In this document: positions 1 through 64,000 of the stretch, in pieces | Position numbering within the stretch: the stretch's first letter is position 1 | Layout of the letters: each line of letters begins with the position of its first letter | Assembly: GCA_963695545.1 (NCBI GenBank) | Contig: OY968796.1 | Span: forward strand, 2,368,001 to 2,432,000 | Length of the DNA stretch: 64,000 nt | Reading direction: 5' to 3' | Source of the DNA: Terriglobia bacterium | GTDB taxonomy: Bacteria; Acidobacteriota; Terriglobia; Acidiferrales; UBA7541 | Made by a program: the position numbers and the translations under genes | Notes under the pieces: generated by a model | The model's database searches: none | Told to the model about the DNA's origin: nothing | Seen by the model: only the letters and a program-made list of their open reading frames with translations

Positions 1-1054
1 CGCGGCCGGTGAATTCATCCACGATGATCACTTCGCCGTTTTTGACGACGTAATCGACGTCGCGTTTGTAAAGGGTGTGCGCGCGCAGGCCCTGATAGAC
101 GTGATGCATGGTCTCGATATTCACGGCATCGGAGAGATTGGTGATGCCGAGCAATCGCTCGCACTTGCTGAAGCCTTCTTCGGTGAGCGTCGCAGTGCGC
201 AGCTTTTCGTCGACGGTGTAGTCGATTTCCTGAATCAGCTTGGGAATGATTTTGTCGATGCGGTAATACTTGTCGGCGGCTTCGTCCGAAGGCCCCGAAA
301 TAATCAGCGGCGTGCGCGCTTCGTCGATCAGGATCGAATCGACTTCGTCGACGATGGCGAACCGGTGGCCGCGCTGGACGCATTGCTCGAGATCGTACTT
401 CATGTTGTCGCGCAGATAATCGAAGCCGTACTCGTTGTTCGTGCCGTAGGTAATGTCGGCTCCGTAGGCCGCGCGGCGCTGCAGGTCGTCCAAATCGTGC
501 ACAATCACGCCGACGGTGAGGCCGAGCGCTTTGTAAATCGGCGCCATCCATTCGGCGTCGCGGCGTGCCAGATAATCGTTCACGGTGACGATGTGCACGC
601 CGCGCCCGGCCAGCGATTCAAGATACGCCGGCAGCGTGGCCACGAGCGTTTTGCCTTCGCCGGTTTTCATCTCGGCGATGCGCCCTTGATGCAGCACGAC
701 TCCGCCGATCAATTGCACATCGAAGTGGCGCATTCCCAGCGTGCGACGGCCGGCCTCGCGCACCGCGGCGAAGGCCGGTTCGAGCACGAGATCGAGCGCC
801 GCATTCACCAGCTGCTTGTACTCGAAGCTCCTGCGGTAATCAGGATCCTCGTTGGTGTCTTTTGCGAGTTCCGCCTGAACCACGGCGCGCAACTCGACCG
901 TCTTGGCGAGCAGCTCCGCGTCGGTCAACGCCTCAAATTCGGGCGCGAGCGCGTTGATGGCGTCCACGCGCGGCTGAATTTTCTTGATGTCGCGCTCGTG
1001 CTTGGTGCCGATAAAGCGCGCGACTACGCCATCTATGATTTCTTCGACTTTCAT
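1..1054 (-). CDS. secA: Preprotein translocase subunit SecA (5' part; runs off the window)
   Basis: Manual minus-strand translation from ATG 1054: [25 protein letters not shown]...[11 protein letters not shown]...[10 protein letters not shown]...[20 protein letters not shown]...[10 protein letters not shown]. Absent from the ORF track because the stop lies outside the window. Confidence 0.97.
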
Positions 1055-1261
1055 CGTTTCCCTGAGGTGGCTTCTCCGCGGAGCGTACGCCGTGCGCCGC
1101 TCGAAAATCGCCCGTATACAACAGAAGCAGTCCCACTGCCCCGGGACTGCTTCCGGTGAAGTCTGGACGACAAAATCATTGTACCGCGCCCGGCGCGCAG
1201 GGTGCAAAGTAGGGCGGCGGGGGTTGCTGGAGCGGAGGTGGAAATGGGATCAGGTATATAT

Positions 1262-1560
1262 ACCCCCGGTATATTTTGCGAAAGTGCAGTAAACAAAGGG
1301 GATGCAGGGAAAGAGTGCGGATGAGTGTGAAAAGACAGTGAGTTAAAAGTTCTTTGTTTGAATGAGTTGCGCACTCTTTTGTAATGCATTGAAAACAATG
1401 TGGTTGCGGACGGGGATAATGCGATGAATGGAGCGACGCGGTTCACTTCGGGCGTCCCGGGGAAAAGTGCGCGGGCACGACAATTCGAATTGGTGGGAGA
1501 GAACACGGAAAAAGGTAGCATAACTGTATAACAATGTCAAGTACTACTTGAGTATTCGAA
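1262..1560 (-). other. AT-rich non-coding element, copy 1 (putative ncRNA or repeat element)
   Basis: Left end ACCCCCGGT-x-TTTT, internal 22-bp AA[GC]T-N14-A[GC]TT-like motifs, and right-end promoter plus TTGAGTATTCGAA box. Same architecture as 25762-26083. Confidence 0.55.
1512..1540 (-). promoter_or_regulatory. sigma70-type promoter TTGACA-N17-TACCTT with extended -10 TG
   Basis: Reverse complement reads TTGACA ttgttatacagttatgc TACCTT. Confidence 0.65.
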
Positions 1561-1770
1561 ACAATTTCCACAGGGTGAGAAGATTCCGAAAGCCCAATGG
1601 CAAATCCAACTCGCCCGCGAGCGGCGGGGCGGGCGCGCGGGGTAGCGGGAAGGGCGTGACTCGGGCAGTCCCAGCGCCCTTGCTGTATTGCAGGGTGACA
1701 CCCGGCGCGTTCTCGTTCAGAATGAAGTGTTCGCGGCGGCGTGCGTGCCGTCGCAGGGAGAAACCGACCG

Positions 1771-2607
1771 ATGCCGCCAGGCCCAGCAGCGCCGCAAGAA
1801 CGGATGCCCATCGAGGGCGTGAAGAATTTGATTGTGGTCGCCAGCGGGAAGGGCGGCGTTGGCAAAACCACGGTGGCCGTGAACCTGGCGATTGCGCTTT
1901 CGCGCATGGGTTCGGCCGTGGGCTTGCTCGACGCCGACGTATATGGGCCGAATGTGCCGCTGATGCTGGGCACGCAAGAGCAGCCGCAGGCGCTGAGCGA
2001 GCGCGAAATTCTGCCGGTGGAAGCGGGCGGCTTGAAAGTGATCTCGATGGGCCTGCTGATGCCCGGCGATAAGCCGATGATTTGGCGCGGGCCGATGTTG
2101 CACAGCGTAATTTTGCAATTTTTGCGCAGCGTGGTGTGGGGCAAACTCGATTACTTGATCGTGGATTTGCCGCCGGGCACGGGCGACGTTCATCTGACGC
2201 TGATTCAAACTGTGCCGGTGACTGGCGCGGTGGTGGTGACCACGCCGTCGGTTGTGGCGCTGGCTGACGTGCGCAAGGCGATTGAAATGTTTCGCCAGGT
2301 GAACGTGGAAATATTGGGCGTGGTCGAAAACATGAGTTATCTGGTTTGCCCACACTGCCAGGAGCGCATCGATGTTTTCGGCCAAGGCGAAGGGCGCCGC
2401 GTCGCCGAACAGTTTGGCGTGCCGCTGCTGGGCGAAATCGAAATCGATCCGAGGATTCGCATCGGCGGCGATACGGGCAAACCTGTGGCCGCGCAGGGAG
2501 AAGACGCGCCGGGCGCCGCGAGCATTTACGCCATGGCCCGCGCGGTGGCCGCGCGCGCGGAAGAAGTTCGCAGCGCGGGGGCCGGGCCGCGCGTGCAAAT
2601 CGTGTGA
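1771..2607 (+). CDS. apbC: Mrp/ApbC (NBP35) family Fe-S cluster carrier ATPase
   Basis: GKGGVGKTT deviant Walker A, DADVYGP, WRGPM, DLPPGTGD, ENMS..CPHC; GGGAG RBS before ATG 1771. Confidence 0.93.
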   Translation: MPPGPAAPQERMPIEGVKNLIVVASGKGGVGKTTVAVNLAIALSRMGSAVGLLDADVYGPNVPLMLGTQEQPQALSEREILPVEAGGLKVISMGLLMPGDKPMIWRGPMLHSVILQFLRSVVWGKLDYLIVDLPPGTGDVHLTLIQTVPVTGAVVVTTPSVVALADVRKAIEMFRQVNVEILGVVENMSYLVCPHCQERIDVFGQGEGRRVAEQFGVPLLGEIEIDPRIRIGGDTGKPVAAQGEDAPGAASIYAMARAVAARAEEVRSAGAGPRVQIV

Positions 2608-2651
2608 ATGCCGAAGCTTCCGCGCCACTTCGTTCAAATGTTTGCCTTCAG

Positions 2652-2667
2652 CGTTTCACGTGGAACT
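2652..2667. promoter_or_regulatory. parS-like centromere site CGTTTCACGTGGAACT
   Basis: Intergenic; the inner 14 bp GTTTCACGTGGAAC fit the bacterial parS consensus TGTTNCACGTGNAACA. Confidence 0.65.
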
Positions 2668-2843
2668 CCTGGTGTGCGCGTGGGCACCGAGAGCGCCGCT
2701 CGCATCGCGTCGCTGCGGCGCGATTTCTTGTCAGCCTCGAAGGCGTGTGCTAGCGTGACAATTCGAGCGATGTTTTTTCGCGCGCGGGACGCGCGTGAGT
2801 TTCCGAGTGCGCGCCGAGTTCTTCGGGTGAGCCAGGTGGCTTT

Positions 2844-3380
2844 GTGATTCGCAGCTATCGCGGGCAGTGGCCGAAGATCGCGTCGTCGGCGTACGTTGAT
2901 CCGGCGGCGACGGTGATCGGCGACGTGAGCATCGGCGAATCTTCGAGTGTGTGGCCGGGCGCAGTGATTCGCGGCGACGTGAACGTGATTCGCATTGGCT
3001 CGCGCACAAATATTCAGGACGGCGCGGTGCTGCACGTAATGCGCGAAAAATTCGGGCTTGAGTTGGGCGATAGCGTGACGGTCGGGCACGGCGCCGTGCT
3101 GCACGGCTGCCGGATCGAATCGCGCGTGCTGATCGGCATGGGCGCGATCGTGTTGAATGGCGCGCGCGTCGGAGAGGGTTCGATCATCGCCGCGGGCACG
3201 CTGGTACTCGAAGGCACGATTGTGCCGCCCGGATCGTTGTTTCTGGGACACCCCGGGAAATTTCATCGCGCGCTCACGCCGCAGGATTTGGATGGAATCG
3301 ACCGTTACGCCGCGCGTTACGTCGAGTACGCCGAGACATACAAGGCCGAAACCGCGGCCGAGGAAAGCCGGCACCAGTGA
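2844..3380 (+). CDS. Gamma-carbonic anhydrase-like (YrdA/PaaY) hexapeptide-repeat protein
   Basis: IRGDVN.IRIG..TNIQDGAVLH and VTVGHGAVLHGC motifs. Confidence 0.9.
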   Translation: MIRSYRGQWPKIASSAYVDPAATVIGDVSIGESSSVWPGAVIRGDVNVIRIGSRTNIQDGAVLHVMREKFGLELGDSVTVGHGAVLHGCRIESRVLIGMGAIVLNGARVGEGSIIAAGTLVLEGTIVPPGSLFLGHPGKFHRALTPQDLDGIDRYAARYVEYAETYKAETAAEESRHQ

Positions 3381-4960
3381 AATTTCAGGCCATTAAGGGC
3401 GTGCGCGACATTTTGCCACCGGACTCCGCGCTGTGGAATCGCGTGGAGCAGACCGCGCGCGAAGTGTTTGGCACATTTCGCTTCGCCGAAATCAGGCTGC
3501 CCATTTTCGAGCAAACGCAGTTGTTCGTGCGTTCGATCGGCACGGATACCGATGTGGTCAGCAAGGAAATGTTTTCCTTCGACGAGCAGGGAGGCGGCGC
3601 GCTGCTTCGCGCTCGAGAGAACGTCAGGAATTTCATGACGCAGGGCCAACTGGATCAGCACGCTGTCGTGGTGTTTCGCGGATTTGTCGACGATTTCATC
3701 AAACGGCGTGACGAAGCGATCGCGCAGGGGGTTCTTGAAGTTGACCGCGATGCGAGCGACTTCTTTCAATACTTATTGTCGAGCGTGCGCCAGCTCGACG
3801 AGTTTGCGGCAGCGGGGCAGTGGAGCGATTCGGAATTACTGGGGATCATCAAACTCATACAGCAGGCGACGGCATATATAAGGATAGGTGAAAGCCTCAG
3901 CCTGCGACCGGAGGCCACGGCCTCAGTGGTGCGCGCCTACATCGAGCACGGGATGCAGACGCTGCCGGGCGACGTAAAACTTTATTACATCGGGCCGATG
4001 TTTCGGCGCGAGCGGCCGCAGAAGGGGCGCTACCGGCAGTTCTATCAGATCGGCGCGGAAGTGCTGGGCGCGTCGGACAATCCGCGCATCGACGCGGAAT
4101 TGATCGAGATGCTGATGACGTTTCTCGATCGCTTGGAGCTTGTGGGCGCGAAGCTGGCGATCAATTCGATTGGGTGCCAACAATGCCGGCCCGCGTACGT
4201 GGAAACATTGCGCGCGGCGCTGCGCAAGGTGAAAGATCGCCTGGGCGCGGATAGCCAGCGGCGCATCGAGACGAATCCGCTGCGCGTTCTCGATTCGAAG
4301 CTGCCGGAAGAGCAGGGAATTATCGAGACGCTGCCGCGCATCGCCGACCATCTGTGCGCGGATTGCCGCGAGCACTTCGCGCAATTGCAAGAACAATTGA
4401 AACTGCGCGGCATCGCTTGCGAAATTAATTGGCGCCTGGTGCGAGGACTCGACTACTACACGCGCACGACGTTTGAGATCACCGCGCCGGGGCTCGGTTC
4501 GCAAGACGCGATTTGCGGCGGCGGACGCTATGACGGGTTGGTCGAGCTGCTGGGCGGTCCGCCGACCAAGGGGATCGGCTTCGCGATCGGAACGGACCGG
4601 ATGATTTTGTCTTTGCAAGAATCGAAAAAGGCCGATGGGGTTGCACGGCTGGACGTGTGTTTCGTGTGGTTCGGCGCGGCGACGTATCCGGTTGCCGCGA
4701 AACTCGCCGCGAAGTTACGCGCCGACGGGTTCCGCGTAGAATTGCCGAGCGAAGAAATGAAATTCAAAAAAGCGCTGAGCCTGGCGGATCGGCTGGGCGC
4801 GCGCCATGCGATTATCGTTGGCGAGGACGAATTGGCCGCGGGCGTGTTCACGATCAAGCGCCTGGCGGACGGCACGCAGCAAAAGCTCGGCGAATCGGAG
4901 TTGCTGACGTATCTTTCTTCTGATCGGGCTTCAAATCGGGCTTCTGAGCGGGGCGCTTGA
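3377..4960 (+). CDS. hisS: Histidine--tRNA ligase with ~100-aa insertion
   Basis: KGVRD, KEMFSF, LRPEATA, FRRERPQKGRYRQFYQ, LVRGLDYYT, GGGRYDGL. Confidence 0.96.
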   Translation: MKFQAIKGVRDILPPDSALWNRVEQTAREVFGTFRFAEIRLPIFEQTQLFVRSIGTDTDVVSKEMFSFDEQGGGALLRARENVRNFMTQGQLDQHAVVVFRGFVDDFIKRRDEAIAQGVLEVDRDASDFFQYLLSSVRQLDEFAAAGQWSDSELLGIIKLIQQATAYIRIGESLSLRPEATASVVRAYIEHGMQTLPGDVKLYYIGPMFRRERPQKGRYRQFYQIGAEVLGASDNPRIDAELIEMLMTFLDRLELVGAKLAINSIGCQQCRPAYVETLRAALRKVKDRLGADSQRRIETNPLRVLDSKLPEEQGIIETLPRIADHLCADCREHFAQLQEQLKLRGIACEINWRLVRGLDYYTRTTFEITAPGLGSQDAICGGGRYDGLVELLGGPPTKGIGFAIGTDRMILSLQESKKADGVARLDVCFVWFGAATYPVAAKLAAKLRADGFRVELPSEEMKFKKALSLADRLGARHAIIVGEDELAAGVFTIKRLADGTQQKLGESELLTYLSSDRASNRASERGA

Positions 4961-6750
4961 CGATGCAACTCGACGCATTGGGAGATTGGCAGCGCACAAA
5001 TTCTTGCGGAGATCTGCGCGCGGCGGACGTCGATCGCGAAGTGACGCTGACGGGGTGGGTGCATCGGCGCCGCGATTTGGGGCAACTGATTTTTCTCGAT
5101 GTGCGCGATCGCTCGGGAATCGCGCAGGTGGTTTTCAATAAAGAGCAAAATCCGGCGGCGCACGCTCGCGCGGAGGAAGTGCGCGGGGAATACGTGGTCG
5201 CCGCGCGCGGACGCGTGGTGGCGCGGCAAAAGGCCAATCCGGATTTGGCGTCCGGCGAAATCGAAGTGATCGGCGGCGAGTTGCGCTTGTTGAACACGGC
5301 GAAAACGCCGCCGTTCATGATCGAAGACGAAGTGAGCGCGAGCGAAGAGACGCGCTTGCGCTACCGCTATCTCGATTTACGGCGCACCCGGCCGAAAGAC
5401 AATATCGCGCTGCGGCATCGCGTGCTGCTCGAAATACGCCGCACGCTCGATGAGCTTGGCTTCTACGAAATCGAAACGCCGATGCTCACGCGCTCGACTC
5501 CGGAGGGCGCGCGCGATTATCTGGTGCCGAGTCGCGTGCATCGCGGGCATTTTTACGCGCTGCCGCAATCGCCGCAGATTTTTAAACAAATTCTGATGAT
5601 CGCCGGAATGGAGCGCTATTTTCAGATTGTGCGCTGCTTCCGCGACGAAGATTTGCGCGCGGATCGCCAGCCGGAATTCACGCAACTCGATTTCGAGATG
5701 TCGTTTCCCACGCAGGACGCGATCTTCAGCGTGATCGAGCGCGTGATGGAGCGCGTGTGCGCCGCGGCGGGAGTCGAGGTACACGGGCCGTTTCCGCGTC
5801 TTGAATATCGCGAGGCCATGCGGCGCTTTGGTTCCGACAAGCCCGACATGCGCTTCGGAATGGAACTGCGCGACGTTACTTCGCACTTTGCGGCGGCGCA
5901 AGCGAAGCTGGGCTTCGCGGGGAGCGTGCAAGCGATCGCTGCACCCGGCGGCGCGGCGCTTTCGCGGAAACAGCTCGACGAATTGACCGAGCGCGCGAAA
6001 TCGCTCGGCGCTTCGGGCGTGTATACGATTAAGCTGACGCCGGAAGGCGCCGCTGCGTCGTCGCTTGAAAAGGCGCTGGGAGCTGACACGGTGCGCGCGA
6101 TCGCCGCGGCAGCCGGCGCGAAGGCGGGCGATCTTGTAGTGGCCGTGGCCGCGAAAGAGCAGATTCCTGGGACGGACGCCGCAGCGCTCGTCGCCGGTCA
6201 ATTGCGTTTGCATTTGGGCGAAAAGCTGGCGCTCGTGCCGGCGGACCAATGGAAATTCACGTGGATCACGGGCTTTGCGCTGTTTGAATGGAGCGAAACG
6301 GAGAAGCGCGTGGTGAGCGCGCAGCACCCGTTCACCGGCATCGTCGAGGAGGATTTGCCGAAGCTCGAGGATCCTTCCGACTCCGTGCGGCTCTCGATGC
6401 GCTCGAAGGGCTACGATCTCGTGCTGAATGGCGTCGAGCTCGGCTCGGGCAGCATTCGGATTCACCAGCAGGAAGTGCAGCAGCGGCTGTTTCGCGCGCT
6501 CGGACTTTCCGACGAACAGCAGCGCGCCCGGTTCGGGTTTTTCCTCGATGCGCTGACGTACGGCACGCCTCCGCACGGTGGCATCGCGCTCGGCCTTGAT
6601 CGCGTGGTGGCGCTGCTCGCGGGCGAAAAATCCATTCGCGAGGTGATCGCGTTTCCGAAAACCGCGAGCGCGCAGGACTTGATGGCCGACGCGCCCAGCA
6701 CGGTCAGCCGCGATCAACTCGATGACCTGGGAATCGCGGTGAAGGAATGA
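4957..6750 (+). CDS. aspS: Aspartate--tRNA ligase
   Basis: GWVHRRRDLG, RYRYLDLRR, TPEGARDYLVPSR, CFRDEDLRADRQPEFTQ, PPHGGIALGLDR. Start may be ATG 4963. Confidence 0.97.
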   Translation: MTMQLDALGDWQRTNSCGDLRAADVDREVTLTGWVHRRRDLGQLIFLDVRDRSGIAQVVFNKEQNPAAHARAEEVRGEYVVAARGRVVARQKANPDLASGEIEVIGGELRLLNTAKTPPFMIEDEVSASEETRLRYRYLDLRRTRPKDNIALRHRVLLEIRRTLDELGFYEIETPMLTRSTPEGARDYLVPSRVHRGHFYALPQSPQIFKQILMIAGMERYFQIVRCFRDEDLRADRQPEFTQLDFEMSFPTQDAIFSVIERVMERVCAAAGVEVHGPFPRLEYREAMRRFGSDKPDMRFGMELRDVTSHFAAAQAKLGFAGSVQAIAAPGGAALSRKQLDELTERAKSLGASGVYTIKLTPEGAAASSLEKALGADTVRAIAAAAGAKAGDLVVAVAAKEQIPGTDAAALVAGQLRLHLGEKLALVPADQWKFTWITGFALFEWSETEKRVVSAQHPFTGIVEEDLPKLEDPSDSVRLSMRSKGYDLVLNGVELGSGSIRIHQQEVQQRLFRALGLSDEQQRARFGFFLDALTYGTPPHGGIALGLDRVVALLAGEKSIREVIAFPKTASAQDLMADAPSTVSRDQLDDLGIAVKE

Positions 6751-8726
6751 GTCGCGTTCGCATCCTGCCGGAAGCTGTCGCGAATCGCATCGCGGCTGGG
6801 GAAGTTGTGGAGCGGCCGGCGTCGGTGGTGAAGGAGCTGGTCGAGAACGCGCTTGACGCAGGCGCGAGCGAAGTGCGCGTCGAAGCCGAATCCGGCGGCA
6901 AGCGCATGATTCGCGTTTCGGACGACGGCGGCGGCATGGCGCACGACGACGCGCTGCTGGCGTTCGAGCGCCACGCCACATCGAAGCTGCGCACGTCCGA
7001 CGACTTGCTCTCCATCGCCACGCTCGGGTTTCGCGGAGAAGCGCTGCCATCGATCGCGTCGGTTTCGCGGCTGCTGCTCGAAACGCGCGCCGCCGAAGAA
7101 GCCGAGGGAACGCGCATCGAATTTGCCGGCGGGAAATTGATCGGCGTGAAACCGATGGGCGCGCCGGTGGGCACCACGGTCAGCGTGGCGGATTTGTTTT
7201 ATTGCGTGCCGGCGCGGAGAAAATTCCTGAAGTCGGAATCGACCGAGCTGGGCCACATCGCTTCGCTCGTCACGCACTACGCCCTGGCGCATCCGGGCCG
7301 CCACTTCGTGCTCAAAACGCCGACGCAGGAAATCGTGAACGTTCCGCCGGCCGCGAATTTGTCCGACCGCGTCTATCAACTCTTTGGCCGGCAAGCGCTC
7401 GAGGAATTGCTCGAGCTGCCCACAGCGACGGCGCCGTTGCGCGCCGCGATCACAGAGCCCGAGCTCGAGCCCGCCGAGCGCGCGTCGCAACTTTCCGTCG
7501 GCGGATTTGTTTCGCGTCCGGAAGTGCAGCGCGCGAATCGCAATAGCATCTACATTTTCGTCAATCGGCGTCTGGTGCGCGATCGCGTGATTCTGCACGC
7601 GATCCACGAGGCCTATCGCAATTTGATGCCGGGCTATTCGTTTCCGTCCGTGCTCTTGTTTTTGGATTTGCCCGCAGAAGAAGTGGATGTGAACGTGCAC
7701 CCGGCCAAAATCGAAGTTCGCTTCCGCCATCCGGCGTTTGTGCACGATTTCGCGCGCGACGTAATTCGCCAAGCGCTTGTCGCGGCGAAACCGATTGCTG
7801 ATTTTCCGCAGTCTTCTGCGTATGCGCCTGGCGCTCCGGACAGCGCCGAGGCATTTCGAGCCGCGGCCGGTGCAGCGGGTGATTCCGCGGCGTCCGGAGC
7901 TCCTCGCGCGGTGATCCCGCCTCTTGGGCCGCTCGGTGACGCAGGACTTGCCGAAGAATTTCAGTTGAGCGTGGCGCCGTCCGAGCCCGTCCCGCAGCGC
8001 TTTGAATTCGGCACGCCTGGAAATTCCGCCGCAGCCGCGGCCCTTGGCGCGTTCGGCGCCGAAGCGGCCATGCAACCGGCCGTTTTTGCCGAACATTTTC
8101 GCGAAGTCGCGGCGCAACGCGCGGACGCGCCGGCGAACGCGCACAGCATCGGCGCGCTCAAGCCGCTGGGCCAGGTGAATTCGAGTTTCATCGTGGCCGT
8201 AAACGGCGAAGGATTGTGGATCATCGATCAGCACGTGGCGCACGAGCGCATTTTATTCGAGCAGCATCTGAAAGCGCGGCGCGAAGGCGCGCTCACGGGG
8301 CAGCGTCTGCTCGTGCCGATCGTGGCGGAACTTTCGCCGGGGCAACTTGCGATTTTCGAGCGCATCGCCGAGGAGCTTTCGGCCAACGGCTTTGACGCCG
8401 CGATGATGGGCCCGCGCACCGTGGCTATCCAAGCGGCGCCCGCCGGAATCGCCAGCGCCGACGCCGAGCGGCTTCTGCTCGAGATTCTGGACGGCATCGA
8501 GCGCGAAGACGCCGGCATCTCGATCGATTCGCTGCAAGAAAAAATCGCCGCGTCGACCGCGTGCCGCGCCGCGATCAAAATCAACATGGCGCTCGATCAA
8601 ACCAAGATGGAATGGCTGCTCGACGAATTGGCGCGCACCGAAGCGCCGATGAGCTGCCCGCACGGCCGGCCGATCGTGTTGCGCTATTCGACGCGCGAAA
8701 TCGAGCGCGCTTTCAAGCGCATTTGA
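6747..8726 (+). CDS. mutL: DNA mismatch repair endonuclease MutL
   Basis: IAAGEVVERPASVVKELVEN, GFRGEAL, DVNVHPAK; endonuclease motifs DQHVAHERILFE and CPHGRP. Confidence 0.97.
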   Translation: MSRVRILPEAVANRIAAGEVVERPASVVKELVENALDAGASEVRVEAESGGKRMIRVSDDGGGMAHDDALLAFERHATSKLRTSDDLLSIATLGFRGEALPSIASVSRLLLETRAAEEAEGTRIEFAGGKLIGVKPMGAPVGTTVSVADLFYCVPARRKFLKSESTELGHIASLVTHYALAHPGRHFVLKTPTQEIVNVPPAANLSDRVYQLFGRQALEELLELPTATAPLRAAITEPELEPAERASQLSVGGFVSRPEVQRANRNSIYIFVNRRLVRDRVILHAIHEAYRNLMPGYSFPSVLLFLDLPAEEVDVNVHPAKIEVRFRHPAFVHDFARDVIRQALVAAKPIADFPQSSAYAPGAPDSAEAFRAAAGAAGDSAASGAPRAVIPPLGPLGDAGLAEEFQLSVAPSEPVPQRFEFGTPGNSAAAAALGAFGAEAAMQPAVFAEHFREVAAQRADAPANAHSIGALKPLGQVNSSFIVAVNGEGLWIIDQHVAHERILFEQHLKARREGALTGQRLLVPIVAELSPGQLAIFERIAEELSANGFDAAMMGPRTVAIQAAPAGIASADAERLLLEILDGIEREDAGISIDSLQEKIAASTACRAAIKINMALDQTKMEWLLDELARTEAPMSCPHGRPIVLRYSTREIERAFKRI

Positions 8727-8756
8727 AGCCGTCCGTCGGACGAAGACCTTGGCAAA

Positions 8757-9470
8757 TTGACCGTGCGCAAACTGATCATCGCGATCGATGGGCCCGTGGG
8801 TTCCGGCAAAAGCACGGTGGCGCGGGGCGTGGCCGAATCGCTGGGCTATTCCTATCTCGATAGCGGAGCGATGTATCGCGCGCTCGCGCTCGCCGCGCTG
8901 CGCGCGGGAGTTTCGCTCGCCGATCCGGCGGCGCTCGAGCGTCTGACCGAAGCGACGCGCATCGATTTTGAACGGCATCCCGACGGCCAGCGCGTGCGGC
9001 TGCACGGCGAAGACGTGACCGACGCCATCCGCGCGCAGGAAATCTCATACGCGGCGTCGAAAGTGGCGGCGCTTGCGGGTGTGCGGCGCGTGCTCGTGGC
9101 CGAGCAACGGCGCGCGGGCGCAGGCGGCGCCGTGGTGATGGAGGGGCGCGATATCGGCACGGTCGTCTTTCCTGGCGCCGAACTCAAGATTTTTCTCGAC
9201 GCTTCGCTCGAAGTTCGCGCTCGTCGCCGCTGGCTGCAGCAGCAGGAAAAGCACGAGCCCGCGATTTTCGAGCAAACGCTGGTCGAGACGCGCGAGCGCG
9301 ATCAGCGCGATCGCGAGCGTGTGACCTCGCCGCTGGTGCGCGCCGCGGACGCGGTGCTCGTCGACAACACTGCGATGGACGCCGGCGAAACCGCGCGTTT
9401 AATCGTTATGCTCGCGCGCGAGCGCGAAAACAGCGAGAGCGCGGCTCCAGGCGCTGCCGTTCGTCCGTAG
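8757..9470 (+). CDS. cmk: Cytidylate kinase
   Basis: IAIDGPVGSGKST, LDSGAMYR, MEGRDIGTVVFP. Confidence 0.95.
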   Translation: MTVRKLIIAIDGPVGSGKSTVARGVAESLGYSYLDSGAMYRALALAALRAGVSLADPAALERLTEATRIDFERHPDGQRVRLHGEDVTDAIRAQEISYAASKVAALAGVRRVLVAEQRRAGAGGAVVMEGRDIGTVVFPGAELKIFLDASLEVRARRRWLQQQEKHEPAIFEQTLVETRERDQRDRERVTSPLVRAADAVLVDNTAMDAGETARLIVMLARERENSESAAPGAAVRP

Positions 9471-9584
9471 CGCGGCTCGCAGAGATGTCGCTGCGCAGCC
9501 GCGGCCATTTGAATTTGGCGTCATTAGTCATTATTTGTCCGCGACTCGTTTAGGCACGGGCACTTCGCGCAGGAGGTTGAACTA

Positions 9585-11438
9585 ATGAACCGAATCCTTT
9601 CTGCCGCTCTTCTACTTTCGTGTCTCGCCCTATTCCCACGATCCGCGCGCGCGCAAAATGCCGCGGCCAGCGGCTCGCAGAACGAGTCCGCACGCCTGAA
9701 GCAATTCTTCGCCGACGATTGGAAATACTGGATGGCGGCGTATCCCGAATTCGCTACGGCTGTCGGTGTTCCAGGCTACAACGACCGTTGGACCGACGAA
9801 TCGCCCGACGCGGTGGCCGCGCGCTACGCGCACGTGCAAGCCGCGCTCGGGATGCTTGCGAGCTTCGACCGCTCCGCGCTCAATCCCGAAGATCAGCTCA
9901 GCTACGATCTTTACCATCGCGCGCTATCGGACGCGGCCGAAGGCTACCATTTCGGCTACGAGGCCAATCCGTTCGCTTCCGTGAGCCAATCGAGCTGGAT
10001 TCGGCCAGTGGATCAGATGGACGGTCCGCAGGAGAACATGCTGCAAGTAATCGCCTTGATGCCCACCGAGCGCGCCGACGATTACGAAAATATTGTGAAG
10101 CGGCTGCGCGGCGTCCCGGCGGTGATCGATCAAACCATCGCGCAGATGCAGGAGGGATTGAAGCAGCGCAACACTCCGCCGAAGATCGTGATGCGCGATG
10201 TTCCGAAGCAAGTGAGCGATCAGATCGTGGACGATCCCGACAAAAGCCCGCTGCTCGCCGCGTTTCTCCATTTTCCTGAAACTGTTCCCGCGGCCGATCA
10301 GCAGCGATTGCATGACGAAGCGCGAGCTGCCTATCGCGACGATTTCGTGCCGGCCTTTCAGAAGCTTCACGATTTCCTGGTGAGCGACTACATTCCGCAC
10401 TGCGTGGACACCATCGCGATCAGCGATCTTCCCGACGGTGCGGCCAACTACGCATTCAATGTTCACTGGCACACCACGACGGATTTGACTCCGCAGCAAA
10501 TTCACCAGATCGGCCTCGCCGAAGTGGAGCGCATCCAGGCCTTGATGCAGCAAGTGATGGTCCAGACGGGATTCCACGGCACGATGCAGGACTTTTTCCA
10601 CTTCCTCGAATCCGATCCGCAATTTTTCTTCACCAAGCCTGAAGACTTGCTGATGACCTACCGCGACCTCGACAAGCGCATCGATCCGCAATTGCCGCGC
10701 ATTATCGGCACACTTCCGCGCCTCACCTACGGCGTGCAACCCGTGCCGGATGCGATCGCGCCATCGCAAACTTCGGCCTACTACCAGCCGGGCTCACCGC
10801 AGGCCGGGCGCCCTGGCTGGTTCTACGTCAACACCTACGATTTGCCGCACCGACCGAAATGGGAGATGGAATCGCTCGCCCTGCATGAATCCGTGCCGGG
10901 CCATCATCTGCAGCTTTCGATCCAGGCAGAGATGCAAGGTCTGCCGGACTTCCGCACGCAGATTGAATACACGGCGTACGTGGAAGGATGGGCGCTGTAC
11001 TGCGAAACGATGGGTTCGGAGCTGGGTCTCTACACCGATCCCTACCAGAAGTTCGGCCAGCTGGCGAACGAAATGTGGCGCGCGGTGCGCCTGGTGGTGG
11101 ACACGGGCATTCATTCCGAAGGCTGGACGCGCGATCAAGCCATCCAATATTTCCACGACAACACCAGCATCTCCGAGCACAACGCCACTGTCGAAGTCGA
11201 TCGCTACATCGTTTGGCCGGGTCAGGCGCTGGGATACAAGATCGGCCAGATGGAAATTCGCCGCTTGCGCACCGAAGCCGAGCAACAATTGGGCGCGCGC
11301 TTTGACGAGCGCGCGTTTCACGACGCGGTGCTGGACGAAGGCGCTCTGCCGATGGATGTGCTCGCAGCGCGAATTCACGCCTGGATCGCGGCCGAGCAGG
11401 CCAAGCCGGCTGCGCCCGCGACGAACGCGACGAATTAG
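9585..11438 (+). CDS. DUF885 family secreted protein (putative metallopeptidase)
   Basis: Signal peptide; HESVPGHHLQ, AYVEGWALYCE, RAVRLVVDTGIH, PGQALGYKIG. Confidence 0.9.
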   Translation: MNRILSAALLLSCLALFPRSARAQNAAASGSQNESARLKQFFADDWKYWMAAYPEFATAVGVPGYNDRWTDESPDAVAARYAHVQAALGMLASFDRSALNPEDQLSYDLYHRALSDAAEGYHFGYEANPFASVSQSSWIRPVDQMDGPQENMLQVIALMPTERADDYENIVKRLRGVPAVIDQTIAQMQEGLKQRNTPPKIVMRDVPKQVSDQIVDDPDKSPLLAAFLHFPETVPAADQQRLHDEARAAYRDDFVPAFQKLHDFLVSDYIPHCVDTIAISDLPDGAANYAFNVHWHTTTDLTPQQIHQIGLAEVERIQALMQQVMVQTGFHGTMQDFFHFLESDPQFFFTKPEDLLMTYRDLDKRIDPQLPRIIGTLPRLTYGVQPVPDAIAPSQTSAYYQPGSPQAGRPGWFYVNTYDLPHRPKWEMESLALHESVPGHHLQLSIQAEMQGLPDFRTQIEYTAYVEGWALYCETMGSELGLYTDPYQKFGQLANEMWRAVRLVVDTGIHSEGWTRDQAIQYFHDNTSISEHNATVEVDRYIVWPGQALGYKIGQMEIRRLRTEAEQQLGARFDERAFHDAVLDEGALPMDVLAARIHAWIAAEQAKPAAPATNATN

Positions 11439-11487
11439 AAATGCGCCGGGATTTGAGTGATGTCGTGCGGTTACGCGGGGCCCGAAG

Positions 11488-12747
11488 CTAGCTCGGGCTC
11501 GACATAGAGGCGAGAAATTCGGCGTTGGACTTGGTCTTCACCAGCCGGCCTAGCAGCAATTCCATGGCTTCAACGGGCGAGAGCGGATTGAGCACCTTGC
11601 GCAGCACCCACACGCGATTTAGTTCGTCGGGCGGCATCAACAATTCTTCCTTGCGCGTTCCGGAGCGATTGATATCGATCGCGGGGAAAATGCGTTTATC
11701 CACCAGCCGCCGGTCGAGATTGATTTCCATGTTGCCGGTGCCCTTGAACTCTTCAAAGATCACGTCGTCCATGCGGCTGCCGGTGTCAATCAGAGCGGTC
11801 GCCATGATCGTGAGCGAGCCGCCTTCTTCGATATTGCGCGCCGCGGCAAAGAACCGGCGCGGGCGCTGCAATGCATTGGCGTCGATACCGCCCGAAAGCA
11901 CTTTGCCCGAAGGCGGCGTGACGGCGTTGTAGGCGCGCGCGAGACGCGTCACCGAATCGAGCAGAATCACCACGTCGCGTTTGTGCTCCACCAGGCGCTT
12001 GGCTTTTTCGAGGACCATTTCCGCAACTTGAATGTGACGCTGCGGCGGTTCATCGAACGTGGAGCTGATCACTTCGCCCTTCACCGTGCGCTGCATGTCC
12101 GTGACTTCTTCCGGCCGCTCGTCGATCAGCAGCACGATTAGCGCGACTTCAGGGTGATTCGTGGTGATCGAATTCGCGATGGATTGCAGCATCATGGTTT
12201 TGCCGGTGCGCGGCGGCGCGACGATCAAACCGCGCTGGCCCTTGCCCACCGGGCACAGCAAATCCAGCACGCGCCCCGTCAGCACATCCTTGCCGACTTC
12301 CATTTTCAAGCGACCTTGCGGATAAAGCGGCGTCAGATTGTCGAAGAAAATCTTATTGCGCGCGACCTCGGGATCTTCAAAGTTGATGGCTTCGACTTTG
12401 ATCAGCGCGAAATAGCGCTCGCCGTCTTTCGGCGGACGCACCTGCCCGGAGACAGTGTCGCCGGTACGCAGATCGAACTTGCGGATTTGCGACGGCGAGA
12501 CGTAGATGTCGTCGGGTCCCGGCAGATAGTTGTATTCCGGCGCGCGCAGGAAGCCGAAGCCGTCGGGCAGGCATTCGAGCACGCCTTCGGAAAAGATCAA
12601 TCCATTCTTCTCCGTTTGCGCGCGGAGGATCTGGAAGATCAGCTCCTGTTTGCGCATGCCGCTGGCGCCGGGGATCGCCAAATCCTTGGCGATCTTCGCC
12701 AGGTCGGTGATGTTTTTCTCTTTCAGTTCAGCCAGGCTAATACTCAT
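11488..12747 (-). CDS. rho: Transcription termination factor Rho
   Basis: [42 protein letters not shown]. Alternative start at 12825 adds a PTPQE-repeat extension. Confidence 0.97.
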
Positions 12748-13032
12748 CGTTTTGGTTCCTTGTTCTTGTGGCGTTGGTTTTGGTTCTTGTGGCGTTGGTC
12801 TTGCGACTTCAGTTGTATTTCGCATTACACTCTTTCAAGTCGTTCCAGTCATCTCGATCTAAATCCAAATTTCGATTCCGGAGAATTCCGAGGCAATCTC
12901 GGAACGTTCCTCGCGGTCCCAGTGGGAAATTGGTCAGGCGCCCGGCGGGGCGCAATGCCTTTCGCTGCCTGATTCGTCCGAAGAAGTCCACCCTGGATGC
13001 AGCTTCGGAAAAGAGAGCGGAGGATTCTCGCC

Positions 13033-15442
13033 CTAATTCGTCAAATTCTGATCGGCTTCCGGCTCGGCGCCGAATTCGCCCGCGACTTCGGGCACAGGGC
13101 CCGGCGCCGTCGGCTCGATGGGACGCTCAAGGGCCGCGCGCAGCACCTCATCCATCGTCTCCACCACGCAGATGGTGAGTTCGGAGCGCACTTCCGGCGG
13201 AATATCCGCCAAATCTTTTTCGTTGTCCTTCGGAATGATCACGGTGCGTATGCCGACGCGATGCGCGGCCATCAGCTTTTCCTTCACGCCGCCGATCGGC
13301 AGCACTTTTCCGCGGAGCGTGATCTCACCGGTCATGGCCACGTCGCAGCGAACCGGGATGCGCGTGAGCGCGCTGACGATCGAAGTGGCGATGGTGATTC
13401 CGGCCGAAGGGCCGTCCTTCGGAATCGCGCCTTCGGGAACGTGCATGTGAATATCGAGATGCCGATAAAAATCGCGCGGCAGACCGAACTGGCTGGTACG
13501 CGAGCGCACGTAGCTCATGGCCGCCTGCGCCGATTCCTGCATCACGTCGCCGAGCTTGCCTGTGAGCGTCAAGCGGCCCTTGCCCACCATCAGCTGAGCT
13601 TCGGTGGCGAGCACTTGGCCGCCGACTTCGGTCCACGCCAGGCCGGTGGCCAGGCCGACTTCGCTCTTTTTGTGCGCCCACAACTCGCGAAATTTGATCA
13701 CGCCGAGGAAATCGGAAAGGTTCGCCGGCGTCACTTCGACCTTGACGTCGCGCCCTTCCTTCACCACGCGCCGCGAAATCTTGCGGCACACGCTCGAAAT
13801 TTCGCGCTCGAGGGTGCGCACGCCGGCTTCGTGCGTGTAGTGCCGGATGATGTGTTGCAAGCCCTCGTCGGTGAACGTGACGTTGGCCTCGGTCAATCCG
13901 GTTTGCTTCGAGCTGTTTTTTCACCAGGAAGCGCTTGGCGATCTGTAGTTTCTCAAGTTCGGTGTAGCCCGCGAGGCGCAGCACTTCCATGCGGTCCTGC
14001 AAAGGCTGCGGAATCGTGTGCAGCACGTTGGCGGTGCAGATGAACATCACCTTCGAGAGATCGTATTCCACGTCGAGATAATGGTCGGTGAAGGCGTGAT
14101 TGAGTTCCGGGTCCAGCACTTCCATCAGCGCCGCCGAAGGATCGCCGCGAAAATCGGTGGACATCTTATCGACTTCGTCGAGCACGAAGACGGGATTGAT
14201 CGTGCCGGCCTTCTTCATCATCTGCACGATCTGCCCGGGCAGCGCGCCGATGTAGGTGCGCCGATGACCGCGAATTTCCGCTTCGTCGCGCACGCCGCCA
14301 AGCGAAACGCGGACGAATTTGCGTCCCGTGGCGCGGCCGATGGACATCGCCAAAGAAGTTTTGCCCACGCCCGGCGGTCCGACAAAGCACAGGATCGAGC
14401 CCTTCGGGTTCTTCACCAGTTGGCGTACGGCGAGATATTCGAGGATGCGCTCTTTGACCTTCTCGAGCCCATAATGCTCTTCTTCCAGAATGCGCTCAGC
14501 CACAGCGATATCACGAATCTCTTTCGATTTCTTCTTCCACGGCATGGCCAGCAGCCAATCGAGGTAGTTGCGGCTCACCGTCGATTCAGCCGACATCGGC
14601 GGCATCAATTCCAGGCGCTTCAATTCCTGCACGGCCTTCTCGTGGGTTTCCTTGGGCATGCCGGCGGCGTCAATTTTCTTTTTCAGCTCTTCGAGCTCGT
14701 TCTTTTCGCCGCGGCCCAGTTCCTTGTGAATGGCCTTGAGCTTTTCGTTGAGGTAATACTCTTTTTGCGCGCGCTCCATCTGGCGCTTCACGCGCGTATT
14801 GATGTTGCGCTCGACGTTCAGTTTCTCGAGCTCGCCTTCCAGAATATCGGCCACGCGGGTCAGGCGCTCGAGCGGATCGAAGCATTCGAGCAATTCCTGT
14901 TTTTCCTCCACCGCGATCTGCAGATTCGAGGCCACGCTGTCGGAAAGCTTGGCCGGATCGTCCGCGCGGACGGCGGCAATCATCGAATCGTAGTTCAGGT
15001 TCTGCGAGAGCTTGACGTATTGCTCGAACAGGCCCGTGACGCGCGAAACGATCTGTTCGAGTTGCGGAGACGGCTCGATGCGGCTTCCCACCACGCGCAG
15101 CGTCGCGCGGAAAAAACCGTCCTCGACGGAAACCTGCACGACTTTCGCGCGCTCCACGCCTTCGACCAGTACTTTAATGTTGCCATCGGCCAGCTTCACA
15201 CTCTGCACGATGTTCGCGAGCGTCCCGACGCTGTAAATTTGATCGGGCTGCGGATCGTCCATCGAAGCGTCGTGCTGCGTGGCCAGGAAAATTTTCTTCT
15301 CGCCCGCCAGCGCGTCTTCGAGCGCGCGCACGGAGCTTTCGCGTCCCACGATGAACGGCGTCATCATCTGCGGGAAGATGACCATGTCGCGCACCGGCAT
15401 CATCGGCACGCGCTTCAATTCGGTTTTTTCGCGATTGAACAT
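13033..15442 (-). CDS. lon: ATP-dependent Lon protease, interrupted by a one-base frameshift near 13903
   Basis: ORF 13325..15442 gives the N domain and AAA+ ([18 protein letters not shown]); ORF 13033..13896 gives the protease domain ([14 protein letters not shown]). Removing one A from GCA-A-ACC restores ...[12 protein letters not shown]... Confidence 0.93.
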
Positions 15443-15548
15443 TACCTGTGTCTATGTCCCGGATGCGGGCTCGACGTGGAGCCTGCTGAAATACTGCTGA
15501 TCTTCTGTTGCCGATTCCAGTGCAGAATTCTTTGCCGTTTCCTGTGGC

Positions 15549-16805
15549 TCAGCCGGCCTTCTCAAGCAGGCCCCAATTGATTTCGCGGCCACGCACCATT
15601 TCCGCCGTCACCGAGAAGTCGCGCACTTTTCTCTGAGTAGGTAGATGGTACATCAGTTCGAGCATCAGGTCTTCGAGGATCATGCGAAGCCCGCGCGCGC
15701 CGACTTTGCGCGCCAGGGCCAGTTCGGCCACGGTCTCGATCGCGTCGTCGGTGAAGTGCAGCTTCACGTTCTCGAATTCAAACAGGCGCTGGTATTGCCG
15801 GATCAGCGCGTTCTTCGGCTCGGTCAGGATGCGCATCAGCGCCGGCTTGTCCAAATCGCCGAGCACGCCCATCACCGGCAAGCGGCCCACGAATTCCGGG
15901 ATAAGGCCGTAGCGGATCAGATCGGTCGGCTGTGCCTGCTCCAGGATCTCGATGTTGCGGCGATTCGCCGTCGAAGGCTGCGCGTCGGTGTGAAAGCCCA
16001 GCGATTTTTGCCCCACGCGCCGCTCGATCACCTTTTCGAGGCCCACAAACGCCCCGCCGCAGATGAACAGAATGTTCGTCGTGTCCACCGGCGTAAATTC
16101 CTGGTGCGGATGCTTGCGACCGCCCTGCGGAGGCACATTGGCCACGGTGCCTTCCAAAATCTTCAGCAGCGCCTGCTGCACGCCTTCGCCGGAAACGTCG
16201 CGCGTGATCGAAGGGTTCTCATCTTTCTTCGAGATCTTGTCGATCTCGTCGATGTAGATGATGCCTTGCTGCGCTTTGGTCACGTCGCCATCGGCGTTTT
16301 GCAGCAGCTTCAGAATAATGTTCTCAACGTCTTCGCCGACGTAGCCCGCTTCGGTCAGCGTGGTCGCGTCCACGATCGCAAACGGCACATCCAGCATGCG
16401 CGAAAGCGTCTGCGCCAGCAGCGTCTTGCCCGTTCCGGTCGGCCCGATCAGCAGAATATTCGATTTCGTCAGTTCGACGTCGCCCGGTTGGCGGTTCAAG
16501 AAGATGCGCTTGTAATGGTTGTAAACAGCCACCGCCAGCTTCTTCTTGGTTTTATCCTGCCCGATCACGTAGCCGTCGAGGAATGCCTTGATCTCCGGAG
16601 GCCTCGGCAGACGCCGGTTCACCGGCCCGGACTGTTCGCGCTTTTCTTCTTCCAGAATCTGCTCGCAAACGCTCACGCATTCGTTGCAGATGTAGGCGCG
16701 CGGATAATCGGAGGGCGAACTGATGAGCTTCTCGACCTGCTCCTGCGTCTTATGGCAGAACGAGCAGCGCAGCGGGTCTTCGGTGGTAGATTTTTTCACC
16801 GGCAT
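15549..16805 (-). CDS. clpX: ATP-dependent Clp protease ATP-binding subunit ClpX
   Basis: CSFC...CNEC zinc domain, [35 protein letters not shown]. Confidence 0.98.
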
Positions 16806-16928
16806 TGATTCCTCTCGCGGTTCCCGAGGCCAGGTGGTACCGCGAAAAACATTCTAGGCCCGATCGAGGCTCGATGTCCCATCCCCGCTCTCGCTCGCTC
16901 GTATTGGGTACTAACTGATTGGTACGCG

Positions 16929-17549
16929 CTAGCGATGCTTGAAAATGATTTCGTCGATCAGGCCGTACTCCTTGGCCTGTTGCGCCGACATGATGAAGTC
17001 GCGTTCGCAGTCACGTTCCACTTTTTCCGTCGGCTGCCCGCAGTGCTTCACCAACAGCTCGTTGATCACCATGCGCATGCGCAGAATTTCTTTGGCGTGA
17101 ATGTCGATGTCGGTGGCCTGGCCCGAAAGGCCGGACATCCACGGCTGGTGAATCAGGATGCGCGAATTCGGCAAAGAAAAGCGCTTCTTGGCGGCGCCCG
17201 CGGTCAGCAGAAGCGCCGCGATCGAAGCCGCCTGCCCCACGCAAATCGTCACCACGTCGGGCCGCACGAATTGAATCGTGTCGTAGATCGCCATGCCCGC
17301 CGTGATCGAGCCGCCCGGCGAATTGATGTACAGCGAAATATCCTTTTCCGGGTCTTCGGCCTCGAGGAACAGCAATTGCGCCGTCACCAGGTTCGCCACG
17401 TGATCGTCGATCGGCGTCCCGATGAAGATAATGTTGTCCTTCAGCAGGCGCGAATAAATGTCGTACGCCCGCTCGCCGCGGTTCGTCTGCTCGACGACCA
17501 TGGGAACGAGCGTCGTATTGTAGGGTCCGGGCTGGTCGGAGCCGTTCAT
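16929..17549 (-). CDS. clpP: ATP-dependent Clp protease proteolytic subunit
   Basis: [32 protein letters not shown]. Confidence 0.98.
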
Positions 17550-17637
17550 CGTAGTGTCATCTTGGAATTCGCGCGTTGTTCGTGTCTTGCGTATAAGGGC
17601 TCGTGTATTGGAATCGGGCGAGGAGGCCGGCCGGAAT

Positions 17638-18915
17638 TTATGTTTCTGCCTTTGGTTGGGTCCGGATCCGGGAACTCTGACAGAGCCACTCCAGAGTTTT
17701 ATCGCTCCGGAGCTTCGATTTAATCCTATCGAGCGTACCTTGCTTTGTCAAGCGCGCGCGAAGCGCGATGGCCGATTCGCCACTGCGTTCCGCCAGCTCG
17801 TTGAGCTCTCGATCGACCTCTTCGTCCGCCACCTCGATCTTTTCCTCGTTCGCGATGCGATCCAGCAACAATTCCGCCTTCACATCTTCCACGGCGCGGT
17901 CGCGCTGGCGCCGCCGCAATCCGGCCCAATCCACGTTGACGGCCCGCGGATCCACTCCCTGCGCCGCGAGCGTGCGCACCGCGCGCTCCAGGCGCGCATC
18001 CATCTGCTGCTCGACGAGCGCCTCGGGCACGGGGAAGTCGTGCGCGGCCACAATCTTCGCGAGCAGCTTCTCGCGCGCCTCTTCCTTTTGCCGATGGTCG
18101 CGCGCCGCTTCCAGATTCTGCCGGATTTTCGCGCGCAATTCGTCGATGGTTTTCGCGTCGCTCACTTTTTGCACGAATTCATCGTTCAATTCGGGCCGCT
18201 GCTTTTCCTGAATCCCCAGAACTTCCACGGCGTAGTGATACGTTTTGCCCGCGAGCTTCGCATCGGGATAATCGGCGGGGTAAGGCACGTCGAACTCGCG
18301 ATGCTCGCCAACCGCAGCGCCGCGTAGATTTTCGTTGAACGGCGCCATCGTTTGCTCGCCGCCCACCTGGCAATCCACGCTGTCCGCTTGCAGCGGCTCG
18401 CCGCCGTCGGCGGACGTTCCCGAGAGCTTGAGGCGCGCGATATCGCCGTCGGCGATCGCGCGGCCTTCAACCGGGGCCACGGTCGCCGCGCGGTCGCGCA
18501 GCTCTTCGAGCGTTTTCTCGACGTCGGCGTCGGTTACGGCCGTCGCTTCGATCTCGACTTCCAGGTCCTTATATTGTCCGAGCGTGAATTCCGGAAGCAC
18601 CTCGAACGAGGCCACGAATTTCACCGGGCCGTTCTCCGCGAAGTCCACCTTGTCCACGTGCGGCTGCGTCACCGGCACAAGCTTCTGATCCTGCACGGCG
18701 CTTTCGATCTTCGGCGGCAGCAGCGATTGCAGCACTTCGCCCTTGATCTCATCTGCGAAGCGCCGGCGGATCAGCGTCACCGGAGCCTTGCCCGGCCGAA
18801 ATCCCGGCACGCGCGCCACTTTGGCGAATTCGTTCGCCACGCGCGCCACGGCTTTCTGCACATCTTCGGCGGGAATTTCCAGCTCCAGTTCGCGCCGGCA
18901 CGTCGCTTCTGTCAT
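17638..18915 (-). CDS. tig: Trigger factor
   Basis: PGFRPGKAP ribosome-binding motif; position upstream of clpP-clpX-lon. Confidence 0.95.
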
Positions 18916-19137
18916 CGCGCCTCTGTATTGCGGTAAATCTTTTCCCTCGCCAAGTTTCTGCAAGCGCCGCGTTCGTCGCCAAGTGCTCCAGACATTGAAA
19001 CTGGAAAAAGGGACGAGCGAAGGAAAGAATGCCCAGTATAGAGAAACCCCGCGCGAGCGTCAACGCCGGGCACGCTCGAGCAGCGAAAACGCAGCGCGCG
19101 GCAACTTTATGATACGATGGAGCCAGAAGAGGCGGCC

Positions 19138-19410
19138 ATGAAGCGGCAAGAGCACGTCACAGAAGTGGAAGAAGCGGCCATCCGCATCCGGATCGAGGCG
19201 CTCAAAGACGGGCGATATCTCGGCACAAGTCCGGACGTTCCAGGACTTGTGGCGGAAGGGCGCAGTGCAGCGGAGACCGTCGAAATTGCACAGGGCCTCG
19301 CCCGCAAAATTGTCGAATCCTGCCGCGAGCATGGAGATCCTCTACCTCCCGTTTTTTCAAAGGCCCGTCTGAAAACCCGCGAATTCCTCGTGCCTGTCCC
19401 GATGCCCTGA
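19138..19410 (+). CDS. hicB: HicB-like antitoxin
   Basis: YLGTSPDVPGLVAEGRSAAETVEIA HicB-type fold; stop overlaps the hicA start. Confidence 0.75.
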   Translation: MKRQEHVTEVEEAAIRIRIEALKDGRYLGTSPDVPGLVAEGRSAAETVEIAQGLARKIVESCREHGDPLPPVFSKARLKTREFLVPVPMP

Positions 19411-19637
19411 TGGGGCGTTTAGCGGTATTCCGCTACCGCGAAGTCGCCAGACGTCCCCGTGTGTTTGGGTTATGCTTCGACTGTCCCGCGGCGGGCAGCC
19501 ATGAAGTCTGGCGTCAGTCGGAGACGGGCGGGAAAGTCACAATTCCACACCACTCTGGCGATATGGCGGAAGGAACGCTACGCGCCATCTTGCGCGAGGC
19601 CGGAATCAGCGTAGATCGCTTCCTGAACGAGCGGTAA
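19410..19637 (+). CDS. hicA: HicA family mRNA interferase toxin
   Basis: GSHEVW...VTIPHH..DMAEGTLRAILREAGIS signature. Confidence 0.85.
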   Translation: MGRLAVFRYREVARRPRVFGLCFDCPAAGSHEVWRQSETGGKVTIPHHSGDMAEGTLRAILREAGISVDRFLNER

Positions 19638-19807
19638 CTTGTCCCCGGGCAGGTTCCACCCGCAAAATTCGCGATGCTATCATTCCAACTTCCGTCGAAG
19701 TTGCCACTTTCACTCGGAACGGCATCAGTCGTGATAGTCTCTCTGACGAAATCGCCGAGTCGCGATTGCGATTGGCGATCCTAGGGGGAGAAGGAAGCCA
19801 TCAAGCT

Positions 19808-20797
19808 ATGAAGCTTACCCGCATTCTGCTCCTGTTTCTTAGTGGTCTGCTGCTTTTGCCCGCCGTCGCCGCTGACAAAGACTTTATCGATTGGGAGCAC
19901 CTCACGAATCCAGTGCTTCAGTATCCGAATTGGTCCATCAAAGATGCCGCCATGGCTTTTCGCGACGGCACATTCTATGTTTTCTTTTCCGCGTTTTATG
20001 CCGATCGCGGCCAGGTGCGCAGCCACGTCGTAGAAGTCAGCACGCGCGACTTCAAAACTTTCTCCGATCCGATCTTCGATATTGACGGCCGCGAAGATGG
20101 CTGGATCGGGCTGTGCTCGCCCGACGTGCAGGAAATTGGCGGCACGTACTATATGACGTTCAATTCCTGGGGCGATTTGCCGGACAAGCCGAACCAACTC
20201 TTCTACGAATCTTCTCCCGATCTCGTCCACTGGTCGGATCGCAAGCCGCTCGCGCGAAACCTCACCACCGCCGGCCGCGTGATTGACGCAGCCGTCGCCG
20301 GTGCCGACGGCGGTTTCTATCTCACGTGGCGCGAAGGCCGCGGCCCGATCATTCCGCACATTGCGTTCGCGAAGTCCATGGACGGGCCGTGGGCGCTCGT
20401 CGGCTCCGGCGTCGCGCAACTGACCATGCCGGATGGAAAGGATAACGGCTCGAATCACGAAAATTTCGAGTTCGTTAAAATTGATGACAAGTGGCGCTTG
20501 CTTACCTCCGACTATCCGCCAGGCCACGAGGAATATCTCTACACGCAGGAAGACTCGCACAATTGGCTCGACTGGGGCCAAGGCGCGCGGTTTGACATCG
20601 CCAAAGCCGATTACAACAGCTTGATTCCGTGCGACGCCGCGGCACTCTATGACTGGCGCAGCTACGACGGCTACTTCTATCTGTTGTGCGCCGGGCGCAC
20701 CGAAGCGAGTTCCTACTTGGGGCGCGGCTGGAATCGTCTCGCGCTGCACCGCTCGAAAGACCTGGTGCACTGGTTGCCCGCCGGCACGATGCACTGA
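19808..20797 (+). CDS. Secreted putative five-bladed beta-propeller glycoside hydrolase (GH43/32-like)
   Basis: Signal peptide; NPVL, CSPDV and repeated S.DLVHW motifs typical of GH43/32 propellers. Family uncertain. Confidence 0.55.
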   Translation: MKLTRILLLFLSGLLLLPAVAADKDFIDWEHLTNPVLQYPNWSIKDAAMAFRDGTFYVFFSAFYADRGQVRSHVVEVSTRDFKTFSDPIFDIDGREDGWIGLCSPDVQEIGGTYYMTFNSWGDLPDKPNQLFYESSPDLVHWSDRKPLARNLTTAGRVIDAAVAGADGGFYLTWREGRGPIIPHIAFAKSMDGPWALVGSGVAQLTMPDGKDNGSNHENFEFVKIDDKWRLLTSDYPPGHEEYLYTQEDSHNWLDWGQGARFDIAKADYNSLIPCDAAALYDWRSYDGYFYLLCAGRTEASSYLGRGWNRLALHRSKDLVHWLPAGTMH

Positions 20798-20810
20798 CCT
20801 CTGGCGAACT

Positions 20811-22118
20811 GTGTCCGCGCCGAATCGCGCACGAGCGCCTTCCACGTTCATCGTCCCCAGTTTGCGCTGGTGGATCATCACGCTGGTGTTTCTCGCCACG
20901 GTGATCGGCTACATCGACCGGCTAACGCTGTCGGTGCTCGCTCCGGTGATTTGCGCGGACCTGCATCTCACGAATCTTCAATACGCGACGATCAGCACGT
21001 CGTTTCTGTTTGCGTACTCGCTCAGCATGTTTCTCTTCGGCCTCGTTCAGGATCGCGTGGGCACGCGCATCGGCTTCGGCGCCGCGATGATCGTGTGGTC
21101 GCTTGCCGAACTCGGCCACGCGTTCGCGCGCGGTTTGGCGAGCCTGAGCTTTTTCCGATTCTTGCTGGGCATCGGCGAAGGGGGACATTGGCCCGCCGCG
21201 ACTAAAACGGTAGCCGAGTGGTTGCCGGCGCGCGAGCGCGCGCTCGGCATGGGCGTGGCCAATTCCGGCGCCGCACTTGGGTCGGCGATCGCTCCGCCGC
21301 TAATCGTTTGGATGCAGCTGCATTACGGATGGAAGGCCACGTTCGTAGCGACGTCCGCGCTCGGCGCTTTCTGGCTCGTGCTGTGGTTCACGACGTATGA
21401 AATTCCCAACCGGCACCGCTGGCTCGGCGGCAAAGAGCGCGCGCTGATTGAATCCGGCAGCGCGAAGGCGGATACGCGGATTCCGCAGAAAATGAGATGG
21501 GTTGAGGTTCTGCGCGACCCGAACGCGATCGGCATCGTCATCGCGCGTTTTTTCGGCGATCCCGTCTGGTGGCTGTATCTGATTTGGCTTCCGCTCTATC
21601 TGACGACGGCGCGCGGTTTCACCTTGAAAGAAATCGGCATGTACGCGTGGATTCCGTACATCGCGGCCGATCTCGGCGCGCTTTCGGGCGGCTGGATGTC
21701 GGGCCACCTTTTGCGCCGCGGCTACTCCGTGCTGATGGCGCGCGGCGCGGCAATCGTGTTGTCCGCGGCGCTCACTCCCGCCGCGCTGCTTGTTGCCGGA
21801 GCGCGCACTCCGGCCGCGGCAATTTTCTTCATCAGCGTTGTGCTCTTCGCGTTTCAATTCTGGATCGGCAATGTGCAGACGTTGCAAAGCGATCTCTTTC
21901 CGTCCGATCGCGTTGCTTCCGTTGCCGGACTTTCCGGCACATCCGCCGGCCTCGGCGCGATTCTGTTCACTCTGCGCACGGGCTGGGTCGTGGATCATTT
22001 TTCTTACGCGCCCATTCTTTTCGCTTCGGGTTTTCTTGTCCCGCTCGGTACGATCATTCTGTTTGTTTTTCTGCGAGCTTCGGGCCGCGCTTCGGCGCAA
22101 TCGCGGGCTAAAAATTGA
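20811..22118 (+). CDS. MFS transporter, ExuT/hexuronate-like (ACS family)
   Basis: RWWI..L.FLATVIGYIDR, RFLLGIGEG, EWLPARERALG, DPVWWLY..WLP. Start approximate. Confidence 0.85.
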   Translation: MSAPNRARAPSTFIVPSLRWWIITLVFLATVIGYIDRLTLSVLAPVICADLHLTNLQYATISTSFLFAYSLSMFLFGLVQDRVGTRIGFGAAMIVWSLAELGHAFARGLASLSFFRFLLGIGEGGHWPAATKTVAEWLPARERALGMGVANSGAALGSAIAPPLIVWMQLHYGWKATFVATSALGAFWLVLWFTTYEIPNRHRWLGGKERALIESGSAKADTRIPQKMRWVEVLRDPNAIGIVIARFFGDPVWWLYLIWLPLYLTTARGFTLKEIGMYAWIPYIAADLGALSGGWMSGHLLRRGYSVLMARGAAIVLSAALTPAALLVAGARTPAAAIFFISVVLFAFQFWIGNVQTLQSDLFPSDRVASVAGLSGTSAGLGAILFTLRTGWVVDHFSYAPILFASGFLVPLGTIILFVFLRASGRASAQSRAKN

Positions 22119-22139
22119 TCGGAAGAGCAACCAAGAGGT

Positions 22140-22226
22140 TGGTGCGGAAGGAGGGATTTGAACCCCCACGACCTTTCGGCCACAGGATCCTAAGTCCTGC
22201 GCGTCTGCCAGTTCCGCCACTTCCGC
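22140..22226 (-). tRNA. tRNA-Leu(TAG)
   Basis: Reverse complement GCGGAAGTGGCGGAACTGGCAGACGCGCAGGACT-TAG-GATCCTG...GTTCAAATCCCTCCTTCCGCACCA; long variable arm, encoded CCA. Confidence 0.96.
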
Positions 22227-22399
22227 GTTGACCGGAGTATAGCATCGCCGCCGAAAGCCGCGGCTTAGGCCGAAAACGCCGTCGGCCGAGCCGTGGGGCC
22301 GGACAGCCACTCGACGCCGTTCGGCTTGCGGGCGAATGGCGCATTTGGTAGCCTTCCCGCCGTCACGACGATTTACCTCGGCCTGGAAGGAGTGTACCC

Positions 22400-23335
22400 A
22401 TGGCTATCTGCAATAAGTGCGGTGCAGGTGTTCCGGATGGACAAGCTTTCTGTTCTCACTGCGGGCAGCCAATTGCCGCGACAGCGCCCGCGCCGCAGCA
22501 GTATCAGGCCCCGCCCGCGCCGCCTCGCGTCGGGGGAGCGGCGGGGATGGGCTTGCCGGCGGCGATCGCCGCGTTGCTTACCCCGATGGGGCTCGCGCCG
22601 CTCGTTGCGACGCTGCTTTGCTGGATCGGCTGGTTTCTTTTGCCAGGGGTCAGCGTGGGCATTTCGTCGTTCATGCTGGGATCGCAGTCCACGAGCTATA
22701 CGCTGTGGGACGCTTTGGGCATTACGGGCAGCGCGATGGGTGGACTTGGCAACGGCAGCGCTGGTTTCCTGGGATTCATCGTGGTGGTTTGCCTTCTGAT
22801 TCCGTTCGGTGTCCCGTTCGTTCCCATGCCGTTCGCAAAGATCGCGCGGTTCGCTTATGGAGCGCCGCTACTTGCGTTCTTGGTCGGATGGCTCTCGATT
22901 GAACACACGGTGAGCCAGGTTACGTCGATGTTGAATTCCACATTGGTGGGCACGGGGGGCGCCGGCTTCGGAATCAATGCTTCGTGGGGCGTCGGCACCT
23001 ACCTGGTCGTGCTCGCGAGCCTTGCCGCTGCCGCATGCATCGTTCTGCCAATGTTAATGCCGAAACTCGCAGGCACAGTTGCGGCACCGGCCGCGCGCGC
23101 CGCGGCGCAAGCGCCTCCAGCGCACGCGCAGCCGCCGGCCTACGCACCTCCGGCGCAGCCCGCTTACCGTCCGCCACCGCCCGCGTATGCACCCCCAGCA
23201 CCACCGCCGGCTCATGTTGCGCCGCCGGCCGCGCCCGTCGCGAACCAGGCTACCGGATTTTGCACAAGCTGCGGAGCACCGCGCGCGCATGGATCGCAAT
23301 TCTGCACCGGCTGCGGCGCACGATTCGCGACGTAG
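22400..23335 (+). CDS. Zinc-ribbon membrane protein (N- and C-terminal CxxC ribbons, Pro/Ala-rich linker)
   Basis: CNKCG...FCSHCG, several hydrophobic segments, FCTSCG...FCTGCG. Confidence 0.8.
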   Translation: MAICNKCGAGVPDGQAFCSHCGQPIAATAPAPQQYQAPPAPPRVGGAAGMGLPAAIAALLTPMGLAPLVATLLCWIGWFLLPGVSVGISSFMLGSQSTSYTLWDALGITGSAMGGLGNGSAGFLGFIVVVCLLIPFGVPFVPMPFAKIARFAYGAPLLAFLVGWLSIEHTVSQVTSMLNSTLVGTGGAGFGINASWGVGTYLVVLASLAAAACIVLPMLMPKLAGTVAAPAARAAAQAPPAHAQPPAYAPPAQPAYRPPPPAYAPPAPPPAHVAPPAAPVANQATGFCTSCGAPRAHGSQFCTGCGARFAT

Positions 23336-23462
23336 GCCGTCTTCCGCGCGAGCGGCGGGGCGACGCTCATTTTCTGGTCGCCGTAGCGCTTGCGGGTAGC
23401 GCGGGCTTTTGGTAGCCTTCCGCCCAACTGCCGGTCCCACGGCAGCTCGAAGGAGACGCTCG

Positions 23463-24050
23463 ATGGCTTTCTGCGGCAAGTGCGGTGCAAGCAATCAAGA
23501 TGGTGTCGCCTTTTGTGCGCGTTGCGGCCAACCGCTCGCGGCGGGCCAGGCCCCGCCTCCACAGCATTACCAAGCTCCGCCGCCTCCGGCGCAATACCAG
23601 CAGCCGGGCGCGCCGCCGGCGCAGTATCAGCAGGCTCCCGCACCTGGCTCGGGTGGCACGGGCCTTGAGGAAAACGTCGCGGGCGCGCTCGCCTACGTTC
23701 TGGGCTGGGTGACGGGAATTATTTTTCTGATCATCGACAAGCGGCCCTCTGTGCGCTTCAATGCCGCGCAATCGCTGGTGGTGTTCGGCGGCGGCGGGAT
23801 CCTGGTGATCCTGATCGGGATCGTCACCGGCGGGGGCATGTTCTTCGGCGGATTCGGCGGCTTTGGCTTTGGGCCGGATATGGGTTTCCGATACATGCTG
23901 GTGATGCTCGGCATGGCTCTGAACGGGCTGCTTGAGTTGACGATGTTTGTGCTCTGGATCGTGCTGATGCTCAAAGCGTATCAACACCAGCCGTTCCGAG
24001 TTCCTATCGCCGCGGGCATCGCCGATAGCTTGGTCGGGAAGGTGGGATAG
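23463..24050 (+). CDS. Zinc-ribbon + DUF4870/Tic20-like membrane protein
   Basis: FCGKCG...FCARCG; GLEENVAGALAYVLGWVTGIIFL...VRFNAAQS...KAYQ. Confidence 0.8.
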   Translation: MAFCGKCGASNQDGVAFCARCGQPLAAGQAPPPQHYQAPPPPAQYQQPGAPPAQYQQAPAPGSGGTGLEENVAGALAYVLGWVTGIIFLIIDKRPSVRFNAAQSLVVFGGGGILVILIGIVTGGGMFFGGFGGFGFGPDMGFRYMLVMLGMALNGLLELTMFVLWIVLMLKAYQHQPFRVPIAAGIADSLVGKVG

Positions 24051-24248
24051 AGCCGCCTGCCGCTTTTCAATCGGTTCGCCAAACTCGTTGTGCGCCGGTG
24101 CGGTCCGCAAGTGGCGCGGAACTGCACCGGCGCGACACTCGCCTGCGGCGCTTGACTTTCCCCTTCCGGGCGTCCATCTTTTAACGCTCTTTTGTGGTTT
24201 GTCCTCCGGCATGATGCCGGAGCGGGAGTGCTGCGCGTGCCGGCTCCG

Positions 24249-25202
24249 GTGAAAGTTCGGCTCTGCTTCCATAACCACTGCTTCGACGGTGCGGCTTCGT
24301 CGGCGGTGTTCATGCGCTTCTATCGCGAGCGCATCGAGGCCAATTCCGAATTCCATTTCACGGGCATGGCGCATCGCGCCTCGGCCCTTTTTGAGGAAGG
24401 CATTTTTGATGGCGATGAAAACGCCATCGTGGATTTCAAATATTCGAGTTCGCCGCGCGTCACCTGGTGGTTCGATCACCACCAGAGCGCGTTTCTGAGT
24501 CCCGCGGACGCCGAGAATTTTCGCCAGGATCATTCCGGCCACAAGTTCTACGACCCTTCGTACAAATCCTGCACCAAGCTGATCGCCAACATCACCAGCG
24601 CGAAATTCGGTTTCAACGCCGCGCCCCTGGCGGAACTCGTGCATTGGGGCGACATTATTGATGGCGCGCAGTTCGCTTCGGCGGAAGTGGCCGTGGCCAT
24701 GCGCGAGCCCGCAACGCAACTGGCTCTGGTGATCGAAGCGGCGCCGGATCCCGAATTGCCGGCGCGGCTGATCCCGGAAATGGCTACCCGCCCGCTGGCC
24801 GAAATCGTCAAGTTGCCGTTTGTCCAGCAGCATCTGGGGCCCCTGCTTGAGCGGCATCGCCGCACCATCGAATTGCTGCGCGAGCGTTCGGAATCGCGCG
24901 GCGGCGTGATTTTCTTCGACGTGAGCGATCTCGATCTCGAGGGCTACAACAAATTTATTCCGTACTTGCTGCACCCCGAGGCGCTCTACACCGTCGGCGT
25001 CAGCGCTTCGCCGACGCGCGCCAAAATTTCGCTCGGCTCGAATCCGTGGAAAGACGAGGCGGCCGAGCAGAATCTGGCCTCGATCGCCGAAGCTCACGGC
25101 GGCGGGGGACATCCACGCGTCGCGGCGATTTCGCTCGAACCCGGCGACATCGAGCGCGCCCGCCGCGTCGCGCGAGAAATCGCCGCCGTGCTGCGCGGCT
25201 AG
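24249..25202 (+). CDS. DHH/DHHA1 family phosphoesterase
   Basis: HNHCFDG, IVDF, WFDHH, GGGH. Start approximate. Confidence 0.85.
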   Translation: MKVRLCFHNHCFDGAASSAVFMRFYRERIEANSEFHFTGMAHRASALFEEGIFDGDENAIVDFKYSSSPRVTWWFDHHQSAFLSPADAENFRQDHSGHKFYDPSYKSCTKLIANITSAKFGFNAAPLAELVHWGDIIDGAQFASAEVAVAMREPATQLALVIEAAPDPELPARLIPEMATRPLAEIVKLPFVQQHLGPLLERHRRTIELLRERSESRGGVIFFDVSDLDLEGYNKFIPYLLHPEALYTVGVSASPTRAKISLGSNPWKDEAAEQNLASIAEAHGGGGHPRVAAISLEPGDIERARRVAREIAAVLRG

Positions 25203-25329
25203 GCTCGGTTTTTCTCCACGCGCCGCTGGACGTTTCGCGCGCCGCGCCGTACTCTCGGAACAGAGTTTTGCGTTCTCGGGCGCGGCGGCAACACCAATGC
25301 TCACGCTGGATGCATCTAACCTCCAAATA

Positions 25330-25423
25330 CGCTCCGCGCAGATGATTAGAGCAATGCGCTCCGCGCAGACGATTAAAGCAATGCGCTCCGCGCAGACCGG
25401 TAAAGCAATGCGCTCCGCGCAGA
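25330..25423. repeat. 27-bp tandem repeat, about 3.5 copies
   Basis: CGCTCCGCGCAGA starts at 25330, 25357, 25384 and 25411. Confidence 0.95.
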
Positions 25424-25433
25424 GCGGCCGCTC

Positions 25434-25736
25434 ATGACAACTCCTCCGAGTGAAAAGAATGTCCGCGAACGCCGCTTGAAGATTGCGCAGCCGGTGCGCA
25501 TCCGCGCGGAAGACTTCGGCGATTCGGTGCAGATGGGCGAGACGCTGAACATGACGCGCAGCGGGCTGTACGTGGTCTGCCCGGAGAGTCCTTATCACAT
25601 CGGCATGCACGTTCACTTGATCCTCGGCTATCGTACGGGCGACCCGGTGCAGCACGAATGGTTGGCAGAGGTGCTCCGGATTGAGCGCCTGGAAGACGCG
25701 CGCTGGGGCATCGCGATGAAAATTCTGCTCCGATAG
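25434..25736 (+). CDS. PilZ-like domain protein
   Basis: RERR...T.N.TRSG.Y pattern resembling the PilZ RxxxR and (D/N)xSxxG motifs; 100 aa. Confidence 0.6.
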   Translation: MTTPPSEKNVRERRLKIAQPVRIRAEDFGDSVQMGETLNMTRSGLYVVCPESPYHIGMHVHLILGYRTGDPVQHEWLAEVLRIERLEDARWGIAMKILLR

Positions 25737-25761
25737 TGGCGCCAGCAGGGCCGACGTCTGG

Positions 25762-26083
25762 CACCCCCCTCCCCCCGGTGTTTTTTGGAAGTGTTGAATC
25801 TAAACGACTTTAAATCCTTATTCCCAGAACTGCTCATTCTAAAGGACTTTAAGTCCTTATCGGCAGAACTGCTCATTCTAGTTGACTTAAAGCCATTAAT
25901 AATGAGCGAGATGTGGGTTTGCACAAAAATCATGGAAGTGTGGATTCTAAAAGAGTTGTGGGCGCGGAGATGCAGAAATGCGCCATTTATGGGGTGTTTT
26001 GGGAGGCGTGGATGTTTGCAAATCACGCCGAATCATAGCACATTTATACTAGACGCGTCAATATAACTTTTGAGTTATTCGAA
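25762..26083 (-). other. AT-rich non-coding element, copy 2, containing a 39-bp tandem repeat
   Basis: CCCCCCGGTGTTTTTT left end; units at 25788, 25827, 25866 (period 39) and a fourth motif at 25935; right-end promoter and TTGAGTTATTCGAA box as in copy 1. Confidence 0.6.
26032..26061 (-). promoter_or_regulatory. sigma70-type promoter TTGACG-N18-TATGAT with extended -10 TG
   Basis: Reverse complement reads TTGACG cgtctagtataaatgtgc TATGAT. Confidence 0.6.
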
Positions 26084-26264
26084 TAGACCGTGGGGAGGAT
26101 TGGTTCGAAGAGTTGTTTCGAAACGCCGGATTTGCGACGCCCCAGCGAGCCTCGCGCGAACTTGTGGCGCGCGCCGGCATCGGTGACGATTGGGTGCGCG
26201 GGCGTCGAACGCAAATCGCGACCTTCATGCCATTACTTCCGACGTGTTATGATTTCTGGCTCGT

Positions 26265-26339
<75 letters not shown>

Positions 26340-26534
26340 CTTAACTCTTTTTCAAATCGAGAGTTACAGTGGATTTTCTTCCCGCAATCAAAAGACGTTG
26401 ATTTCGGTTGTGCCCAATTTTGTGCCCGCCTGCATTCGCTACGGTCTGCGATGGTTTTCCGGCCAGCTTTGAGAATGCACGATCGATCGCATTGTTCTGC
26501 GGATGCACGCACCGCCGAGTCATCGCAAGCGACG

Positions 26535-27236
26535 TCATCTGTGGACCCGTTTGAAGTCGAAATAAGCCAGATTCATGTTGCCGTTCGTCAATATGTGCAC
26601 GGTGACAACGTTTTTCCCTTTGTTGAGGCGAACTTTGAAAAGTTGCGGCGCCAGATTCCAGTGGTGCCACTGGCGCCAGGCCACCGGCTCCGCAGGATCA
26701 TTTGTAGAGATGATCTCCAGAGGCCCTGTCGCATCCTTTCCATTCACATCAACGGATATTGTTCCGCCGCGATTCGATGTGTACAAGAGATCGGCCGCGT
26801 ACGTTCCCGAATGTGTCACATCTACAGTGATGTTGAACCACTCTCCGGGTTCGGTCCAGCCAACATAGAGCAGGTCTGCAGGAGGAACAACCTTGTCGAA
26901 CGGGTTGTCGTCAATCGCGGTTGGCTGGCGGTGAAACTTCGTGTAGGAAGTATCCACTCCCTCATGCATACGAAATTCGTTGAGGTAGGTCCCATCGGCC
27001 GGGTTCAACTCTCCGCTGCCGTGATTCTCTGGATCGCTGTCGTGATACGCGATCCCTTCGCCGCCCAGGTCATAATAGGCGCACAATACGCGTCCCGGTA
27101 TTTTTTGTGCGCCGCCCTGGTACTGGCTGTCGTGATAGGGCAGACCTTTATACTGGCTCAAGAATGATTGGGAAAACGCGATTGCCGGTAGCATCGAAGC
27201 CGCTACGAAGCATAAGAACAACACTTTCCGGTTCAT
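26535..27236 (-). CDS. Secreted carbohydrate-binding (CBM6/35-like) protein
   Basis: Signal peptide; IPG...YDLGGEGIAYHD, VGWTEPGEW.NITV, NMNLAYFDF. Confidence 0.75.
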   Translation of the reverse strand: MNRKVLFLCFVAASMLPAIAFSQSFLSQYKGLPYHDSQYQGGAQKIPGRVLCAYYDLGGEGIAYHDSDPENHGSGELNPADGTYLNEFRMHEGVDTSYTKFHRQPTAIDDNPFDKVVPPADLLYVGWTEPGEWFNITVDVTHSGTYAADLLYTSNRGGTISVDVNGKDATGPLEIISTNDPAEPVAWRQWHHWNLAPQLFKVRLNKGKNVVTVHILTNGNMNLAYFDFKRVHR

Positions 27237-27322
27237 CCTGCCTCCCTGAGTAGCGGTAGCCTGTCTGCAGTTGCGCAACTCCAGCAATCAGCGGTAGCGA
27301 CGGCTCACGCAGGCTCCGAACT

Positions 27323-28564
27323 TCAGACTTGGAAAAGTTCGATGCCGCGCGCTTTCCCGAGATTGCGCGAGTACTTCTTGTCTGTCCCATTATTCCAATG
27401 TTCATGTACGCCAAGGCTGCGGCAGCGGATACCGTCGCGTTCGGGATCATAGAAAGTCTTCGAAGGTGGGTCATTCGCCAAGGCAGATTCGCGCAGGTAG
27501 TTATCGGCATTCGCGATATCCGGAAGATCGGACCATTCCGAAGTGAGAAAATCGAAGCCGACGGAATCGATCGCTACGCCGTCAGACGACATAAAAATGC
27601 TGCTCGGCCAAGCATCGTTGAATGGCGCCATCTTCCACTTGCGATGAGGCGGACCATCCGCGTTGTCGCTACCATAGAGCCCATCAACAATAAAAAGGAC
27701 GGTTTTCTCGCCGAGGTCTTTATGACCCAAATAATCTGTGAAGGCAGCATAGCTTGCCGATCCATCGCTGTTGTGATGGAACCCGTCGTGCGCGTTCTTG
27801 TGCCAGTCGGGGTTGATACTCGTAGCGCCGAAGAGATTCTTCGCGCAGAGTGTCACCCCTGAACTCACATGCCCTTTCAATAGGGCAGCATCGATTAAGT
27901 AGGTGGCCTCAACCACCGTGGTGTCGAGTCCCTTGGCGTTGCGGCTTTCGACTGAGAAAGGAATCGCGTTGGCTTTGAACTCGGCCATCACTCGTCCATC
28001 CCCCCCGACATGGTCCACAAACGTGACGCCGGGAAATTCATGGTGAATCTTGTCGTAAAGATTGCCCGGGATGAATCGGCTGGAATCGAAGATGGCGATC
28101 AATGATTCCGGCACTCGTCCCGGGCCGGTCAACTGTCGGACGAGCGAAAGGATCAATTGGGGCGAGGAGTTCAGCCGTTCGATCGTGCCATGGTCCGTTG
28201 TGTTGTTCAGGTTCGGCTTAATCGCGATTTTTTCGCCCGTCCTGTATCCATGGTTGCCGCGACCGTGAGTGCCATTGAAGTATTGAAAGATGGAGTTCCA
28301 TGCGTGGGCGTCGCTTTTTTGATTCGTAAGACCCCGAATGGATCGGGAAACCATGCGGTCGATTGCAGACTGGTTATTGTTGGCATCGGTCCACCACGAA
28401 CCTGTGCCATCCCAGGTCACAGCCGCCGGATCGTGCGCCCAAGTGACTCGGCCGGGAACGATGCCGCGGGGAACTCCTAATGGGGAAAGCGGCTCGAATA
28501 AGGAGGGCCTCAGGTAGGTGGCAGCTGCAAGTGTCAGGGCGAATTGTCGGCGCGTCATGTCCAT
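27323..28564 (-). CDS. DUF362 domain protein with Tat-like signal
   Basis: MTRRQF; KIAIKPNLN, LKGH..GVTLCAKNLFG, D.VAIDSV. Confidence 0.8.
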   Translation of the reverse strand: MDMTRRQFALTLAAATYLRPSLFEPLSPLGVPRGIVPGRVTWAHDPAAVTWDGTGSWWTDANNNQSAIDRMVSRSIRGLTNQKSDAHAWNSIFQYFNGTHGRGNHGYRTGEKIAIKPNLNNTTDHGTIERLNSSPQLILSLVRQLTGPGRVPESLIAIFDSSRFIPGNLYDKIHHEFPGVTFVDHVGGDGRVMAEFKANAIPFSVESRNAKGLDTTVVEATYLIDAALLKGHVSSGVTLCAKNLFGATSINPDWHKNAHDGFHHNSDGSASYAAFTDYLGHKDLGEKTVLFIVDGLYGSDNADGPPHRKWKMAPFNDAWPSSIFMSSDGVAIDSVGFDFLTSEWSDLPDIANADNYLRESALANDPPSKTFYDPERDGIRCRSLGVHEHWNNGTDKKYSRNLGKARGIELFQV

Positions 28565-28896
28565 TGTGACCCGCTCCTCTCGCACAAAATCTCGGAGTTG
28601 CGTGAATCAATTTGCCTGAAAGCGCAGAAACCGCCACCGCCGCCGCCGCTTCACAGGCAGCACCGTCTTGGGTTGGAGACCGGCAGTTGCAGCGCCGGAC
28701 CCTTGAACTGCCCAGTGAATTGTACCTGACGACGCATGTACAATCCGCAACTAGAATGGCCGCGAACTCCCCAGGCGGGGATGGTATATGTGACTTTCCA
28801 GAACGGGGCGAAGAAGGCAGCCGGCGATGAAAGCGCCGGGTAAGGTGACTTTCATAGACACGCCAATAGTGCCAACACTGGGGTATTCGGTTTGGC

Positions 28897-28923
28897 GGAA
28901 CATTTGATCACTCGGTTGCGTCT
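28897..28923 (+). promoter_or_regulatory. ECF sigma (RpoE-like) promoter GGAAC-N17-CGTCT
   Basis: GGAAC atttgatcactcggttg CGTCT, about 80 bp upstream of the permease start. Confidence 0.5.
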
Positions 28924-29004
28924 CACTCTATGGTCGGCGCTGCGTCTAAAGTTTAATCGGGCCATCTCGAATCACATTTGCGCGCGGAGCATACGGTCAA
29001 CGGC

Positions 29005-31434
29005 GTGAAGAACCTTTGGCGTGACATTCGTTTTGGCTTTCGACTGCTCAGGAAGAATCCGGGGTTTGCCCTGGTCGCCGTACTGGCGCTCGCGCTGGGC
29101 ATTGGCGCGAACACCGCGATTTACAGCATCGTTTACGCCACTCTATTTGAATCCATGCCTTATCCCCATCCCGAGCAACTTGTGATGGTGTGGTCGAAAA
29201 TACAAGGAGGCCGGAACGTAGTTTCCGCCGGCGACTACCTTGACTGGAAAAACGAGAGCACTGTTTTCCAGAGCTTGGGGGCGTGGAGCTCCGAGAGTGT
29301 GAACCTGGGGACTTCCAGCCGACCGGAGCAGGTGCAAGCGAGCGAAATCACGCCGGGCTTTACCACGATGATGAGAGGATCGCTCTTATTGGGACGCGAT
29401 TTCCTGCCTGAGGAGGGCGAGGTTGGCAGGAACCATGTCGCCATTCTCACCTACAGTTTGTGGATGGATCGTTTCGCGGGCGACCGCGGCATCGTCGGCC
29501 GGACAGTTCCGATGAACGGCGAGCCTTACACGATTGTCGGCGTCTTCACCCCTGGCGTTGCCGACCGCGGGCGAGAGAAGCTTTCCGTGCCGCTGGCCTT
29601 CAAACCCGAACAAATCAATCACGATTTTCATTGGTTGTATGTCATGGGGCGCCTGAAACCGGGAGTAACCATTGCGCAGGCGAACGCCGATATGGACCGC
29701 GTGACGCACCATATCGCGGAGGTTTACCCGAAATCGGATCAAGGCTGGGGCGCCAGCGTCGAGTTGCTCAAGAACGACTTCTTGGACCGCGACGTGATTC
29801 GGGCACTGTGGCTGCTGTTGGGCGCGGTTGGATTCGTACTGCTGATCGCCTGTGCCAACGTGGCGAATTTGCAGCTCGCTCGAGCGACCACACGCCGGAA
29901 GGAAATCGCCGTGCGTGCGTCCGTAGGCGCAACGCGGTGGCAGATATTCCGGCAGTTTCTGGCCGAGAGCTTGGTCTTGGCGTTCATCGGAGGGATCGCA
30001 GGCGTCGCGCTGGCCTGGGTTCTGTTGAAAATTATTATAGCGATGATGCCGCCATTCACGCTCCCGTATGAAGCGGACGTGCGGCTGAGCGTGCCGGTTC
30101 TGCTGTTCACTGTCGCGGCCACTGCACTGGCGGGATTGCTGTTTGGATGCGTTCCGGCTTGGCAGGCCTCGCGGCTGAATCTTAACGACGTGCTGAAGGA
30201 GGGCGGCGGCCGGTCCTCGGTAGGTGGTAGCCGGCATGGGTTGCGCCGCATCCTCGTTGTTAGCGAGTTCGCGCTGGCGCTTACCTTGCTGGCCGGCGGC
30301 GGAATCGCGCTGCACAGCCTGTGGAACGTCGAGCACGTGGACCTGGGCTTTCGCACCGACCATCTGCTTACCTTCTCTCTTCCCGTTCCGGAGGGCCAGC
30401 TTACCGATCCACAACAGATCGACTCGTTCTATCGCCAGCTTTTGGACAGAATAAATGGCCTTCCAGGGGTATCGGCGGCCTCTGCCTCCACGGGCATGCC
30501 GCTCATGGGCACGAGTTTCGGCATGCCCTTTCAAATTGCGGGGAAAGAAGTTGATGATCTATCGAAGCGTCCGGGCGCCGGTTTCAATATGGTGAGTCCG
30601 GGATTCTTCCAGGCGTTTGGCATCCGCATGGACCAGGGGCGCTCATTCACGGATCAGGATTTGGCCGGCGGCGCTCCCGTGGCCGTGGTGAATGAGGTAT
30701 TCGCGAAGCGTTATTTTTCCGGCGTCGATCCGTTGACGCAGCGCATCCTCGTCGAGCAGTTGATTCCGGGCGTCACCAAGCTGGGCCCGACCATCGAATG
30801 GCAAATCGTCGGCGTCTACCATAACGTCCACAATGGCGGTCCCAGGGGAGAAGGCTTTCCCGAGATTGATGTGCCCTTTTGGCAGAGCCCGTGGCCACAA
30901 GCCATGATCGCCGTGCGCGCATCCGTCGATCCAGCCACGTTGAGCAAAAGCATTTCGGATATCGTCTTATCCATGAATCCCAATCTGCCTCTCGCGGATG
31001 TCAAGACGATGGATCAAATCAAAGACGAATCCATGGCCGGAGACCGATTTGGCGCGTTCCTGTTTGGAGGCTTCGCCGGAATGGCGCTGCTTCTTGCGGC
31101 GCTGGGGATTTACGGCGTGATGTCGTTTGCGGTGGCGCAGAGAACGCATGAGATCGGATTGCGCATGGCGCTTGGCGCCGGGCGCGGCGGTGTCCTTGCG
31201 CTGATTTTAAAAGAGGGCATGATCTTGTCCGGCGTGGGACTCGTCCTTGGCCTTGCCGGCGCCTATGGCGTCGGCCGAACGATGCACGGAATGTTCTACG
31301 ACGTCGGCACGATCGACCCCGCCGCGTTCGGCGCCGTGGCCTTCATTCTGATCCTCGCGGCGCTCCTGGCGTGCATCATCCCGGCGCATCGCGCGACCCA
31401 AGTCGATCCGATGCAAGCCCTCCGCGACGAATGA
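29005..31434 (+). CDS. ADOP-family duplicated ABC permease (MacB/FtsX-like)
   Basis: DIRFGFRLLRKNPGF...LALGIGANTAI; LLIACANVANL; RTHEIGLRMALGA; VDPMQALR. Confidence 0.93.
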   Translation: MKNLWRDIRFGFRLLRKNPGFALVAVLALALGIGANTAIYSIVYATLFESMPYPHPEQLVMVWSKIQGGRNVVSAGDYLDWKNESTVFQSLGAWSSESVNLGTSSRPEQVQASEITPGFTTMMRGSLLLGRDFLPEEGEVGRNHVAILTYSLWMDRFAGDRGIVGRTVPMNGEPYTIVGVFTPGVADRGREKLSVPLAFKPEQINHDFHWLYVMGRLKPGVTIAQANADMDRVTHHIAEVYPKSDQGWGASVELLKNDFLDRDVIRALWLLLGAVGFVLLIACANVANLQLARATTRRKEIAVRASVGATRWQIFRQFLAESLVLAFIGGIAGVALAWVLLKIIIAMMPPFTLPYEADVRLSVPVLLFTVAATALAGLLFGCVPAWQASRLNLNDVLKEGGGRSSVGGSRHGLRRILVVSEFALALTLLAGGGIALHSLWNVEHVDLGFRTDHLLTFSLPVPEGQLTDPQQIDSFYRQLLDRINGLPGVSAASASTGMPLMGTSFGMPFQIAGKEVDDLSKRPGAGFNMVSPGFFQAFGIRMDQGRSFTDQDLAGGAPVAVVNEVFAKRYFSGVDPLTQRILVEQLIPGVTKLGPTIEWQIVGVYHNVHNGGPRGEGFPEIDVPFWQSPWPQAMIAVRASVDPATLSKSISDIVLSMNPNLPLADVKTMDQIKDESMAGDRFGAFLFGGFAGMALLLAALGIYGVMSFAVAQRTHEIGLRMALGAGRGGVLALILKEGMILSGVGLVLGLAGAYGVGRTMHGMFYDVGTIDPAAFGAVAFILILAALLACIIPAHRATQVDPMQALRDE

Positions 31435-31499
31435 CGAGCCTCGGTAAGACGGTGGTAATCGCGCCAAAGGTGGTCCAAAATGACGGAAGGGGGATCACT

Positions 31500-32939
31500 T
31501 TGAAACTCGCGCGGACAACGTTGACAGCCGCAATCGGAATCCTGTTCTGCGCAGCATTTGCTGCGGCGCAGGCCACTCCTGTCCAGCTGTGGATTACGAC
31601 ATCCGACGATGCGGGCATAGTGAAAGGACTGGAGCAACAACCGGATCTGGCGTTCGGCGCGGACAGCAACACCGCCGAAGCCGTGATCAACCTGGACGAC
31701 ACGAAGCAGTTTCAAACAATGGTCGGCGGTGGCGCGTCTTTCACCGACGGAGCAGCCTGGCTGATCAACGAAAAATTGTCGCCCGTGCAGCGCGACGAAG
31801 TGATGCGGCGGCTCTTCGATCCGCACGAGGGAATCGGGTTGAGCTTTCTTCGCAACCCGATGGGATCCTCCGACCTCACGCGCAAGTGGTATACCTACGA
31901 TGACGACGCAAGCGATGCGACTGATCCCAGCCTGCCGCATTTCAGCATCGATCACGATCGCGCCGACGTGCTGCCCTTGACGCAATGGGCGCGCCGTTTG
32001 AATCCCGATCTTACGCTGATGATGAATCCCTGGAGCCCGCCGGCATGGATGAAATCGAGCGGCAGCCTGGTGGCGGGCGGCATCCTTCCCCAATTTTACG
32101 CGCACCAGGTGAACTACTTCGTCAAAACCATTCAGGCCTACGAGGCCGAAGGCGTGCACATCGATTACGTGACGATGAACAACGAGCCGACCTGCTGCCT
32201 GGACATCAATTATCCGTCTGTTCGAGTCATCACATCGGACGATATGATCGCGATGCTGAAGAATTATTGGTTCCCGGCATTCCAGGCGAACCATCTTACG
32301 ACCAAGATTCTTCTGCTGGATTTCAACTGGGGCGATGCAGGCCTTCTCGAGCCTCTATTGCAGGACCCTGCGATTCGAAACTCGCCGTTCGTGGGCGGCG
32401 TGGCCTGGCACGGCTATGGCGGCGATGTCTCCGTTCAATCCACATTTCACGACCGATACGGCCTGGACGCGTTTCTGACCGAACGCGCCGGAGGCGCAAA
32501 TGGAAGCCGGCAGCAACAGCAGGACTTTCGACTCATGGTGAGCGTGATCCGCAATTGGGGCAAATCCGTGGTCTTTTGGCCGGTTGCTACGGACGAAAAT
32601 TTCGGTCCTCACGTGGGCGGCTGCGATCGCTGCGCGGGCCTTGTGACGATTCATACGAACGACGCCTATGCCGGCCGTGTGGATTACGGAATTCAATATT
32701 ACGCGATGGGCCATCTCACCAAATTTGTCCGTAAAGGCGCTTATCGAATTGATTCCACGGCGAGCGCGGATATCCTCAACGTCGCTTTCAAGAATCCCGA
32801 CGGCTCGCTCGTTTTGATCGCATATAACGACACGGATAAACCCCAACCTTTTCGAGTGCGCTGGCGCTCGCAGTCGTTCGATTACACGCTGCCCGTCAAC
32901 ACCAGCGCCACATTCCGCTGGCAGCCGCCTTCACAATAA
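31500..32939 (+). CDS. GH30 glycoside hydrolase (probable beta-1,6-glucanase-like)
   Basis: Signal peptide; PWSPPAWMK, NNEP acid/base, LTE nucleophile, GPHVGGC. TTG start after GGAAGG. Confidence 0.88.
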   Translation: MKLARTTLTAAIGILFCAAFAAAQATPVQLWITTSDDAGIVKGLEQQPDLAFGADSNTAEAVINLDDTKQFQTMVGGGASFTDGAAWLINEKLSPVQRDEVMRRLFDPHEGIGLSFLRNPMGSSDLTRKWYTYDDDASDATDPSLPHFSIDHDRADVLPLTQWARRLNPDLTLMMNPWSPPAWMKSSGSLVAGGILPQFYAHQVNYFVKTIQAYEAEGVHIDYVTMNNEPTCCLDINYPSVRVITSDDMIAMLKNYWFPAFQANHLTTKILLLDFNWGDAGLLEPLLQDPAIRNSPFVGGVAWHGYGGDVSVQSTFHDRYGLDAFLTERAGGANGSRQQQQDFRLMVSVIRNWGKSVVFWPVATDENFGPHVGGCDRCAGLVTIHTNDAYAGRVDYGIQYYAMGHLTKFVRKGAYRIDSTASADILNVAFKNPDGSLVLIAYNDTDKPQPFRVRWRSQSFDYTLPVNTSATFRWQPPSQ

Positions 32940-33098
32940 ATAGTGCAAACTGTAGCGTGCGAATGAGGCGTTGGAGTGAATGAAGAGCCTCCGGAATACT
33001 CGCGAGCGGAACGCACCGCTTGCCTGGCTAAACCGCATCGCCGAAGAATTCACATCGCGCGCTTCGTGAGCGTCTTACGGAGGATTGTGCAATAGGAT

Positions 33099-34973
33099 CT
33101 AGGGCTGTTTGGGCAGCGGGGGGCGGATGCGATCGTGAGGCACTACCCCTTGGCCTTCCAGCACGGAATAGAAATGGTCCGCTGCCAGATTATCGAGCGA
33201 CTGTGTTTCGCCCGACGGCCAATGGATTTCCACGCGGTCGATGTGATCGTGGGCTCCGAGACCGAAGTGAAGGCGCAGGTCGTTTTGAGAGAGATAGCTT
33301 GAACCGCTGCGCACCTCGTCCGTTTGAACCAGACTTCCGGCAGTGACCTTGACTCTGGCGCCAATCGCGAGGCGGTTGCTTTTTGTCCCCGCGAGCTCGA
33401 AGGAAACCCAGTGGTTACTGGTGGCGCCAACATTGCGGAGAACCATAGGCGCACCATCGAGATTCTCAACAACGATGTCGATCCTTCCGTCGTTGAAGAG
33501 ATCGCCAAACGCAGCACCGCGGCTGACTTGCGGAATCTGAATGGCCGGGCCGGCAAGTTTGCTTATGTCCTTGAAAGTGCCATTGTGCTGATTCAAGAAT
33601 AGAAGCTTTGGCTCGCGGTATTTGGCTCCGGCCTCGGCGGTGTCTACTTGTGGGTAGACGTGGCCGTTCACTATGAGCACATCAGGCCAGCCGTCGTTAT
33701 CAAAGTCGAAGAACCCATCGCCCCAGCCAACATAAGGAGCCGTGCTGGGAGCGATTCCGGAAGGGTACGAAACATCCGTGAAATTCATTCCACCATCGTT
33801 CCGGAATAGCGTCGCGTACTCGTCGCTAAAATGAGTTATGAGCACGGAAAATCGTCCCGTGTGCATGTAGTCGCCAAGGGCAATGCCCATGTTGGCCTGT
33901 TCCGCTCCATCCTCGTTGACAGCCGTGCCCGCAGAATACGCAATATCGGTAAAGTGCCCGTTGCCGTCGTTTCTGTAGAGATAATTCGCTTCACCGTCGT
34001 TGGCCACAAAAAGCGCCGGATGCCCATCTTCGTCGAAGTCCGACCAAACGGCGGTCAATCCAAATGAATTTCGAGGGGCGCCGACTCCGGCGCTCTGCGA
34101 TACATCCGTGAATGTGCCGTCGCCATTGTTATGGTAGAGGATATCGGGAGAACGCTTGAGGCCTCGAGGACCACACTGGACATTAATTCCGCGATACTGG
34201 CATGTCTTGCCGGACCCGAAGGCCGGAAGATCGTCCAGATGGAAATCCACGTAGTGCGACACAAACAAGTCAAGCCGGCCATCGCCATCAATTTCGGCAA
34301 AGGTCGCGCCCGTGGCCCAACCTGAATCGTTGCTTAGGCCCGCTTGCTTCGTGACGTCCGTGAACGTTCCATCGCCGTTGTTGTGGTACAGCACGACGCC
34401 CCCGTAGCAGGTCACGAGCAAATCGGGCCAGCCATCGTTGTCGAAGTCCCCTACAACAGCACCCATCGCCCAGCAGGGATAACCGACCCCCGCCTTATCC
34501 GTGACGTCGGTGAAGGTTCCATCGTGATTATTGTGGTAAAGCGCGCTCCTAGCTTTCTTGCCCGCAAGCGCCATGTCCACGCTCTGCGCGTTGGTAAAGT
34601 AAATATCGGGCCATCCATCGCGGTCATAATCAATGAGAGCAACGCCTCCGCTCATTGACTCCACAATGTATTTCTGCTCAGGACTCGAAAGATGATTGAA
34701 TTCGATGCCTGTCGAATCGGTGATGTCCACCAACTGAGGTAACGCAGCGCCTTCCTGCGGTGCCGGTGGCTGTCCTCCGGAACGGTGCGCGGCGACAACC
34801 AGCAAACCCGGTTTGACGGCAGGTGAATCAGTATCGCGCTGCTGGCTCTGGGAGAGCACGGCGACAGGCAGAAGACAAAACAAGAGTGTCGACGAGGCCA
34901 GAATGACGATCGCGCTAGGGTGCGAGCGCCTGGATTTCAGAGGCTTTGGTATGTCAGAGGGCACTCGCTTCAC
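33099..34973 (-). CDS. CRTAC1 family protein (FG-GAP repeats + ASPIC/UnbV)
   Basis: Repeated DYDxDGWPD and NNGDGTFTDVT; SRGAAFGD, AIGARV, SYLSQND.RLHFGLG. Confidence 0.92.
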   Translation of the reverse strand: MKRVPSDIPKPLKSRRSHPSAIVILASSTLLFCLLPVAVLSQSQQRDTDSPAVKPGLLVVAAHRSGGQPPAPQEGAALPQLVDITDSTGIEFNHLSSPEQKYIVESMSGGVALIDYDRDGWPDIYFTNAQSVDMALAGKKARSALYHNNHDGTFTDVTDKAGVGYPCWAMGAVVGDFDNDGWPDLLVTCYGGVVLYHNNGDGTFTDVTKQAGLSNDSGWATGATFAEIDGDGRLDLFVSHYVDFHLDDLPAFGSGKTCQYRGINVQCGPRGLKRSPDILYHNNGDGTFTDVSQSAGVGAPRNSFGLTAVWSDFDEDGHPALFVANDGEANYLYRNDGNGHFTDIAYSAGTAVNEDGAEQANMGIALGDYMHTGRFSVLITHFSDEYATLFRNDGGMNFTDVSYPSGIAPSTAPYVGWGDGFFDFDNDGWPDVLIVNGHVYPQVDTAEAGAKYREPKLLFLNQHNGTFKDISKLAGPAIQIPQVSRGAAFGDLFNDGRIDIVVENLDGAPMVLRNVGATSNHWVSFELAGTKSNRLAIGARVKVTAGSLVQTDEVRSGSSYLSQNDLRLHFGLGAHDHIDRVEIHWPSGETQSLDNLAADHFYSVLEGQGVVPHDRIRPPLPKQP

Positions 34974-35031
34974 TGTCCTTCTTAAACGCGCTACCAGGAT
35001 CGCGATTGGGTCGCTGTGGGCGACAGGCTTG

Positions 35032-36228
35032 TTATTGGCGCGGATCAGTATCGTCGTCTTCCCTGGCTGGCTGCAGGCGCATCTCTTGATAGAGGCTCCG
35101 AAGCTTTTCTTTCATTTCTTTATATTTTTGGTACTGTGCCAGTTCGTTCTCGGCGTCCGCTGTGCGTCCGTCCTGCCGGTATAGCGTACTCAGACGAAAG
35201 TGGGCCACCGCATTGGTGGGGTCCAGCTGGACGGCACGCTCCAGAAGCGGCTGGGCTTTTTGCGGCTGATTCATTGACATCAAGACCTTGGCCAGGCCGA
35301 GATTGGCTTCCGCGTCATCGGGCCGCAATTGCACGGCTCGCGTGTAACGTTCGTAAGCCTCATTTAGATCGTTTCTCCGGGCAGCGATATCGCCAAGCCT
35401 GGATTCCGCCTGCTCGTCGAGCGGATTGACCTCCAAGGCTGCCTTGTATTCGCTTTCGGCTTCTTCCTGCCCGTCTGGCACCGACGGACTGTTCAGCATT
35501 TCGGCAAGCTCAAAATGGAGTCCGGGAAGCTGAGGGTCAATCTTGAGAGCGGCTCGATAATTCGCGATCGCTTCAGCCGTATGCCCTTGCTTCGCCAGTT
35601 CGTGCGCCATCATTTGGTGCATTCGGGCGGAATTCGGAGCCACGATGGACAAGCTAAGCATGGCCTCGTCGGTGAGATCGGAATAGATTCGGTAAGCACT
35701 GTAGAGAATTGCTTCATCCGTTGGCTCCAGGCCACGGAGAACACTTATGGTGGCCGCGGCTTTGTCCAGGTCGCCCGTCGCGGAGTAGATTTCGATCAAC
35801 TCCATGCCGGTTTCGATGCGGACCTTCTCCTCCGGCACCTTTGGGAATGCCGTCTCCAAATCGGTGCGAGCCTTGTCGATGTCGCCCGTGCGCTTTTCGG
35901 CGATGCCCAGGAGAGCCTGAATCTTCCACAGGGTGGGCCGGAGTTTCAGGGCGGCGCGGAGCTGCGGAATCGCATCCGCATAAGCCCCCTGGAAAAACAG
36001 CAACGCGCCCAGGTTGCCGTGGGCGTCCACGTTATTGGGATCGAGGGCAAGGATGGCTCTGAATTCTGTGGCGGCCTGATCAGGCTTGTTCTCCTTCAGG
36101 TATTCCCCCGCCTGGCGGTTGTGCGATTCGATTTGCTGCTGACGGCCAGGAGCAGATTGGGAGAAACACGGAAGAGAGATGAGCAAGAGCGCGGCGCACA
36201 GCGAAACACCGACTTCCTTAGTTCTCAT
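35032..36228 (-). CDS. Secreted tetratricopeptide-repeat protein
   Basis: Signal peptide and multiple TPR-like A...P...A...LG repeats. Confidence 0.88.
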   Translation of the reverse strand: MRTKEVGVSLCAALLLISLPCFSQSAPGRQQQIESHNRQAGEYLKENKPDQAATEFRAILALDPNNVDAHGNLGALLFFQGAYADAIPQLRAALKLRPTLWKIQALLGIAEKRTGDIDKARTDLETAFPKVPEEKVRIETGMELIEIYSATGDLDKAAATISVLRGLEPTDEAILYSAYRIYSDLTDEAMLSLSIVAPNSARMHQMMAHELAKQGHTAEAIANYRAALKIDPQLPGLHFELAEMLNSPSVPDGQEEAESEYKAALEVNPLDEQAESRLGDIAARRNDLNEAYERYTRAVQLRPDDAEANLGLAKVLMSMNQPQKAQPLLERAVQLDPTNAVAHFRLSTLYRQDGRTADAENELAQYQKYKEMKEKLRSLYQEMRLQPAREDDDTDPRQ

Positions 36229-36289
36229 GATGAAGACATTATACAGCGGCCCATCAGTGCTTCCGTATTTCGTTCGCCCGCGAAAAGAA

Positions 36290-36326
36290 AAGAAAGGACG
36301 GCGGCATGTCGCCGCCGTCCTTTCTT
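36290..36326 (-). terminator. Intrinsic terminator after the TonB receptor gene
   Basis: 16-bp inverted repeat AAGAAAGGACGGCGGC-atgtc-GCCGCCGTCCTTTCTT, followed on the minus strand by a T-rich tract. Confidence 0.85.
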
Positions 36327-36346
36327 GCTAAGTGAGCCGAGCGTGC

Positions 36347-39300
36347 TTAGAAGGAAAAGCGGCCCGACAGTGCCATCGTACGAGATGCATTTGCGACGCT
36401 GGTGATGGTGCCGTCACCCGAACTGCCGACGTTGTTGTTCGGCAGTGAAAAGCTCGGATGGTTGAGAGCGTTGACAGCGTCCGCGCGAATTGCGAACGCA
36501 AATCGTTCCCCGAAATGGAAGGTCTTCGAGGCGGAAAGGTCCATATCAAACAGATGCGGCCCGAACAGCGTGTTCCTGCCGACCAGCCCGAAGGTTCCAT
36601 TACCCTGCTGGGTCGGAGTTTCAAAGGCCGCGGTGTTAAACCAGCAACTCAGCGTTCCCACGGCCTTGCCATTCGGGCAAGAACCGGAAGTAGGGGAGAC
36701 ACCTGCAACAGGGTTGGCAAACAAGTTGCCAGCCTGCGAATAATCGTTTTCACTGTTGTCCAACACCGTGAACGGGGTGCCGCTCTCTACGACAAATGTT
36801 CCCGCGATCTCCAATCCCCCGACGACGGCGTCCGCAGCGCGGTTATGGTTAAGATAGGCCTTCCCGGAGCCAAACGGCAATTGGTAACTCCAAGTCCCCT
36901 TGAACGCTTGCGGGATGTCGAAGTTGGAGTTGGCGTAGTTTGCCGCGGGGTTGTTCCCAATCTGCCAATCCTGTGCCCCGGCGGTGCTGCCCCATCCGGC
37001 CGAATCCTGGTCGTCCAGCATATGCGACCAGGCATAGTTCAGATTGAAGGTTAGCCCGTTGGAATAACGCTTCTCCACCACGACTTGCAGCGAATCGTAG
37101 TTTGCTATGCCGTTGAAGTTTGAGCCCCCAAGGCTTCCGAACGCCGGATACGGACGAGCGCAGGTGAGGGGGTTGGCAGTGATGGACGCGGGCGTTGCCC
37201 CATTGCAGGCCGACACATCGTTCGCGTTCAACAAGGCAGGGTTGGTGATTTGGTTGAGGTTGGTCAGGAATTGCAGATTCGAACTGTGGCTGCCGACATA
37301 AGAAATGGACACCGCCATATCCTTGGCGAACTGGTGCTGGACAGCGAGCGTCCATTGCATGATTCGCCCGGGCTGGGTGTTGTAATTTAAGTACGGCGGG
37401 CTTTTGACGGGATTAGAGACGTAAGTCGCAGGGTTCGTCGAGCCCACAACGTAGGGCTCACAATTGACCGCCGCCGCAGCACTCGAGCTTAAGAAGAGCG
37501 GAGTGGTGTTGCCAGGGCAGCCGCTAACCCAGCCGGTATCCCCAGCTGCGGCAGAAGGGTCGTTGTTGCTGCCCTGAAAGGTAGCGCCGTAGCCAAGTTG
37601 CCCGCCACCCTCGCCTCCGTACAGGTCCTGGCTGTAGTTATAAGCGAACATCCCAAACCCGCCACGGACGGTGGTATTGGCCCTAGGCTGCCAGGCAAAG
37701 CCGACACGTGGGAGGAAGATGTCCCAGATTGGCTTCATCAACGTGGTTCGGTCATCCTGACCGCCAAACCATACCGAGCCCGCGGTGCCCGCGAAGGGGC
37801 CGACGGTATTGATGAGTTCCTGGTCGAAATCGCCATAGCGATTATCTATCTCGCTCATGCCGGTGTTCCCAGTCCAGCGCAAGCCGAGGTTTATGGTGAA
37901 ATTGGGCTTGACCTTAAAGTCGTCCTGGACGAAGGCTTGCGGGCTCTTCATCCGCATGCCGTCTATGCCCTGATTCGACGCGGACCAGTTCTCGATATTG
38001 CCCAGCAGAAAATCCGCGAGGCCCGATCCAGAGGTTCCCGTATTCAGCGTTGTGCCGCTGAAGCCGGCGGTGTATTGCCCGGTGAAACCGTAGACGCCGG
38101 CTGAATTGGAACCCCAGGCTGTGGTATTGCCCTCGCTCATCAGCACCTCAACACCGAAATGGAGGATGTGCCTGCCCTTGATGAGCGTCACCACATCCGA
38201 GGGGTCGAAAGAGTTCTCGACGTATATGGCGTCCGTAGAAGGCGCCAGACCGTTCACGGCGTCCGGGCCGCCTATATTCAGGGTCGGAAACTGGTTGTAT
38301 AGGGTATTTTGCAGGCCAAATGTCGCCCCAGGGTTCGACCCGATGGTCGCGGACTGGAAAAAGTTGCCTTGCCGGGTATAACCCATTCGAAATTCGTTTA
38401 CCACCGTTGGGCTGATCGTCCACGTATCGGTGATCTGCGCGTTGACGCCGTTCACGTCGCCTGAGCCGCAATCCTCCGGGCAGGGGAGCAACCCATTATT
38501 CGTGGCGGGGTTGTTCTTATGGGTCATGGACGCCGAGATACGGTTCTTGCTGCTCATTTCGTAGTCCCCGCGCCCAAAATACCGGAGAACTGGCGAGGAA
38601 CCGGGCTGTGTGAGGAAGGCGTTGTTGGTACATTCGTTCTGATATGGCGCGGCCGCGCATTGCCCCACGCCTAGCGGCGCGGTGGGCCATCCATATTTAG
38701 AAGACAGGATTTTCGACGCCACCGAGTCAATCCGGTTCGTCGGGATCGCGTTATTCATGAACTGCGTCCGCGTCGTGCCGACCGTGGTGGTGGGGTCATA
38801 GATGGGGTACATGCCGGCAAAATTGCCGGCCAACTCGTTGGCAGTGGGGAGGGTAACGAAGCCACTGGCCGTGGAATTGTTCACGATGTTGTCGACGTCG
38901 AAAAAGAAAAAGAGCTTGTTCTTGATAACCGGCCCTCCGACCGAACCGCCAAACTGGTCGTATCGCACGCGCGATACCGCATGGCCTGGGTTTGCAATTT
39001 CCGGGCCGGTGGGGTTCAGGGGGTTGGTCTCTAACGGATTCTGCTGATTATTGAAGTAGCCAGCGGCGTTTAGAAAATTGTTCTCCCAGGTTTCATAAAG
39101 CGACCCATGGAAGGTGTTGGTGCCGCTCTTGGTAATCTGGTTGAATACGACCCCGCCCATGCCGTATTGCGCCGAGAACGAAGAAGTGTCGATCTTAACT
39201 TCCTGGATGGTTTCGAAAATCGCGTCGTCATTGTTGTAGCTCGCCGGCAATATGGTGCTGGCGCCGTCCTGGAGGAAGTTGTCGAAATTCGGCAAATTGC

Positions 39301-39877
39301 CGTTAATGGAAGCCGCGTCGGCGGCGTTCCATGCGCCATCCGTGGTGTTCCGCCCCTGGGTCGTGCCTCCGGCGCCAGGGAGGTAAATGTTGAAGCTAGC
39401 CCAGTCGGCGCCGGTGATTCCGGTGCCTACCTGGGGTAGGTTCGCGATTTCGCTGCCTACCATAACTTCACTCTGCTCACCGCTTTCCGTCTGAAGGAGA
39501 GGCGCGCCGGTAGCCGTGACGGTCACCGTTTCATTTGGGGTGCCAATTTCGAGGCGGCCATCTTCCGTTATCACGCCCACGTTCAGGGTGATGGGGCCGC
39601 GCACAAGTGTCTTGAAACCGGTCTTGGTGAAGGTAATGTTGTAATTTCCGGTTTGGGTCGCGACGGTATCGTAGATGCCGTCTCTATTGGTGGTGAAGTC
39701 CTCTTTCACACCCGTATCAATGTTCGTCACTTCCACGTTAGCGCCGGGGACAATGGCACCCGACGGATCCGTCACCGTACCGCGAATTTCACCGGTGTTT
39801 GTGTTTTGTGAAAATGCTGGCTTGGCCAGACACACGAAAACGCAAAATACAAGCGCCCAGCGGAACAGATTCCTCAT
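36347..39877 (-). CDS. TonB-dependent receptor (Oar-like, N-terminal carboxypeptidase-regulatory-like domain)
   Basis: Signal peptide, GTVTDPSGAIVPGA, TKSGTNTFHGS, QFGGSVGGP, PRVGFAW, C-terminal Phe. Confidence 0.93.
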   Translation of the reverse strand: MRNLFRWALVFCVFVCLAKPAFSQNTNTGEIRGTVTDPSGAIVPGANVEVTNIDTGVKEDFTTNRDGIYDTVATQTGNYNITFTKTGFKTLVRGPITLNVGVITEDGRLEIGTPNETVTVTATGAPLLQTESGEQSEVMVGSEIANLPQVGTGITGADWASFNIYLPGAGGTTQGRNTTDGAWNAADAASINGNLPNFDNFLQDGASTILPASYNNDDAIFETIQEVKIDTSSFSAQYGMGGVVFNQITKSGTNTFHGSLYETWENNFLNAAGYFNNQQNPLETNPLNPTGPEIANPGHAVSRVRYDQFGGSVGGPVIKNKLFFFFDVDNIVNNSTASGFVTLPTANELAGNFAGMYPIYDPTTTVGTTRTQFMNNAIPTNRIDSVASKILSSKYGWPTAPLGVGQCAAAPYQNECTNNAFLTQPGSSPVLRYFGRGDYEMSSKNRISASMTHKNNPATNNGLLPCPEDCGSGDVNGVNAQITDTWTISPTVVNEFRMGYTRQGNFFQSATIGSNPGATFGLQNTLYNQFPTLNIGGPDAVNGLAPSTDAIYVENSFDPSDVVTLIKGRHILHFGVEVLMSEGNTTAWGSNSAGVYGFTGQYTAGFSGTTLNTGTSGSGLADFLLGNIENWSASNQGIDGMRMKSPQAFVQDDFKVKPNFTINLGLRWTGNTGMSEIDNRYGDFDQELINTVGPFAGTAGSVWFGGQDDRTTLMKPIWDIFLPRVGFAWQPRANTTVRGGFGMFAYNYSQDLYGGEGGGQLGYGATFQGSNNDPSAAAGDTGWVSGCPGNTTPLFLSSSAAAAVNCEPYVVGSTNPATYVSNPVKSPPYLNYNTQPGRIMQWTLAVQHQFAKDMAVSISYVGSHSSNLQFLTNLNQITNPALLNANDVSACNGATPASITANPLTCARPYPAFGSLGGSNFNGIANYDSLQVVVEKRYSNGLTFNLNYAWSHMLDDQDSAGWGSTAGAQDWQIGNNPAANYANSNFDIPQAFKGTWSYQLPFGSGKAYLNHNRAADAVVGGLEIAGTFVVESGTPFTVLDNSENDYSQAGNLFANPVAGVSPTSGSCPNGKAVGTLSCWFNTAAFETPTQQGNGTFGLVGRNTLFGPHLFDMDLSASKTFHFGERFAFAIRADAVNALNHPSFSLPNNNVGSSGDGTITSVANASRTMALSGRFSF

Positions 39878-40080
39878 TGAATCCCTCCACCCCAAGATTT
39901 GATTTCTTCACCGGCGACTGGGCCGGATCAAAAATGACCCCACCACCCCAAGAACGATTCGTCGACCTGAGTCCGTTGTCTTTGACCCTTGGTCCCTACG
40001 GCCACACAGGGTGCCGTTAGAAACCGACTTCTCCATTGGCTTTTCACCTAGTGTTTTTGTATTACCCCGGGCCGGGGCGC

Positions 40081-40174
40081 ATTACACTCCAGATTGTTTC
40101 TGGTGTCAAGAGGAAAATATCGATTTTTCTCTTGGATTTTCAACATCCGTGCCTATCAATATCGATTTTTCTCT
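40081..40174 (-). promoter_or_regulatory. Promoter TTGACA-N17-TGTAAT with two upstream LacI-type operators
   Basis: -35 at 40104-40109, -10 at 40081-40086; AATATCGATTTTTCTCT direct repeat at 40116 and 40158. Confidence 0.7.
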
Positions 40175-40632
40175 ACACTCCATAATATTGGCATCTCTCG
40201 CGGTCGCGTGAATGATGCCACCTCAAGCCACGCGGCCGCTCGCATGAGCGAGAAAATGGGCTCGAAAATGAACTGGAAAGAGTTGCGGCGCTTGGATCAA
40301 CGCGGATAGGAAAATGCGCCGGTAACGGCTCGGGGGGCATCAAGCCTATCGCTGACGGCCGGGGCCGTCGTATCAAATTGTCCACCCTTTGTCCGCCGCG
40401 ACGGACAAAGTTGTGGCGCGGTTCCCTTTTTCAGATTAGGTTCTGCTGTGTCCCGCGGACAGCCGCACCTCGACGTACCGAAGACGAAACCGAGAAGCTC
40501 GGAGTGAAAATCGTCCTGCGCGAGACCTGCTCGCCAACGAACGGCAGAGCAGCGAGGGGCGTGCCTTGCGCGTGTCGATAGGGGTCGGATGGAAGCTCTG
40601 GACGCGCCGGACGCGGCCGTCCGGCGTTCTGA

Positions 40633-41724
40633 CTAATCGGCCGAAAGCGCGGACACTAAGACTTCGCGCGCCTGCGAGACGTCCGCGGGAACCCGCGCGG
40701 TTGATTGGCGAATCACAAATTCAGGTTCCGCGGTGATTTCGGGCAGAAACGCGCGGCGCTTCTCAATTCGTTCAAGCAGCGTGCGAGCAGCAAGCTCGCC
40801 CATTTTGTGCAGCGGCTGGCGCACCGTCGTCACGCTCGGATTGCCGTACGCCGCGCTCTCGATATCGTCGAAACCCACGACGGAAATATCCTCGGGCACG
40901 CGCAGGCCCGCCTCCTGGAACGCCCGAATCGCGCCAATCGCGGAGTTGTCGTTGTAAGCGAAGAGCGCGGTGAAACGTTTTCGCCGCGCGAGCAAACGCT
41001 TCGCGAAGGGATAGCCCGCGTGCGGCGTGCCCACTTCGCCCTTTAGGCGTACCGTGAGCTCCGGCCGGACGTCGATACTGAGTTTGCGGCTGACTTCCAC
41101 AATGGCCTGCCAGCGGTCTTCGGTGTCCGAGCTGGTCGTTGGCCCGTGCATGAACGCGATTTCCGTGTGCCCGAGTTCCTGCAAATGCTTCAGAGCCATC
41201 AGCGCCGCGGCGTGATGATCGAGTACGAGATTTGTGACGCCTTTGACTCGGCGGTGTCCGGCAACCGCGACGATGGGCAGCGGCAAAAACTGCTGGATCG
41301 AAGTGTCCACGGTGATGAGGCCCTCGACGCCGCGCTGCACGAGGAGATTTGCATACGTGTCGAGGAGCTTGGCATCGTGCCGGTGCGCCACGGTCAGGAA
41401 CAAATACCCGCGCTGCCCCAGATGCCGCTCGATTCCGCCGATGACCATGGCGCCATATGGATCGCCGATCTCCTCGGTGATCACGCCGATCGTGTAGGTG
41501 CGCTTCACGCGCAACGAACGCGCGACTAAATTGGGCAGATAGTTGAGTTTGCGTGCGGCGGCCAAAATCCGGCTTTGGGTCGATTGCGGGAAGGAGCGGC
41601 CTGCAGGGGTGTTATTGAGAACCGCAGAGATCGTGCCCGGCGTGAAGCCGACGTACTCGGCGACGGTTTTCAGAGTTACAGGGGAATGCCTGGCATTGTT
41701 CCTGTTTTTCGCCCGAGAGGCCAT
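40633..41724 (-). CDS. LacI family transcriptional regulator
   Basis: VTLKTVAEYVG..PGTISAVLN HTH, YLPNLVARSL, VPEDISVVGFDD, TTVRQP. Confidence 0.95.
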   Translation of the reverse strand: MASRAKNRNNARHSPVTLKTVAEYVGFTPGTISAVLNNTPAGRSFPQSTQSRILAAARKLNYLPNLVARSLRVKRTYTIGVITEEIGDPYGAMVIGGIERHLGQRGYLFLTVAHRHDAKLLDTYANLLVQRGVEGLITVDTSIQQFLPLPIVAVAGHRRVKGVTNLVLDHHAAALMALKHLQELGHTEIAFMHGPTTSSDTEDRWQAIVEVSRKLSIDVRPELTVRLKGEVGTPHAGYPFAKRLLARRKRFTALFAYNDNSAIGAIRAFQEAGLRVPEDISVVGFDDIESAAYGNPSVTTVRQPLHKMGELAARTLLERIEKRRAFLPEITAEPEFVIRQSTARVPADVSQAREVLVSALSAD

Positions 41725-41961
41725 TCAGGTTATTCCTTATTCTGCCGGCAACAACGGGAGTCAAAAGTGCGTCCTCTGCCGAGTGACGGAAGAGCCGGAT
41801 CGCACCTCAAGCGAAATCCCGTTTAGTCTATCGTAGCCGCGTCCCGAACGCACGGATTGCGTGCGATCGTCACTTTCGTCTGAGACGATGTTATCTTTCA
41901 CTTGACAAACCCTGCTCTTTTGGTCTTATTAGGTGTCGCCACTCACGCGGAGGTGTAGTGA

Positions 41962-41973
41962 AGAATCGATATT
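41962..41973. promoter_or_regulatory. Putative LacI operator AGAATCGATATT
   Basis: Inverted copy of the 40116/40158 motif, downstream of TTGACA at 41902 in the lacI/GH1 divergent region. Confidence 0.6.
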
Positions 41974-42278
41974 TTAGGCGCTTTCCGAAGATCGTGGCTC
42001 CAACCTGGAAATTCCAAAACCGGCAGCACCTTCGGCCAAATCGCAGGCGTCAACGCGCCGCGACGGAAACAGTTTGGGCTGAAATTCACTTTCTGAGTTT
42101 GCGGCACCCCGCCCGCGGGCCATACGCGGGAGCGTACCCGACGCGCGCCGCCCGCAGAAGGCTTGGGAATGCCGCGAGAATCACCTTCAGGGCAGCGCCG
42201 TTCCTCCTAGAGGCGCTGCGTTTCCCCGGAACCTTTTCCGGTTCCGTGCGTAATGAAACGCAGAGGCAATACTCGTAA

Positions 42279-43805
<1,527 letters not shown>

Positions 43806-44070
43806 TAATTTTGCATGCAGCGCGAGAACCTGCTGGCGGGGCAGAGAGGATTGAACCATGTCTCGCCAAAGTTTCGTGCCAGACGGATTTTGGCGAACCA
43901 CAGGTCTGATCTGCTCGTCGTAGTCTTCGGCGGCGGCACTCTCGCCGCGCTGTCTCTCTAGCGGCGGAATTTGTGGTGCGAGGTCGTCGCGCACGCGGTC
44001 CCTTGACAAGCGCTGGTTTACCCTGTTCTTATGATCGGCGGCCCCGGCCCATCCGTCTAATATCTATAGA

Positions 44071-44082
44071 AAAATCGTTTTT
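44071..44082. promoter_or_regulatory. Putative LacI operator AAAATCGTTTTT
   Basis: Variant of the AAWATCGATWTT motif between TTGACA (44003) and the GH30 start. Confidence 0.5.
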
Positions 44083-44157
44083 TCTTACCAAAAACGCCGC
44101 AACGCCGGTAGAATACACGCCGGACGGCGATCCGGGCGCTAACCAGAGGAGATCTCC

Positions 44158-45564
44158 ATGAGTCATAGACTCGCCTTTTTTTTGTTGTGTGCACTCCTGA
44201 TATTCCCTGCCATCTCATCGAAGGCCCAGGAGCCGCGAGACGCTCGGCTGTGGTTGACGACTGCGGATCGATCCTCGTTGTTCGCTCTGCAAACGCCGCC
44301 CCTGCAGTTCTCTGAATCAAGCGACGCGCTTCCCGTCGTCGACGTGAACGACATGGCGCAGTATCAGACCATCGACGGTTTCGGTCTTGCTCTGACAGGT
44401 GGGAGCGCGCAGCTTCTTATGCGTATGGATCCCGCTCAGAGGACCTCTCTGCTAAAAGAACTCTTCGGGACCCAAGAGGGAGACATTGGCGTCAGCTATC
44501 TAAGGGTGACGATCGGCTCCTCTGATATGAATGACCATGTGTTTTCCTACGACGATTTGGCGGACGGAGAAACCGATGTGGATCTGGCCAAATTCAGTCT
44601 GGCCCCTGACCTTGCCGATGTGATCCCCGTACTGAAAGAAATTCTGGCGATCAATCCCGGAATCAAAATACTTGCCTCTCCGTGGTCAGCTCCAGCCTGG
44701 ATGAAAACGAATGACAACTCGAAAGGAGGGAATCTGAAGCCCGAGTATTACGGCGCGTATGCGACGTATTTGGTGAAGTATATCGAAGGCATGAAAGCCG
44801 AAGGCATCACGATCGACACCATCACCATAGAGAATGAGCCCTTGAATCCGAAGAACACGCCGAGCATGGTGATGTTCGCGCCGGAGGAGGACGCATTCAT
44901 CGCAAAGAATCTCGGACCCGCGTTTCAGAAGGCCGAAATCCACACGAAGATACTCTTGTACGATCACAATCCCGACGTTCCATCGTATCCTCTGTCGATT
45001 CTGGCGGACGCCGATGCCAGCAAGTATGTCGATGGCACCGCCTTTCACCTATATGGCGGGGAAGCCTCCACGTTGACGGACGTGCATGATGAATATCCGA
45101 ACAAAAATTTGTACATGACCGAGCAGTCGATAACCGGAGGCCGGCGGGGCCCGCTCGATATCGCTGCGTCCGTTGGCCGGGTGCTGATCGGCGCGACCCG
45201 GAACTGGAGCCGCAACGTACTCCTGTGGAACCTTGCCGCCGACCCGAATTACGGGCCGCACACCAATAACGGCGGATGCACAGGGTGCCAGGGCGCGATC
45301 ACTCTCGACGGCAATACGGCAACTCGAAACTTGGCTTACTACGCGCTTGCGCACTTTTCGACATTTGTGCCGCCCGGTTCTGTGCGGGTTGGGTCAAGTG
45401 AAATGGAGCAACTATCAACCGTAGCTTTTCTTACGCCTGACGGGAAGATGGTGCTGGTCGTATCAAATACCGGGAACTTCTCAAAAACGTTCGACGTGAG
45501 GTACCACGGCAAATCATTCACGACGACGCTGCCTGAAGAATCCGTGGGAACCTATGTCTGGTGA
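44158..45564 (+). CDS. GH30 glycoside hydrolase (GH30_3-like endo-beta-1,6-glucanase)
   Basis: Signal peptide; QTIDGFG, PWSAPAWMK, ENEP, MTE, LWNLAADP.YGPHT.NGGC..C.G. Confidence 0.9.
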   Translation: MSHRLAFFLLCALLIFPAISSKAQEPRDARLWLTTADRSSLFALQTPPLQFSESSDALPVVDVNDMAQYQTIDGFGLALTGGSAQLLMRMDPAQRTSLLKELFGTQEGDIGVSYLRVTIGSSDMNDHVFSYDDLADGETDVDLAKFSLAPDLADVIPVLKEILAINPGIKILASPWSAPAWMKTNDNSKGGNLKPEYYGAYATYLVKYIEGMKAEGITIDTITIENEPLNPKNTPSMVMFAPEEDAFIAKNLGPAFQKAEIHTKILLYDHNPDVPSYPLSILADADASKYVDGTAFHLYGGEASTLTDVHDEYPNKNLYMTEQSITGGRRGPLDIAASVGRVLIGATRNWSRNVLLWNLAADPNYGPHTNNGGCTGCQGAITLDGNTATRNLAYYALAHFSTFVPPGSVRVGSSEMEQLSTVAFLTPDGKMVLVVSNTGNFSKTFDVRYHGKSFTTTLPEESVGTYVW

Positions 45565-45829
45565 ACGCGAAGCGGAGCAGGGGAGAAGCGCTACGCCGAC
45601 GAGTTGATCTTTGGTTTCGCAGCGGTTCGATACTTGCGACTGTCGGATGTCCCGCAGAACGTGCGTGCTTCATCGCATGTTGGCCGGGTAAGCTGTCGCA
45701 ACATCCGATGTGCCCGCACTCTGCACATCGGCGCAGATGGAGCCACCATCCGCCCGAAGCGAGGCACTCCTTGCAACCGTTCCCGCTTGGTTTTGCAGCA
45801 GGATTGATTCCGGGCTGGTGAGATTCCAC
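45518..45829 (-). pseudogene. UBP-type zinc-finger protein, apparently 3'-truncated
   Basis: GCKECL..GGWWLHLRRCAECGHIGCCDS...HA..H; similarity ends at SIEP (the usual GExW tail is missing) and the ORF runs into the convergent GH30 gene. Confidence 0.6.
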
Positions 45830-46052
45830 GTTTTCGCCCGCTCGGAACCAGTCCCTGATCGCTTGTCAGAGGTTTTGGCCGGCACCACTTCGCAAACTTA
45901 CCTTATTGCCCCGAGAAGTCTTGACGTCAAGGATGCGAGAATTACAATACGCACCGGGCCTGTCCATCGGGCCGAAGGCCAAGGTCACTCTCTACGTCTG
46001 TAATGTTTGAGGTTACGGGCCGGCTTTCGACGGGGAACACCACGAGGCCATT

Positions 46053-46982
46053 ATGGGATACGACCTGCACAACTGGCCCGCGCTTGACTGGCCCCAATGG
46101 AAAGACACTGCCGACACCTTGCATATGTACATGCAAATTGTCGGCAAAACGCGACTCGAGCTCACGCCTCTTCAGAATCATTGGTGGAACGTTACTCTCT
46201 ATCTGAGCGCACGCGGCCTCTGGACCTCGCCGATGCCCTTCGCCGAAGGGCATTCACTCGATATAGAGTTCGATTTTGTTGGCCATGAGCTGGTCTTCCG
46301 AACAAGCAGAGGCGAGATTCGTAGGAACCGGCTGGAGGCAAAACCCGTAAAGGATTTCTACGCCGAATTTCTCCGCACACTCTCCGATCTTGGGGTGGAA
46401 GTGCACATCGATCCCAAACCAGTGGAACTGGCGAATCCAATCCGTTTCGATCAAGATGACGTCCACAAAAGCTACGATCCGGACGCGGTTTCGCGATTTT
46501 GGAATGCCCTGCGGCTGGCGGATATTCTGTTCAAGAAATTTTCTACTTATTTCTACGGCAAGATCAGCCCGGTCCACTTTTTCTGGGGCTCAATGGATTT
46601 GGCGGTCACCCGCTTCAACGGCAAAAGGGCTCCCGCGCGCCCGGGCGCTGACGCCATCCAGGCCGAAGCGTACTCGCATGAAGTGATCAGTGCCGGATTC
46701 TGGCCCGGAAATGGCGGATACGGCCAGGCCGCGTTTTATTCGTATGCCGCCCCGGTCCCGGAGGGACTCGGCGAAGAGAAGATTCTCGGTCCGGGAGCAT
46801 TTAACCGCGGCATGGGAGAATTCCTGTTGAACTACTCGGATGTGCTCCGTTCCTCGGATCCCCAGACGACCGTCATGGATTTCTTACAAAACACATATGC
46901 GGCGGCCGCCGACGCCGCCGGATGGGACCGCGCAAATCTGGACCGTCAAGATGATTTCATTCCGCGCTCGCGAAACAAATAG
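46053..46982 (+). CDS. DUF5996 (Ava_C0101-like) protein
   Basis: WP.L....W.DT..TLH.Y.QIVGK.RL, NHWW, SPVHFFWGS.DLAVTRF, EAYSHEVISAGFWPG. Confidence 0.85.
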   Translation: MGYDLHNWPALDWPQWKDTADTLHMYMQIVGKTRLELTPLQNHWWNVTLYLSARGLWTSPMPFAEGHSLDIEFDFVGHELVFRTSRGEIRRNRLEAKPVKDFYAEFLRTLSDLGVEVHIDPKPVELANPIRFDQDDVHKSYDPDAVSRFWNALRLADILFKKFSTYFYGKISPVHFFWGSMDLAVTRFNGKRAPARPGADAIQAEAYSHEVISAGFWPGNGGYGQAAFYSYAAPVPEGLGEEKILGPGAFNRGMGEFLLNYSDVLRSSDPQTTVMDFLQNTYAAAADAAGWDRANLDRQDDFIPRSRNK

Positions 46983-47124
46983 TCCGCCGCGCACGATCTC
47001 CGGCGCGTAACTTCTTCTCTAAAGCGCGGTGTTCAGCATTCAATGCCCGTTCCCGGTTTTGTGGGAAGAAGCTTGGGCGAATCCCCTTCGCCGAGCGATT
47101 ATTTTGAAGGCCCTTCCATCTGTT

Positions 47125-48033
47125 TCAGGGGAGCAGCAAGACTTTGCCTGCTGCGCGTTTCTCAACTGCGATGTGTCCTTCGCGTGCCTCTCGTAGAGGC
47201 AATTTTAGGGCGATAGGAATCTTCAGTTTTCCATCGCGCACAGCTCTCGCCATATACAGCAGCACCTCGGGATCCTGCTTTGACACGAACGCAACTGTGC
47301 GCACGGAAGGCCGGTTTTTGGCGCTCGCCGGCACTCCGGTTACAGAGGCGAACGTACCGCCGTCCTTCACCTTACCAAGCAACTGCTCGGCCGTTGCTCC
47401 GCGAACGGTGTTCGCGACGACGTCGACCTGGGCGAGAGCGTTAAACGCGGCCTGATCGTCGAGCGCGATCACTTGATCCGCGCCCACGCTTTTAGCATCG
47501 TCTAATTGTCTCTTTAGGACGCCGGCGATCACTACCGCTCCCTTATCCTTCGCCGTGCACACGGCTGCGCGGGCAACGCTGCCGACAGCGCCGGAAACCA
47601 AAACCGTCTGGCCCGCCTTAACGCCGCTCGCGATGGAAATCAGTTCGCTCCCTGTCATCGTGACGACCGGAAGGGCGGCCGCGTCGACGGTGTCCATGCC
47701 ATCGGGGATTTTCGCCAGAACACTGGCGTGAACGGTACATAACTCCGCGTAAGTGTGATAGGTCCACGCAAAAACTCGATCGCCAATAGAAAATCCCGTC
47801 GCTTCCGGACCAAGACCCGCGACAGTTCCGGAAACATCCCGACCGATGATCCCTGGGAACTCGACGGGGTCATACGCCTTTATTGCGCCGGCCCGCAGCA
47901 GCAGATCGACCGGATTTATGCCCGCCGCCGCAACTCGAATTAGGACCTCGCCTTTGCCCGGCACGGGATCGGGAAAGTCTTCGTACTTTAAGACGTCCGC
48001 CCCGCCGTACTCGTGCATCACCACCGCTTTCAT
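47125..48033 (-). CDS. NADP-dependent oxidoreductase (MDR / quinone-oxidoreductase-like)
   Basis: MKAVVMHEYGG, AAGINPVD, G.DVSG, GKVLL. Confidence 0.9.
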   Translation of the reverse strand: MKAVVMHEYGGADVLKYEDFPDPVPGKGEVLIRVAAAGINPVDLLLRAGAIKAYDPVEFPGIIGRDVSGTVAGLGPEATGFSIGDRVFAWTYHTYAELCTVHASVLAKIPDGMDTVDAAALPVVTMTGSELISIASGVKAGQTVLVSGAVGSVARAAVCTAKDKGAVVIAGVLKRQLDDAKSVGADQVIALDDQAAFNALAQVDVVANTVRGATAEQLLGKVKDGGTFASVTGVPASAKNRPSVRTVAFVSKQDPEVLLYMARAVRDGKLKIPIALKLPLREAREGHIAVEKRAAGKVLLLP

Positions 48034-48190
48034 CGGCGCCCTCCTTTGATTAGCCACTGCCAGAACATTTGGCGTCAAGCTATCATATTACGTGCGTCGT
48101 TTCGGGAGCGAAGTCGCTCGCCGTCTGAACACTCGGATTGAATGGCGGTTCGCGTCGCACAAGCTTTCCATTCAAGGAGGCCTTACGATC

Positions 48191-48592
48191 ATGACCCCAA
48201 GTGAGAAGGCGGTCGCTGAAGTGCTGGCTGCGTACAACGCTGCGCTCAATTCCGCCGATACTAATGCCGTGATGCCACTCTATACGAAAGACGGCGTGTT
48301 CATGCCTCCGTACAGCGCGTCGGCCGTCGGATCCGTTGAGATCCGCAAAGCCTATGATGCGGTTTTCAAGGCCATCAAACTCACCGTGAAGTTCTACGTC
48401 GTCGAGATTGTGGAAATGAGCCCCGAATGGGTGTTCGCGCGCACAAACTCCGCCGGTACGACTCTGAATCACGCCACCGGCGCCACGAGCGCCGAGGGGA
48501 ATCAAGAGCTTTTCATTTTCCGCAAAGATCGGGATGGTAAGTTCAAGATTGCCCGTTACAGTTTCTCGACGACGAATCCGCAGAGCAAATGA
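48191..48592 (+). CDS. SnoaL/NTF2-like (YybH/DUF4440) protein
   Basis: Y..DGVFMPP...VG..EIR.AY, NQELFIF...KIARYSF; AAGGAGG RBS. Confidence 0.85.
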   Translation: MTPSEKAVAEVLAAYNAALNSADTNAVMPLYTKDGVFMPPYSASAVGSVEIRKAYDAVFKAIKLTVKFYVVEIVEMSPEWVFARTNSAGTTLNHATGATSAEGNQELFIFRKDRDGKFKIARYSFSTTNPQSK

Positions 48593-48634
48593 CGGTCGAT
48601 TACTGCGAAAGAGATGATTGAATTCTCTGGATAA

Positions 48635-49609
48635 TCACATTACAACGACAATCCGCCCGAGCCGCACCGGCCGTTCCACAAGCTCGTGCGCGCGAGCGAT
48701 ATCCGCCAGCGGAACTCGTTCGCCAATCTCGAAGCCTGCCCACCCCGTCTCAAGCGCAGCACTTAAATCCCGCGCCGCTTGCAATTTCGCTTCCTTTGGG
48801 AAATCGTCGCTCCCCAGAAAAAACACACGAATGTTCTTAAACACCATTTGCCAGAAGGGAATCTTCGGAGCGGCGTTGTCCGTGGCGTAGCTCGCGACCG
48901 AACCGCCCTGATTCAGGAGTTCGACGTCCACTTCGATGTTGGCTCCAAACGCCACTTCGACGATGTGGTCGATGCCGTCAGGAGCCACGGCTCTCACGCG
49001 CGAAGTCAGTTCCTTGTCGCTGACGAGCACCTCGTGGGCGCCGGCGTTCTTTGCCGCGGATTCGTCTGACGGCGACCTCACAATTCCGATCACTCGCGCG
49101 CCGGCGCGACGCGCGAGCTGAACGGCGCAAAAACCCACGGAACCTGCCGCTCCTTGCACCAACACGGTGCGTCCATTCACAGAACCCGCGACAGAAACGG
49201 CTCGGTGCGCAGTGATGCCGGGTATTCCGAGACAAGCGCCCTGCTCCATCGGCACGCTTTCCGGCAGGCGAGCAATCTGATCTAAGGGAACAACCGTGAA
49301 TTCCGCGGCCGTACCAAACGGACGATACGACTGTGCTCCGTAGCACCACACCGAGCGCCCCATCCACTCGGAGGGAACCCCGGCGCCGAGCTGATCCACG
49401 CGGCCAGCGCCATCACTATGCGGAATCACACGAGGATATGGCATGCCTACACCAAAGGCGTCCTGGCGCTTCTTGACGTCGCCCGGGTTGATGCCGGAGG
49501 CAGCCGTGCGAATGCGAACTTCGCCGCCCGCTGGAGTCGGATCCGGCATCTCGCCGACCATGAGCACTTCGCGAGCCGGCCCCTGCTTCTCGTACCATGC
49601 TGCCTTCAT
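48635..49609 (-). CDS. NADPH:quinone reductase (zeta-crystallin-like)
   Basis: GPAREVL, SGINPGDVK, IPHSDGAG, GACLGIP, GAAGSVG. Confidence 0.92.
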   Translation of the reverse strand: MKAAWYEKQGPAREVLMVGEMPDPTPAGGEVRIRTAASGINPGDVKKRQDAFGVGMPYPRVIPHSDGAGRVDQLGAGVPSEWMGRSVWCYGAQSYRPFGTAAEFTVVPLDQIARLPESVPMEQGACLGIPGITAHRAVSVAGSVNGRTVLVQGAAGSVGFCAVQLARRAGARVIGIVRSPSDESAAKNAGAHEVLVSDKELTSRVRAVAPDGIDHIVEVAFGANIEVDVELLNQGGSVASYATDNAAPKIPFWQMVFKNIRVFFLGSDDFPKEAKLQAARDLSAALETGWAGFEIGERVPLADIARAHELVERPVRLGRIVVVM

Positions 49610-49627
49610 TTACCTTCCTTAGATTTT

Positions 49628-50068
49628 CTATGCGTACAAGTCCAGCGGACCCGCGGTCATGGTCGTTTGTCCGACTTCAATGAGGTACCCGTCCGGGTCG
49701 CGCATGTAGCATCGCAATTCCGTTGCGTGGACTTTGGGCTCGGTGATGAATTTCGCGCCCCGCGAAGACCAAAGTTCGTAGTAGCGCGCGATGTCCGTTA
49801 CGCGAAGGTTCAGAAAGATGCTGAGAACGTTTGGATCGCGCGGCGGCGAAGCGACGACGTCGGGCTTGTCGTCGGTCGGGCCGCCACCGCCGTTGATCGT
49901 GAGCCAAATATTGCCGAGCCTCAAAAACGTCGGCTGCCCCTCGCGGAGCACCGTCGCGCCGAGGACGTCGCGATAGAACGCCACTGAGCGCTGAATGTCC
50001 CTAACGATGAGGGTATTCGTCGCCACAAACTTGAGTTCATTCGGCTGATCCGATTGGGGCATCGACAT
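49628..50068 (-). CDS. VOC/glyoxalase family protein
   Basis: LIVRDIQRSVAFYRDVLG...RDPDGYLIEV. Confidence 0.9.
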   Translation of the reverse strand: MSMPQSDQPNELKFVATNTLIVRDIQRSVAFYRDVLGATVLREGQPTFLRLGNIWLTINGGGGPTDDKPDVVASPPRDPNVLSIFLNLRVTDIARYYELWSSRGAKFITEPKVHATELRCYMRDPDGYLIEVGQTTMTAGPLDLYA

Positions 50069-50155
50069 GCCACCTCCCTTTGTGAGTCACTTTCCAAGGT
50101 TCGCTCCAGAGCGTAACTTCGAGCCCTCGAGCAGGGTTAGGCGCCGCGATGCCGT

Positions 50156-50407
50156 TTAAGGCAGGTACCCGTCCGCCATCCATTTAGCGAATAGCTCAAT
50201 GCGAGATTGAGGCCAAGGACCTTCTCCTCTTGGTGGCGGGGGCGGCATTACGGAGCCCCCGATTGCCCGAATGCGGTCGTAAATCGCGGCTGCGTGGGCC
50301 TTCACGTCGTCATAACTCGCCAGGTTAAACGCCTTGCTCATGCCCTGAATGTCCCGGTCCGTAAAAAGCGGGCGAATGTCTGCTTGAAAACTCGTTGGTT
50401 TGGTCAT
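50156..50407 (-). CDS. Small hypothetical protein (cytochrome-c-like layout without CxxCH)
   Basis: SFQADIRPLF...MPP...WP...F.KWMADG; GAGGGG RBS. Confidence 0.75.
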   Translation of the reverse strand: MTKPTSFQADIRPLFTDRDIQGMSKAFNLASYDDVKAHAAAIYDRIRAIGGSVMPPPPPRGEGPWPQSRIELFAKWMADGYLP

Positions 50408-50826
50408 TGCCCCCTCACAAGCTTTGGATTATAAACACGTCTCGCTCACACCTCGTGAATCGAAATCGTCCTGTCTCTTGATGTCAAAACATAGGATATT
50501 TCTTTTCCGGCCAAAGTTGTACGTCCGCGGTGCAACATACTTAACACGCATCACGCTTTGCATGAAAGCGTTTGGCCGGAGCGGGGCCGATGTTCGGCAA
50601 TCGAACCCCCGATATCGATGCGGCCGGTGGACCGGCGCCGATCTCGATCTGCGCAACGCCGTACTTAGTCGTGATTGAGCACAACCGGACGGATCGATTC
50701 TCTCGGGGGGAGGTGTTGCCGAATCAACTGATTAGATGGAGTTGCGTCGACCGGTTGACCTCGCACGACTTATCAGTAGTTGGGCCGGTAGGCCGCCGGT
50801 CTTGGATTTCGCCAACGCGCAGCAGG

Positions 50827-51543
50827 TTAGATTCGCGCCGCGACTTCCGTGCCAGCCGCTGCGAAAACCGAATTCACTTCCGACTCCGCAATCTCCACCA
50901 GGCAACGAACGACGTCGGGGTCAAACTGCGTTCCGCTCGACGCGAGCAGCCTGCGGATTCCTTCCTCAAAGGGAAGGCCTTGCCGGTAGGGCCGTGAGGA
51001 GACCATGGCGTCAAACGCGTCGATCACCGAGACGATGCGCGAGCCGATCGGTATCTCGCTCTTGGCCAGGCCCGCGGGGTAACCCGTTCCGTCAAAATTT
51101 TCGTGGTGATGCAACGTGAACAGGCTGGCCGTCTCGAATCCGGGAAGCATCCGCAGAATCGCCCAACTATATTCTGGATGTTTCTTGACGATCGCGTATT
51201 CTTCCTCGGTCAACCGCGACGGCTTGTTCAGAATCGCGTCGGGCACGCCGACCTTACCGACGTCGTGAAGCAGCGCGGCCACTTCCATGTCCGGCAGATC
51301 CTTTTGGTCGAAGCCCATGTCCTGAGCGACGCGCATGGCCCATTCCGCCAAGCGGGTGCTGTGCACTCCGGTGTTCAGATCCTTCAGATCAAGCAGCTGA
51401 TTGAAGGCGCACACAACCGAAGACCGCAGTTCGGAGACTTGATCTTCCAATCTCTTGATCCGCAACGTCCCCGGCGCCCACGATGGGACGATCGCGGGCG
51501 CGGGAGCCGGGGCGAAATCACGGGATAAGGCCATGGGGCTCAT
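50827..51543 (-). CDS. Stand-alone HD-GYP domain phosphodiesterase
   Basis: HSTR, LLHDVGK, HHENFDGTGYP, DAFDAM...RPY; start overlaps the S8 stop (ATGA). Confidence 0.92.
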   Translation of the reverse strand: MSPMALSRDFAPAPAPAIVPSWAPGTLRIKRLEDQVSELRSSVVCAFNQLLDLKDLNTGVHSTRLAEWAMRVAQDMGFDQKDLPDMEVAALLHDVGKVGVPDAILNKPSRLTEEEYAIVKKHPEYSWAILRMLPGFETASLFTLHHHENFDGTGYPAGLAKSEIPIGSRIVSVIDAFDAMVSSRPYRQGLPFEEGIRRLLASSGTQFDPDVVRCLVEIAESEVNSVFAAAGTEVAARI

Positions 51544-52877
51544 CTGCCTTCTGAGGCCTCAAGCCACGCTTGTATGGCGGTGAAAATGTCCAAGCGTCCA
51601 TTGTTCAGGTTTGGCGTCAGCCGCACGCCGTGGGAAATAGCGGATGCCGCCTGTGATTGATTTACGGGAGCGCGCGCGTCGATCAGAAGCGCCGCCGAGC
51701 CGGTCACGAGCGGGCAGCTAAACGACGTACCGGACCCGCTGGCATACGTGCCGCCGGGATACGTGCTGACGATGTTTTCTCCCGGTGCGCCGATCCAGAC
51801 GTCGGGCGTGCCGTAGTTCGAGAAAGTTGAGATCGTGTCGGAGTCAGAGGTCGATGCGATGCCCATCACGGAATTCGTAAGCGCCGCCGGGTAGGCTGCG
51901 GCGTTTGTGGTGCTATTGCCGGCCGCGGCCACCAGCACGACGCCCGATTGCGTGGCATAGGAGACTGCCGAAGACAGCGCTTGAGAAGGAGTCGTGAAGT
52001 CGAAGCTCATGTTCACGGCGTTGGCGTTGTTCTGCACCGCGTAGTACAGCGCCGCGACGATGTTGGAAAGGTAGCCTTCGCCGTTCGCCGAGAACGCCTT
52101 GAGCGGCAGAATCTTGGCCGTTGGCGCGACCAGGTGAATCAATCCGGCTGTCATGGTGCCGTGGCCGAAATCAGAGTAGGGGCCTCCGTCGAGTACGGCG
52201 ACGGTCCGCTGATCCAGCACGGCGACGGTTCGCTGTTGCACAACGGCGGGCTGCTCCTGCTGTGAGCCGCTATCGCTGCTGGTGTCTTGCAGCGCAGGAA
52301 CATCGAGCCATTCGGATGCGCCGGGTTGGTTTCGCGTGAAATCGTATCCGGGCAGCAGCACGCGGTAAAGCGCCGGATGGTATGGATCGACGCCGGTGTC
52401 AATGTCCGCGACAATTACGCCGGTCCCGGAGACGTTGAATGCTTGTTGCGAATTCTGCAGCTGAATGATTTCCGTCGCGGGCTGATCCACGTAGCCTTCG
52501 GTAACCGTGCTTCCATAATAGTTGACCGGAACCGAATCGTAGAGACCCGAGGTATTGGTCGGCACCGGACCGACCGGCAATGGCAAGAGCTGATCAACCT
52601 CGACGCTCGTGATTCCCAGTAGGCGTTCCAACAGATTGAGCACGCCGCCGACGAGGTTGGCCAATAGATTTTTATTCGAGGTCACCAGAAATGTTTTGCC
52701 GATCGCGCCGTCGAGCGAACCCTGCACCTGACACCCGGCGGAAAGACAGAGGTTTAGGACTGAATCAAGGCCCTTCGTCGTCTGCACGATATACCGCTGT
52801 TGGGCCGACGCCGGTATTGCTCCGAGCAAAGAAAAAAAGACGACCAATATGATTAAGCGGCGCTTCAGTGTGGACAT
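51540..52877 (-). CDS. Secreted S8 (subtilisin-like) serine peptidase
   Basis: Signal peptide MSTLKRRLIIL...ASA; catalytic DIDTG, GHGT, GTSFS and oxyanion AAAGN. Confidence 0.93.
   Translation of the reverse strand: MSTLKRRLIILVVFFSLLGAIPASAQQRYIVQTTKGLDSVLNLCLSAGCQVQGSLDGAIGKTFLVTSNKNLLANLVGGVLNLLERLLGITSVEVDQLLPLPVGPVPTNTSGLYDSVPVNYYGSTVTEGYVDQPATEIIQLQNSQQAFNVSGTGVIVADIDTGVDPYHPALYRVLLPGYDFTRNQPGASEWLDVPALQDTSSDSGSQQEQPAVVQQRTVAVLDQRTVAVLDGGPYSDFGHGTMTAGLIHLVAPTAKILPLKAFSANGEGYLSNIVAALYYAVQNNANAVNMSFDFTTPSQALSSAVSYATQSGVVLVAAAGNSTTNAAAYPAALTNSVMGIASTSDSDTISTFSNYGTPDVWIGAPGENIVSTYPGGTYASGSGTSFSCPLVTGSAALLIDARAPVNQSQAASAISHGVRLTPNLNNGRLDIFTAIQAWLEASEGR
52188..52235 (-). repeat. In-frame 24-bp tandem duplication encoding QRTVAVLD x2
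   Basis: CAG CGA ACC GTC GCC GTG CTG GAT / CAG CGG ACC GTC GCC GTA CTC GAC. Confidence 0.95.
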
Positions 52878-53024
52878 CACCGTTTCTCTTTTCTCCCTCA
52901 GTGGCCGACTGCCGGTCTCTTGCCGAGAGCCACCGAGCGAAGTGACAGTTTCGCGTACCCTCGCTCGGGCCAACAATGGTACAAGGCTCCCATCTGCGGA
53001 TGTTGCGGTTCTAGTACCTTTTTC

Positions 53025-53663
53025 CTACCGTTTCGTTGTTGCTCCATCCAGTGGCACCAGTATCCTGGTGTCCTCACCCACGTGGACGGAGAGGAGTATT
53101 CCTGCCTTAAATTCAAGTTCTAGCTGGAATTCGCCGAATCCGTTGGTCTCCACCTCGTGTCTCGACTCGTGTTGATCCTTGTCGTGTCCGGAAACTACAA
53201 ATACGCGGGCGCCTGCTACCGCCTTGGCGTGCTTGGATGAATCGAGCACCTGGCCGGCCACCCAGACGCGGCTCGAGCCCGGTATCGCCTCGATTCTGAA
53301 ATCAACAAATATCCGCCCCGAACGATAAAGGATCACTCGCGGCGAGTGGCTCGCTGAACGGAAGCCCATCGCGGTGGACCCGGCGAAACTGTCTAGAACG
53401 AGCTCCGCCATCACGGTGAGCGGCGAGCGAATCGTCGGCAATCCGCCGAGCGCGCCGACTCCTTTCACCGTACGCACTAGATCCTCCGGAGCCTGATGCT
53501 CCGCGGCTTGCGACGCCGTACGTGCCGTGCGAGTCCAGAAATCCAGTGTGACCCTGCATTCCTTACAACCTGACGCGAGGTGTCGTTCCGCAGCTTCCCG
53601 CTCTTCCTGACTGCTGCTTCCGCGCACATAGTCGATCCATTGCTCAGCCGCAAAATGCTTCAC
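53025..53663 (-). CDS. Putative soluble zinc-binding (zf-HC2-like) anti-sigma factor with C-terminal beta-sandwich domain
   Basis: HLASGCKEC (HxxxxCxxC); no evident TM helix; C-terminal GQVL...TNGFGEF carboxypeptidase-regulatory-like pattern. Confidence 0.7.
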   Translation of the reverse strand: MKHFAAEQWIDYVRGSSSQEEREAAERHLASGCKECRVTLDFWTRTARTASQAAEHQAPEDLVRTVKGVGALGGLPTIRSPLTVMAELVLDSFAGSTAMGFRSASHSPRVILYRSGRIFVDFRIEAIPGSSRVWVAGQVLDSSKHAKAVAGARVFVVSGHDKDQHESRHEVETNGFGEFQLELEFKAGILLSVHVGEDTRILVPLDGATTKR

Positions 53664-53784
53664 AGTTCTCGTCCTCCGCCCGGGGGGCCTAAATGAAGTG
53701 GGGCTGACGCTGCTGCCCCTACGCTAATAAGGGCGAGCAAGCGCCCGAAAAATATAGGCCGCTCAGAAATAGTAAGGCTTTTGT

Positions 53785-56649
53785 TTACAGTATCTTACCG
53801 ACAAGAATAAACGGGGCCCAAAAGCACGGGTGGGGATGATGCTCGCGAAGCTCGATCATGGCGTACTGTAAGGCCACGGGCTTGCTCTCGCCCGCGCGCA
53901 AACGTCCGTAGAAACTTTTCATGAAATCGGCCGCAGTTTGATCGTGAATATCCCACAGTGTCAGAAGCAGGGTCTGCGCGCCTGCGCAGAGCAGCCCGCG
54001 AACAAGGCCGAGCAATTCATCACCGGCGGCAACAGCGTTCAATCCCGTCGCGCAGCCACTGAGTGCCACGAGTTCCGCAGGAAGATGCAGTTGATAAAGG
54101 TCGTAGAGATTCAGTCGCGAGTCGCCTAGGCGAATCCCGGAAAACAGCGGACTGTCGTGGCGAAATTCGCCGTGTGTGGCGATGTGAATGTAGCGGCTGG
54201 AAAGTCCGCGCTCCTTCAGCACGGCCAGCGTCGCGGCCTGGCCGACAAAACATTCGACCGAAGGGAGCACGCCTGAAACTGCGCGGACTTCGTCGAGAAT
54301 CGCCGGGGCATTTTCATCGGGAACGCCGAGAACCAGGGATTTTGTCGCTGCGCATTGCGGCTTTCGTTGAGAGAGCGCAAATAAGCTCGCGCTCGGTGCG
54401 TACGATAACGTGAACGAATCCATCAGGTACGCTGTTCCGTCGTGCAGAGCGTGAAATGGAATGTAATGTAGCGGCCCGTGAGGAACGATGATCACGTGAG
54501 AGCCCTGTAGCTTGTCGCGGATCGGCGCGATCAGTTCGTCATGAAGCCGCCGCAGGTGCGAAAGCGTCGCTTCAAGAAGCGAACTCTCAAAACGATCGGC
54601 ATATTCCTTGCCCAACCGGAATTTTGAGATCTGAAACTGCAACATGCGCAGCAAGTGCACCACTCGCGCGCCGAGGGAGACGCCGACGATCTCGATCGCA
54701 TCTCCGTGCAGCATGCACGCGACGATTTGGTCGCCGATCATGAAGTATTCGAGCAGCGTAGCGTCCGGCGGCAAGGAAGCTCGAATTGTTTCCAACGTGA
54801 CGCCCTCGCCTGATTCGAGCGTGTTCTCCTCGCTGGCCTGCATCTCGCGAATCGCCGATAGAAATTCCTCTTCGCGCGATTTCGATTGTTCTTGAAGCTT
54901 CGCAATTCGATCCGGTGAGCTTTCTTCCGGACGCAGCTGCTCGATATCGATCCGGTGGTAATACCAATTCAATTCTTCGCGAAGTTCGCGAATTCTGCGC
55001 ACCAGATCGCTTTGCCCCGTGTTATTCCCGGCCAGAATCGGTCCGCGCTGCAGCATAAGATCGGTGAGGCTGCGCGACTTTGCCTCTTCGATGCAGGCGA
55101 AGGCTTCCTCGAATCGCAGAGGGTCGGAAGAACGTTCGAGGCAGATTTCCACCAGACCTTCGTACACTCCGAGTTTGTTCTTGAGAAAAGCGATCTTTAC
55201 TTCTTCTCCTCGCAGACCGCTGCGAAGCTTTTCGAGTGCGGCGCGCGCGTGCTGAAACGATTCGTAGGCCGCCTCGTTGTTTCCACCCGCGCGATGGATT
55301 TCTCCCATCAGCGACCAGGCCTGGAACGCAAGTGGCGCGGCATCGAGCGGCTGCAGCCGTTCGAGCGCGGATCGGCACTCGCCACCCGCGGCGCGCCAAT
55401 CTCCGCTCCGGAGCGAAATCCGGGCCAGTAGCAGATCACAAAGCACGGCCTTGCCGATCAAAGCCGATGTCGAGAAAAATGAAAGAGCCTTTTGGCAGAG
55501 CCGGCGCGCTTCAAATAACCGCCCTTGTTCGCAGAGCAGCAGAGCCTGGTACAAGTCGAGCAGCCAGGGCCATACTAGATTTTTCTCGGCCACAAACTCC
55601 TTTCGCGCCGCGGTGAACAGCTCGATCGCTCGAAAGGCCTGTCCTTGCTGCCCCAGCGCGATGGCTTCGTTCGCGAGGCATTTGGCCGCCTCGTAGCCGG
55701 TGCCAACCTCCAGAAATAGCCGATGCGCGTCGTGCGCCGTCTCGACGGCCTCGCTGCTGAGGTTCAATTCCAAGTAAATTTCCGATAGATCCATGTGGCA
55801 GAGCGCAAGCTGATAGGTGTCGCCGTTCTTGCGGCACGCTTCCCGCGCAAACAGCAGACCCTGGATCGCCCGGCTGTATTCGCCGCGCAGGTAATAGAGA
55901 TAGGCGATGTTGTAATCGGCCATAGCCGTGAGCAGCGGCATGCCGCGCTTTTCGCAGAATTCACGCGCGTTTTGATATGTTTCGAGCGCGCGCGGAAAAT
56001 CATTCAGCGCAATCAGGCAAACCGCCAGATTGCTCAACACCGCAGCGATGGCTTCGTGATCGTCCCCGTTGCGCAGAAATTCGTAGGCGCGTTCGTAGCA
56101 CGCCAGGCCTTCTTCTAGACGATCCTGGCGGTGAAAAATGTTCCCGACGTTTATTTCGAGGCGCGCAATGCGCCGCGCATCGCCCAGTGCCGTAAAAATA
56201 GATCGCGCGCGATCCGCTGCGGCCAAGGCTCGTTCGTATTCTCCGAGCAAAATCATCGGTTGCAGGGAGCCGCTCAGACTGATTCCGATCTCGCGTTGGT
56301 TTCCCGCCTTTTCGTAGCTTTGCAGCGCCTGCTCGTGCAGTTCGATGGCCTCGTGATTTTTCCCAAGCGTGAACACGGCGTTGGCCTTCGCGCGCAGGCT
56401 TCGTCCGAGTGATTCCGGATTGTCAAGTTCGCGGGCGATCATCACGGCCGCATCGGCCAGCACCAGCGCAAGGTCCGCATCGATGCGCACCTGCGCGTGC
56501 ACGGCTTCCGCGAGTTGCTCGACGACCTCCGCATTTAGCAACTGTTGATGGCTCGCGAGGAATTGTTTGCGCGCCGCCTCGCTCGGAAGCTCGCTTAATT
56601 CCCGCAGGAAAGTTTGGAGAGGAGCCGAAATGTCGTTGATCGCGATCAC
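53785..56649 (-). CDS. TPR-CHAT (caspase/HetF-like) protease
   Basis: Long TPR array, coiled segment, then CHAT domain with IVPHGPLHYIPFHAL, HIATHG (His) and LSGCATG (Cys), ending WAPFILVG. Confidence 0.93.
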   Translation of the reverse strand: MIAINDISAPLQTFLRELSELPSEAARKQFLASHQQLLNAEVVEQLAEAVHAQVRIDADLALVLADAAVMIARELDNPESLGRSLRAKANAVFTLGKNHEAIELHEQALQSYEKAGNQREIGISLSGSLQPMILLGEYERALAAADRARSIFTALGDARRIARLEINVGNIFHRQDRLEEGLACYERAYEFLRNGDDHEAIAAVLSNLAVCLIALNDFPRALETYQNAREFCEKRGMPLLTAMADYNIAYLYYLRGEYSRAIQGLLFAREACRKNGDTYQLALCHMDLSEIYLELNLSSEAVETAHDAHRLFLEVGTGYEAAKCLANEAIALGQQGQAFRAIELFTAARKEFVAEKNLVWPWLLDLYQALLLCEQGRLFEARRLCQKALSFFSTSALIGKAVLCDLLLARISLRSGDWRAAGGECRSALERLQPLDAAPLAFQAWSLMGEIHRAGGNNEAAYESFQHARAALEKLRSGLRGEEVKIAFLKNKLGVYEGLVEICLERSSDPLRFEEAFACIEEAKSRSLTDLMLQRGPILAGNNTGQSDLVRRIRELREELNWYYHRIDIEQLRPEESSPDRIAKLQEQSKSREEEFLSAIREMQASEENTLESGEGVTLETIRASLPPDATLLEYFMIGDQIVACMLHGDAIEIVGVSLGARVVHLLRMLQFQISKFRLGKEYADRFESSLLEATLSHLRRLHDELIAPIRDKLQGSHVIIVPHGPLHYIPFHALHDGTAYLMDSFTLSYAPSASLFALSQRKPQCAATKSLVLGVPDENAPAILDEVRAVSGVLPSVECFVGQAATLAVLKERGLSSRYIHIATHGEFRHDSPLFSGIRLGDSRLNLYDLYQLHLPAELVALSGCATGLNAVAAGDELLGLVRGLLCAGAQTLLLTLWDIHDQTAADFMKSFYGRLRAGESKPVALQYAMIELREHHPHPCFWAPFILVGKIL

Positions 56650-57242
56650 GCGTGTCCCTGTGATTCAAGTTCCTTTCGCAACCGCTTCAGGCAGCGCCCG
56701 CGTATGAATCCGATCGATCCAGTGGCAATTCCCAGGCGCGCCGCGACTTCCGCGTACGGAAGGGCCGGCTCGTGAAAGAAAAGCATCTCCACCAGGCGCG
56801 CGCACCGAGGAGGCAGACCGGCCACGGCGTCGCGAAGAATTTGTTCCTGCTCTGCTTCCCGCAGAATCTGTTCGGAATCAAGCGCCGGGTTTCCGCGCGC
56901 CGGCGGCTCTTCGCCCTCCACTAGGTGAATTGAGCGCGATTCCAGGCGCTTCCATTGAATGCATTTGTGCGCGGACACCTGCATCAGCCACTTGGGAAGA
57001 GCTTTTGGCTCGCGGAGCGACCCGAGTTCTGAAAGTAGTTCCACGCAAACCGATTGGAAAATATCCGCCGCCGCATCCGGCCCCAATTGAAATTTGATCG
57101 GGATGGAATAGATCAAATTCTTATACTTGTCGACGAGGGCTTCCCAGGCTTCCTGGTTTCCATCGAGACATTCTCGCACCAGCCGTGTATCCGTCCATGG
57201 CGCGGTGGAGGGCAGTGCAACGTCGGTGAGAGGTGCGGTCAT
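56646..57242 (-). CDS. ECF RNA polymerase sigma factor
   Basis: D..LVRECLDGNQEAWEALV region 2; LPPRC...Y.EVAARLGIATGSIGFIRGRCL region 4; ATG 57242 overlaps the SBP stop. Confidence 0.92.
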   Translation of the reverse strand: MTAPLTDVALPSTAPWTDTRLVRECLDGNQEAWEALVDKYKNLIYSIPIKFQLGPDAAADIFQSVCVELLSELGSLREPKALPKWLMQVSAHKCIQWKRLESRSIHLVEGEEPPARGNPALDSEQILREAEQEQILRDAVAGLPPRCARLVEMLFFHEPALPYAEVAARLGIATGSIGFIRGRCLKRLRKELESQGHA

Positions 57243-59047
57243 CGTGCCCCGCCGGCGGTGTCCTTGCGAACGAACAATTCTTCCGCGTTCCAATCCGCAT
57301 AAGGCGCAAGAATCGCGGGCTCGAAATTCCCAACGCTGTTTTTCGCCGCCAGCAATATGTTCGGACTCACCAGGAAGACAACGGGGACGTTTTGAGCGAC
57401 CAACTCCTGCACCTGATCGTAAATCTTCTTGCGCTCCGCGTACTGCGGCGAAACTTCCTGCTTGCGCATCAGTTCGTCCACTTCTGCTTCCCACGGCGTG
57501 GCCGGTTTGGTCTCCCCGAGATGCCACACGTGCGTACTGCCGTCCGACGTCCACACGTTCATTTCCGCGGTCGGGTCCGTGTCGCCGGTTCCGAGCGAGA
57601 GCAGGCACGCCTCGTAATTGAAAGTATTGAACACGCGATCCACCATGGACCGAAACTCCATCGAAACGACGTCGACATGCATCCCGAGCTGCGAAAGATC
57701 GTGCTGAATCATCGTGGCCATCTGCAGCCGTTGTGCGTTCGAGGAACTGGTGAGGATCGAGAATTCCACGGGCTGGCCGGTGCCGTCCTGAAGCGTTCCA
57801 TCGCTCTTCCAGGAAAATCCCGCTGCGGCCAGAAGTTGCCGCGCCTGTTCGAGGGATCGCGCAGGACGCGGCAGGTTTTGATCCATCCATCTCTTGTTTC
57901 CCGGCGTCACGTTGCCCCAGATCGGCGTGGCGCGCCTCTCGAAAACAAGCCGCACCATTGCGTCGCGGTCCACCGCGAGGGAAACGGCCTGCCGGAAGCG
58001 CACATCGCTGAACCAAATTTTCTTCCGAGCGATATCCGCAGGCTGATCGGAGGAAGGATCGTTCAAATTGAAAAATAGAAAGTTGTATTCGAGGCCGGGC
58101 CCAAGATCGTAAATCCTGTATCCGCCCGCATCCTTTTTTCCGTCCAGCAGACCGTAATTTTGCGCGCTGAATCGACTGAGCACATCGGTTTCGCCCGATT
58201 GGAATCGCAATACCTCCGCGTCCTCGCTGGCCACAAACAGATATGCGATCTCGTCGAGATACGGCAGGCGCTTGCCCTGGCCGTCTGTCTTCCAGTAGTA
58301 GGGATTGCGTTCCAACACAACACGTTGCCCCGGCACGTACTCCTTCAGTCGAAATGGGCCGAGCCCTGCAATTTGATTCGGAGCCACTGTCGTGCCCCAC
58401 GCGTCGCCCAACTTCCCCGCCAGGTACGCGCTCTCCAGCAGATGTTTCGGCAGGATCGCCACGCTATCGAACAGCCGTTCGGCCGCCGCATACGGCTCCG
58501 CCATCGAAAACTCCACTTGATCTTCCGCGAGCTTTCGCACCGCGATCGGTTTGTCGCCAACGATCAGCAGATCGCGCTGCGGAGAATCCACCTTCTCATC
58601 CAGATACACTTGAAAACTGAACACCACGTCATCCGCGGTAAATGGATATCCGTCGGAGAATTTCACGCCATGACGAAGTTGCAGCACGTATCGCCGGCCG
58701 TCCGGCGATACCTTCCACGATGTCGCCAGCGCAGGTTCTGTGCCTTGGGATAACCGGTTGATGTGGATCAGGTCCGCCATCATCAATCCCAGGATTTCTT
58801 TCGAAGACCCATCCACCGCGAGAACCGGATTGAATGTTTTCGGCTCGGACCGCAACGCAAAAACCAAGCGCCCTCCGAACGTGCCTTCCGGAGCCGTTGA
58901 GCGAACCAATTCTTCGGACGTTGCGGAGTCCTGCGGGGTCGGTGACGCGGCGCGCACACCCGCCAGTGCCAGCGCAGCTGCCACCAACAGGAACAGAGAT
59001 GTTCTCTTCCGGGTGGAAATGTTCTCCCTGCGCGGCGATTTATTCAC
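57239..59047 (-). CDS. Oligopeptide ABC transporter substrate-binding protein (family 5)
   Basis: EPKTFNP, PALATSW.VS.DG, FSDG.PFTADDVVFS, GLGPF, LERNPYYW; GTG start overlapping the permease stop. Confidence 0.92.
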   Translation of the reverse strand: MNKSPRRENISTRKRTSLFLLVAAALALAGVRAASPTPQDSATSEELVRSTAPEGTFGGRLVFALRSEPKTFNPVLAVDGSSKEILGLMMADLIHINRLSQGTEPALATSWKVSPDGRRYVLQLRHGVKFSDGYPFTADDVVFSFQVYLDEKVDSPQRDLLIVGDKPIAVRKLAEDQVEFSMAEPYAAAERLFDSVAILPKHLLESAYLAGKLGDAWGTTVAPNQIAGLGPFRLKEYVPGQRVVLERNPYYWKTDGQGKRLPYLDEIAYLFVASEDAEVLRFQSGETDVLSRFSAQNYGLLDGKKDAGGYRIYDLGPGLEYNFLFFNLNDPSSDQPADIARKKIWFSDVRFRQAVSLAVDRDAMVRLVFERRATPIWGNVTPGNKRWMDQNLPRPARSLEQARQLLAAAGFSWKSDGTLQDGTGQPVEFSILTSSSNAQRLQMATMIQHDLSQLGMHVDVVSMEFRSMVDRVFNTFNYEACLLSLGTGDTDPTAEMNVWTSDGSTHVWHLGETKPATPWEAEVDELMRKQEVSPQYAERKKIYDQVQELVAQNVPVVFLVSPNILLAAKNSVGNFEPAILAPYADWNAEELFVRKDTAGGAR

Positions 59048-60075
59048 GACACAACTCCACCGGCACGAGCCGCCAACACGCTCGACACGCTGTTGTATGC
59101 GAGAAATACCGGCACCAGCACGAGAGCCGGCAAATACATCCACCATTCCGTCTGCAGCACGCGCACCTGCTGCAGGCTTGCCAGCAGATTGCCCAAACTC
59201 GGAGCGGGCTCGCCCACGCCCAGCCCGAGGAACGAGAGAAACAGTTCGGCAAGAATGAACTGAGGAACCAACAACGCTGCTTGCGTCCAGATCACCGGCA
59301 TGGCTTGCGGCAAAACGTGTCGCCGGAGCAGATATGCGTCCGACGCTCCGAATCCGCGCGCCGCGCTCACAAAGTCGCGTTCCTTCGCCGCCAGCGTGAT
59401 TCCGCGCACCAGTCGCGCCGGCCGCGCCCATCCCACAATTCCGATAACCGTGATGATCAACAGGAAAGCCTGCGCCGGACTCACGTGCAGCGGCAGCGTC
59501 GCGCGTACGGCAAACAGCAAAAATAGCCACGGCACGGCCATAAATAATTCTGTCCAGCGCATGAGCAAGGAATCCACCAATCCGCCCGCGTAGCCTGCGA
59601 GTCCGCCGATCACTAAGCCGAGCAAGAGTGAAACCCCCGCAGCCAGTAGTCCTGCATATAGCGAGAGCTGCGCTCCGAACACCATCCGCGAGAAAAGATC
59701 TCTTCCGAACTCGTCTGTGCCGGCAAGGAAAATGTGCGCGGGCGCGCTCGCCCCGAACAAATGGCGATCCGCGGAAAATATTCCCAACACACGATACTCA
59801 GGTCCGCGTACAAACAATCGGATCGGATAGGTGGCGGTTTTCACTTCCTCATATTCGTCCGGATTCGTCGGCGATTCTTCGGCGGCGTAAACGAATGGCC
59901 ACGCATGCAGCTTGCCGCGCCCATCGACCAGATGAATCCGCGTCGGCGCGCTGGCGGCGAAATCACGGTCTTGCTCGGCCGGATCGTACGGCGCAAAAAA
60001 TCCGGGCACGAGCAACGCGGCATGAACTGCCGCGAGAAAGATTAGAGATGCCACGAAGATACGATTGCTCCGCAC
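59044..60075 (-). CDS. Oligopeptide ABC permease (OppC/DppC-like)
   Basis: GTDEFGRDLFSR, WARPARLVRG, FVSAARGFGAS, LSFLGLG. Confidence 0.93.
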   Translation of the reverse strand: MRSNRIFVASLIFLAAVHAALLVPGFFAPYDPAEQDRDFAASAPTRIHLVDGRGKLHAWPFVYAAEESPTNPDEYEEVKTATYPIRLFVRGPEYRVLGIFSADRHLFGASAPAHIFLAGTDEFGRDLFSRMVFGAQLSLYAGLLAAGVSLLLGLVIGGLAGYAGGLVDSLLMRWTELFMAVPWLFLLFAVRATLPLHVSPAQAFLLIITVIGIVGWARPARLVRGITLAAKERDFVSAARGFGASDAYLLRRHVLPQAMPVIWTQAALLVPQFILAELFLSFLGLGVGEPAPSLGNLLASLQQVRVLQTEWWMYLPALVLVPVFLAYNSVSSVLAARAGGVVS

Positions 60076-60076
60076 G

Positions 60077-61039
60077 CTACTCCGTCCGAATCCGCGGATC
60101 GCTCCAGCAAAGAAGCGCATCCGCAACGAGGTTTCCGGCCACGAGCAGCACCGACGAAAACATGATTCCGCCGACCACGACGTTGAGGTCCCGCGAAAAC
60201 GCCGCTTCAAGCAAGAGCGGCCCCAGACCCGGCCAGCTCAGAATCACTTCCACCAGCATGGAGGCGCTCAGCAGTGACGCCAGCGAAAATCCGAACAGCG
60301 TCAGCAACGGGTTCGCAGCCGCCGGCAATGCGTGGCGGAACAACAGCCGCCGGCGCGAAATCCCATGAGCCTTTGCGGCGCGGAAGTACGGCGCGTGGAG
60401 CACTTCGACGATCGCCGCGCGAACGTGGCGGAACAGCACGGGCAACATGATGATCACCAGCGCGATCGTTGGAATGAGCAGGTGCACCGCGAGGTCCTGA
60501 AACTTTTTAATGGGACTTAGATCCGCAAAGTCGAGAGAAACCATTCCCCCGGTCGGCAACAAGCCTGTTCGCGCGGCAAATAAAAGCAGCGCCAGTGCCA
60601 GCAAAATATCCGGCACAACGAGCATTCCCGAGGAACACAAGCTGAGCAAATGGTCTGTCCACTTTCCTTCATGTGTCGCGGCCCAGATTCCCAACGCCAA
60701 TGCCAAAAACCAACTGACCAGCGTGGCCGTTACCGTGAGCAACAAAGTGTTTCGCACTCGCACCAGCAACAGCGGCGCGACGGGTGCGTTGTATGCGAAC
60801 GATTTCCCCATATCGCCATGCGCCACGCCCGCCAGCCACTCCGCGTACCGCGCAGGCAACGATCGATTCAATCCGTATTGCGACCGCAGCGCGGCCACGG
60901 TCTCCGCGCGAACCTCGGGCTGCAGTTGCATTTCGGAAAAGAAATCCCCGGGCGCGAGCTGCATCAATGCGAAGGAGATGAACGACACACCGAGCAGCAG
61001 AAAAACGCCGTGAAGGAGGCGCCGAGTGAGATATCGCAT
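60077..61039 (-). CDS. Oligopeptide ABC permease (OppB/DppB-like)
   Basis: LAPGD, GDMGKS, AKAHG, VE.I.SWPGLG, DPRIR. Confidence 0.93.
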   Translation of the reverse strand: MRYLTRRLLHGVFLLLGVSFISFALMQLAPGDFFSEMQLQPEVRAETVAALRSQYGLNRSLPARYAEWLAGVAHGDMGKSFAYNAPVAPLLLVRVRNTLLLTVTATLVSWFLALALGIWAATHEGKWTDHLLSLCSSGMLVVPDILLALALLLFAARTGLLPTGGMVSLDFADLSPIKKFQDLAVHLLIPTIALVIIMLPVLFRHVRAAIVEVLHAPYFRAAKAHGISRRRLLFRHALPAAANPLLTLFGFSLASLLSASMLVEVILSWPGLGPLLLEAAFSRDLNVVVGGIMFSSVLLVAGNLVADALLCWSDPRIRTE

Positions 61040-62788
61040 CTACTCGACCTCCTTCGCGGTCAGCGCGCCGGTCAAGTTCGCTTGCGCTTCATCCTCGTGC
61101 TCGCCGACTTCCGCAAAGTTCCTGTCGAGGAGTGAATCGCCGCGGCTGGATCTCGCCACAATTTGACCGTCGCGCAGTACGGCGATTTCGTCTGCGACTC
61201 GCGCCGCCAGTTCAAGATCGTGTGTGATGAATAGATATGTAAGGCCACGGTTAGCCCGCAATTCGCGGAGCAGGTCGCTCAGCTGCGCCTGCAAGAGCCG
61301 ATCAAGGCCGGAAAATGCTTCATCGAAGATCATGAACTCCGGCTCGAGGATGAGCGCACGTGCGATCGCCAGCCGCTGTCGCTGCCCGCCGCTAAATTCC
61401 GCGGGCAGGCGATCTCCTTGCGAGCGACTCAGTCCAACTTGCTCCATCATCGCGAGCGCCCGCTCCCGCCGCTCCTCTTGCGTGCCGGCACTTTCGATCG
61501 TCAGTGGTTCGGAAACGGCTTGCCACGCGCGCATCCCCGGATTTATCGAGGAGACGGGATCTTGAAAAATCAGCTGGATGCGCCGACGGTGCCGACGAAG
61601 CGCAGCGTTTGGCATGCGAGTGAGATTTTCCCCAGCGAGCCATATCTCGCCGGCGTCGGGCCTGGTCAGCATCGCCAAGCAGCGGGCCAGAGTTGACTTC
61701 CCGGATCCCGATGGGCCCACGAGCCCCACAGCGCCGCCGCGCGCGACGCGTAGACTTAAATCGCGCAGCGCCGGCACGACCACGCGCTTTCGCGAAAACA
61801 GCTGACGCCGCGAATATAGCTTGTGAACGTTGCGCGCTTCGATCAAGGATTGCTCATCGATCGAACCGGCCGCGGAAAAACTTCCTGGCGCAAGATCCAC
61901 GCTGCGAGTGGAGCGGAAGTTGGAAAGCACACCACTTGCCGGATCGTCTCCGCGCCACAATCCCGACGCGAGCAATTCGCGCGTGTATGCGTGCATCGCC
62001 CACTTCGGAAGCTGTTGCCATTCGCCCTCTTCGACGATTCGCCCGTCGTGCATGACCAGAACTCTGCTCGCCAATCGCGCCAGGACTCGCGGATCATGGC
62101 TGATCAAGAGCAGCGCCATGCGAAAGCGATCTCGCAGTTGTGCAAGCAAATCGAGAATCTCCGCCTGCACGGCCCAATCGAGCGACGCTGTCGGTTCGTC
62201 CGCGACGACGATCGCGGGCTGGCATGCGAGAGCCTGCGCGATCAACACGCGTTGTCTTTGTCCTCCGCTCAATTGATGCGGATAGGCGTCAAAAAATCGC
62301 TCGTTTCCCGAAAGGCGCACCGCTTCCAATAACGATTGCGCCTGCTCGACGCATTTCTTTCCGCTCCATGATCGCTTGTGCGCACGGATCACTTCCGCCA
62401 CCTGTGTGCCAATACGCATCACGGGGTTGAGCGCCAGGTTCGGTTCCTGGAAGATCATCGAGATCTCGGCGCCGCGAATCTCGTCCATCTCTCGCTCGCT
62501 TAAGCCGATGAGTTCGCGATCTCGAATGCGAATGGATCCGCTCACGCGGCTCTTAACGGGAAGCACTTGGAGCAGGGCTAAAGCGATGGTCGTTTTCCCG
62601 CATCCCGACGCGCCCATCAGGCCGAGGCATTCCCCAGAGTTCACTTCGAAATTGATCTGGTCTATCGCGGTGTGGGGTGTGGCGCCTGCTGGCGAATAGG
62701 AGACGCTCAAATCACGAACGCGCAGCAGCGATCCCGCTGCGTGCGAGGCATCGGTCACGGCGACACGGTTGTGGCTTCCCAAGCCCAT
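61040..62788 (-). CDS. Fused double-domain oligopeptide ABC ATPase (OppD+OppF-like)
   Basis: Two Walker A motifs (GASGCGKT, GPSGSGKS) and two signatures (LSGGQRQR, FSGGQRQR). Start uncertain (62758-62809). Confidence 0.92.
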   Translation of the reverse strand: MGLGSHNRVAVTDASHAAGSLLRVRDLSVSYSPAGATPHTAIDQINFEVNSGECLGLMGASGCGKTTIALALLQVLPVKSRVSGSIRIRDRELIGLSEREMDEIRGAEISMIFQEPNLALNPVMRIGTQVAEVIRAHKRSWSGKKCVEQAQSLLEAVRLSGNERFFDAYPHQLSGGQRQRVLIAQALACQPAIVVADEPTASLDWAVQAEILDLLAQLRDRFRMALLLISHDPRVLARLASRVLVMHDGRIVEEGEWQQLPKWAMHAYTRELLASGLWRGDDPASGVLSNFRSTRSVDLAPGSFSAAGSIDEQSLIEARNVHKLYSRRQLFSRKRVVVPALRDLSLRVARGGAVGLVGPSGSGKSTLARCLAMLTRPDAGEIWLAGENLTRMPNAALRRHRRRIQLIFQDPVSSINPGMRAWQAVSEPLTIESAGTQEERRERALAMMEQVGLSRSQGDRLPAEFSGGQRQRLAIARALILEPEFMIFDEAFSGLDRLLQAQLSDLLRELRANRGLTYLFITHDLELAARVADEIAVLRDGQIVARSSRGDSLLDRNFAEVGEHEDEAQANLTGALTAKEVE

Positions 62789-63004
62789 TTGCACAAGCCG
62801 GCGTTGCACGAACGCAAATGCCGCGCCTAGTCATTGTTAAGGCTAAAAATTCCCTCCTTCCAAGTCCATAGAACGACTGTCTGAGTGCTAATGTCTTAAC
62901 TTTATACATAACCTTATTATTAGCACCATGGTGCATAGAGCCCTCTCGCGTGCGTCGCGGTCCGGCCGCGCTTGATCTGCATCGCAGAGAAGGCAAAGGA
63001 AGTT

Positions 63005-63718
63005 CTAGTTAGGGCCGTGACGCTGTGGGGATGCCACCGTTGCCTTTAACCCCTCCCGAGCGGCAGGCCGCGGGCCATCGGGAATTCGCCAAGCGGTGAC
63101 CACATAGCGACGCGGGGCGGAGCCGATGAAGTGAAATGGATAGCACGTGACGAGCGTGAGCGACTGCCGGCCTTGCGGGCGCAGGACCTCGATGTCGGTC
63201 GGGTCGACGATGGCGGTGGTCGCTACGCGATAGTGATATGTACCCCTCGGCGTTTCCACGCCGATTTCATCGCCCGGTCGCAGCGCTCCGAGGTTGCGAA
63301 AAAAAGTGTCGCGATGCCCGGCGAGCCCCATCGCGCCGGAGCCGTCCGGGAAGGAAGTTCCAGGAATGTGGCCGACGGCGCGACGCAACGTTGTTTCGTC
63401 ATCGCCTTCCAGAACTATTGCAGAGAGGCCGATCTCGGGGATCGTCAACTTGCCGAGTAACTCGTCCGGTTGCACCGCTTGCACCGCCGCGGCTCCGCGG
63501 CGTAACGCAGCGAGGCGACGCGCTTGCACGGCCTGAAAAATTAGCCTGTCTGCCGAGACGAAAAGGAACCAGCCGAGCCCCGCCACCGCGGCGACCCAGC
63601 ATAAATACTCGAGCCAGCGCAAAAAGTTATCCTGCCAGACGGAGGCATGCATCGGCGGAGCCGCGGCGATATCGCGGTCGGCCGATGCAAGCACGTGCAT
63701 GGAATCTCGCGTGGCCAT
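63005..63718 (-). CDS. Class D-like sortase
   Basis: N-terminal TM; GHIPGT, AGHRDTFF, LTLVTCYPF, PRRY (His/Cys/Arg triad). Confidence 0.92.
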   Translation of the reverse strand: MATRDSMHVLASADRDIAAAPPMHASVWQDNFLRWLEYLCWVAAVAGLGWFLFVSADRLIFQAVQARRLAALRRGAAAVQAVQPDELLGKLTIPEIGLSAIVLEGDDETTLRRAVGHIPGTSFPDGSGAMGLAGHRDTFFRNLGALRPGDEIGVETPRGTYHYRVATTAIVDPTDIEVLRPQGRQSLTLVTCYPFHFIGSAPRRYVVTAWRIPDGPRPAAREGLKATVASPQRHGPN

Positions 63719-63781
63719 GGCTTGAAGAGTGTCGCCGGGCGCCCCCAACAGCGCCGCCCGGCGACTCTCGGCGCGTCGTAC

Positions 63782-64000
63782 TTAAGCGCGCGCTCTGCGC
63801 CGAAGCACGAGTCCGACTGCCACGCACAGCAGTCCCGACAACCCAATTAACGGGAGCGAGCTGGCTGTTTGAGGCAATTGCGCCGAATTCGTGGTGGAGG
63901 TTGTAGGGTTGTCCGCAGGCGCCGGCGTTGCGGTGCTGTTGGCGTTGGTTTGCCCTGCGGATGTGTCTGGCGTCGTAGCGGGAGTCGAGCCAGTTTGAGG
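63782..64000 (-). CDS. C-terminus of a sortase substrate (LPQTA + TM + basic tail); partial
   Basis: Manual translation: PQTGSTPATTPDTS...NSAQ-LPQTA-SSLPLIGLSGLLCVAVGLVL-RRRARA*. Not in the ORF track. Confidence 0.88.
   Translation of the reverse strand, partial: PQTGSTPATTPDTSAGQTNANSTATPAPADNPTTSTTNSAQLPQTASSLPLIGLSGLLCVAVGLVLRRRARA

Follow-up and report, generated by a model that had tools for sequence, protein, structure and literature searches.

A conserved nine-gene cassette in a soil acidobacterium: a possible new circuit for peptide signalling between cells

Gene content of the cassette

The window analysed here is a 64,000-nucleotide stretch of a Terriglobia bacterium genome (GCA_963695545.1, contig OY968796.1), and all coordinates refer to it. 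ORF coordinates, sequence and Pfam matches place nine co-oriented cassette genes on the minus strand, as a preliminary description of this DNA had claimed. Listed in gene order, the genes and features are:

61040–62809, minus strand: ABC ATPase of the Opp/Dpp D+F type, its two nucleotide-binding domains fused (Pfam ABC_tran twice, E 1.4e-63)
60077–61039, minus strand: OppB-type permease, permease 1 (BPD_transp_1, E 9.5e-35, and BPD_transp_1_N)
59044–60120, minus strand: OppC-type permease, permease 2 (BPD_transp_1, E 9.8e-23, and OppC_N)
57239–59047 (about), minus strand: family-5 substrate-binding protein, SBP (SBP_bac_5, E 3.9e-84)
56646–57242, minus strand: ECF-type sigma factor (Sigma70_r2 and r4; TIGR02937, E 1.6e-21)
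53785–56649, minus strand: cytoplasmic TPR-CHAT protease, 954 aa (CHAT, E 7.5e-60, and TPR_12)
56032–56181, minus strand: TPR segment, residues 157–206, a proposed peptide-specificity site that switches with the S8 octapeptide
53727–53759, minus strand: bipartite promoter-like motif GCCTATATTT-N16-CCCTTAT, lying 63 nt ahead of where the anti-sigma gene starts
53025–53663, minus strand: soluble zinc-type anti-sigma-like protein, 212 aa (invariant H3, H28, C33 and C36; predicted model; RslA alignment)
51540–52877, minus strand: secreted S8 subtilase of 445 aa, counted from an ATG start at 52877 (Peptidase_S8, E 6.7e-34)
52188–52235, minus strand: tandem octapeptide QRTVAVLD-QRTVAVLD, S8 residues 215–230 (protein-identical copies, 4 of 24 bases differing)
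50827–51543, minus strand: stand-alone HD-GYP phosphodiesterase, 238 aa (HD_5/HD-GYP, E 3.8e-40)

The ATPase, with a likely start at the ATG at 62788, abuts permease 1. Overlaps of 4 nt join the stop of S8 to the start of HD-GYP and the sigma gene, at its two ends, to the stop of SBP and the start of CHAT. The earlier claim that neighbouring genes abut or overlap by 4 nt holds at these junctions. Between the two permeases, the choice of start (ATG at 60120 or GTG at 60075) gives either a 44-nt overlap or a 1-nt gap. Intergenic gaps of 121 nt and about 147 nt separate CHAT from the anti-sigma-like gene and the latter from S8, respectively.

The ATPase matched YejF, GsiA, OppD and OppF types in NCBIfam, every one under its cut-off. 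The SBP has a signal-like hydrophobic stretch at its N-terminus, and its best NCBIfam match, Opp4A (9e-42), is far under cut-off and does not assign a substrate class. Residues C25, C147 and C184 of the sigma factor are invariant in 40 sequences, and every one of the 66 HD-GYP orthologues carries the HD, HHE and GYP motifs.

Conservation of the cassette and its promoter-like motif

We compared the cassette with related loci drawn from genomes at the species level, with CHAT proteins that share only 53–60% identity; loci with room are those having enough flanking DNA to show the neighbours. Of 56 such loci, 51 have all eight CHAT neighbours in position, an arrangement far beyond chance that marks the nine genes as a real unit. 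The flanks are mostly unrelated between loci while the cassette itself is constant, and the sortase gene beside it in the window recurs in none of 80 loci.

Among 64 loci with room, 62 keep the ATPase (often split into two genes), 62 the SBP, 61 each permease and all 64 the sigma factor; HD-GYP is kept in 63 of 65. The preliminary description had named a lack of Opp genes next to sigma and CHAT in other genomes as grounds for giving up its reading; they lie upstream of sigma-CHAT in 61–62 of the 64 loci.

The comparison also covered the neighbourhoods of 18 distant homologues of the anti-sigma-like protein. Sigma lies beside 17 of them, with the homologue at the +1 position after it, CHAT beside 15, and an S8 that bears a signal peptide beside 10; CHAT was not found near three of the homologues (L088, L093 and L096). 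Opp genes were not found near most of these distant modules, and both Opp and HD-GYP are absent from nearly all. One locus, L024, retains sigma, CHAT, anti-sigma and S8 with neither Opp nor HD-GYP. Judged by gene neighbourhood, the older core across Acidobacteriota is an ECF sigma factor, a putative soluble zinc-type anti-sigma, a TPR-CHAT protease and a secreted S8 subtilase, and the Opp importer and HD-GYP gene are additions specific to the clade of the window. The original reading of the locus as one system stands as regards the conserved nine-gene unit and needs amending in that Opp and HD-GYP joined a four-gene core later.

The promoter-like motif keeps its 16-nt spacer in 64 of 65 matched sites, and each of the 73 CHAT-to-anti-sigma gaps reaches 22 bits or more with a matrix trained on 65 of these same gaps. 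The site at 53727–53759 scores 33.4 bits in its own 4.16-Mb genome, where the runner-up reaches 15.7, and is the sole exact match in both window and genome. At least 16 other loci also carry the motif ahead of the importer operon; in the window it was not found upstream of that operon.

The distribution of Opp and HD-GYP, missing from L024 and nearly all distant modules, is what would be expected if both were fortuitous neighbours held by shared descent alone, with only the four-gene core functional. We regard this as extremely improbable, given that the flanks vary around a constant cassette, that 4-nt overlaps tie SBP to sigma and S8 to HD-GYP, and that in 16 loci or more one promoter motif heads the importer operon as well as the anti-sigma unit.

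The anti-sigma-like protein

The 212-aa protein carries an invariant H-x24-H-x4-C-x2-C motif. Its predicted model comprises an N-terminal helical domain (pLDDT > 90 at residues 1–50), a disordered linker (about residues 56–86) and a C-terminal beta-sandwich, with no membrane helix, in agreement with the earlier remark that no transmembrane segment was evident. Residues 2–66 align to the Mycobacterium tuberculosis anti-sigma factor RslA (3hug_B; Z 6.5, 61 aligned residues, 28% identity). The protein of the window reaches the threshold of no Pfam family; weak matches among 34 members are to CarboxypepD_reg (7/34) and zf-HC2 (2/34), and the NCBIfam antisigma model gives E 6e-4.

The proteases might instead act on sigma itself, with CHAT, the subtilase or both degrading it to keep the system off, as the literature proposes for ECF54, and the 212-aa protein not being an anti-sigma factor. 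Such a scheme would suit the lack of a Pfam assignment, as well as the ECF54 group, described as having no recognisable anti-sigma factor and as perhaps controlled by proteolysis (PMC8999054, PMC7826278). We consider it quite improbable, in view of the invariant H/H/C/C motif, the structural match to RslA and the +1 position in distant modules; moreover, S8 bears a signal peptide and so could not meet a cytoplasmic sigma factor.

The TPR-CHAT protease

TPR helices span residues 8–527 of the CHAT protein and the CHAT domain about residues 700–952. The catalytic pair, said earlier to be intact, is His826 (54172–54174) and Cys866 (54052–54054), and both residues are invariant in 40 aligned sequences. 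The predicted model (pLDDT 84.6) has separase, Csx29 and DdvA as fold neighbours.

A tandem octapeptide within the subtilase

The subtilase is laid out as a signal peptide, a propeptide-like region and a catalytic domain. The S8 of the window has a hydrophobic N-terminus, as have the 13 distant S8s that were inspected, and the Asp, His and Ser motifs, which the preliminary description had also judged intact, occur in 73 of 73 S8 orthologues. The tandem octapeptide lies in a loop that is flanked by the catalytic Asp and the catalytic His, and QRTVAVLD is encoded nowhere else in the genome.

Protein-identical tandem copies are found in 68 of 75 S8s, with DNA that differs between copies at 1–10 of 24 bases. 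Serine codons also differ between the copies (AGC versus TCN), a difference retained across species, which together with the DNA divergence speaks against the copies having arisen by recent duplication or been kept alike by gene conversion. Twelve variants of the octapeptide were seen, its copies changing in parallel between species; at residue 6, every difference between species is shared by the two copies (S8 columns 220 and 228, 0 errors). The S8 of one relative has 17 copies, of which 16 lie at the propeptide junction with repeated spacers between them, and six loci have two S8 paralogues that are mutually just 47–52% identical and carry the same peptide. The tandem repeat was absent from 6 of the 13 distant S8s inspected. 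From these sequence patterns, we propose the octapeptide repeat as the signal peptide, probably encoded within S8 and not cut from another protein.

Co-variation of the octapeptide with one TPR segment

We screened 3,672 alignment columns (2,807 + 865) in ten alignments of the nine proteins, the ATPase being treated as two halves, for columns that track peptide residue 6 with at most one error. Besides the two columns of the peptide itself, only seven do so, all between CHAT residues 163 and 201: columns 163, 166, 190 and 200 with 0 errors, and 193, 198 and 201 with 1 error. In the predicted model they fall in helices 158–174, 178–192 and 198–214. The neighbouring clade-marker columns 210, 224 and 254 of CHAT do not switch with the peptide, and sister loci with differing peptides share 57–64% DNA identity at the TPR segment versus 74–81% in the next interval. 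The peptide trait changes six times on the tree; supported branches give only four independent pairs, and the TPR columns go in the same direction in 4/4, a sign test of little power (p 0.125). No SBP column tracks the peptide variant, the best showing 5 errors, which fits a promiscuous Opp importer and provides no positive evidence for import.

This co-variation supports the idea of a peptide derived from S8, imported and sensed by the TPR repeats. The initial proposal that S8 generates a peptide read by the TPR array gains from the co-evolving octapeptide copies and the seven switching columns, and is revised in that S8 itself, not another protein, probably encodes the peptide.

A secreted protease beside a peptide importer is also a common nutritional pairing, and the locus could be a generic protein-foraging regulon in which S8 degrades environmental protein, Opp imports mixed peptides and the module senses general peptide supply. 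The unassignable SBP substrate, with every NCBIfam match under cut-off, is compatible with this, but protein-identical yet DNA-divergent peptide copies, their parallel change between species and the switching of exactly one TPR segment would be left unexplained, making foraging distinctly unlikely.

Co-variation shows that parts are matched; the ligand need not be a free, imported peptide. The TPR-CHAT protein could recognise the repeat on a cytoplasmic S8 precursor, for example when export is blocked, and adjust sigma as a secretion or folding checkpoint, with Opp as a co-regulated nutritional partner. Most distant modules have no Opp nearby, the SBP does not co-vary, and in the clade of the window the repeat lies inside the catalytic domain, so its release would nick the enzyme. 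Against a checkpoint stand the fixation of Opp genes in 61–62 of 64 cassettes with translational coupling to sigma-CHAT, the 16 propeptide-junction copies with repeated spacers in one S8, which resemble a multi-copy pheromone precursor, and the retention of the same peptide by two diverged S8 paralogues. We think a checkpoint unlikely.

A proposed signalling circuit

The cassette has the look of a circuit by which cells signal to each other with peptides, of a kind not described before. Specifically, it may be a self-contained circuit of the quorum-sensing or 'pherotype' kind, built on the older four-gene module, a reading on which our judgement is evenly poised. The exported S8 would release short peptides out of its own tandem octapeptide copies, and the dedicated Opp-type importer would return them to the cytoplasm. 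There the peptide may bind the TPR repeats around CHAT residues 157–206, as the co-variation suggests. By analogy with Csx29/Csx30 and DdvA, activated CHAT would then cut the anti-sigma, probably in the disordered linker or a conserved loop (residues 96–105), and the freed ECF sigma would start transcription at the unique CCTATATTT-N16-CCCTTAT motif. As a promoter, this motif would drive the anti-sigma gene of the window and probably S8 and HD-GYP too; in many relatives it may drive the importer-sigma-CHAT operon as well. Feedback and a drop in c-di-GMP would be the outcome. Import, sigma binding and anti-sigma cleavage are steps that we infer. If the circuit is real, the signal peptide is part of the secreted protease, and an intracellular caspase-like protease reads it and switches on a sigma factor.

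Comparison with known systems

The type III-E CRISPR craspase (Csx29, Csx30 and CASP-sigma), as described in PMC10028731, likewise combines a ligand-gated TPR-CHAT protease with partner cleavage that frees an ECF-type sigma factor, and Csx29 resembles the CHAT protein in fold (Foldseek E 8.7e-16, PDB 8eey and others; NCBIfam Csx29 E 8.9e-11, below cut-off). Unlike craspase, the cassette has no Cas7-11, CRISPR array or Csx30/Csx31 homologue; its trigger would be a peptide and not a target RNA, and the protein that it presumably cuts is a zinc anti-sigma. The DdvA/DdvS pair of Myxococcus xanthus is also similar, in that an ECF sigma is held by a zinc-type anti-sigma domain physically linked to a TPR-CHAT, the proposed anti-sigma cutter (PMC11506125), and DdvA is a fold neighbour of the CHAT model (8rw5, E 5e-14). 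DdvA is described as a single transmembrane protein with a periplasmic TPR-CHAT and a need for RseP (PMC11506125), whereas in the cassette the anti-sigma and TPR-CHAT are two distinct soluble proteins, accompanied by a secreted subtilase, an importer and a peptide repeat.

The RRNPP systems of Bacillota (Rap/Phr, NprR and PlcR), as presented in PMC11343458, PMC3601992 and PMC4147580, share with the proposed circuit a secreted propeptide, extracellular subtilisin-type cleavage, Opp import and a cytoplasmic TPR receptor, with receptor and peptide diversifying together. For Phr peptides, subtilisin-type cleavage, Opp import and TPR receptors are described, and propeptides may hold tandem pheromone copies (PMC11343458), comparable to the repeat of S8. 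The differences are that the presumed pheromone lies inside the protease here, as opposed to a small Phr gene, and that the receptor output is a CHAT protease instead of a phosphatase or HTH domain, with an ECF sigma as the final output. The host here also has a Gram-negative type envelope, and the likeness drawn here is one of architecture.

For the genomic context of ECF54, an earlier source in Actinobacteria is reportedly Huang et al. 2015. The preliminary suggestion that no CRISPR-independent system of this kind had been described was too strong, as this four-gene neighbourhood already has an entry under the name ECF54 (Casas-Pastor et al. 2021, PMC7826278; PMC8999054), where the work reported is bioinformatic, with no experiment. 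ECF54 likewise places an ECF sigma beside a subtilase, a TPR-CHAT protein and a +1 protein with a carboxypeptidase-regulatory-like beta-sandwich. The group is described as 100% Actinobacteria, without an anti-sigma factor, and with a predicted promoter of GTATCAG (−35) and CTCC (−10) (PMC7826278, PMC8999054). The present cassette differs in its Acidobacteriota host, the zinc anti-sigma-like N-domain of its +1 protein, its CCTATATTT-N16-CCCTTAT motif and the attached Opp importer and HD-GYP. A subtilase peptide repeat is not mentioned in the ECF54 descriptions of the PMC7826278 supplement or PMC8999054. What is new relative to that catalogue is the evidence on the tandem octapeptide of S8 and its co-variation with the TPR segment.

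Gene content of the cassette

Gene calls, Pfam and NCBIfam annotation and gene junctions in the window agree with the preliminary description of nine co-oriented genes, all on the minus strand and spanning 50827-62809.

Genes of the cassette, in order (window positions; all on the minus strand)
ABC ATPase, fused and two-domain (Pfam/NCBIfam)
Two Opp-type permeases (Pfam/NCBIfam)
Family 5 substrate-binding protein (SBP; Pfam/NCBIfam)
56646-57242, minus: ECF sigma factor, for which the general ECF model TIGR02937 is the only ECF match
53785-56649, minus: TPR-CHAT protein, 954 aa (Pfam CHAT, E 7.5e-60)
53025-53663, minus: 212-aa protein, without a Pfam family
51540-52877, minus: S8 subtilase (Pfam/NCBIfam)
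HD-GYP protein, stand-alone (HD_5, E 3.8e-40)

The ATPase and first permease genes abut, and 4-nt overlaps join SBP to sigma, sigma to CHAT, and S8 to HD-GYP. The CHAT gene is separated from the 212-aa gene by 121 nt, and the latter from S8 by ~147 nt. The catalytic residues had been described as intact, and this holds across relatives, with His826 and Cys866 of CHAT invariant in 40 sequences and the Asp/His/Ser motifs of S8 present in 73/73 orthologues. The CHAT protein fits the clan CD CHAT proteases in both its fold, which matches separase, Csx29 and DdvA, and its His-Cys dyad. The HD-GYP protein can likewise be assigned to its class from the HD and GYP motifs of its HD_5 domain (LHDxGK, HHE and GYP, in 66/66 orthologues).

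The ECF sigma factor carries three invariant cysteines (Cys25, Cys147 and Cys184) and a fourth, Cys66, that is nearly so (40 sequences). These are unusual for an ECF sigma factor and might confer metal or redox sensitivity. Directly upstream of the cassette lies a class D sortase gene (63005-63748, minus; NCBIfam SrtD, 146 bits against a cut-off of 140), which was found in 0/80 related loci. Across 49500-64000 nothing matched Rfam at E up to 0.1, and consensus scans for promoters and terminators returned counts at or below shuffle expectation, with no terminator-like site in any intergenic gap. A reading of the cassette as a defence system was rejected, as no defence genes were found.

Conservation of the cassette as a unit

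To define the related loci, one genome per species was scanned for CHAT relatives, of which 243 were found and the best 80 retained. These 80 are 53-60% identical and come nearly all from Acidobacteriota metagenome-assembled genomes of the Acidiferrales/Acidoferrum group, with a few bins labelled as other phyla. We counted a locus as complete where it extended at least 6.4 kb upstream and at least 3.4 kb downstream (n = 56). All eight neighbours of CHAT are present, in the same order and place, in 51/56 of these loci; the other five are listed below.

Complete loci that depart from the cassette
L012: S8 missing
L018: CHAT and the 212-aa gene set apart by an 8.6-kb insertion
L024: without Opp and without HD-GYP
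L039: without SBP
L065: without permeases or ATPase

Open reading frames beyond the cassette are mostly singletons or fall into small clusters. The preliminary description held that its proposal would fail if the Opp genes were not kept next to sigma and CHAT in other genomes; given the intact loci and their variable flanks, that objection does not hold. Judged by comparison among loci, the cassette is a unit.

A tandem octapeptide within the S8 subtilase

Every S8 of the cassette carries a tandem octapeptide between its catalytic Asp and His.

Repeat in the window
52188-52235, minus: QRTVAVLD-QRTVAVLD, within S8

Elsewhere the octapeptide is QSSAAILD, QSTAAVLD, QHTAAMLD or one of several rarer forms, making twelve variants in total. 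The copies are identical at the protein level in 68/75 S8s and differ at one residue in the remaining seven. At the DNA level 1-10 of the 24 bases differ between the two units, every difference being synonymous; for example, one serine is encoded by AGC in the first copy and by TCN in the second across many species. These differences argue against recent duplication or gene conversion as the source of the identical copies, and indicate that the copies are old and kept identical by selection. Where residue 6 differs between species, it changes alike in both copies (S8 alignment columns 220 and 228, 0 errors).

The number of copies varies. Two loci have three, and the S8 of locus L100 (L100:10075-11976) has 16 copies of QSTGAILD between its propeptide and catalytic domain, two of them one residue off, with one more in the Asp-His loop. 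The 16 copies form four blocks, and between the blocks stands a 16-residue spacer, present three times, with the core RKQFGSARG[VI]HRN. In six loci there are two S8 paralogues that share the same octapeptide at a mutual identity of only 47-52%. The octapeptide is encoded nowhere else in the genome of the window. As a candidate peptide precursor, the small secreted protein c12 was rejected: it is absent from the window and lacks the octapeptide.

A TPR segment that tracks the octapeptide

We partitioned the loci by peptide residue 6 (Ile, 25 loci; Val or Met, 43 loci) and scored alignment columns for their agreement with this partition. The first test covered 2,807 columns, from the permeases (320 and 342), SBP (574), sigma (191), CHAT (950), anti-sigma-like protein (204) and HD-GYP (226). 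Seven columns had no more than one error, and all seven lie in CHAT: 163, 166, 190 and 200 with 0 errors, and 193, 198 and 201 with 1 error. The best column in any other protein of this test had 4 errors. A second test of 865 columns, from S8 and the two ATPase halves, brought the total to 3,672; here only the peptide's own two positions tracked the partition, and the next best column had 5 errors. The seven CHAT columns fall in helices 158-174, 178-192 and 198-214 of the structural model.

Traced on a tree based on permeases, sigma and HD-GYP, the Ile/non-Ile state changed 6 times. The Val-type loci L016, L019 and the pair L030 and L032 are nested separately among Ile-type loci, and their TPR columns are Val-type (Arg163, Ile/Leu166, Gly200) while the nearby clade markers at 210, 224 and 254 stay as in the Ile clade. 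Because switched columns stand beside unswitched ones, a single block transfer spanning CHAT and S8 is unlikely. The formal test is of low power: supported branches yield only 4 independent pairs, in which the four TPR columns agree 4/4 (sign test, p = 0.125), against ~1.3-1.5/4 for control columns.

DNA identity between sister loci that differ in peptide is 57-64% over CHAT codons 156-207, compared with 74-81% over codons 208-260; for L019 and L034 it is 59% over codons 156-207 and 85-90% over codons 261-950. A same-peptide pair showed no such dip (80% over codons 156-207). On these figures, the N-terminal TPR region is either mosaic or evolving fast, and it is matched to the peptide. The comparison thus shows an S8 repeat that is under selection for identical copies, and one TPR segment matched to it. 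The main rival to a peptide that is released and then imported is that the TPR segment reads the octapeptide repeat on the S8 precursor before export.

The 212-aa protein as a putative soluble anti-sigma factor

In an alignment of 34 sequences of the 212-aa protein, His3, His28, Cys33 and Cys36 are invariant, giving H-x24-H-x4-C-x2-C. The zinc anti-sigma (ZAS) motif is H/C-x(23-26)-H-x3-C-x2-C, within an N-terminal helical anti-sigma domain. The motif here is close to it, but has x4 in place of x3 in most members; one member has x3 and one has x5. The structural model (pLDDT 76; above 90 for residues 1-50) comprises helices at 6-14, 19-30, 34-55 and 60-70, then a linker modelled with low confidence and a β-sandwich at 87-204. 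In a structure search against representatives, residues 2-66 align to the Mycobacterium tuberculosis zinc anti-sigma factor RslA bound to SigL (3hug_B; Z 6.5, r.m.s.d. 3.8, 61 residues aligned, 28% identity), a Z-score within the range of common arrangements. In the same search, the β-sandwich gave generic macroglobulin and Ig-like matches at Z ~8. Foldseek with the whole model returned only generic β-sandwich matches, with ChrR at rank 47, and no PDB sequence reached an E-value below 0.06 in a profile search. Pfam matches were all sub-threshold, to CarboxypepD_reg in 7/34 members (best E 0.0056) and zf-HC2 in 2/34 (E 0.19 or worse).

We read the protein as a putative soluble anti-sigma factor, unrecognised in the literature on ECF54 sigma factors. 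The family comprises 4,014 representative clusters in public data (E up to 1e-3). Pro58, Arg64 and Lys67, in the linker, are near-invariant, and a low-confidence loop at 96-105 is conserved, with Gly100 and Arg102 invariant; the linker or this loop could be where CHAT cleaves.

A candidate output promoter

All 73/73 gaps between CHAT and the anti-sigma gene contain CC(C/T)TATATTT-N16-CCCTTAT; the start codon follows ~72-82 nt later, and 63 nt later in the window.

Non-coding elements in the window
53727-53759, minus: CCTATATTT-N16-CCCTTAT, upstream of the anti-sigma gene
62810-62900, minus: second conserved non-coding element, upstream of the ATPase gene

Of 65 regular-expression matches, 64 have a 16-nt spacer. 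With a matrix trained on these 65 sites, the window site scored 33.4 bits, compared with 15.7 for the runner-up in the 4.16-Mb genome, where the exact pattern occurs only once. At least 16 relatives also carry the motif ahead of a gene for a small secreted protein, the first gene of the importer-sigma-CHAT operon; the window has neither this gene nor a second motif site. Occurrence of the motif at both transcription units is the pattern that would be expected of an autoregulated ECF promoter. A sigma-54 reading of the intergenic motif was rejected, having the wrong spacing in an unconserved region.

The small secreted protein (L006:2951-3448 and 19 other loci) is ~145-165 aa long, is 72-97% identical between loci and lacks the octapeptide. 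Its gene lies just upstream of the ATPase gene, and the motif precedes it in at least 16 of these 20 loci. In locus L018, the motif has travelled along with the anti-sigma gene across the ~8.6-kb insertion (L018:12860-21250). The second non-coding element has equivalents in 64 loci, with the approximate consensus ATTACCTTT-N5-GCGC...ACGTTTGNCTTGTCC. It is partly kept in the window, has no Rfam match, and could be a promoter or a leader.

An older four-gene core

We searched 401 sampled Acidobacteriota genomes with a profile built from 34 sequences of the 212-aa protein, and found matches in 33, with up to seven copies in one genome. The DNA flanking 18 of the remoter matches was then fetched. 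A sigma gene is adjacent in 17/18 of these loci and a TPR-CHAT gene in 15/18; S8 is present within the fetched DNA of 10/18, and two further loci end inside CHAT. The genes mostly run sigma, 212-aa homologue, CHAT, S8 and are tightly spaced. An Opp-type SBP occurs in 1/18 (L090:1103-2824, family 5, divergent from the sigma gene), as does an HD-GYP domain (L085:388-2883, within an 831-aa HD-GYP-GAF-GGDEF protein); these two associations may be independent links to peptide binding and c-di-GMP, or chance.

As the distant loci mostly lack Opp and HD-GYP, the comparison shows the core to be a four-gene module of sigma, zinc-type anti-sigma-like protein, TPR-CHAT and predicted secreted S8. Opp and HD-GYP joined it in the lineage of the window, with the gene order changing to sigma, CHAT, 212-aa gene and S8. 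The distant S8s have a signal-like hydrophobic N-terminus followed by a propeptide-like segment in 13/13 inspected. Four carry other tandem 6-8-mers at the propeptide junction, and 6/13 have none.

In the genome with seven 212-aa homologues (G291; L084, L087, L088, L089, L092, L094 and L095), most of the seven have a sigma and a TPR-CHAT gene of their own alongside, which suggests several parallel channels within one cell.

Proposed mechanism

The cassette is real and conserved. In the preferred reading, a peptide would be released from the S8 repeat and imported by Opp; it would then bind the TPR segment and activate CHAT, which would cleave the anti-sigma factor, and the freed ECF sigma factor would use the intergenic motif as its promoter. 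Hydrolysis of c-di-GMP would be one output; the substrate of the HD-GYP protein may be c-di-GMP or another cyclic dinucleotide. We propose tentatively, as a reading somewhat short of probable, that this is a strain- or species-specific pherotype system of Acidobacteriota. Its pheromone would be encoded in tandem within the very secreted subtilase responsible for its release, imported by a dedicated Opp and read by the TPR array, whereupon CHAT would destroy a soluble zinc anti-sigma factor, the ECF sigma factor would fire and c-di-GMP would fall.

The sigma/CHAT/subtilase neighbourhood has been catalogued since 2015, without a known signal or mechanism. Concrete candidates can now be named, namely a synthesisable octapeptide as ligand, TPR residues 157-206 as its binding site, and an output promoter. 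If the proposal is true, the circuit would rank as the first outside Bacillota to run peptide quorum sensing by RRNPP logic, and the octapeptide as the first natural ligand for a large group of ECF54-type sigma/CHAT/subtilase modules. Confirmation would place peptide quorum sensing via cytoplasmic TPR receptors in a major soil phylum, and would provide a new mode of gating for a caspase-like protease, together with naturally occurring peptide/receptor pairs that are orthogonal to one another.

Comparison with known systems

The closest catalogued gene context is that of ECF54. Its entry in the supplement of PMC7826278 describes a group that is 100% Actinobacteria, with a predicted promoter of GTATCAG (-35) and CTCC (-10), which 'lacks a putative anti-sigma factor' and whose +1 position is taken by a carboxypeptidase-regulatory-like protein, with a subtilase and a TPR-CHAT protein also encoded nearby. 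CHAT is mentioned only in that supplement and is absent from the main text; the review PMC8999054 raises control of ECF54 by proteolysis as a possibility, without experiment. The distant Acidobacteriota loci share this neighbour set (sigma, 212-aa homologue, CHAT and S8), with weak CarboxypepD_reg matches, whereas the hosts differ in phylum and the conserved motif here is CCTATATTT-N16-CCCTTAT rather than GTATCAG/CTCC. Our literature search found no description of the present circuit; Huang et al. 2015 may say more on ECF54.

In DdvA/DdvS, as outlined in PMC11506125, a transmembrane zinc anti-sigma factor is fused to a periplasmic TPR-CHAT domain. The type III-E craspase differs in that no Cas7-11, Csx30/Csx31 or CRISPR array was found among the nine genes or the ORF clusters of the 80 loci, and the CHAT protein matches NCBIfam Csx29 at 41 bits against a cut-off of 300. 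In Phr/Rap-type signalling, subtilisin-type proteases mature tandem pheromone propeptides, according to the account in PMC11343458. No RRNPP family is among the Pfam or NCBIfam matches of the CHAT protein; a possible likeness to RRNPP systems, in which the specificity residues of a cytoplasmic TPR receptor co-vary with a secreted and re-imported peptide, would lie in the TPR columns that co-vary with the octapeptide (7/3,672 columns; only 4 independent pairs, p = 0.125). By analogy, the proposed mechanism would match Phr/Rap logic joined to that of craspase and DdvA, in which a TPR-CHAT protease acts on a sigma inhibitor. The gene context of the core is already catalogued, and what is new is the form linked to Opp and HD-GYP, in which peptide and TPR co-evolve and two known signalling logics are joined.

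Follow-up and report, generated by a model that had tools for sequence, protein, structure and literature searches.

A tandemly repeated octapeptide in an acidobacterial subtilase points to a possible peptide-signalling circuit with a TPR-CHAT protease

Introduction

In the RRNPP(A) systems of Bacillota (Rap/Phr, NprR, PlcR, PrgX), extracellular proteases process an exported precursor, whose short peptide then enters through an Opp-type transporter and binds to a cytoplasmic TPR receptor. Signalling that combines peptide import with such a receptor is considered a Bacillota trait. The window analysed here, a stretch of 64 000 nucleotides from a Terriglobia bacterium (Acidobacteriota), carries an S8 subtilase gene in which an eight-residue unit, QRTVAVLD, is encoded twice in tandem, near genes for a TPR-CHAT protein and a peptide importer. 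Why should a protease carry two identical copies of a short peptide inside its own catalytic domain? An initial sequence-only reading had suggested that the protease may carry and excise its own pheromone as a ligand for TPR-CHAT. We examined the repeat, its homologues and its neighbours with this question in mind.

Results

The repeat in the subtilase gene

The gene and the unit-like elements within it are:

51540..52877, minus strand: S8 subtilase gene, 445 aa from Met (Pfam PF00082 Peptidase_S8, E 6.7e-34)
52188..52235, minus strand: tandem QRTVAVLD x2, two 24-bp units, S8 residues 215-230 (445-aa numbering)
52536..52559, minus strand: degenerate unit-like motif TNTSGLYD, residues 107-114, in the propeptide/core linker (from the alignment)

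The open reading frame that holds the repeat spans 51540-52976, with the Met at 52877 as the likely start. The predicted protein begins with a signal-peptide-like segment (residues 1-25) and an I9-like propeptide (residues about 27-100). In the AF2 model (mean pLDDT 93), the N-domain shows a beta-alpha-beta-beta-alpha-beta order, and the best Foldseek matches of the model are unprocessed pro-subtilisins (E 1e-23); no Pfam I9 match was obtained at E 0.001. The catalytic codons are those of Asp160 (52398-52400), His239 (52161-52163) and Ser385 (51723-51725). Together with the oxyanion residue Asn321 they occupy invariant or near-invariant alignment columns, and this combination of oxyanion Asn and a triad in D-T-G, H-G-T and G-T-S motifs places the protein in Peptidase S8.

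On the minus strand, copy 1 (52235-52212) reads CAG CGA ACC GTC GCC GTG CTG GAT and copy 2 (52211-52188) reads CAG CGG ACC GTC GCC GTA CTC GAC. The duplication was thus confirmed, and codon-by-codon comparison bore out that the differences between the copies (CGA/CGG, GTG/GTA, CTG/CTC and GAT/GAC) are synonymous in 4/4 cases. The repeat lies between the catalytic Asp160 (IDTG) and His239 (GHGT). Its description as part of a low-complexity loop holds for a Ser/Gln/Asp-rich stretch that precedes the units, but not for the units themselves, which form a defined motif with the consensus Q-S-T-x-A-I-L-D. RTVAVLD was not found elsewhere in a six-frame translation of the genome (4.16 Mb).

A conserved gene cassette surrounds the repeat

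The neighbouring genes are encoded on the same strand:

50827..51543, minus strand: HD_5 (HD-GYP-like) protein, 238 aa (Pfam HD_5, E 3.8e-40), directly downstream of S8 in most cassettes
53025..53663, minus strand: zinc anti-sigma-like soluble protein, 212 aa, with an N-terminal H-x3-C-x2-C and a C-terminal beta-rich domain
53785..56649, minus strand: TPR-CHAT protein, 954 aa (Pfam CHAT (PF12770), E 7.5e-60; TPR_12, E 7.5e-27)
56646..57242, minus strand: ECF-type sigma factor, 198 aa (TIGR02937 sigma70-ECF, E 1.7e-20; Pfam Sigma70_r2/r4)
57239..62809, minus strand: Opp/Dpp-type ABC importer (Pfam)
57239 to about 59050, minus strand: SBP_bac_5 binding protein (SBP) of the importer (Pfam), with a Sec-type signal peptide at the N-terminus
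60077-61039 and about 59044-60080, minus strand: two importer permeases (Pfam)
61040-62809, minus strand: fused double ATPase of the importer (Pfam)

TPR repeats occupy about residues 85-490 of the TPR-CHAT protein and the CHAT caspase-like domain residues 699-952. A PDB sequence search related the TPR region to the TPRs of LGN/GPSM2 and the CHAT domain to the TPR-CHAT structure 7zoq (E 1e-5). The sigma factor has the ECF sigma regions and scores 73 bits with TIGR02937, above the cutoff of 42.9. For the 212-aa protein, profile matches stay below threshold (NCBIfam antisigma, E 6.2e-4; Pfam CarboxypepD_reg, E 0.017; zf-HC2, E 0.36); its H-x3-C-x2-C is retained in 20/20 aligned homologues, and no clearly hydrophobic transmembrane stretch was seen by eye. 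From these sequence features, it is probably an anti-sigma factor. It also contains an invariant motif of three hydrophobic residues followed by Asp-Ser-[Phe/Leu], which resembles the C-terminal half of the unit. This motif showed no co-variation with the unit, and we treat it as a lead. Rfam matches were absent from 50500-57500.

The cassette, which runs from the peptide ABC importer through ECF sigma, TPR-CHAT, the zinc anti-sigma-like protein and S8 to the HD-GYP-like protein, is present at 18/20 genome loci. Its order is kept in 30/34 metagenome loci for which the upstream sequence extends to 10 kb. In other families, many paralogous cassettes have no ABC genes of their own in the stretch examined. 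The hosts are diderm Acidobacteriota, apart from one Verrucomicrobiia locus; the genomes of some Acidobacteria contain 4-8 such cassettes, and each cassette has a unit of its own. Among assessable S8 genes, 28 repeat-bearing genes have CHAT nearby and 1 has not, compared to 13 and 24 for repeat-less genes. Exact repeats are thus nearly restricted to CHAT-linked S8 genes, whereas an equal frequency away from CHAT would have spoken against the pheromone idea; the refuting conditions set out with that idea came out mostly in its favour.

Selection keeps the copies identical

A tandem eight-residue unit is present at the same place in 120/120 best homologues, with two identical copies in 117/120, which is more than expected by chance. 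The tandem unit is a hallmark of a large S8 subfamily, in which it occurs in 1-14 copies. Copies are alike within one protein and unlike between proteins. Across 90 tandem pairs from 82 loci, we counted 514 nucleotide differences (2-10 per 24 nt) and 0 amino-acid differences. Where Ser occupies the third position of the unit, it is encoded by AGY in copy 1 and by TCN in copy 2 in 41/41 pairs, and this signature indicates that the two copies took separate nucleotide routes to the T/S change. Together, these data show that identity is kept by selection and not by gene conversion, and they strongly support the earlier suggestion that the peptide is under selection and the repeat is not a recent slip.

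On an S8 tree from which the repeat was left out, there are at least 17 changes of unit type and 11 changes at position 6, and in every instance both copies changed. A second copy evolving independently matched the first at all tips in 0/20000 simulations. The same holds across genes: two S8 paralogues of one cassette share one unit, so that 6-7 copies agree per cassette while their codons differ. L174 and L175 both use QSTTSILD, L176 uses QSSTSILD and L194 uses QSNTSILD, and the same cross-gene matching is seen in L044/L045 and L066. The unit does not evolve quickly. In a close clade it shows 2.75 parsimony changes per column compared to 7.66 for the average S8 column, which argues against a fast-diverging 'pherotype' or pheromone.

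Similar copies would also be expected if the repeat were an ordinary structural or metal-binding element kept uniform by slippage or gene conversion. Slippage does occur, as the range of 1-14 copies shows; one adjacent pair in L028 is identical in DNA; and the two copies of the window have some order in the AF2 model (pLDDT 66-82), which is moderate and not that of a free loop. The codon signature and the 514 synonymous against 0 non-synonymous differences contradict homogenisation, as does the identity of dispersed and cross-gene copies. Moreover, the model gives the two identical copies unlike conformations, a strand for one and a helix for the other, and an 11-copy array has pLDDT 34-63 compared to >90 for the core. 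With variable copy number, a low-confidence long array and differing conformations, the units are, as far as the models show, not a rigid structural module; no solved structure covering the insert was found. Since the unit also co-varies with another protein (see below), we consider this explanation very improbable and already close to refuted.

The unit co-varies with the TPR domain

Unit positions were compared with columns of the neighbouring proteins. One region of the TPR repeats tracks the S8 unit:

55945..56217, minus strand: TPR patch tracking the S8 unit, about residues 145-235 (co-variation)

The key residue is Ile166 (codon 56152-56154, minus strand) in the segment L-E-I-N-V-G-N-I-F-H-R-Q. 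Val at unit position 6 goes with Ile or Leu at residue 166 in 38/38 cassettes, and Ile goes with Asn, Ala, Ser or Thr in 16/16. In detail, the 63 cassettes comprise the pairs Val-Ile (37), Val-Leu (1), Ile-Asn (13), Ile-Ala (1), Ile-Ser (1) and Ile-Thr (1), and among the rarer units Phe-Gly (1), Leu-Asn (1), Met-Ile (6) and Met-Asn (1). The 43 aligned cassettes gave Val-Ile in 32, Ile-Asn in 11 and 0 exceptions. In paralogous cassettes, Phe units occur with a small residue at 166 in 8/9 cases and one Phe unit occurs with Met. Simple size complementarity is violated by the Met units (Ile 6, Asn 1). The window fits the pattern, with Val at position 6 and Ile166.

Independent pairs agree in 8/8 cases on the S8 tree. 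On a TPR-CHAT tree lacking the patch, 6/6 pairs agree when all branches are used and 5/5 when supported branches are used; contrasts are few, and with 5/5 pairs (p 0.0625) the formal test cannot reach 0.05. The column was picked from a scan of about 950 columns, and cassettes outside the discovery set fit too. Under the strict criterion, no column tracking position 6 was found in the rest of S8, the anti-sigma-like protein, the sigma factor or HD_5, and distance-matched control pairs gave zero qualifying columns.

The proposed check of whether copy number varies and the unit co-varies with the TPR domain or the SBP was thus positive for copy number and for the TPR domain, where all 5-8 independent contrasts agree, but gave no support for the SBP. 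SBP column 200 passed in 4/4 pairs but did not hold over the complete table, with Ala 3 and Pro 4 among Ile units and Ala 21, Pro 2 and Ser 1 among Val units, and was rejected. Unit positions 3 and 4 were set aside as noise-level because only 3 contrasts are available and many columns pass in every protein. For position 4, TPR column 208 (Ala203 of the window) shows Ala with Val/Ile in 42/42 and Val with Ala/Met in 4/4; the window, with Val at position 4 and Ala203, fits this association, which is suggestive only. A complex prediction of TPR-CHAT with S8 residues 203-236 gave no answer (score 0.00, no controls) and carries no weight either way on binding.

Units at the propeptide/core junction

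At the linker site where the window has its degenerate motif, many relatives have a further, exact copy of the unit that they use themselves. Such a junction copy (exact or 7/8) was found in 25/211 unit-bearing proteins compared to 0/208 in a control region, and P0196 has 3 tandem units there. The junction copy was considered as the primary autoprocessing site. This idea was dropped since, from homology to subtilisin propeptides, we take the propeptide tail to end about 10-20 residues before the junction copy; our claim is limited to its lying within the processed linker.

Such copies could mean that the units have a role in the protease alone, whether as tethered pseudo-substrate, as activation cut or as self-destruct timer, with the TPR association reflecting linkage instead of contact. 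The S8 cleft, into which every copy must fit, would then keep the copies alike. The exact junction copies agree with this, and so do the likeness of the unit to subtilisin substrates (small-aliphatic-Leu, then Asp) and the position of the loop, which ends 9 residues ahead of the catalytic His. However, with 11 contrasts available in that scan, 0 other S8 columns track position 6 by the strict criterion. The columns that do track it lie 3.5 kb from the repeat in the TPR repeats, whereas the intervening CHAT domain, anti-sigma gene and N-terminal half of S8 do not. In addition, 14/26 S8 paralogues have Asn in place of the canonical catalytic Asp and yet keep 3-7 identical units. We therefore regard a role confined to the protease as rather improbable. 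The Asn-substituted paralogues retain His, Ser and the oxyanion Asn and have an Asp two residues upstream of the replaced one; a classification as pseudoproteases is not established and was dropped.

Discussion

A proposed signalling circuit

The selected identity of the copies, their lock-step change, which extends to cassettes with two S8 genes, the co-variation with the TPR domain and the conserved cassette are the findings from which we argue. Judged from sequence, unit identity and TPR co-evolution point to a previously undescribed peptide-signalling circuit. The unit would be a peptide signal module in a surface loop of a secreted subtilase, with extra copies in the propeptide/core linker of some relatives. 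S8 would be exported by its signal peptide and, on maturation, be cut at the units, most likely by itself or by a sister S8. The product would be a free octapeptide, DQRTVAVL or QRTVAVLD, which the periplasmic SBP and ABC permease of the cassette may import. In the cytoplasm, it could lie in the groove of the LGN-like TPR repeats with position 6 against residue 166. Binding would switch the CHAT protease, which may then act on the adjacent zinc anti-sigma-like protein and so control the ECF sigma factor; this substrate is proposed by analogy with Csx29/Csx30/CASP-sigma. The predicted compartments fit this pathway, with signal peptides on S8 and SBP and none on TPR-CHAT or the anti-sigma-like protein. 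For the whole chain of release, import, TPR-CHAT binding and sigma control, we consider the chances about even.

Some observations count against the circuit. Cleavage in the loop from Asp160 to His239 would divide the catalytic domain of S8. The moderate order of the units, their slow evolution, the lack of robust co-variation in the SBP and the paralogous cassettes lacking ABC genes also tell against it.

It could instead be that TPR-CHAT reads the units on S8 precursor that has not left the cytoplasm. Export failure or an excess of S8 would lead to TPR binding, a CHAT switch and a sigma response with no excision or import, and the role of the ABC importer would be to take up S8 digestion products as nutrients. 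Such a mechanism accounts equally well for unit/TPR co-variation and for the identity of the copies, leaves the catalytic domain uncut and agrees with both the SBP result and the ABC-less cassettes. On the other hand, it does not explain why a peptide ABC importer keeps its place in the cassette across families, why every S8 paralogue examined retains its signal peptide, or why extra units sit in the propeptide/core linker, a site processed in subtilase maturation. We consider reading of the precursor unlikely and prefer the circuit with a released peptide.

Relation to known systems

With RRNPP(A) systems, the proposed circuit shares the secreted precursor, the cut, Opp-type import and a cytoplasmic TPR receptor. 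The putative receptor has TPR_12 repeats, no signal peptide and co-variation of residue 166 with the unit, and an Opp/Dpp-type importer is encoded in the cassette, albeit with an SBP that does not co-vary. Unlike RRNPP(A), the peptide here lies inside the catalytic domain of a 445-aa protease and not in a small propeptide gene, and the unit occurs nowhere else in the genome. The output would be a CHAT caspase-like protease instead of an HTH, phosphatase or anti-activator function, acting on a sigma/anti-sigma pair, and the hosts of this putative circuit are diderm.

Tandem identical peptide cores freed by a subtilisin-family protease are known from Kex2-processed multi-copy precursors such as yeast alpha-factor and fungal dikaritin RiPPs. 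There, precursor and protease are separate proteins of the eukaryotic secretory pathway. The DegS/RseA pathway has a periplasmic peptide sensor, DegS, and a membrane-spanning RseA. Here too, a peptide signal would activate a protease that cleaves an anti-sigma factor, but the regulators would all be cytoplasmic and the signal would enter by import. Multiple pheromone copies also occur in Bacillota: RRNPP(A) propeptides with tandemly duplicated pheromones are described in PMC11343458.

The output side resembles type III-E Craspase, for which PMC10028731, which also mentions the DegS/RseA envelope-stress pathway, describes cleavage by the TPR-CHAT protein Csx29 of an inhibitor of an ECF-like sigma factor (Csx30, CASP-sigma). 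In both cases a TPR-CHAT gene adjoins an ECF-like sigma factor and a soluble inhibitor, here a probable one, and in Craspase/CASP transcription is controlled when the inhibitor is cleaved. Target RNA bound by Cas7-11 is the activator in that system, whereas a peptide is proposed here. The CHAT domain in the window matches Csx29 weakly (NCBIfam, E 8.9e-11; PDB 7zoq, E 1e-5); the NCBIfam score of 41.3 lies far below the cutoff of 300, and the protein is therefore not a Csx29. No cas or CRISPR gene is present among the cassette genes.

ECF54 was reportedly first described by Huang et al. 2015. The excerpts of PMC8999054 and PMC7826278 used here report an ECF sigma factor of Actinobacteria whose gene neighbours code for subtilase, CHAT and carboxypeptidase-regulatory-like proteins. 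It reportedly has no anti-sigma factor, and regulation by proteolysis was proposed for it from synteny alone. The neighbour set is the same as in our cassette; this match is to the described gene context and not a sigma group assignment. Unlike our cassette, these ECF54 excerpts contain no repeat, peptide signal or importer (PMC8999054, PMC7826278). A literature search for the unit strings, for this subtilase repeat and for a peptide-sensing TPR-CHAT returned nothing; Huang et al. 2015 and Casas-Pastor 2021 may add on the gene context.

Implications

Whatever the mechanism, the repeat is a rare clean case in which identical peptide copies are held by parallel selection and not by concerted DNA evolution, with one amino-acid change reached via different codon paths. 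The predicted contact between position 6 and residue 166 is directly testable with synthetic peptides. Tentatively, and with somewhat less than even confidence, we propose a new architecture in diderm soil bacteria, in which a repeated signal inside the catalytic domain and pro-linker of the protease that liberates it would be re-imported by a dedicated ABC transporter and read out by TPR-CHAT, with an ECF sigma factor freed by proteolysis. The 4-8 cassettes per genome could then act as orthogonal peptide/receptor channels, comparable to multiple Rap/Phr pairs. If the circuit is true, it would provide a ligand and a mechanism for the unexplained ECF-sigma/subtilase/CHAT gene context, and a natural TPR-CHAT protease with a peptide switch, in a fold that currently attracts interest through Craspase. 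It would also extend signalling by peptide import and a cytoplasmic TPR receptor to the Acidobacteriota, an abundant and poorly understood soil phylum.

The S8 protease and its gene cassette

The S8 subtilase gene of the window belongs to a minus-strand cassette, whose features are listed in cassette order.

Features of the cassette
minus strand, first: double ABC ATPase
minus strand, next: two permeases
minus strand, next: SBP_bac_5 protein (SBP) with Sec signal peptide
minus strand, next: ECF sigma factor
minus strand, next: TPR-CHAT protein, 954 aa, without signal peptide
56152-56154, minus strand: codon of TPR-CHAT residue 166 (alignment column 171), motif L-E-I-N-V-G-N-I-F-H-R-Q
53025-53663, minus strand: anti-sigma-like soluble protein, 212 aa, H-x3-C-x2-C motif
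51540-52877, minus strand: S8 subtilase, 445 aa from Met (Pfam E 6.7e-34)
52188-52235, minus strand: QRTVAVLD twice in tandem, S8 residues 215-230
minus strand, last: HD_5 gene

The anti-sigma and CarboxypepD_reg matches of the 212-aa protein are both weak. Eighteen of 20 genome loci contain TPR-CHAT, sigma, anti-sigma-like and S8 genes together, and 15 of the 20 have ABC genes; among 34 metagenome loci for which 10 kb upstream was available, 30 show the whole order. Loci L079 and L120 show no SBP match between permease and sigma genes, and in L140 and L141 the order is rearranged. Directly upstream of the ABC operon of the window lies a class D sortase gene (63005-63748, minus strand; NCBIfam NF058671, 146 bits, above cutoff), which is unusual in a diderm acidobacterium; tblastn found none at other cassettes.

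The association of repeat and neighbourhood was tabulated for S8 genes on named genome contigs; most of these are from Acidobacteriota, and a single locus is from Verrucomicrobiia. S8 genes with at least two exact units adjoin TPR-CHAT in 28 cases and do not in one (4 unassessable), against 13 and 24 for those without repeats (9 unassessable); as the loci are related by descent, these counts are descriptive only. An equal frequency of the repeat in CHAT-unlinked S8 proteases, which the sequence-only reading had named as evidence against its pheromone proposal, was not found.

The anti-sigma-like/S8 intergenic region (52878-53024, minus strand) is conserved across 83 of the loci L031-L150 and gave no Rfam match. 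Its palindrome GGTAC-N4-GTACC is followed after about 40 nt by CGTAC[CT]ATTGG, a possible -10 element. In most loci the Shine-Dalgarno sequence is separated from the S8 start by a short CCC-loop-GGG hairpin, which is weaker in the window. The anti-sigma-like protein and its homologues share three invariant hydrophobic residues followed by Asp-Ser-[Phe/Leu] (ELVLDSF in the window). This motif looks like the unit's C-terminal half, yet shows no co-variation with the S8 unit; CHAT may cleave the protein or dock on it there.

An eight-residue unit in the Asp-His loop

The repeat lies between catalytic Asp160 and His239 of a protein with a signal-peptide-like N-terminus. Read on the minus strand, copy 1 is CAG CGA ACC GTC GCC GTG CTG GAT and copy 2 is CAG CGG ACC GTC GCC GTA CTC GAC; the four nucleotide differences are all synonymous, exactly as originally described. 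The AF2 model (mean pLDDT 93) resembles unprocessed pro-subtilisins (Foldseek E 1e-23). Within it the insert has a pLDDT of 66-82, the first copy forming a strand and the second a helix. No solved structure covering the insert was found.

A tandem unit is present at the same site in all 120 best homologues (65-100% identical), with two identical copies in 117. The sequence is clade-specific (QRTVAVLD, QSSAAILD, QSSAAVLD, QSTAAVLD, QSSVAVLD, QSSVAILD, QRTEAVLD). Thirty loci from same-class genomes have between two and five copies each, their units including QHTAAMLD, QSTVAFLD, GSSAAVLD, DSTSAVVD and QSTTSILD; locus L010, which is among them, belongs to the unpublished genome G075 and underpins no claim. 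Adjacent copies were identical in protein in 44 of 50 comparisons and in DNA in just one. The Asp-His stretch is recognisable in 133 of the 150 top-ranking representatives of 50%-identity clusters; 75 of the 133 contain tandem 8-mers at ≥7/8 identity, and many others two or three dispersed identical copies. The consensus is Q-S-T-x-A-I-L-D, with 78 distinct strings in 215 proteins, some of them register shifts.

In 25 of 211 unit-bearing proteins a further copy (23 exact, 2 at 7/8) lies in the linker joining the I9-like propeptide to the catalytic core, some 55 residues N-terminal to the catalytic Asp, compared with 0 of 208 for a control region. The homologue P0196 has eleven units in the loop (pLDDT 34-63) and three tandem units in the linker (46-71; core >90), whereas the linker site of the window's protein shows no more than a degenerate TNTSGLYD. 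In L156, L158 and L159, a second S8 gene beyond the ABC genes carries one intact and one decayed unit (e.g. SNSSALVD then QSTVAVVD), which suggests that unit decay is possible in extra paralogues.

Copy identity is maintained at the protein level

The 90 tandem pairs extracted, drawn from L001, L002 and 80 metagenome loci, differ at 514 nucleotides in total (2-10 in each 24 nt) and at no amino acid. Serine at unit position 3 is encoded by AGY in copy 1 and TCN in copy 2 in 41 of 41 pairs. Because no single synonymous step connects these codon families, the copies must have stayed separate as DNA while the clade diversified, and the Thr/Ser change evidently took separate nucleotide routes, ACN to AGY and ACN to TCN. 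The earlier suggestion of selection on the peptide rather than a recent slip is borne out by both results. A structural repeat homogenised by conversion would also have identical copies, and the insert is modelled with some order; given copies that stayed separate as DNA, we consider this explanation very improbable.

An S8 tree was computed from 90 rows with the repeat removed (quick IQ-TREE; many of its forks are weak). At least 17 changes of unit type fall on this tree, every time in both copies together. Position 6 accounts for 11 changes, position 4 for five, and positions 2 and 3 for three each. In simulations, an independently evolving second copy matched at all tips in 0 of 20000 runs. 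The unit is not fast-evolving, with 2.75 parsimony changes per position against 7.66 per average S8 column. Where one cassette holds two S8 paralogues, both share the unit, QSTTSILD (L174, L175), QSSTSILD (L176) or QSNTSILD (L194), and all 6-7 copies per cassette agree while their codons differ.

The unit co-varies with the TPR domain

We scanned every column of six cassette proteins over pairs of loci that differ at unit position 6 (Ile vs Val) and are joined by non-overlapping S8-tree paths. Under a strict criterion, by which every pair differs and the residue sets are disjoint, two unit columns in S8 passed (11/11 pairs), as did TPR-CHAT columns 171 and 195 (8/8 pairs). No column passed in the anti-sigma, sigma or HD_5 proteins, nor did any in distance-matched control pairs. 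Co-variation with the TPR domain, which had been proposed as a check, was thus detected; for the SBP, proposed alongside it, a lone column passed in 4/4 pairs and failed in the full table.

In 43 aligned cassettes, unit Val occurs with Ile166 (32) and unit Ile with Asn (11), without exception. The window, with unit Val and Ile166, obeys this rule. A set of 63 cassettes includes some from outside the discovery set.

Unit position 6 and TPR-CHAT residue 166 (numbers of cassettes)
63 cassettes, unit Val: Ile 37, Leu 1
63 cassettes, unit Ile: Asn 13, Ala 1, Ser 1, Thr 1
63 cassettes, unit Phe: Gly 1
63 cassettes, unit Leu: Asn 1
63 cassettes, unit Met: Ile 6, Asn 1
Paralogous cassettes of another family, unit Phe: Thr, Ala, Asn or Gly 8/9, Met 1
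Paralogous cassettes of another family, unit Leu: Val 3/3

The overall trend is size-complementary, with Met units and one Phe unit as exceptions. About 15 more TPR-CHAT columns (residues 109-235) track the unit in 7/8 pairs. The coupling is clearest in sister loci: L140 has unit Val and the motif K-I-N, L141 unit Ile and E-N-N, in TPR segments that hardly differ elsewhere, and L102/L108 follow the same pattern. With columns 100-250 left out of the TPR-CHAT tree, unit position 6 and column 171 change six times each on it; pairs agree in 5/5 cases on supported branches (p 0.0625, 0.05 being out of reach with so few pairs) and in 6/6 on any branch.

The TPR region of the window resembles the LGN/GPSM2 TPRs (PDB), which bind extended peptides in the inner groove via Asn residues; Asn167 and Asn170 of TPR-CHAT are invariant. 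Units serving the protease only internally, their TPR association reflecting linkage of neighbouring genes, would be another explanation. Tracking is absent from the CHAT domain, the anti-sigma gene and the S8 N-terminal half, which lie between TPR patch and unit, so that simple hitch-hiking is unlikely, and we rate this explanation as quite unlikely. A functional interaction of the unit with the TPR domain is probable on these sequence patterns.

Paralogous and distant cassettes

Genomes G103, G110 and G189 (L051-L069) contain 4-8 paralogous ECF/TPR-CHAT/S8 cassettes each, every cassette with its own unit, e.g. QSSSEFLD, QASAGFLD, QSDAGFLD or QAETGFLD. In G189, QAETGFLD occurs in three S8 genes, two of which have no TPR-CHAT beside them within the fetched stretch. 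In 14 of the 26 S8 paralogues Asn stands in place of the canonical Asp of I-D-T-G (giving A-D-I-N-S); these keep His, oxyanion Asn and Ser, have an Asp two residues upstream, and all 14 retain the signal peptide and 3-7 identical units. Distant cassettes in Holophagae, Planctomycetota, Phycisphaerae and Blastocatellia MAGs (L191, L193, L199, L200, L205, L213, L224) have acidic D-x-D-x-D-G-like stretches in the loop in place of units; the S8/CHAT/sigma link may predate the units.

A proposed signalling mechanism

Export takes S8 and SBP out of the cytoplasm, where TPR-CHAT, the anti-sigma-like protein and the sigma factor reside, and the importer is the only link between the two compartments that the cassette encodes. 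We propose that unit peptides would be cut out of S8, taken up by the cassette importer and bound in the TPR groove of TPR-CHAT, which would then act on the anti-sigma-like protein in the manner of Csx29 on Csx30. In PMC10028731, Csx29 acts on Csx30 to control CASP-sigma. We give this whole chain an even chance. Excision, import and binding are steps that we infer, the modelled loop is moderately ordered, and a cut in it would split the catalytic domain. Also counting against the chain are the slow evolution of the unit, the lack of SBP co-variation, several paralogous cassettes without ABC genes of their own in the fetched stretch, the few independent contrasts, with column 171 picked by scanning many, and the Met and Phe units that break size complementarity. 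Alternatively, TPR-CHAT could read the units on unexported precursor, which would place them in its own compartment and leave the importer aside; with S8 carrying an export signal, we regard this as unlikely.

A literature search found no account of the S8 repeat or of a peptide-sensing TPR-CHAT; the original ECF54 description lay outside its reach. A review (PMC8999054) gives subtilase, CHAT and carboxypeptidase-domain proteins as the context of the ECF54 group and proposes control by proteolysis. The gene context is already known as ECF54-type, and the repeat and the proposed peptide-sensing TPR-CHAT are new to the searched literature. In its overall logic, the proposed signalling would resemble the RRNPP systems of Bacillota, from which it would differ in that the precursor is embedded in a protease, the receptor is a CHAT protease and the output is a sigma/anti-sigma pair.
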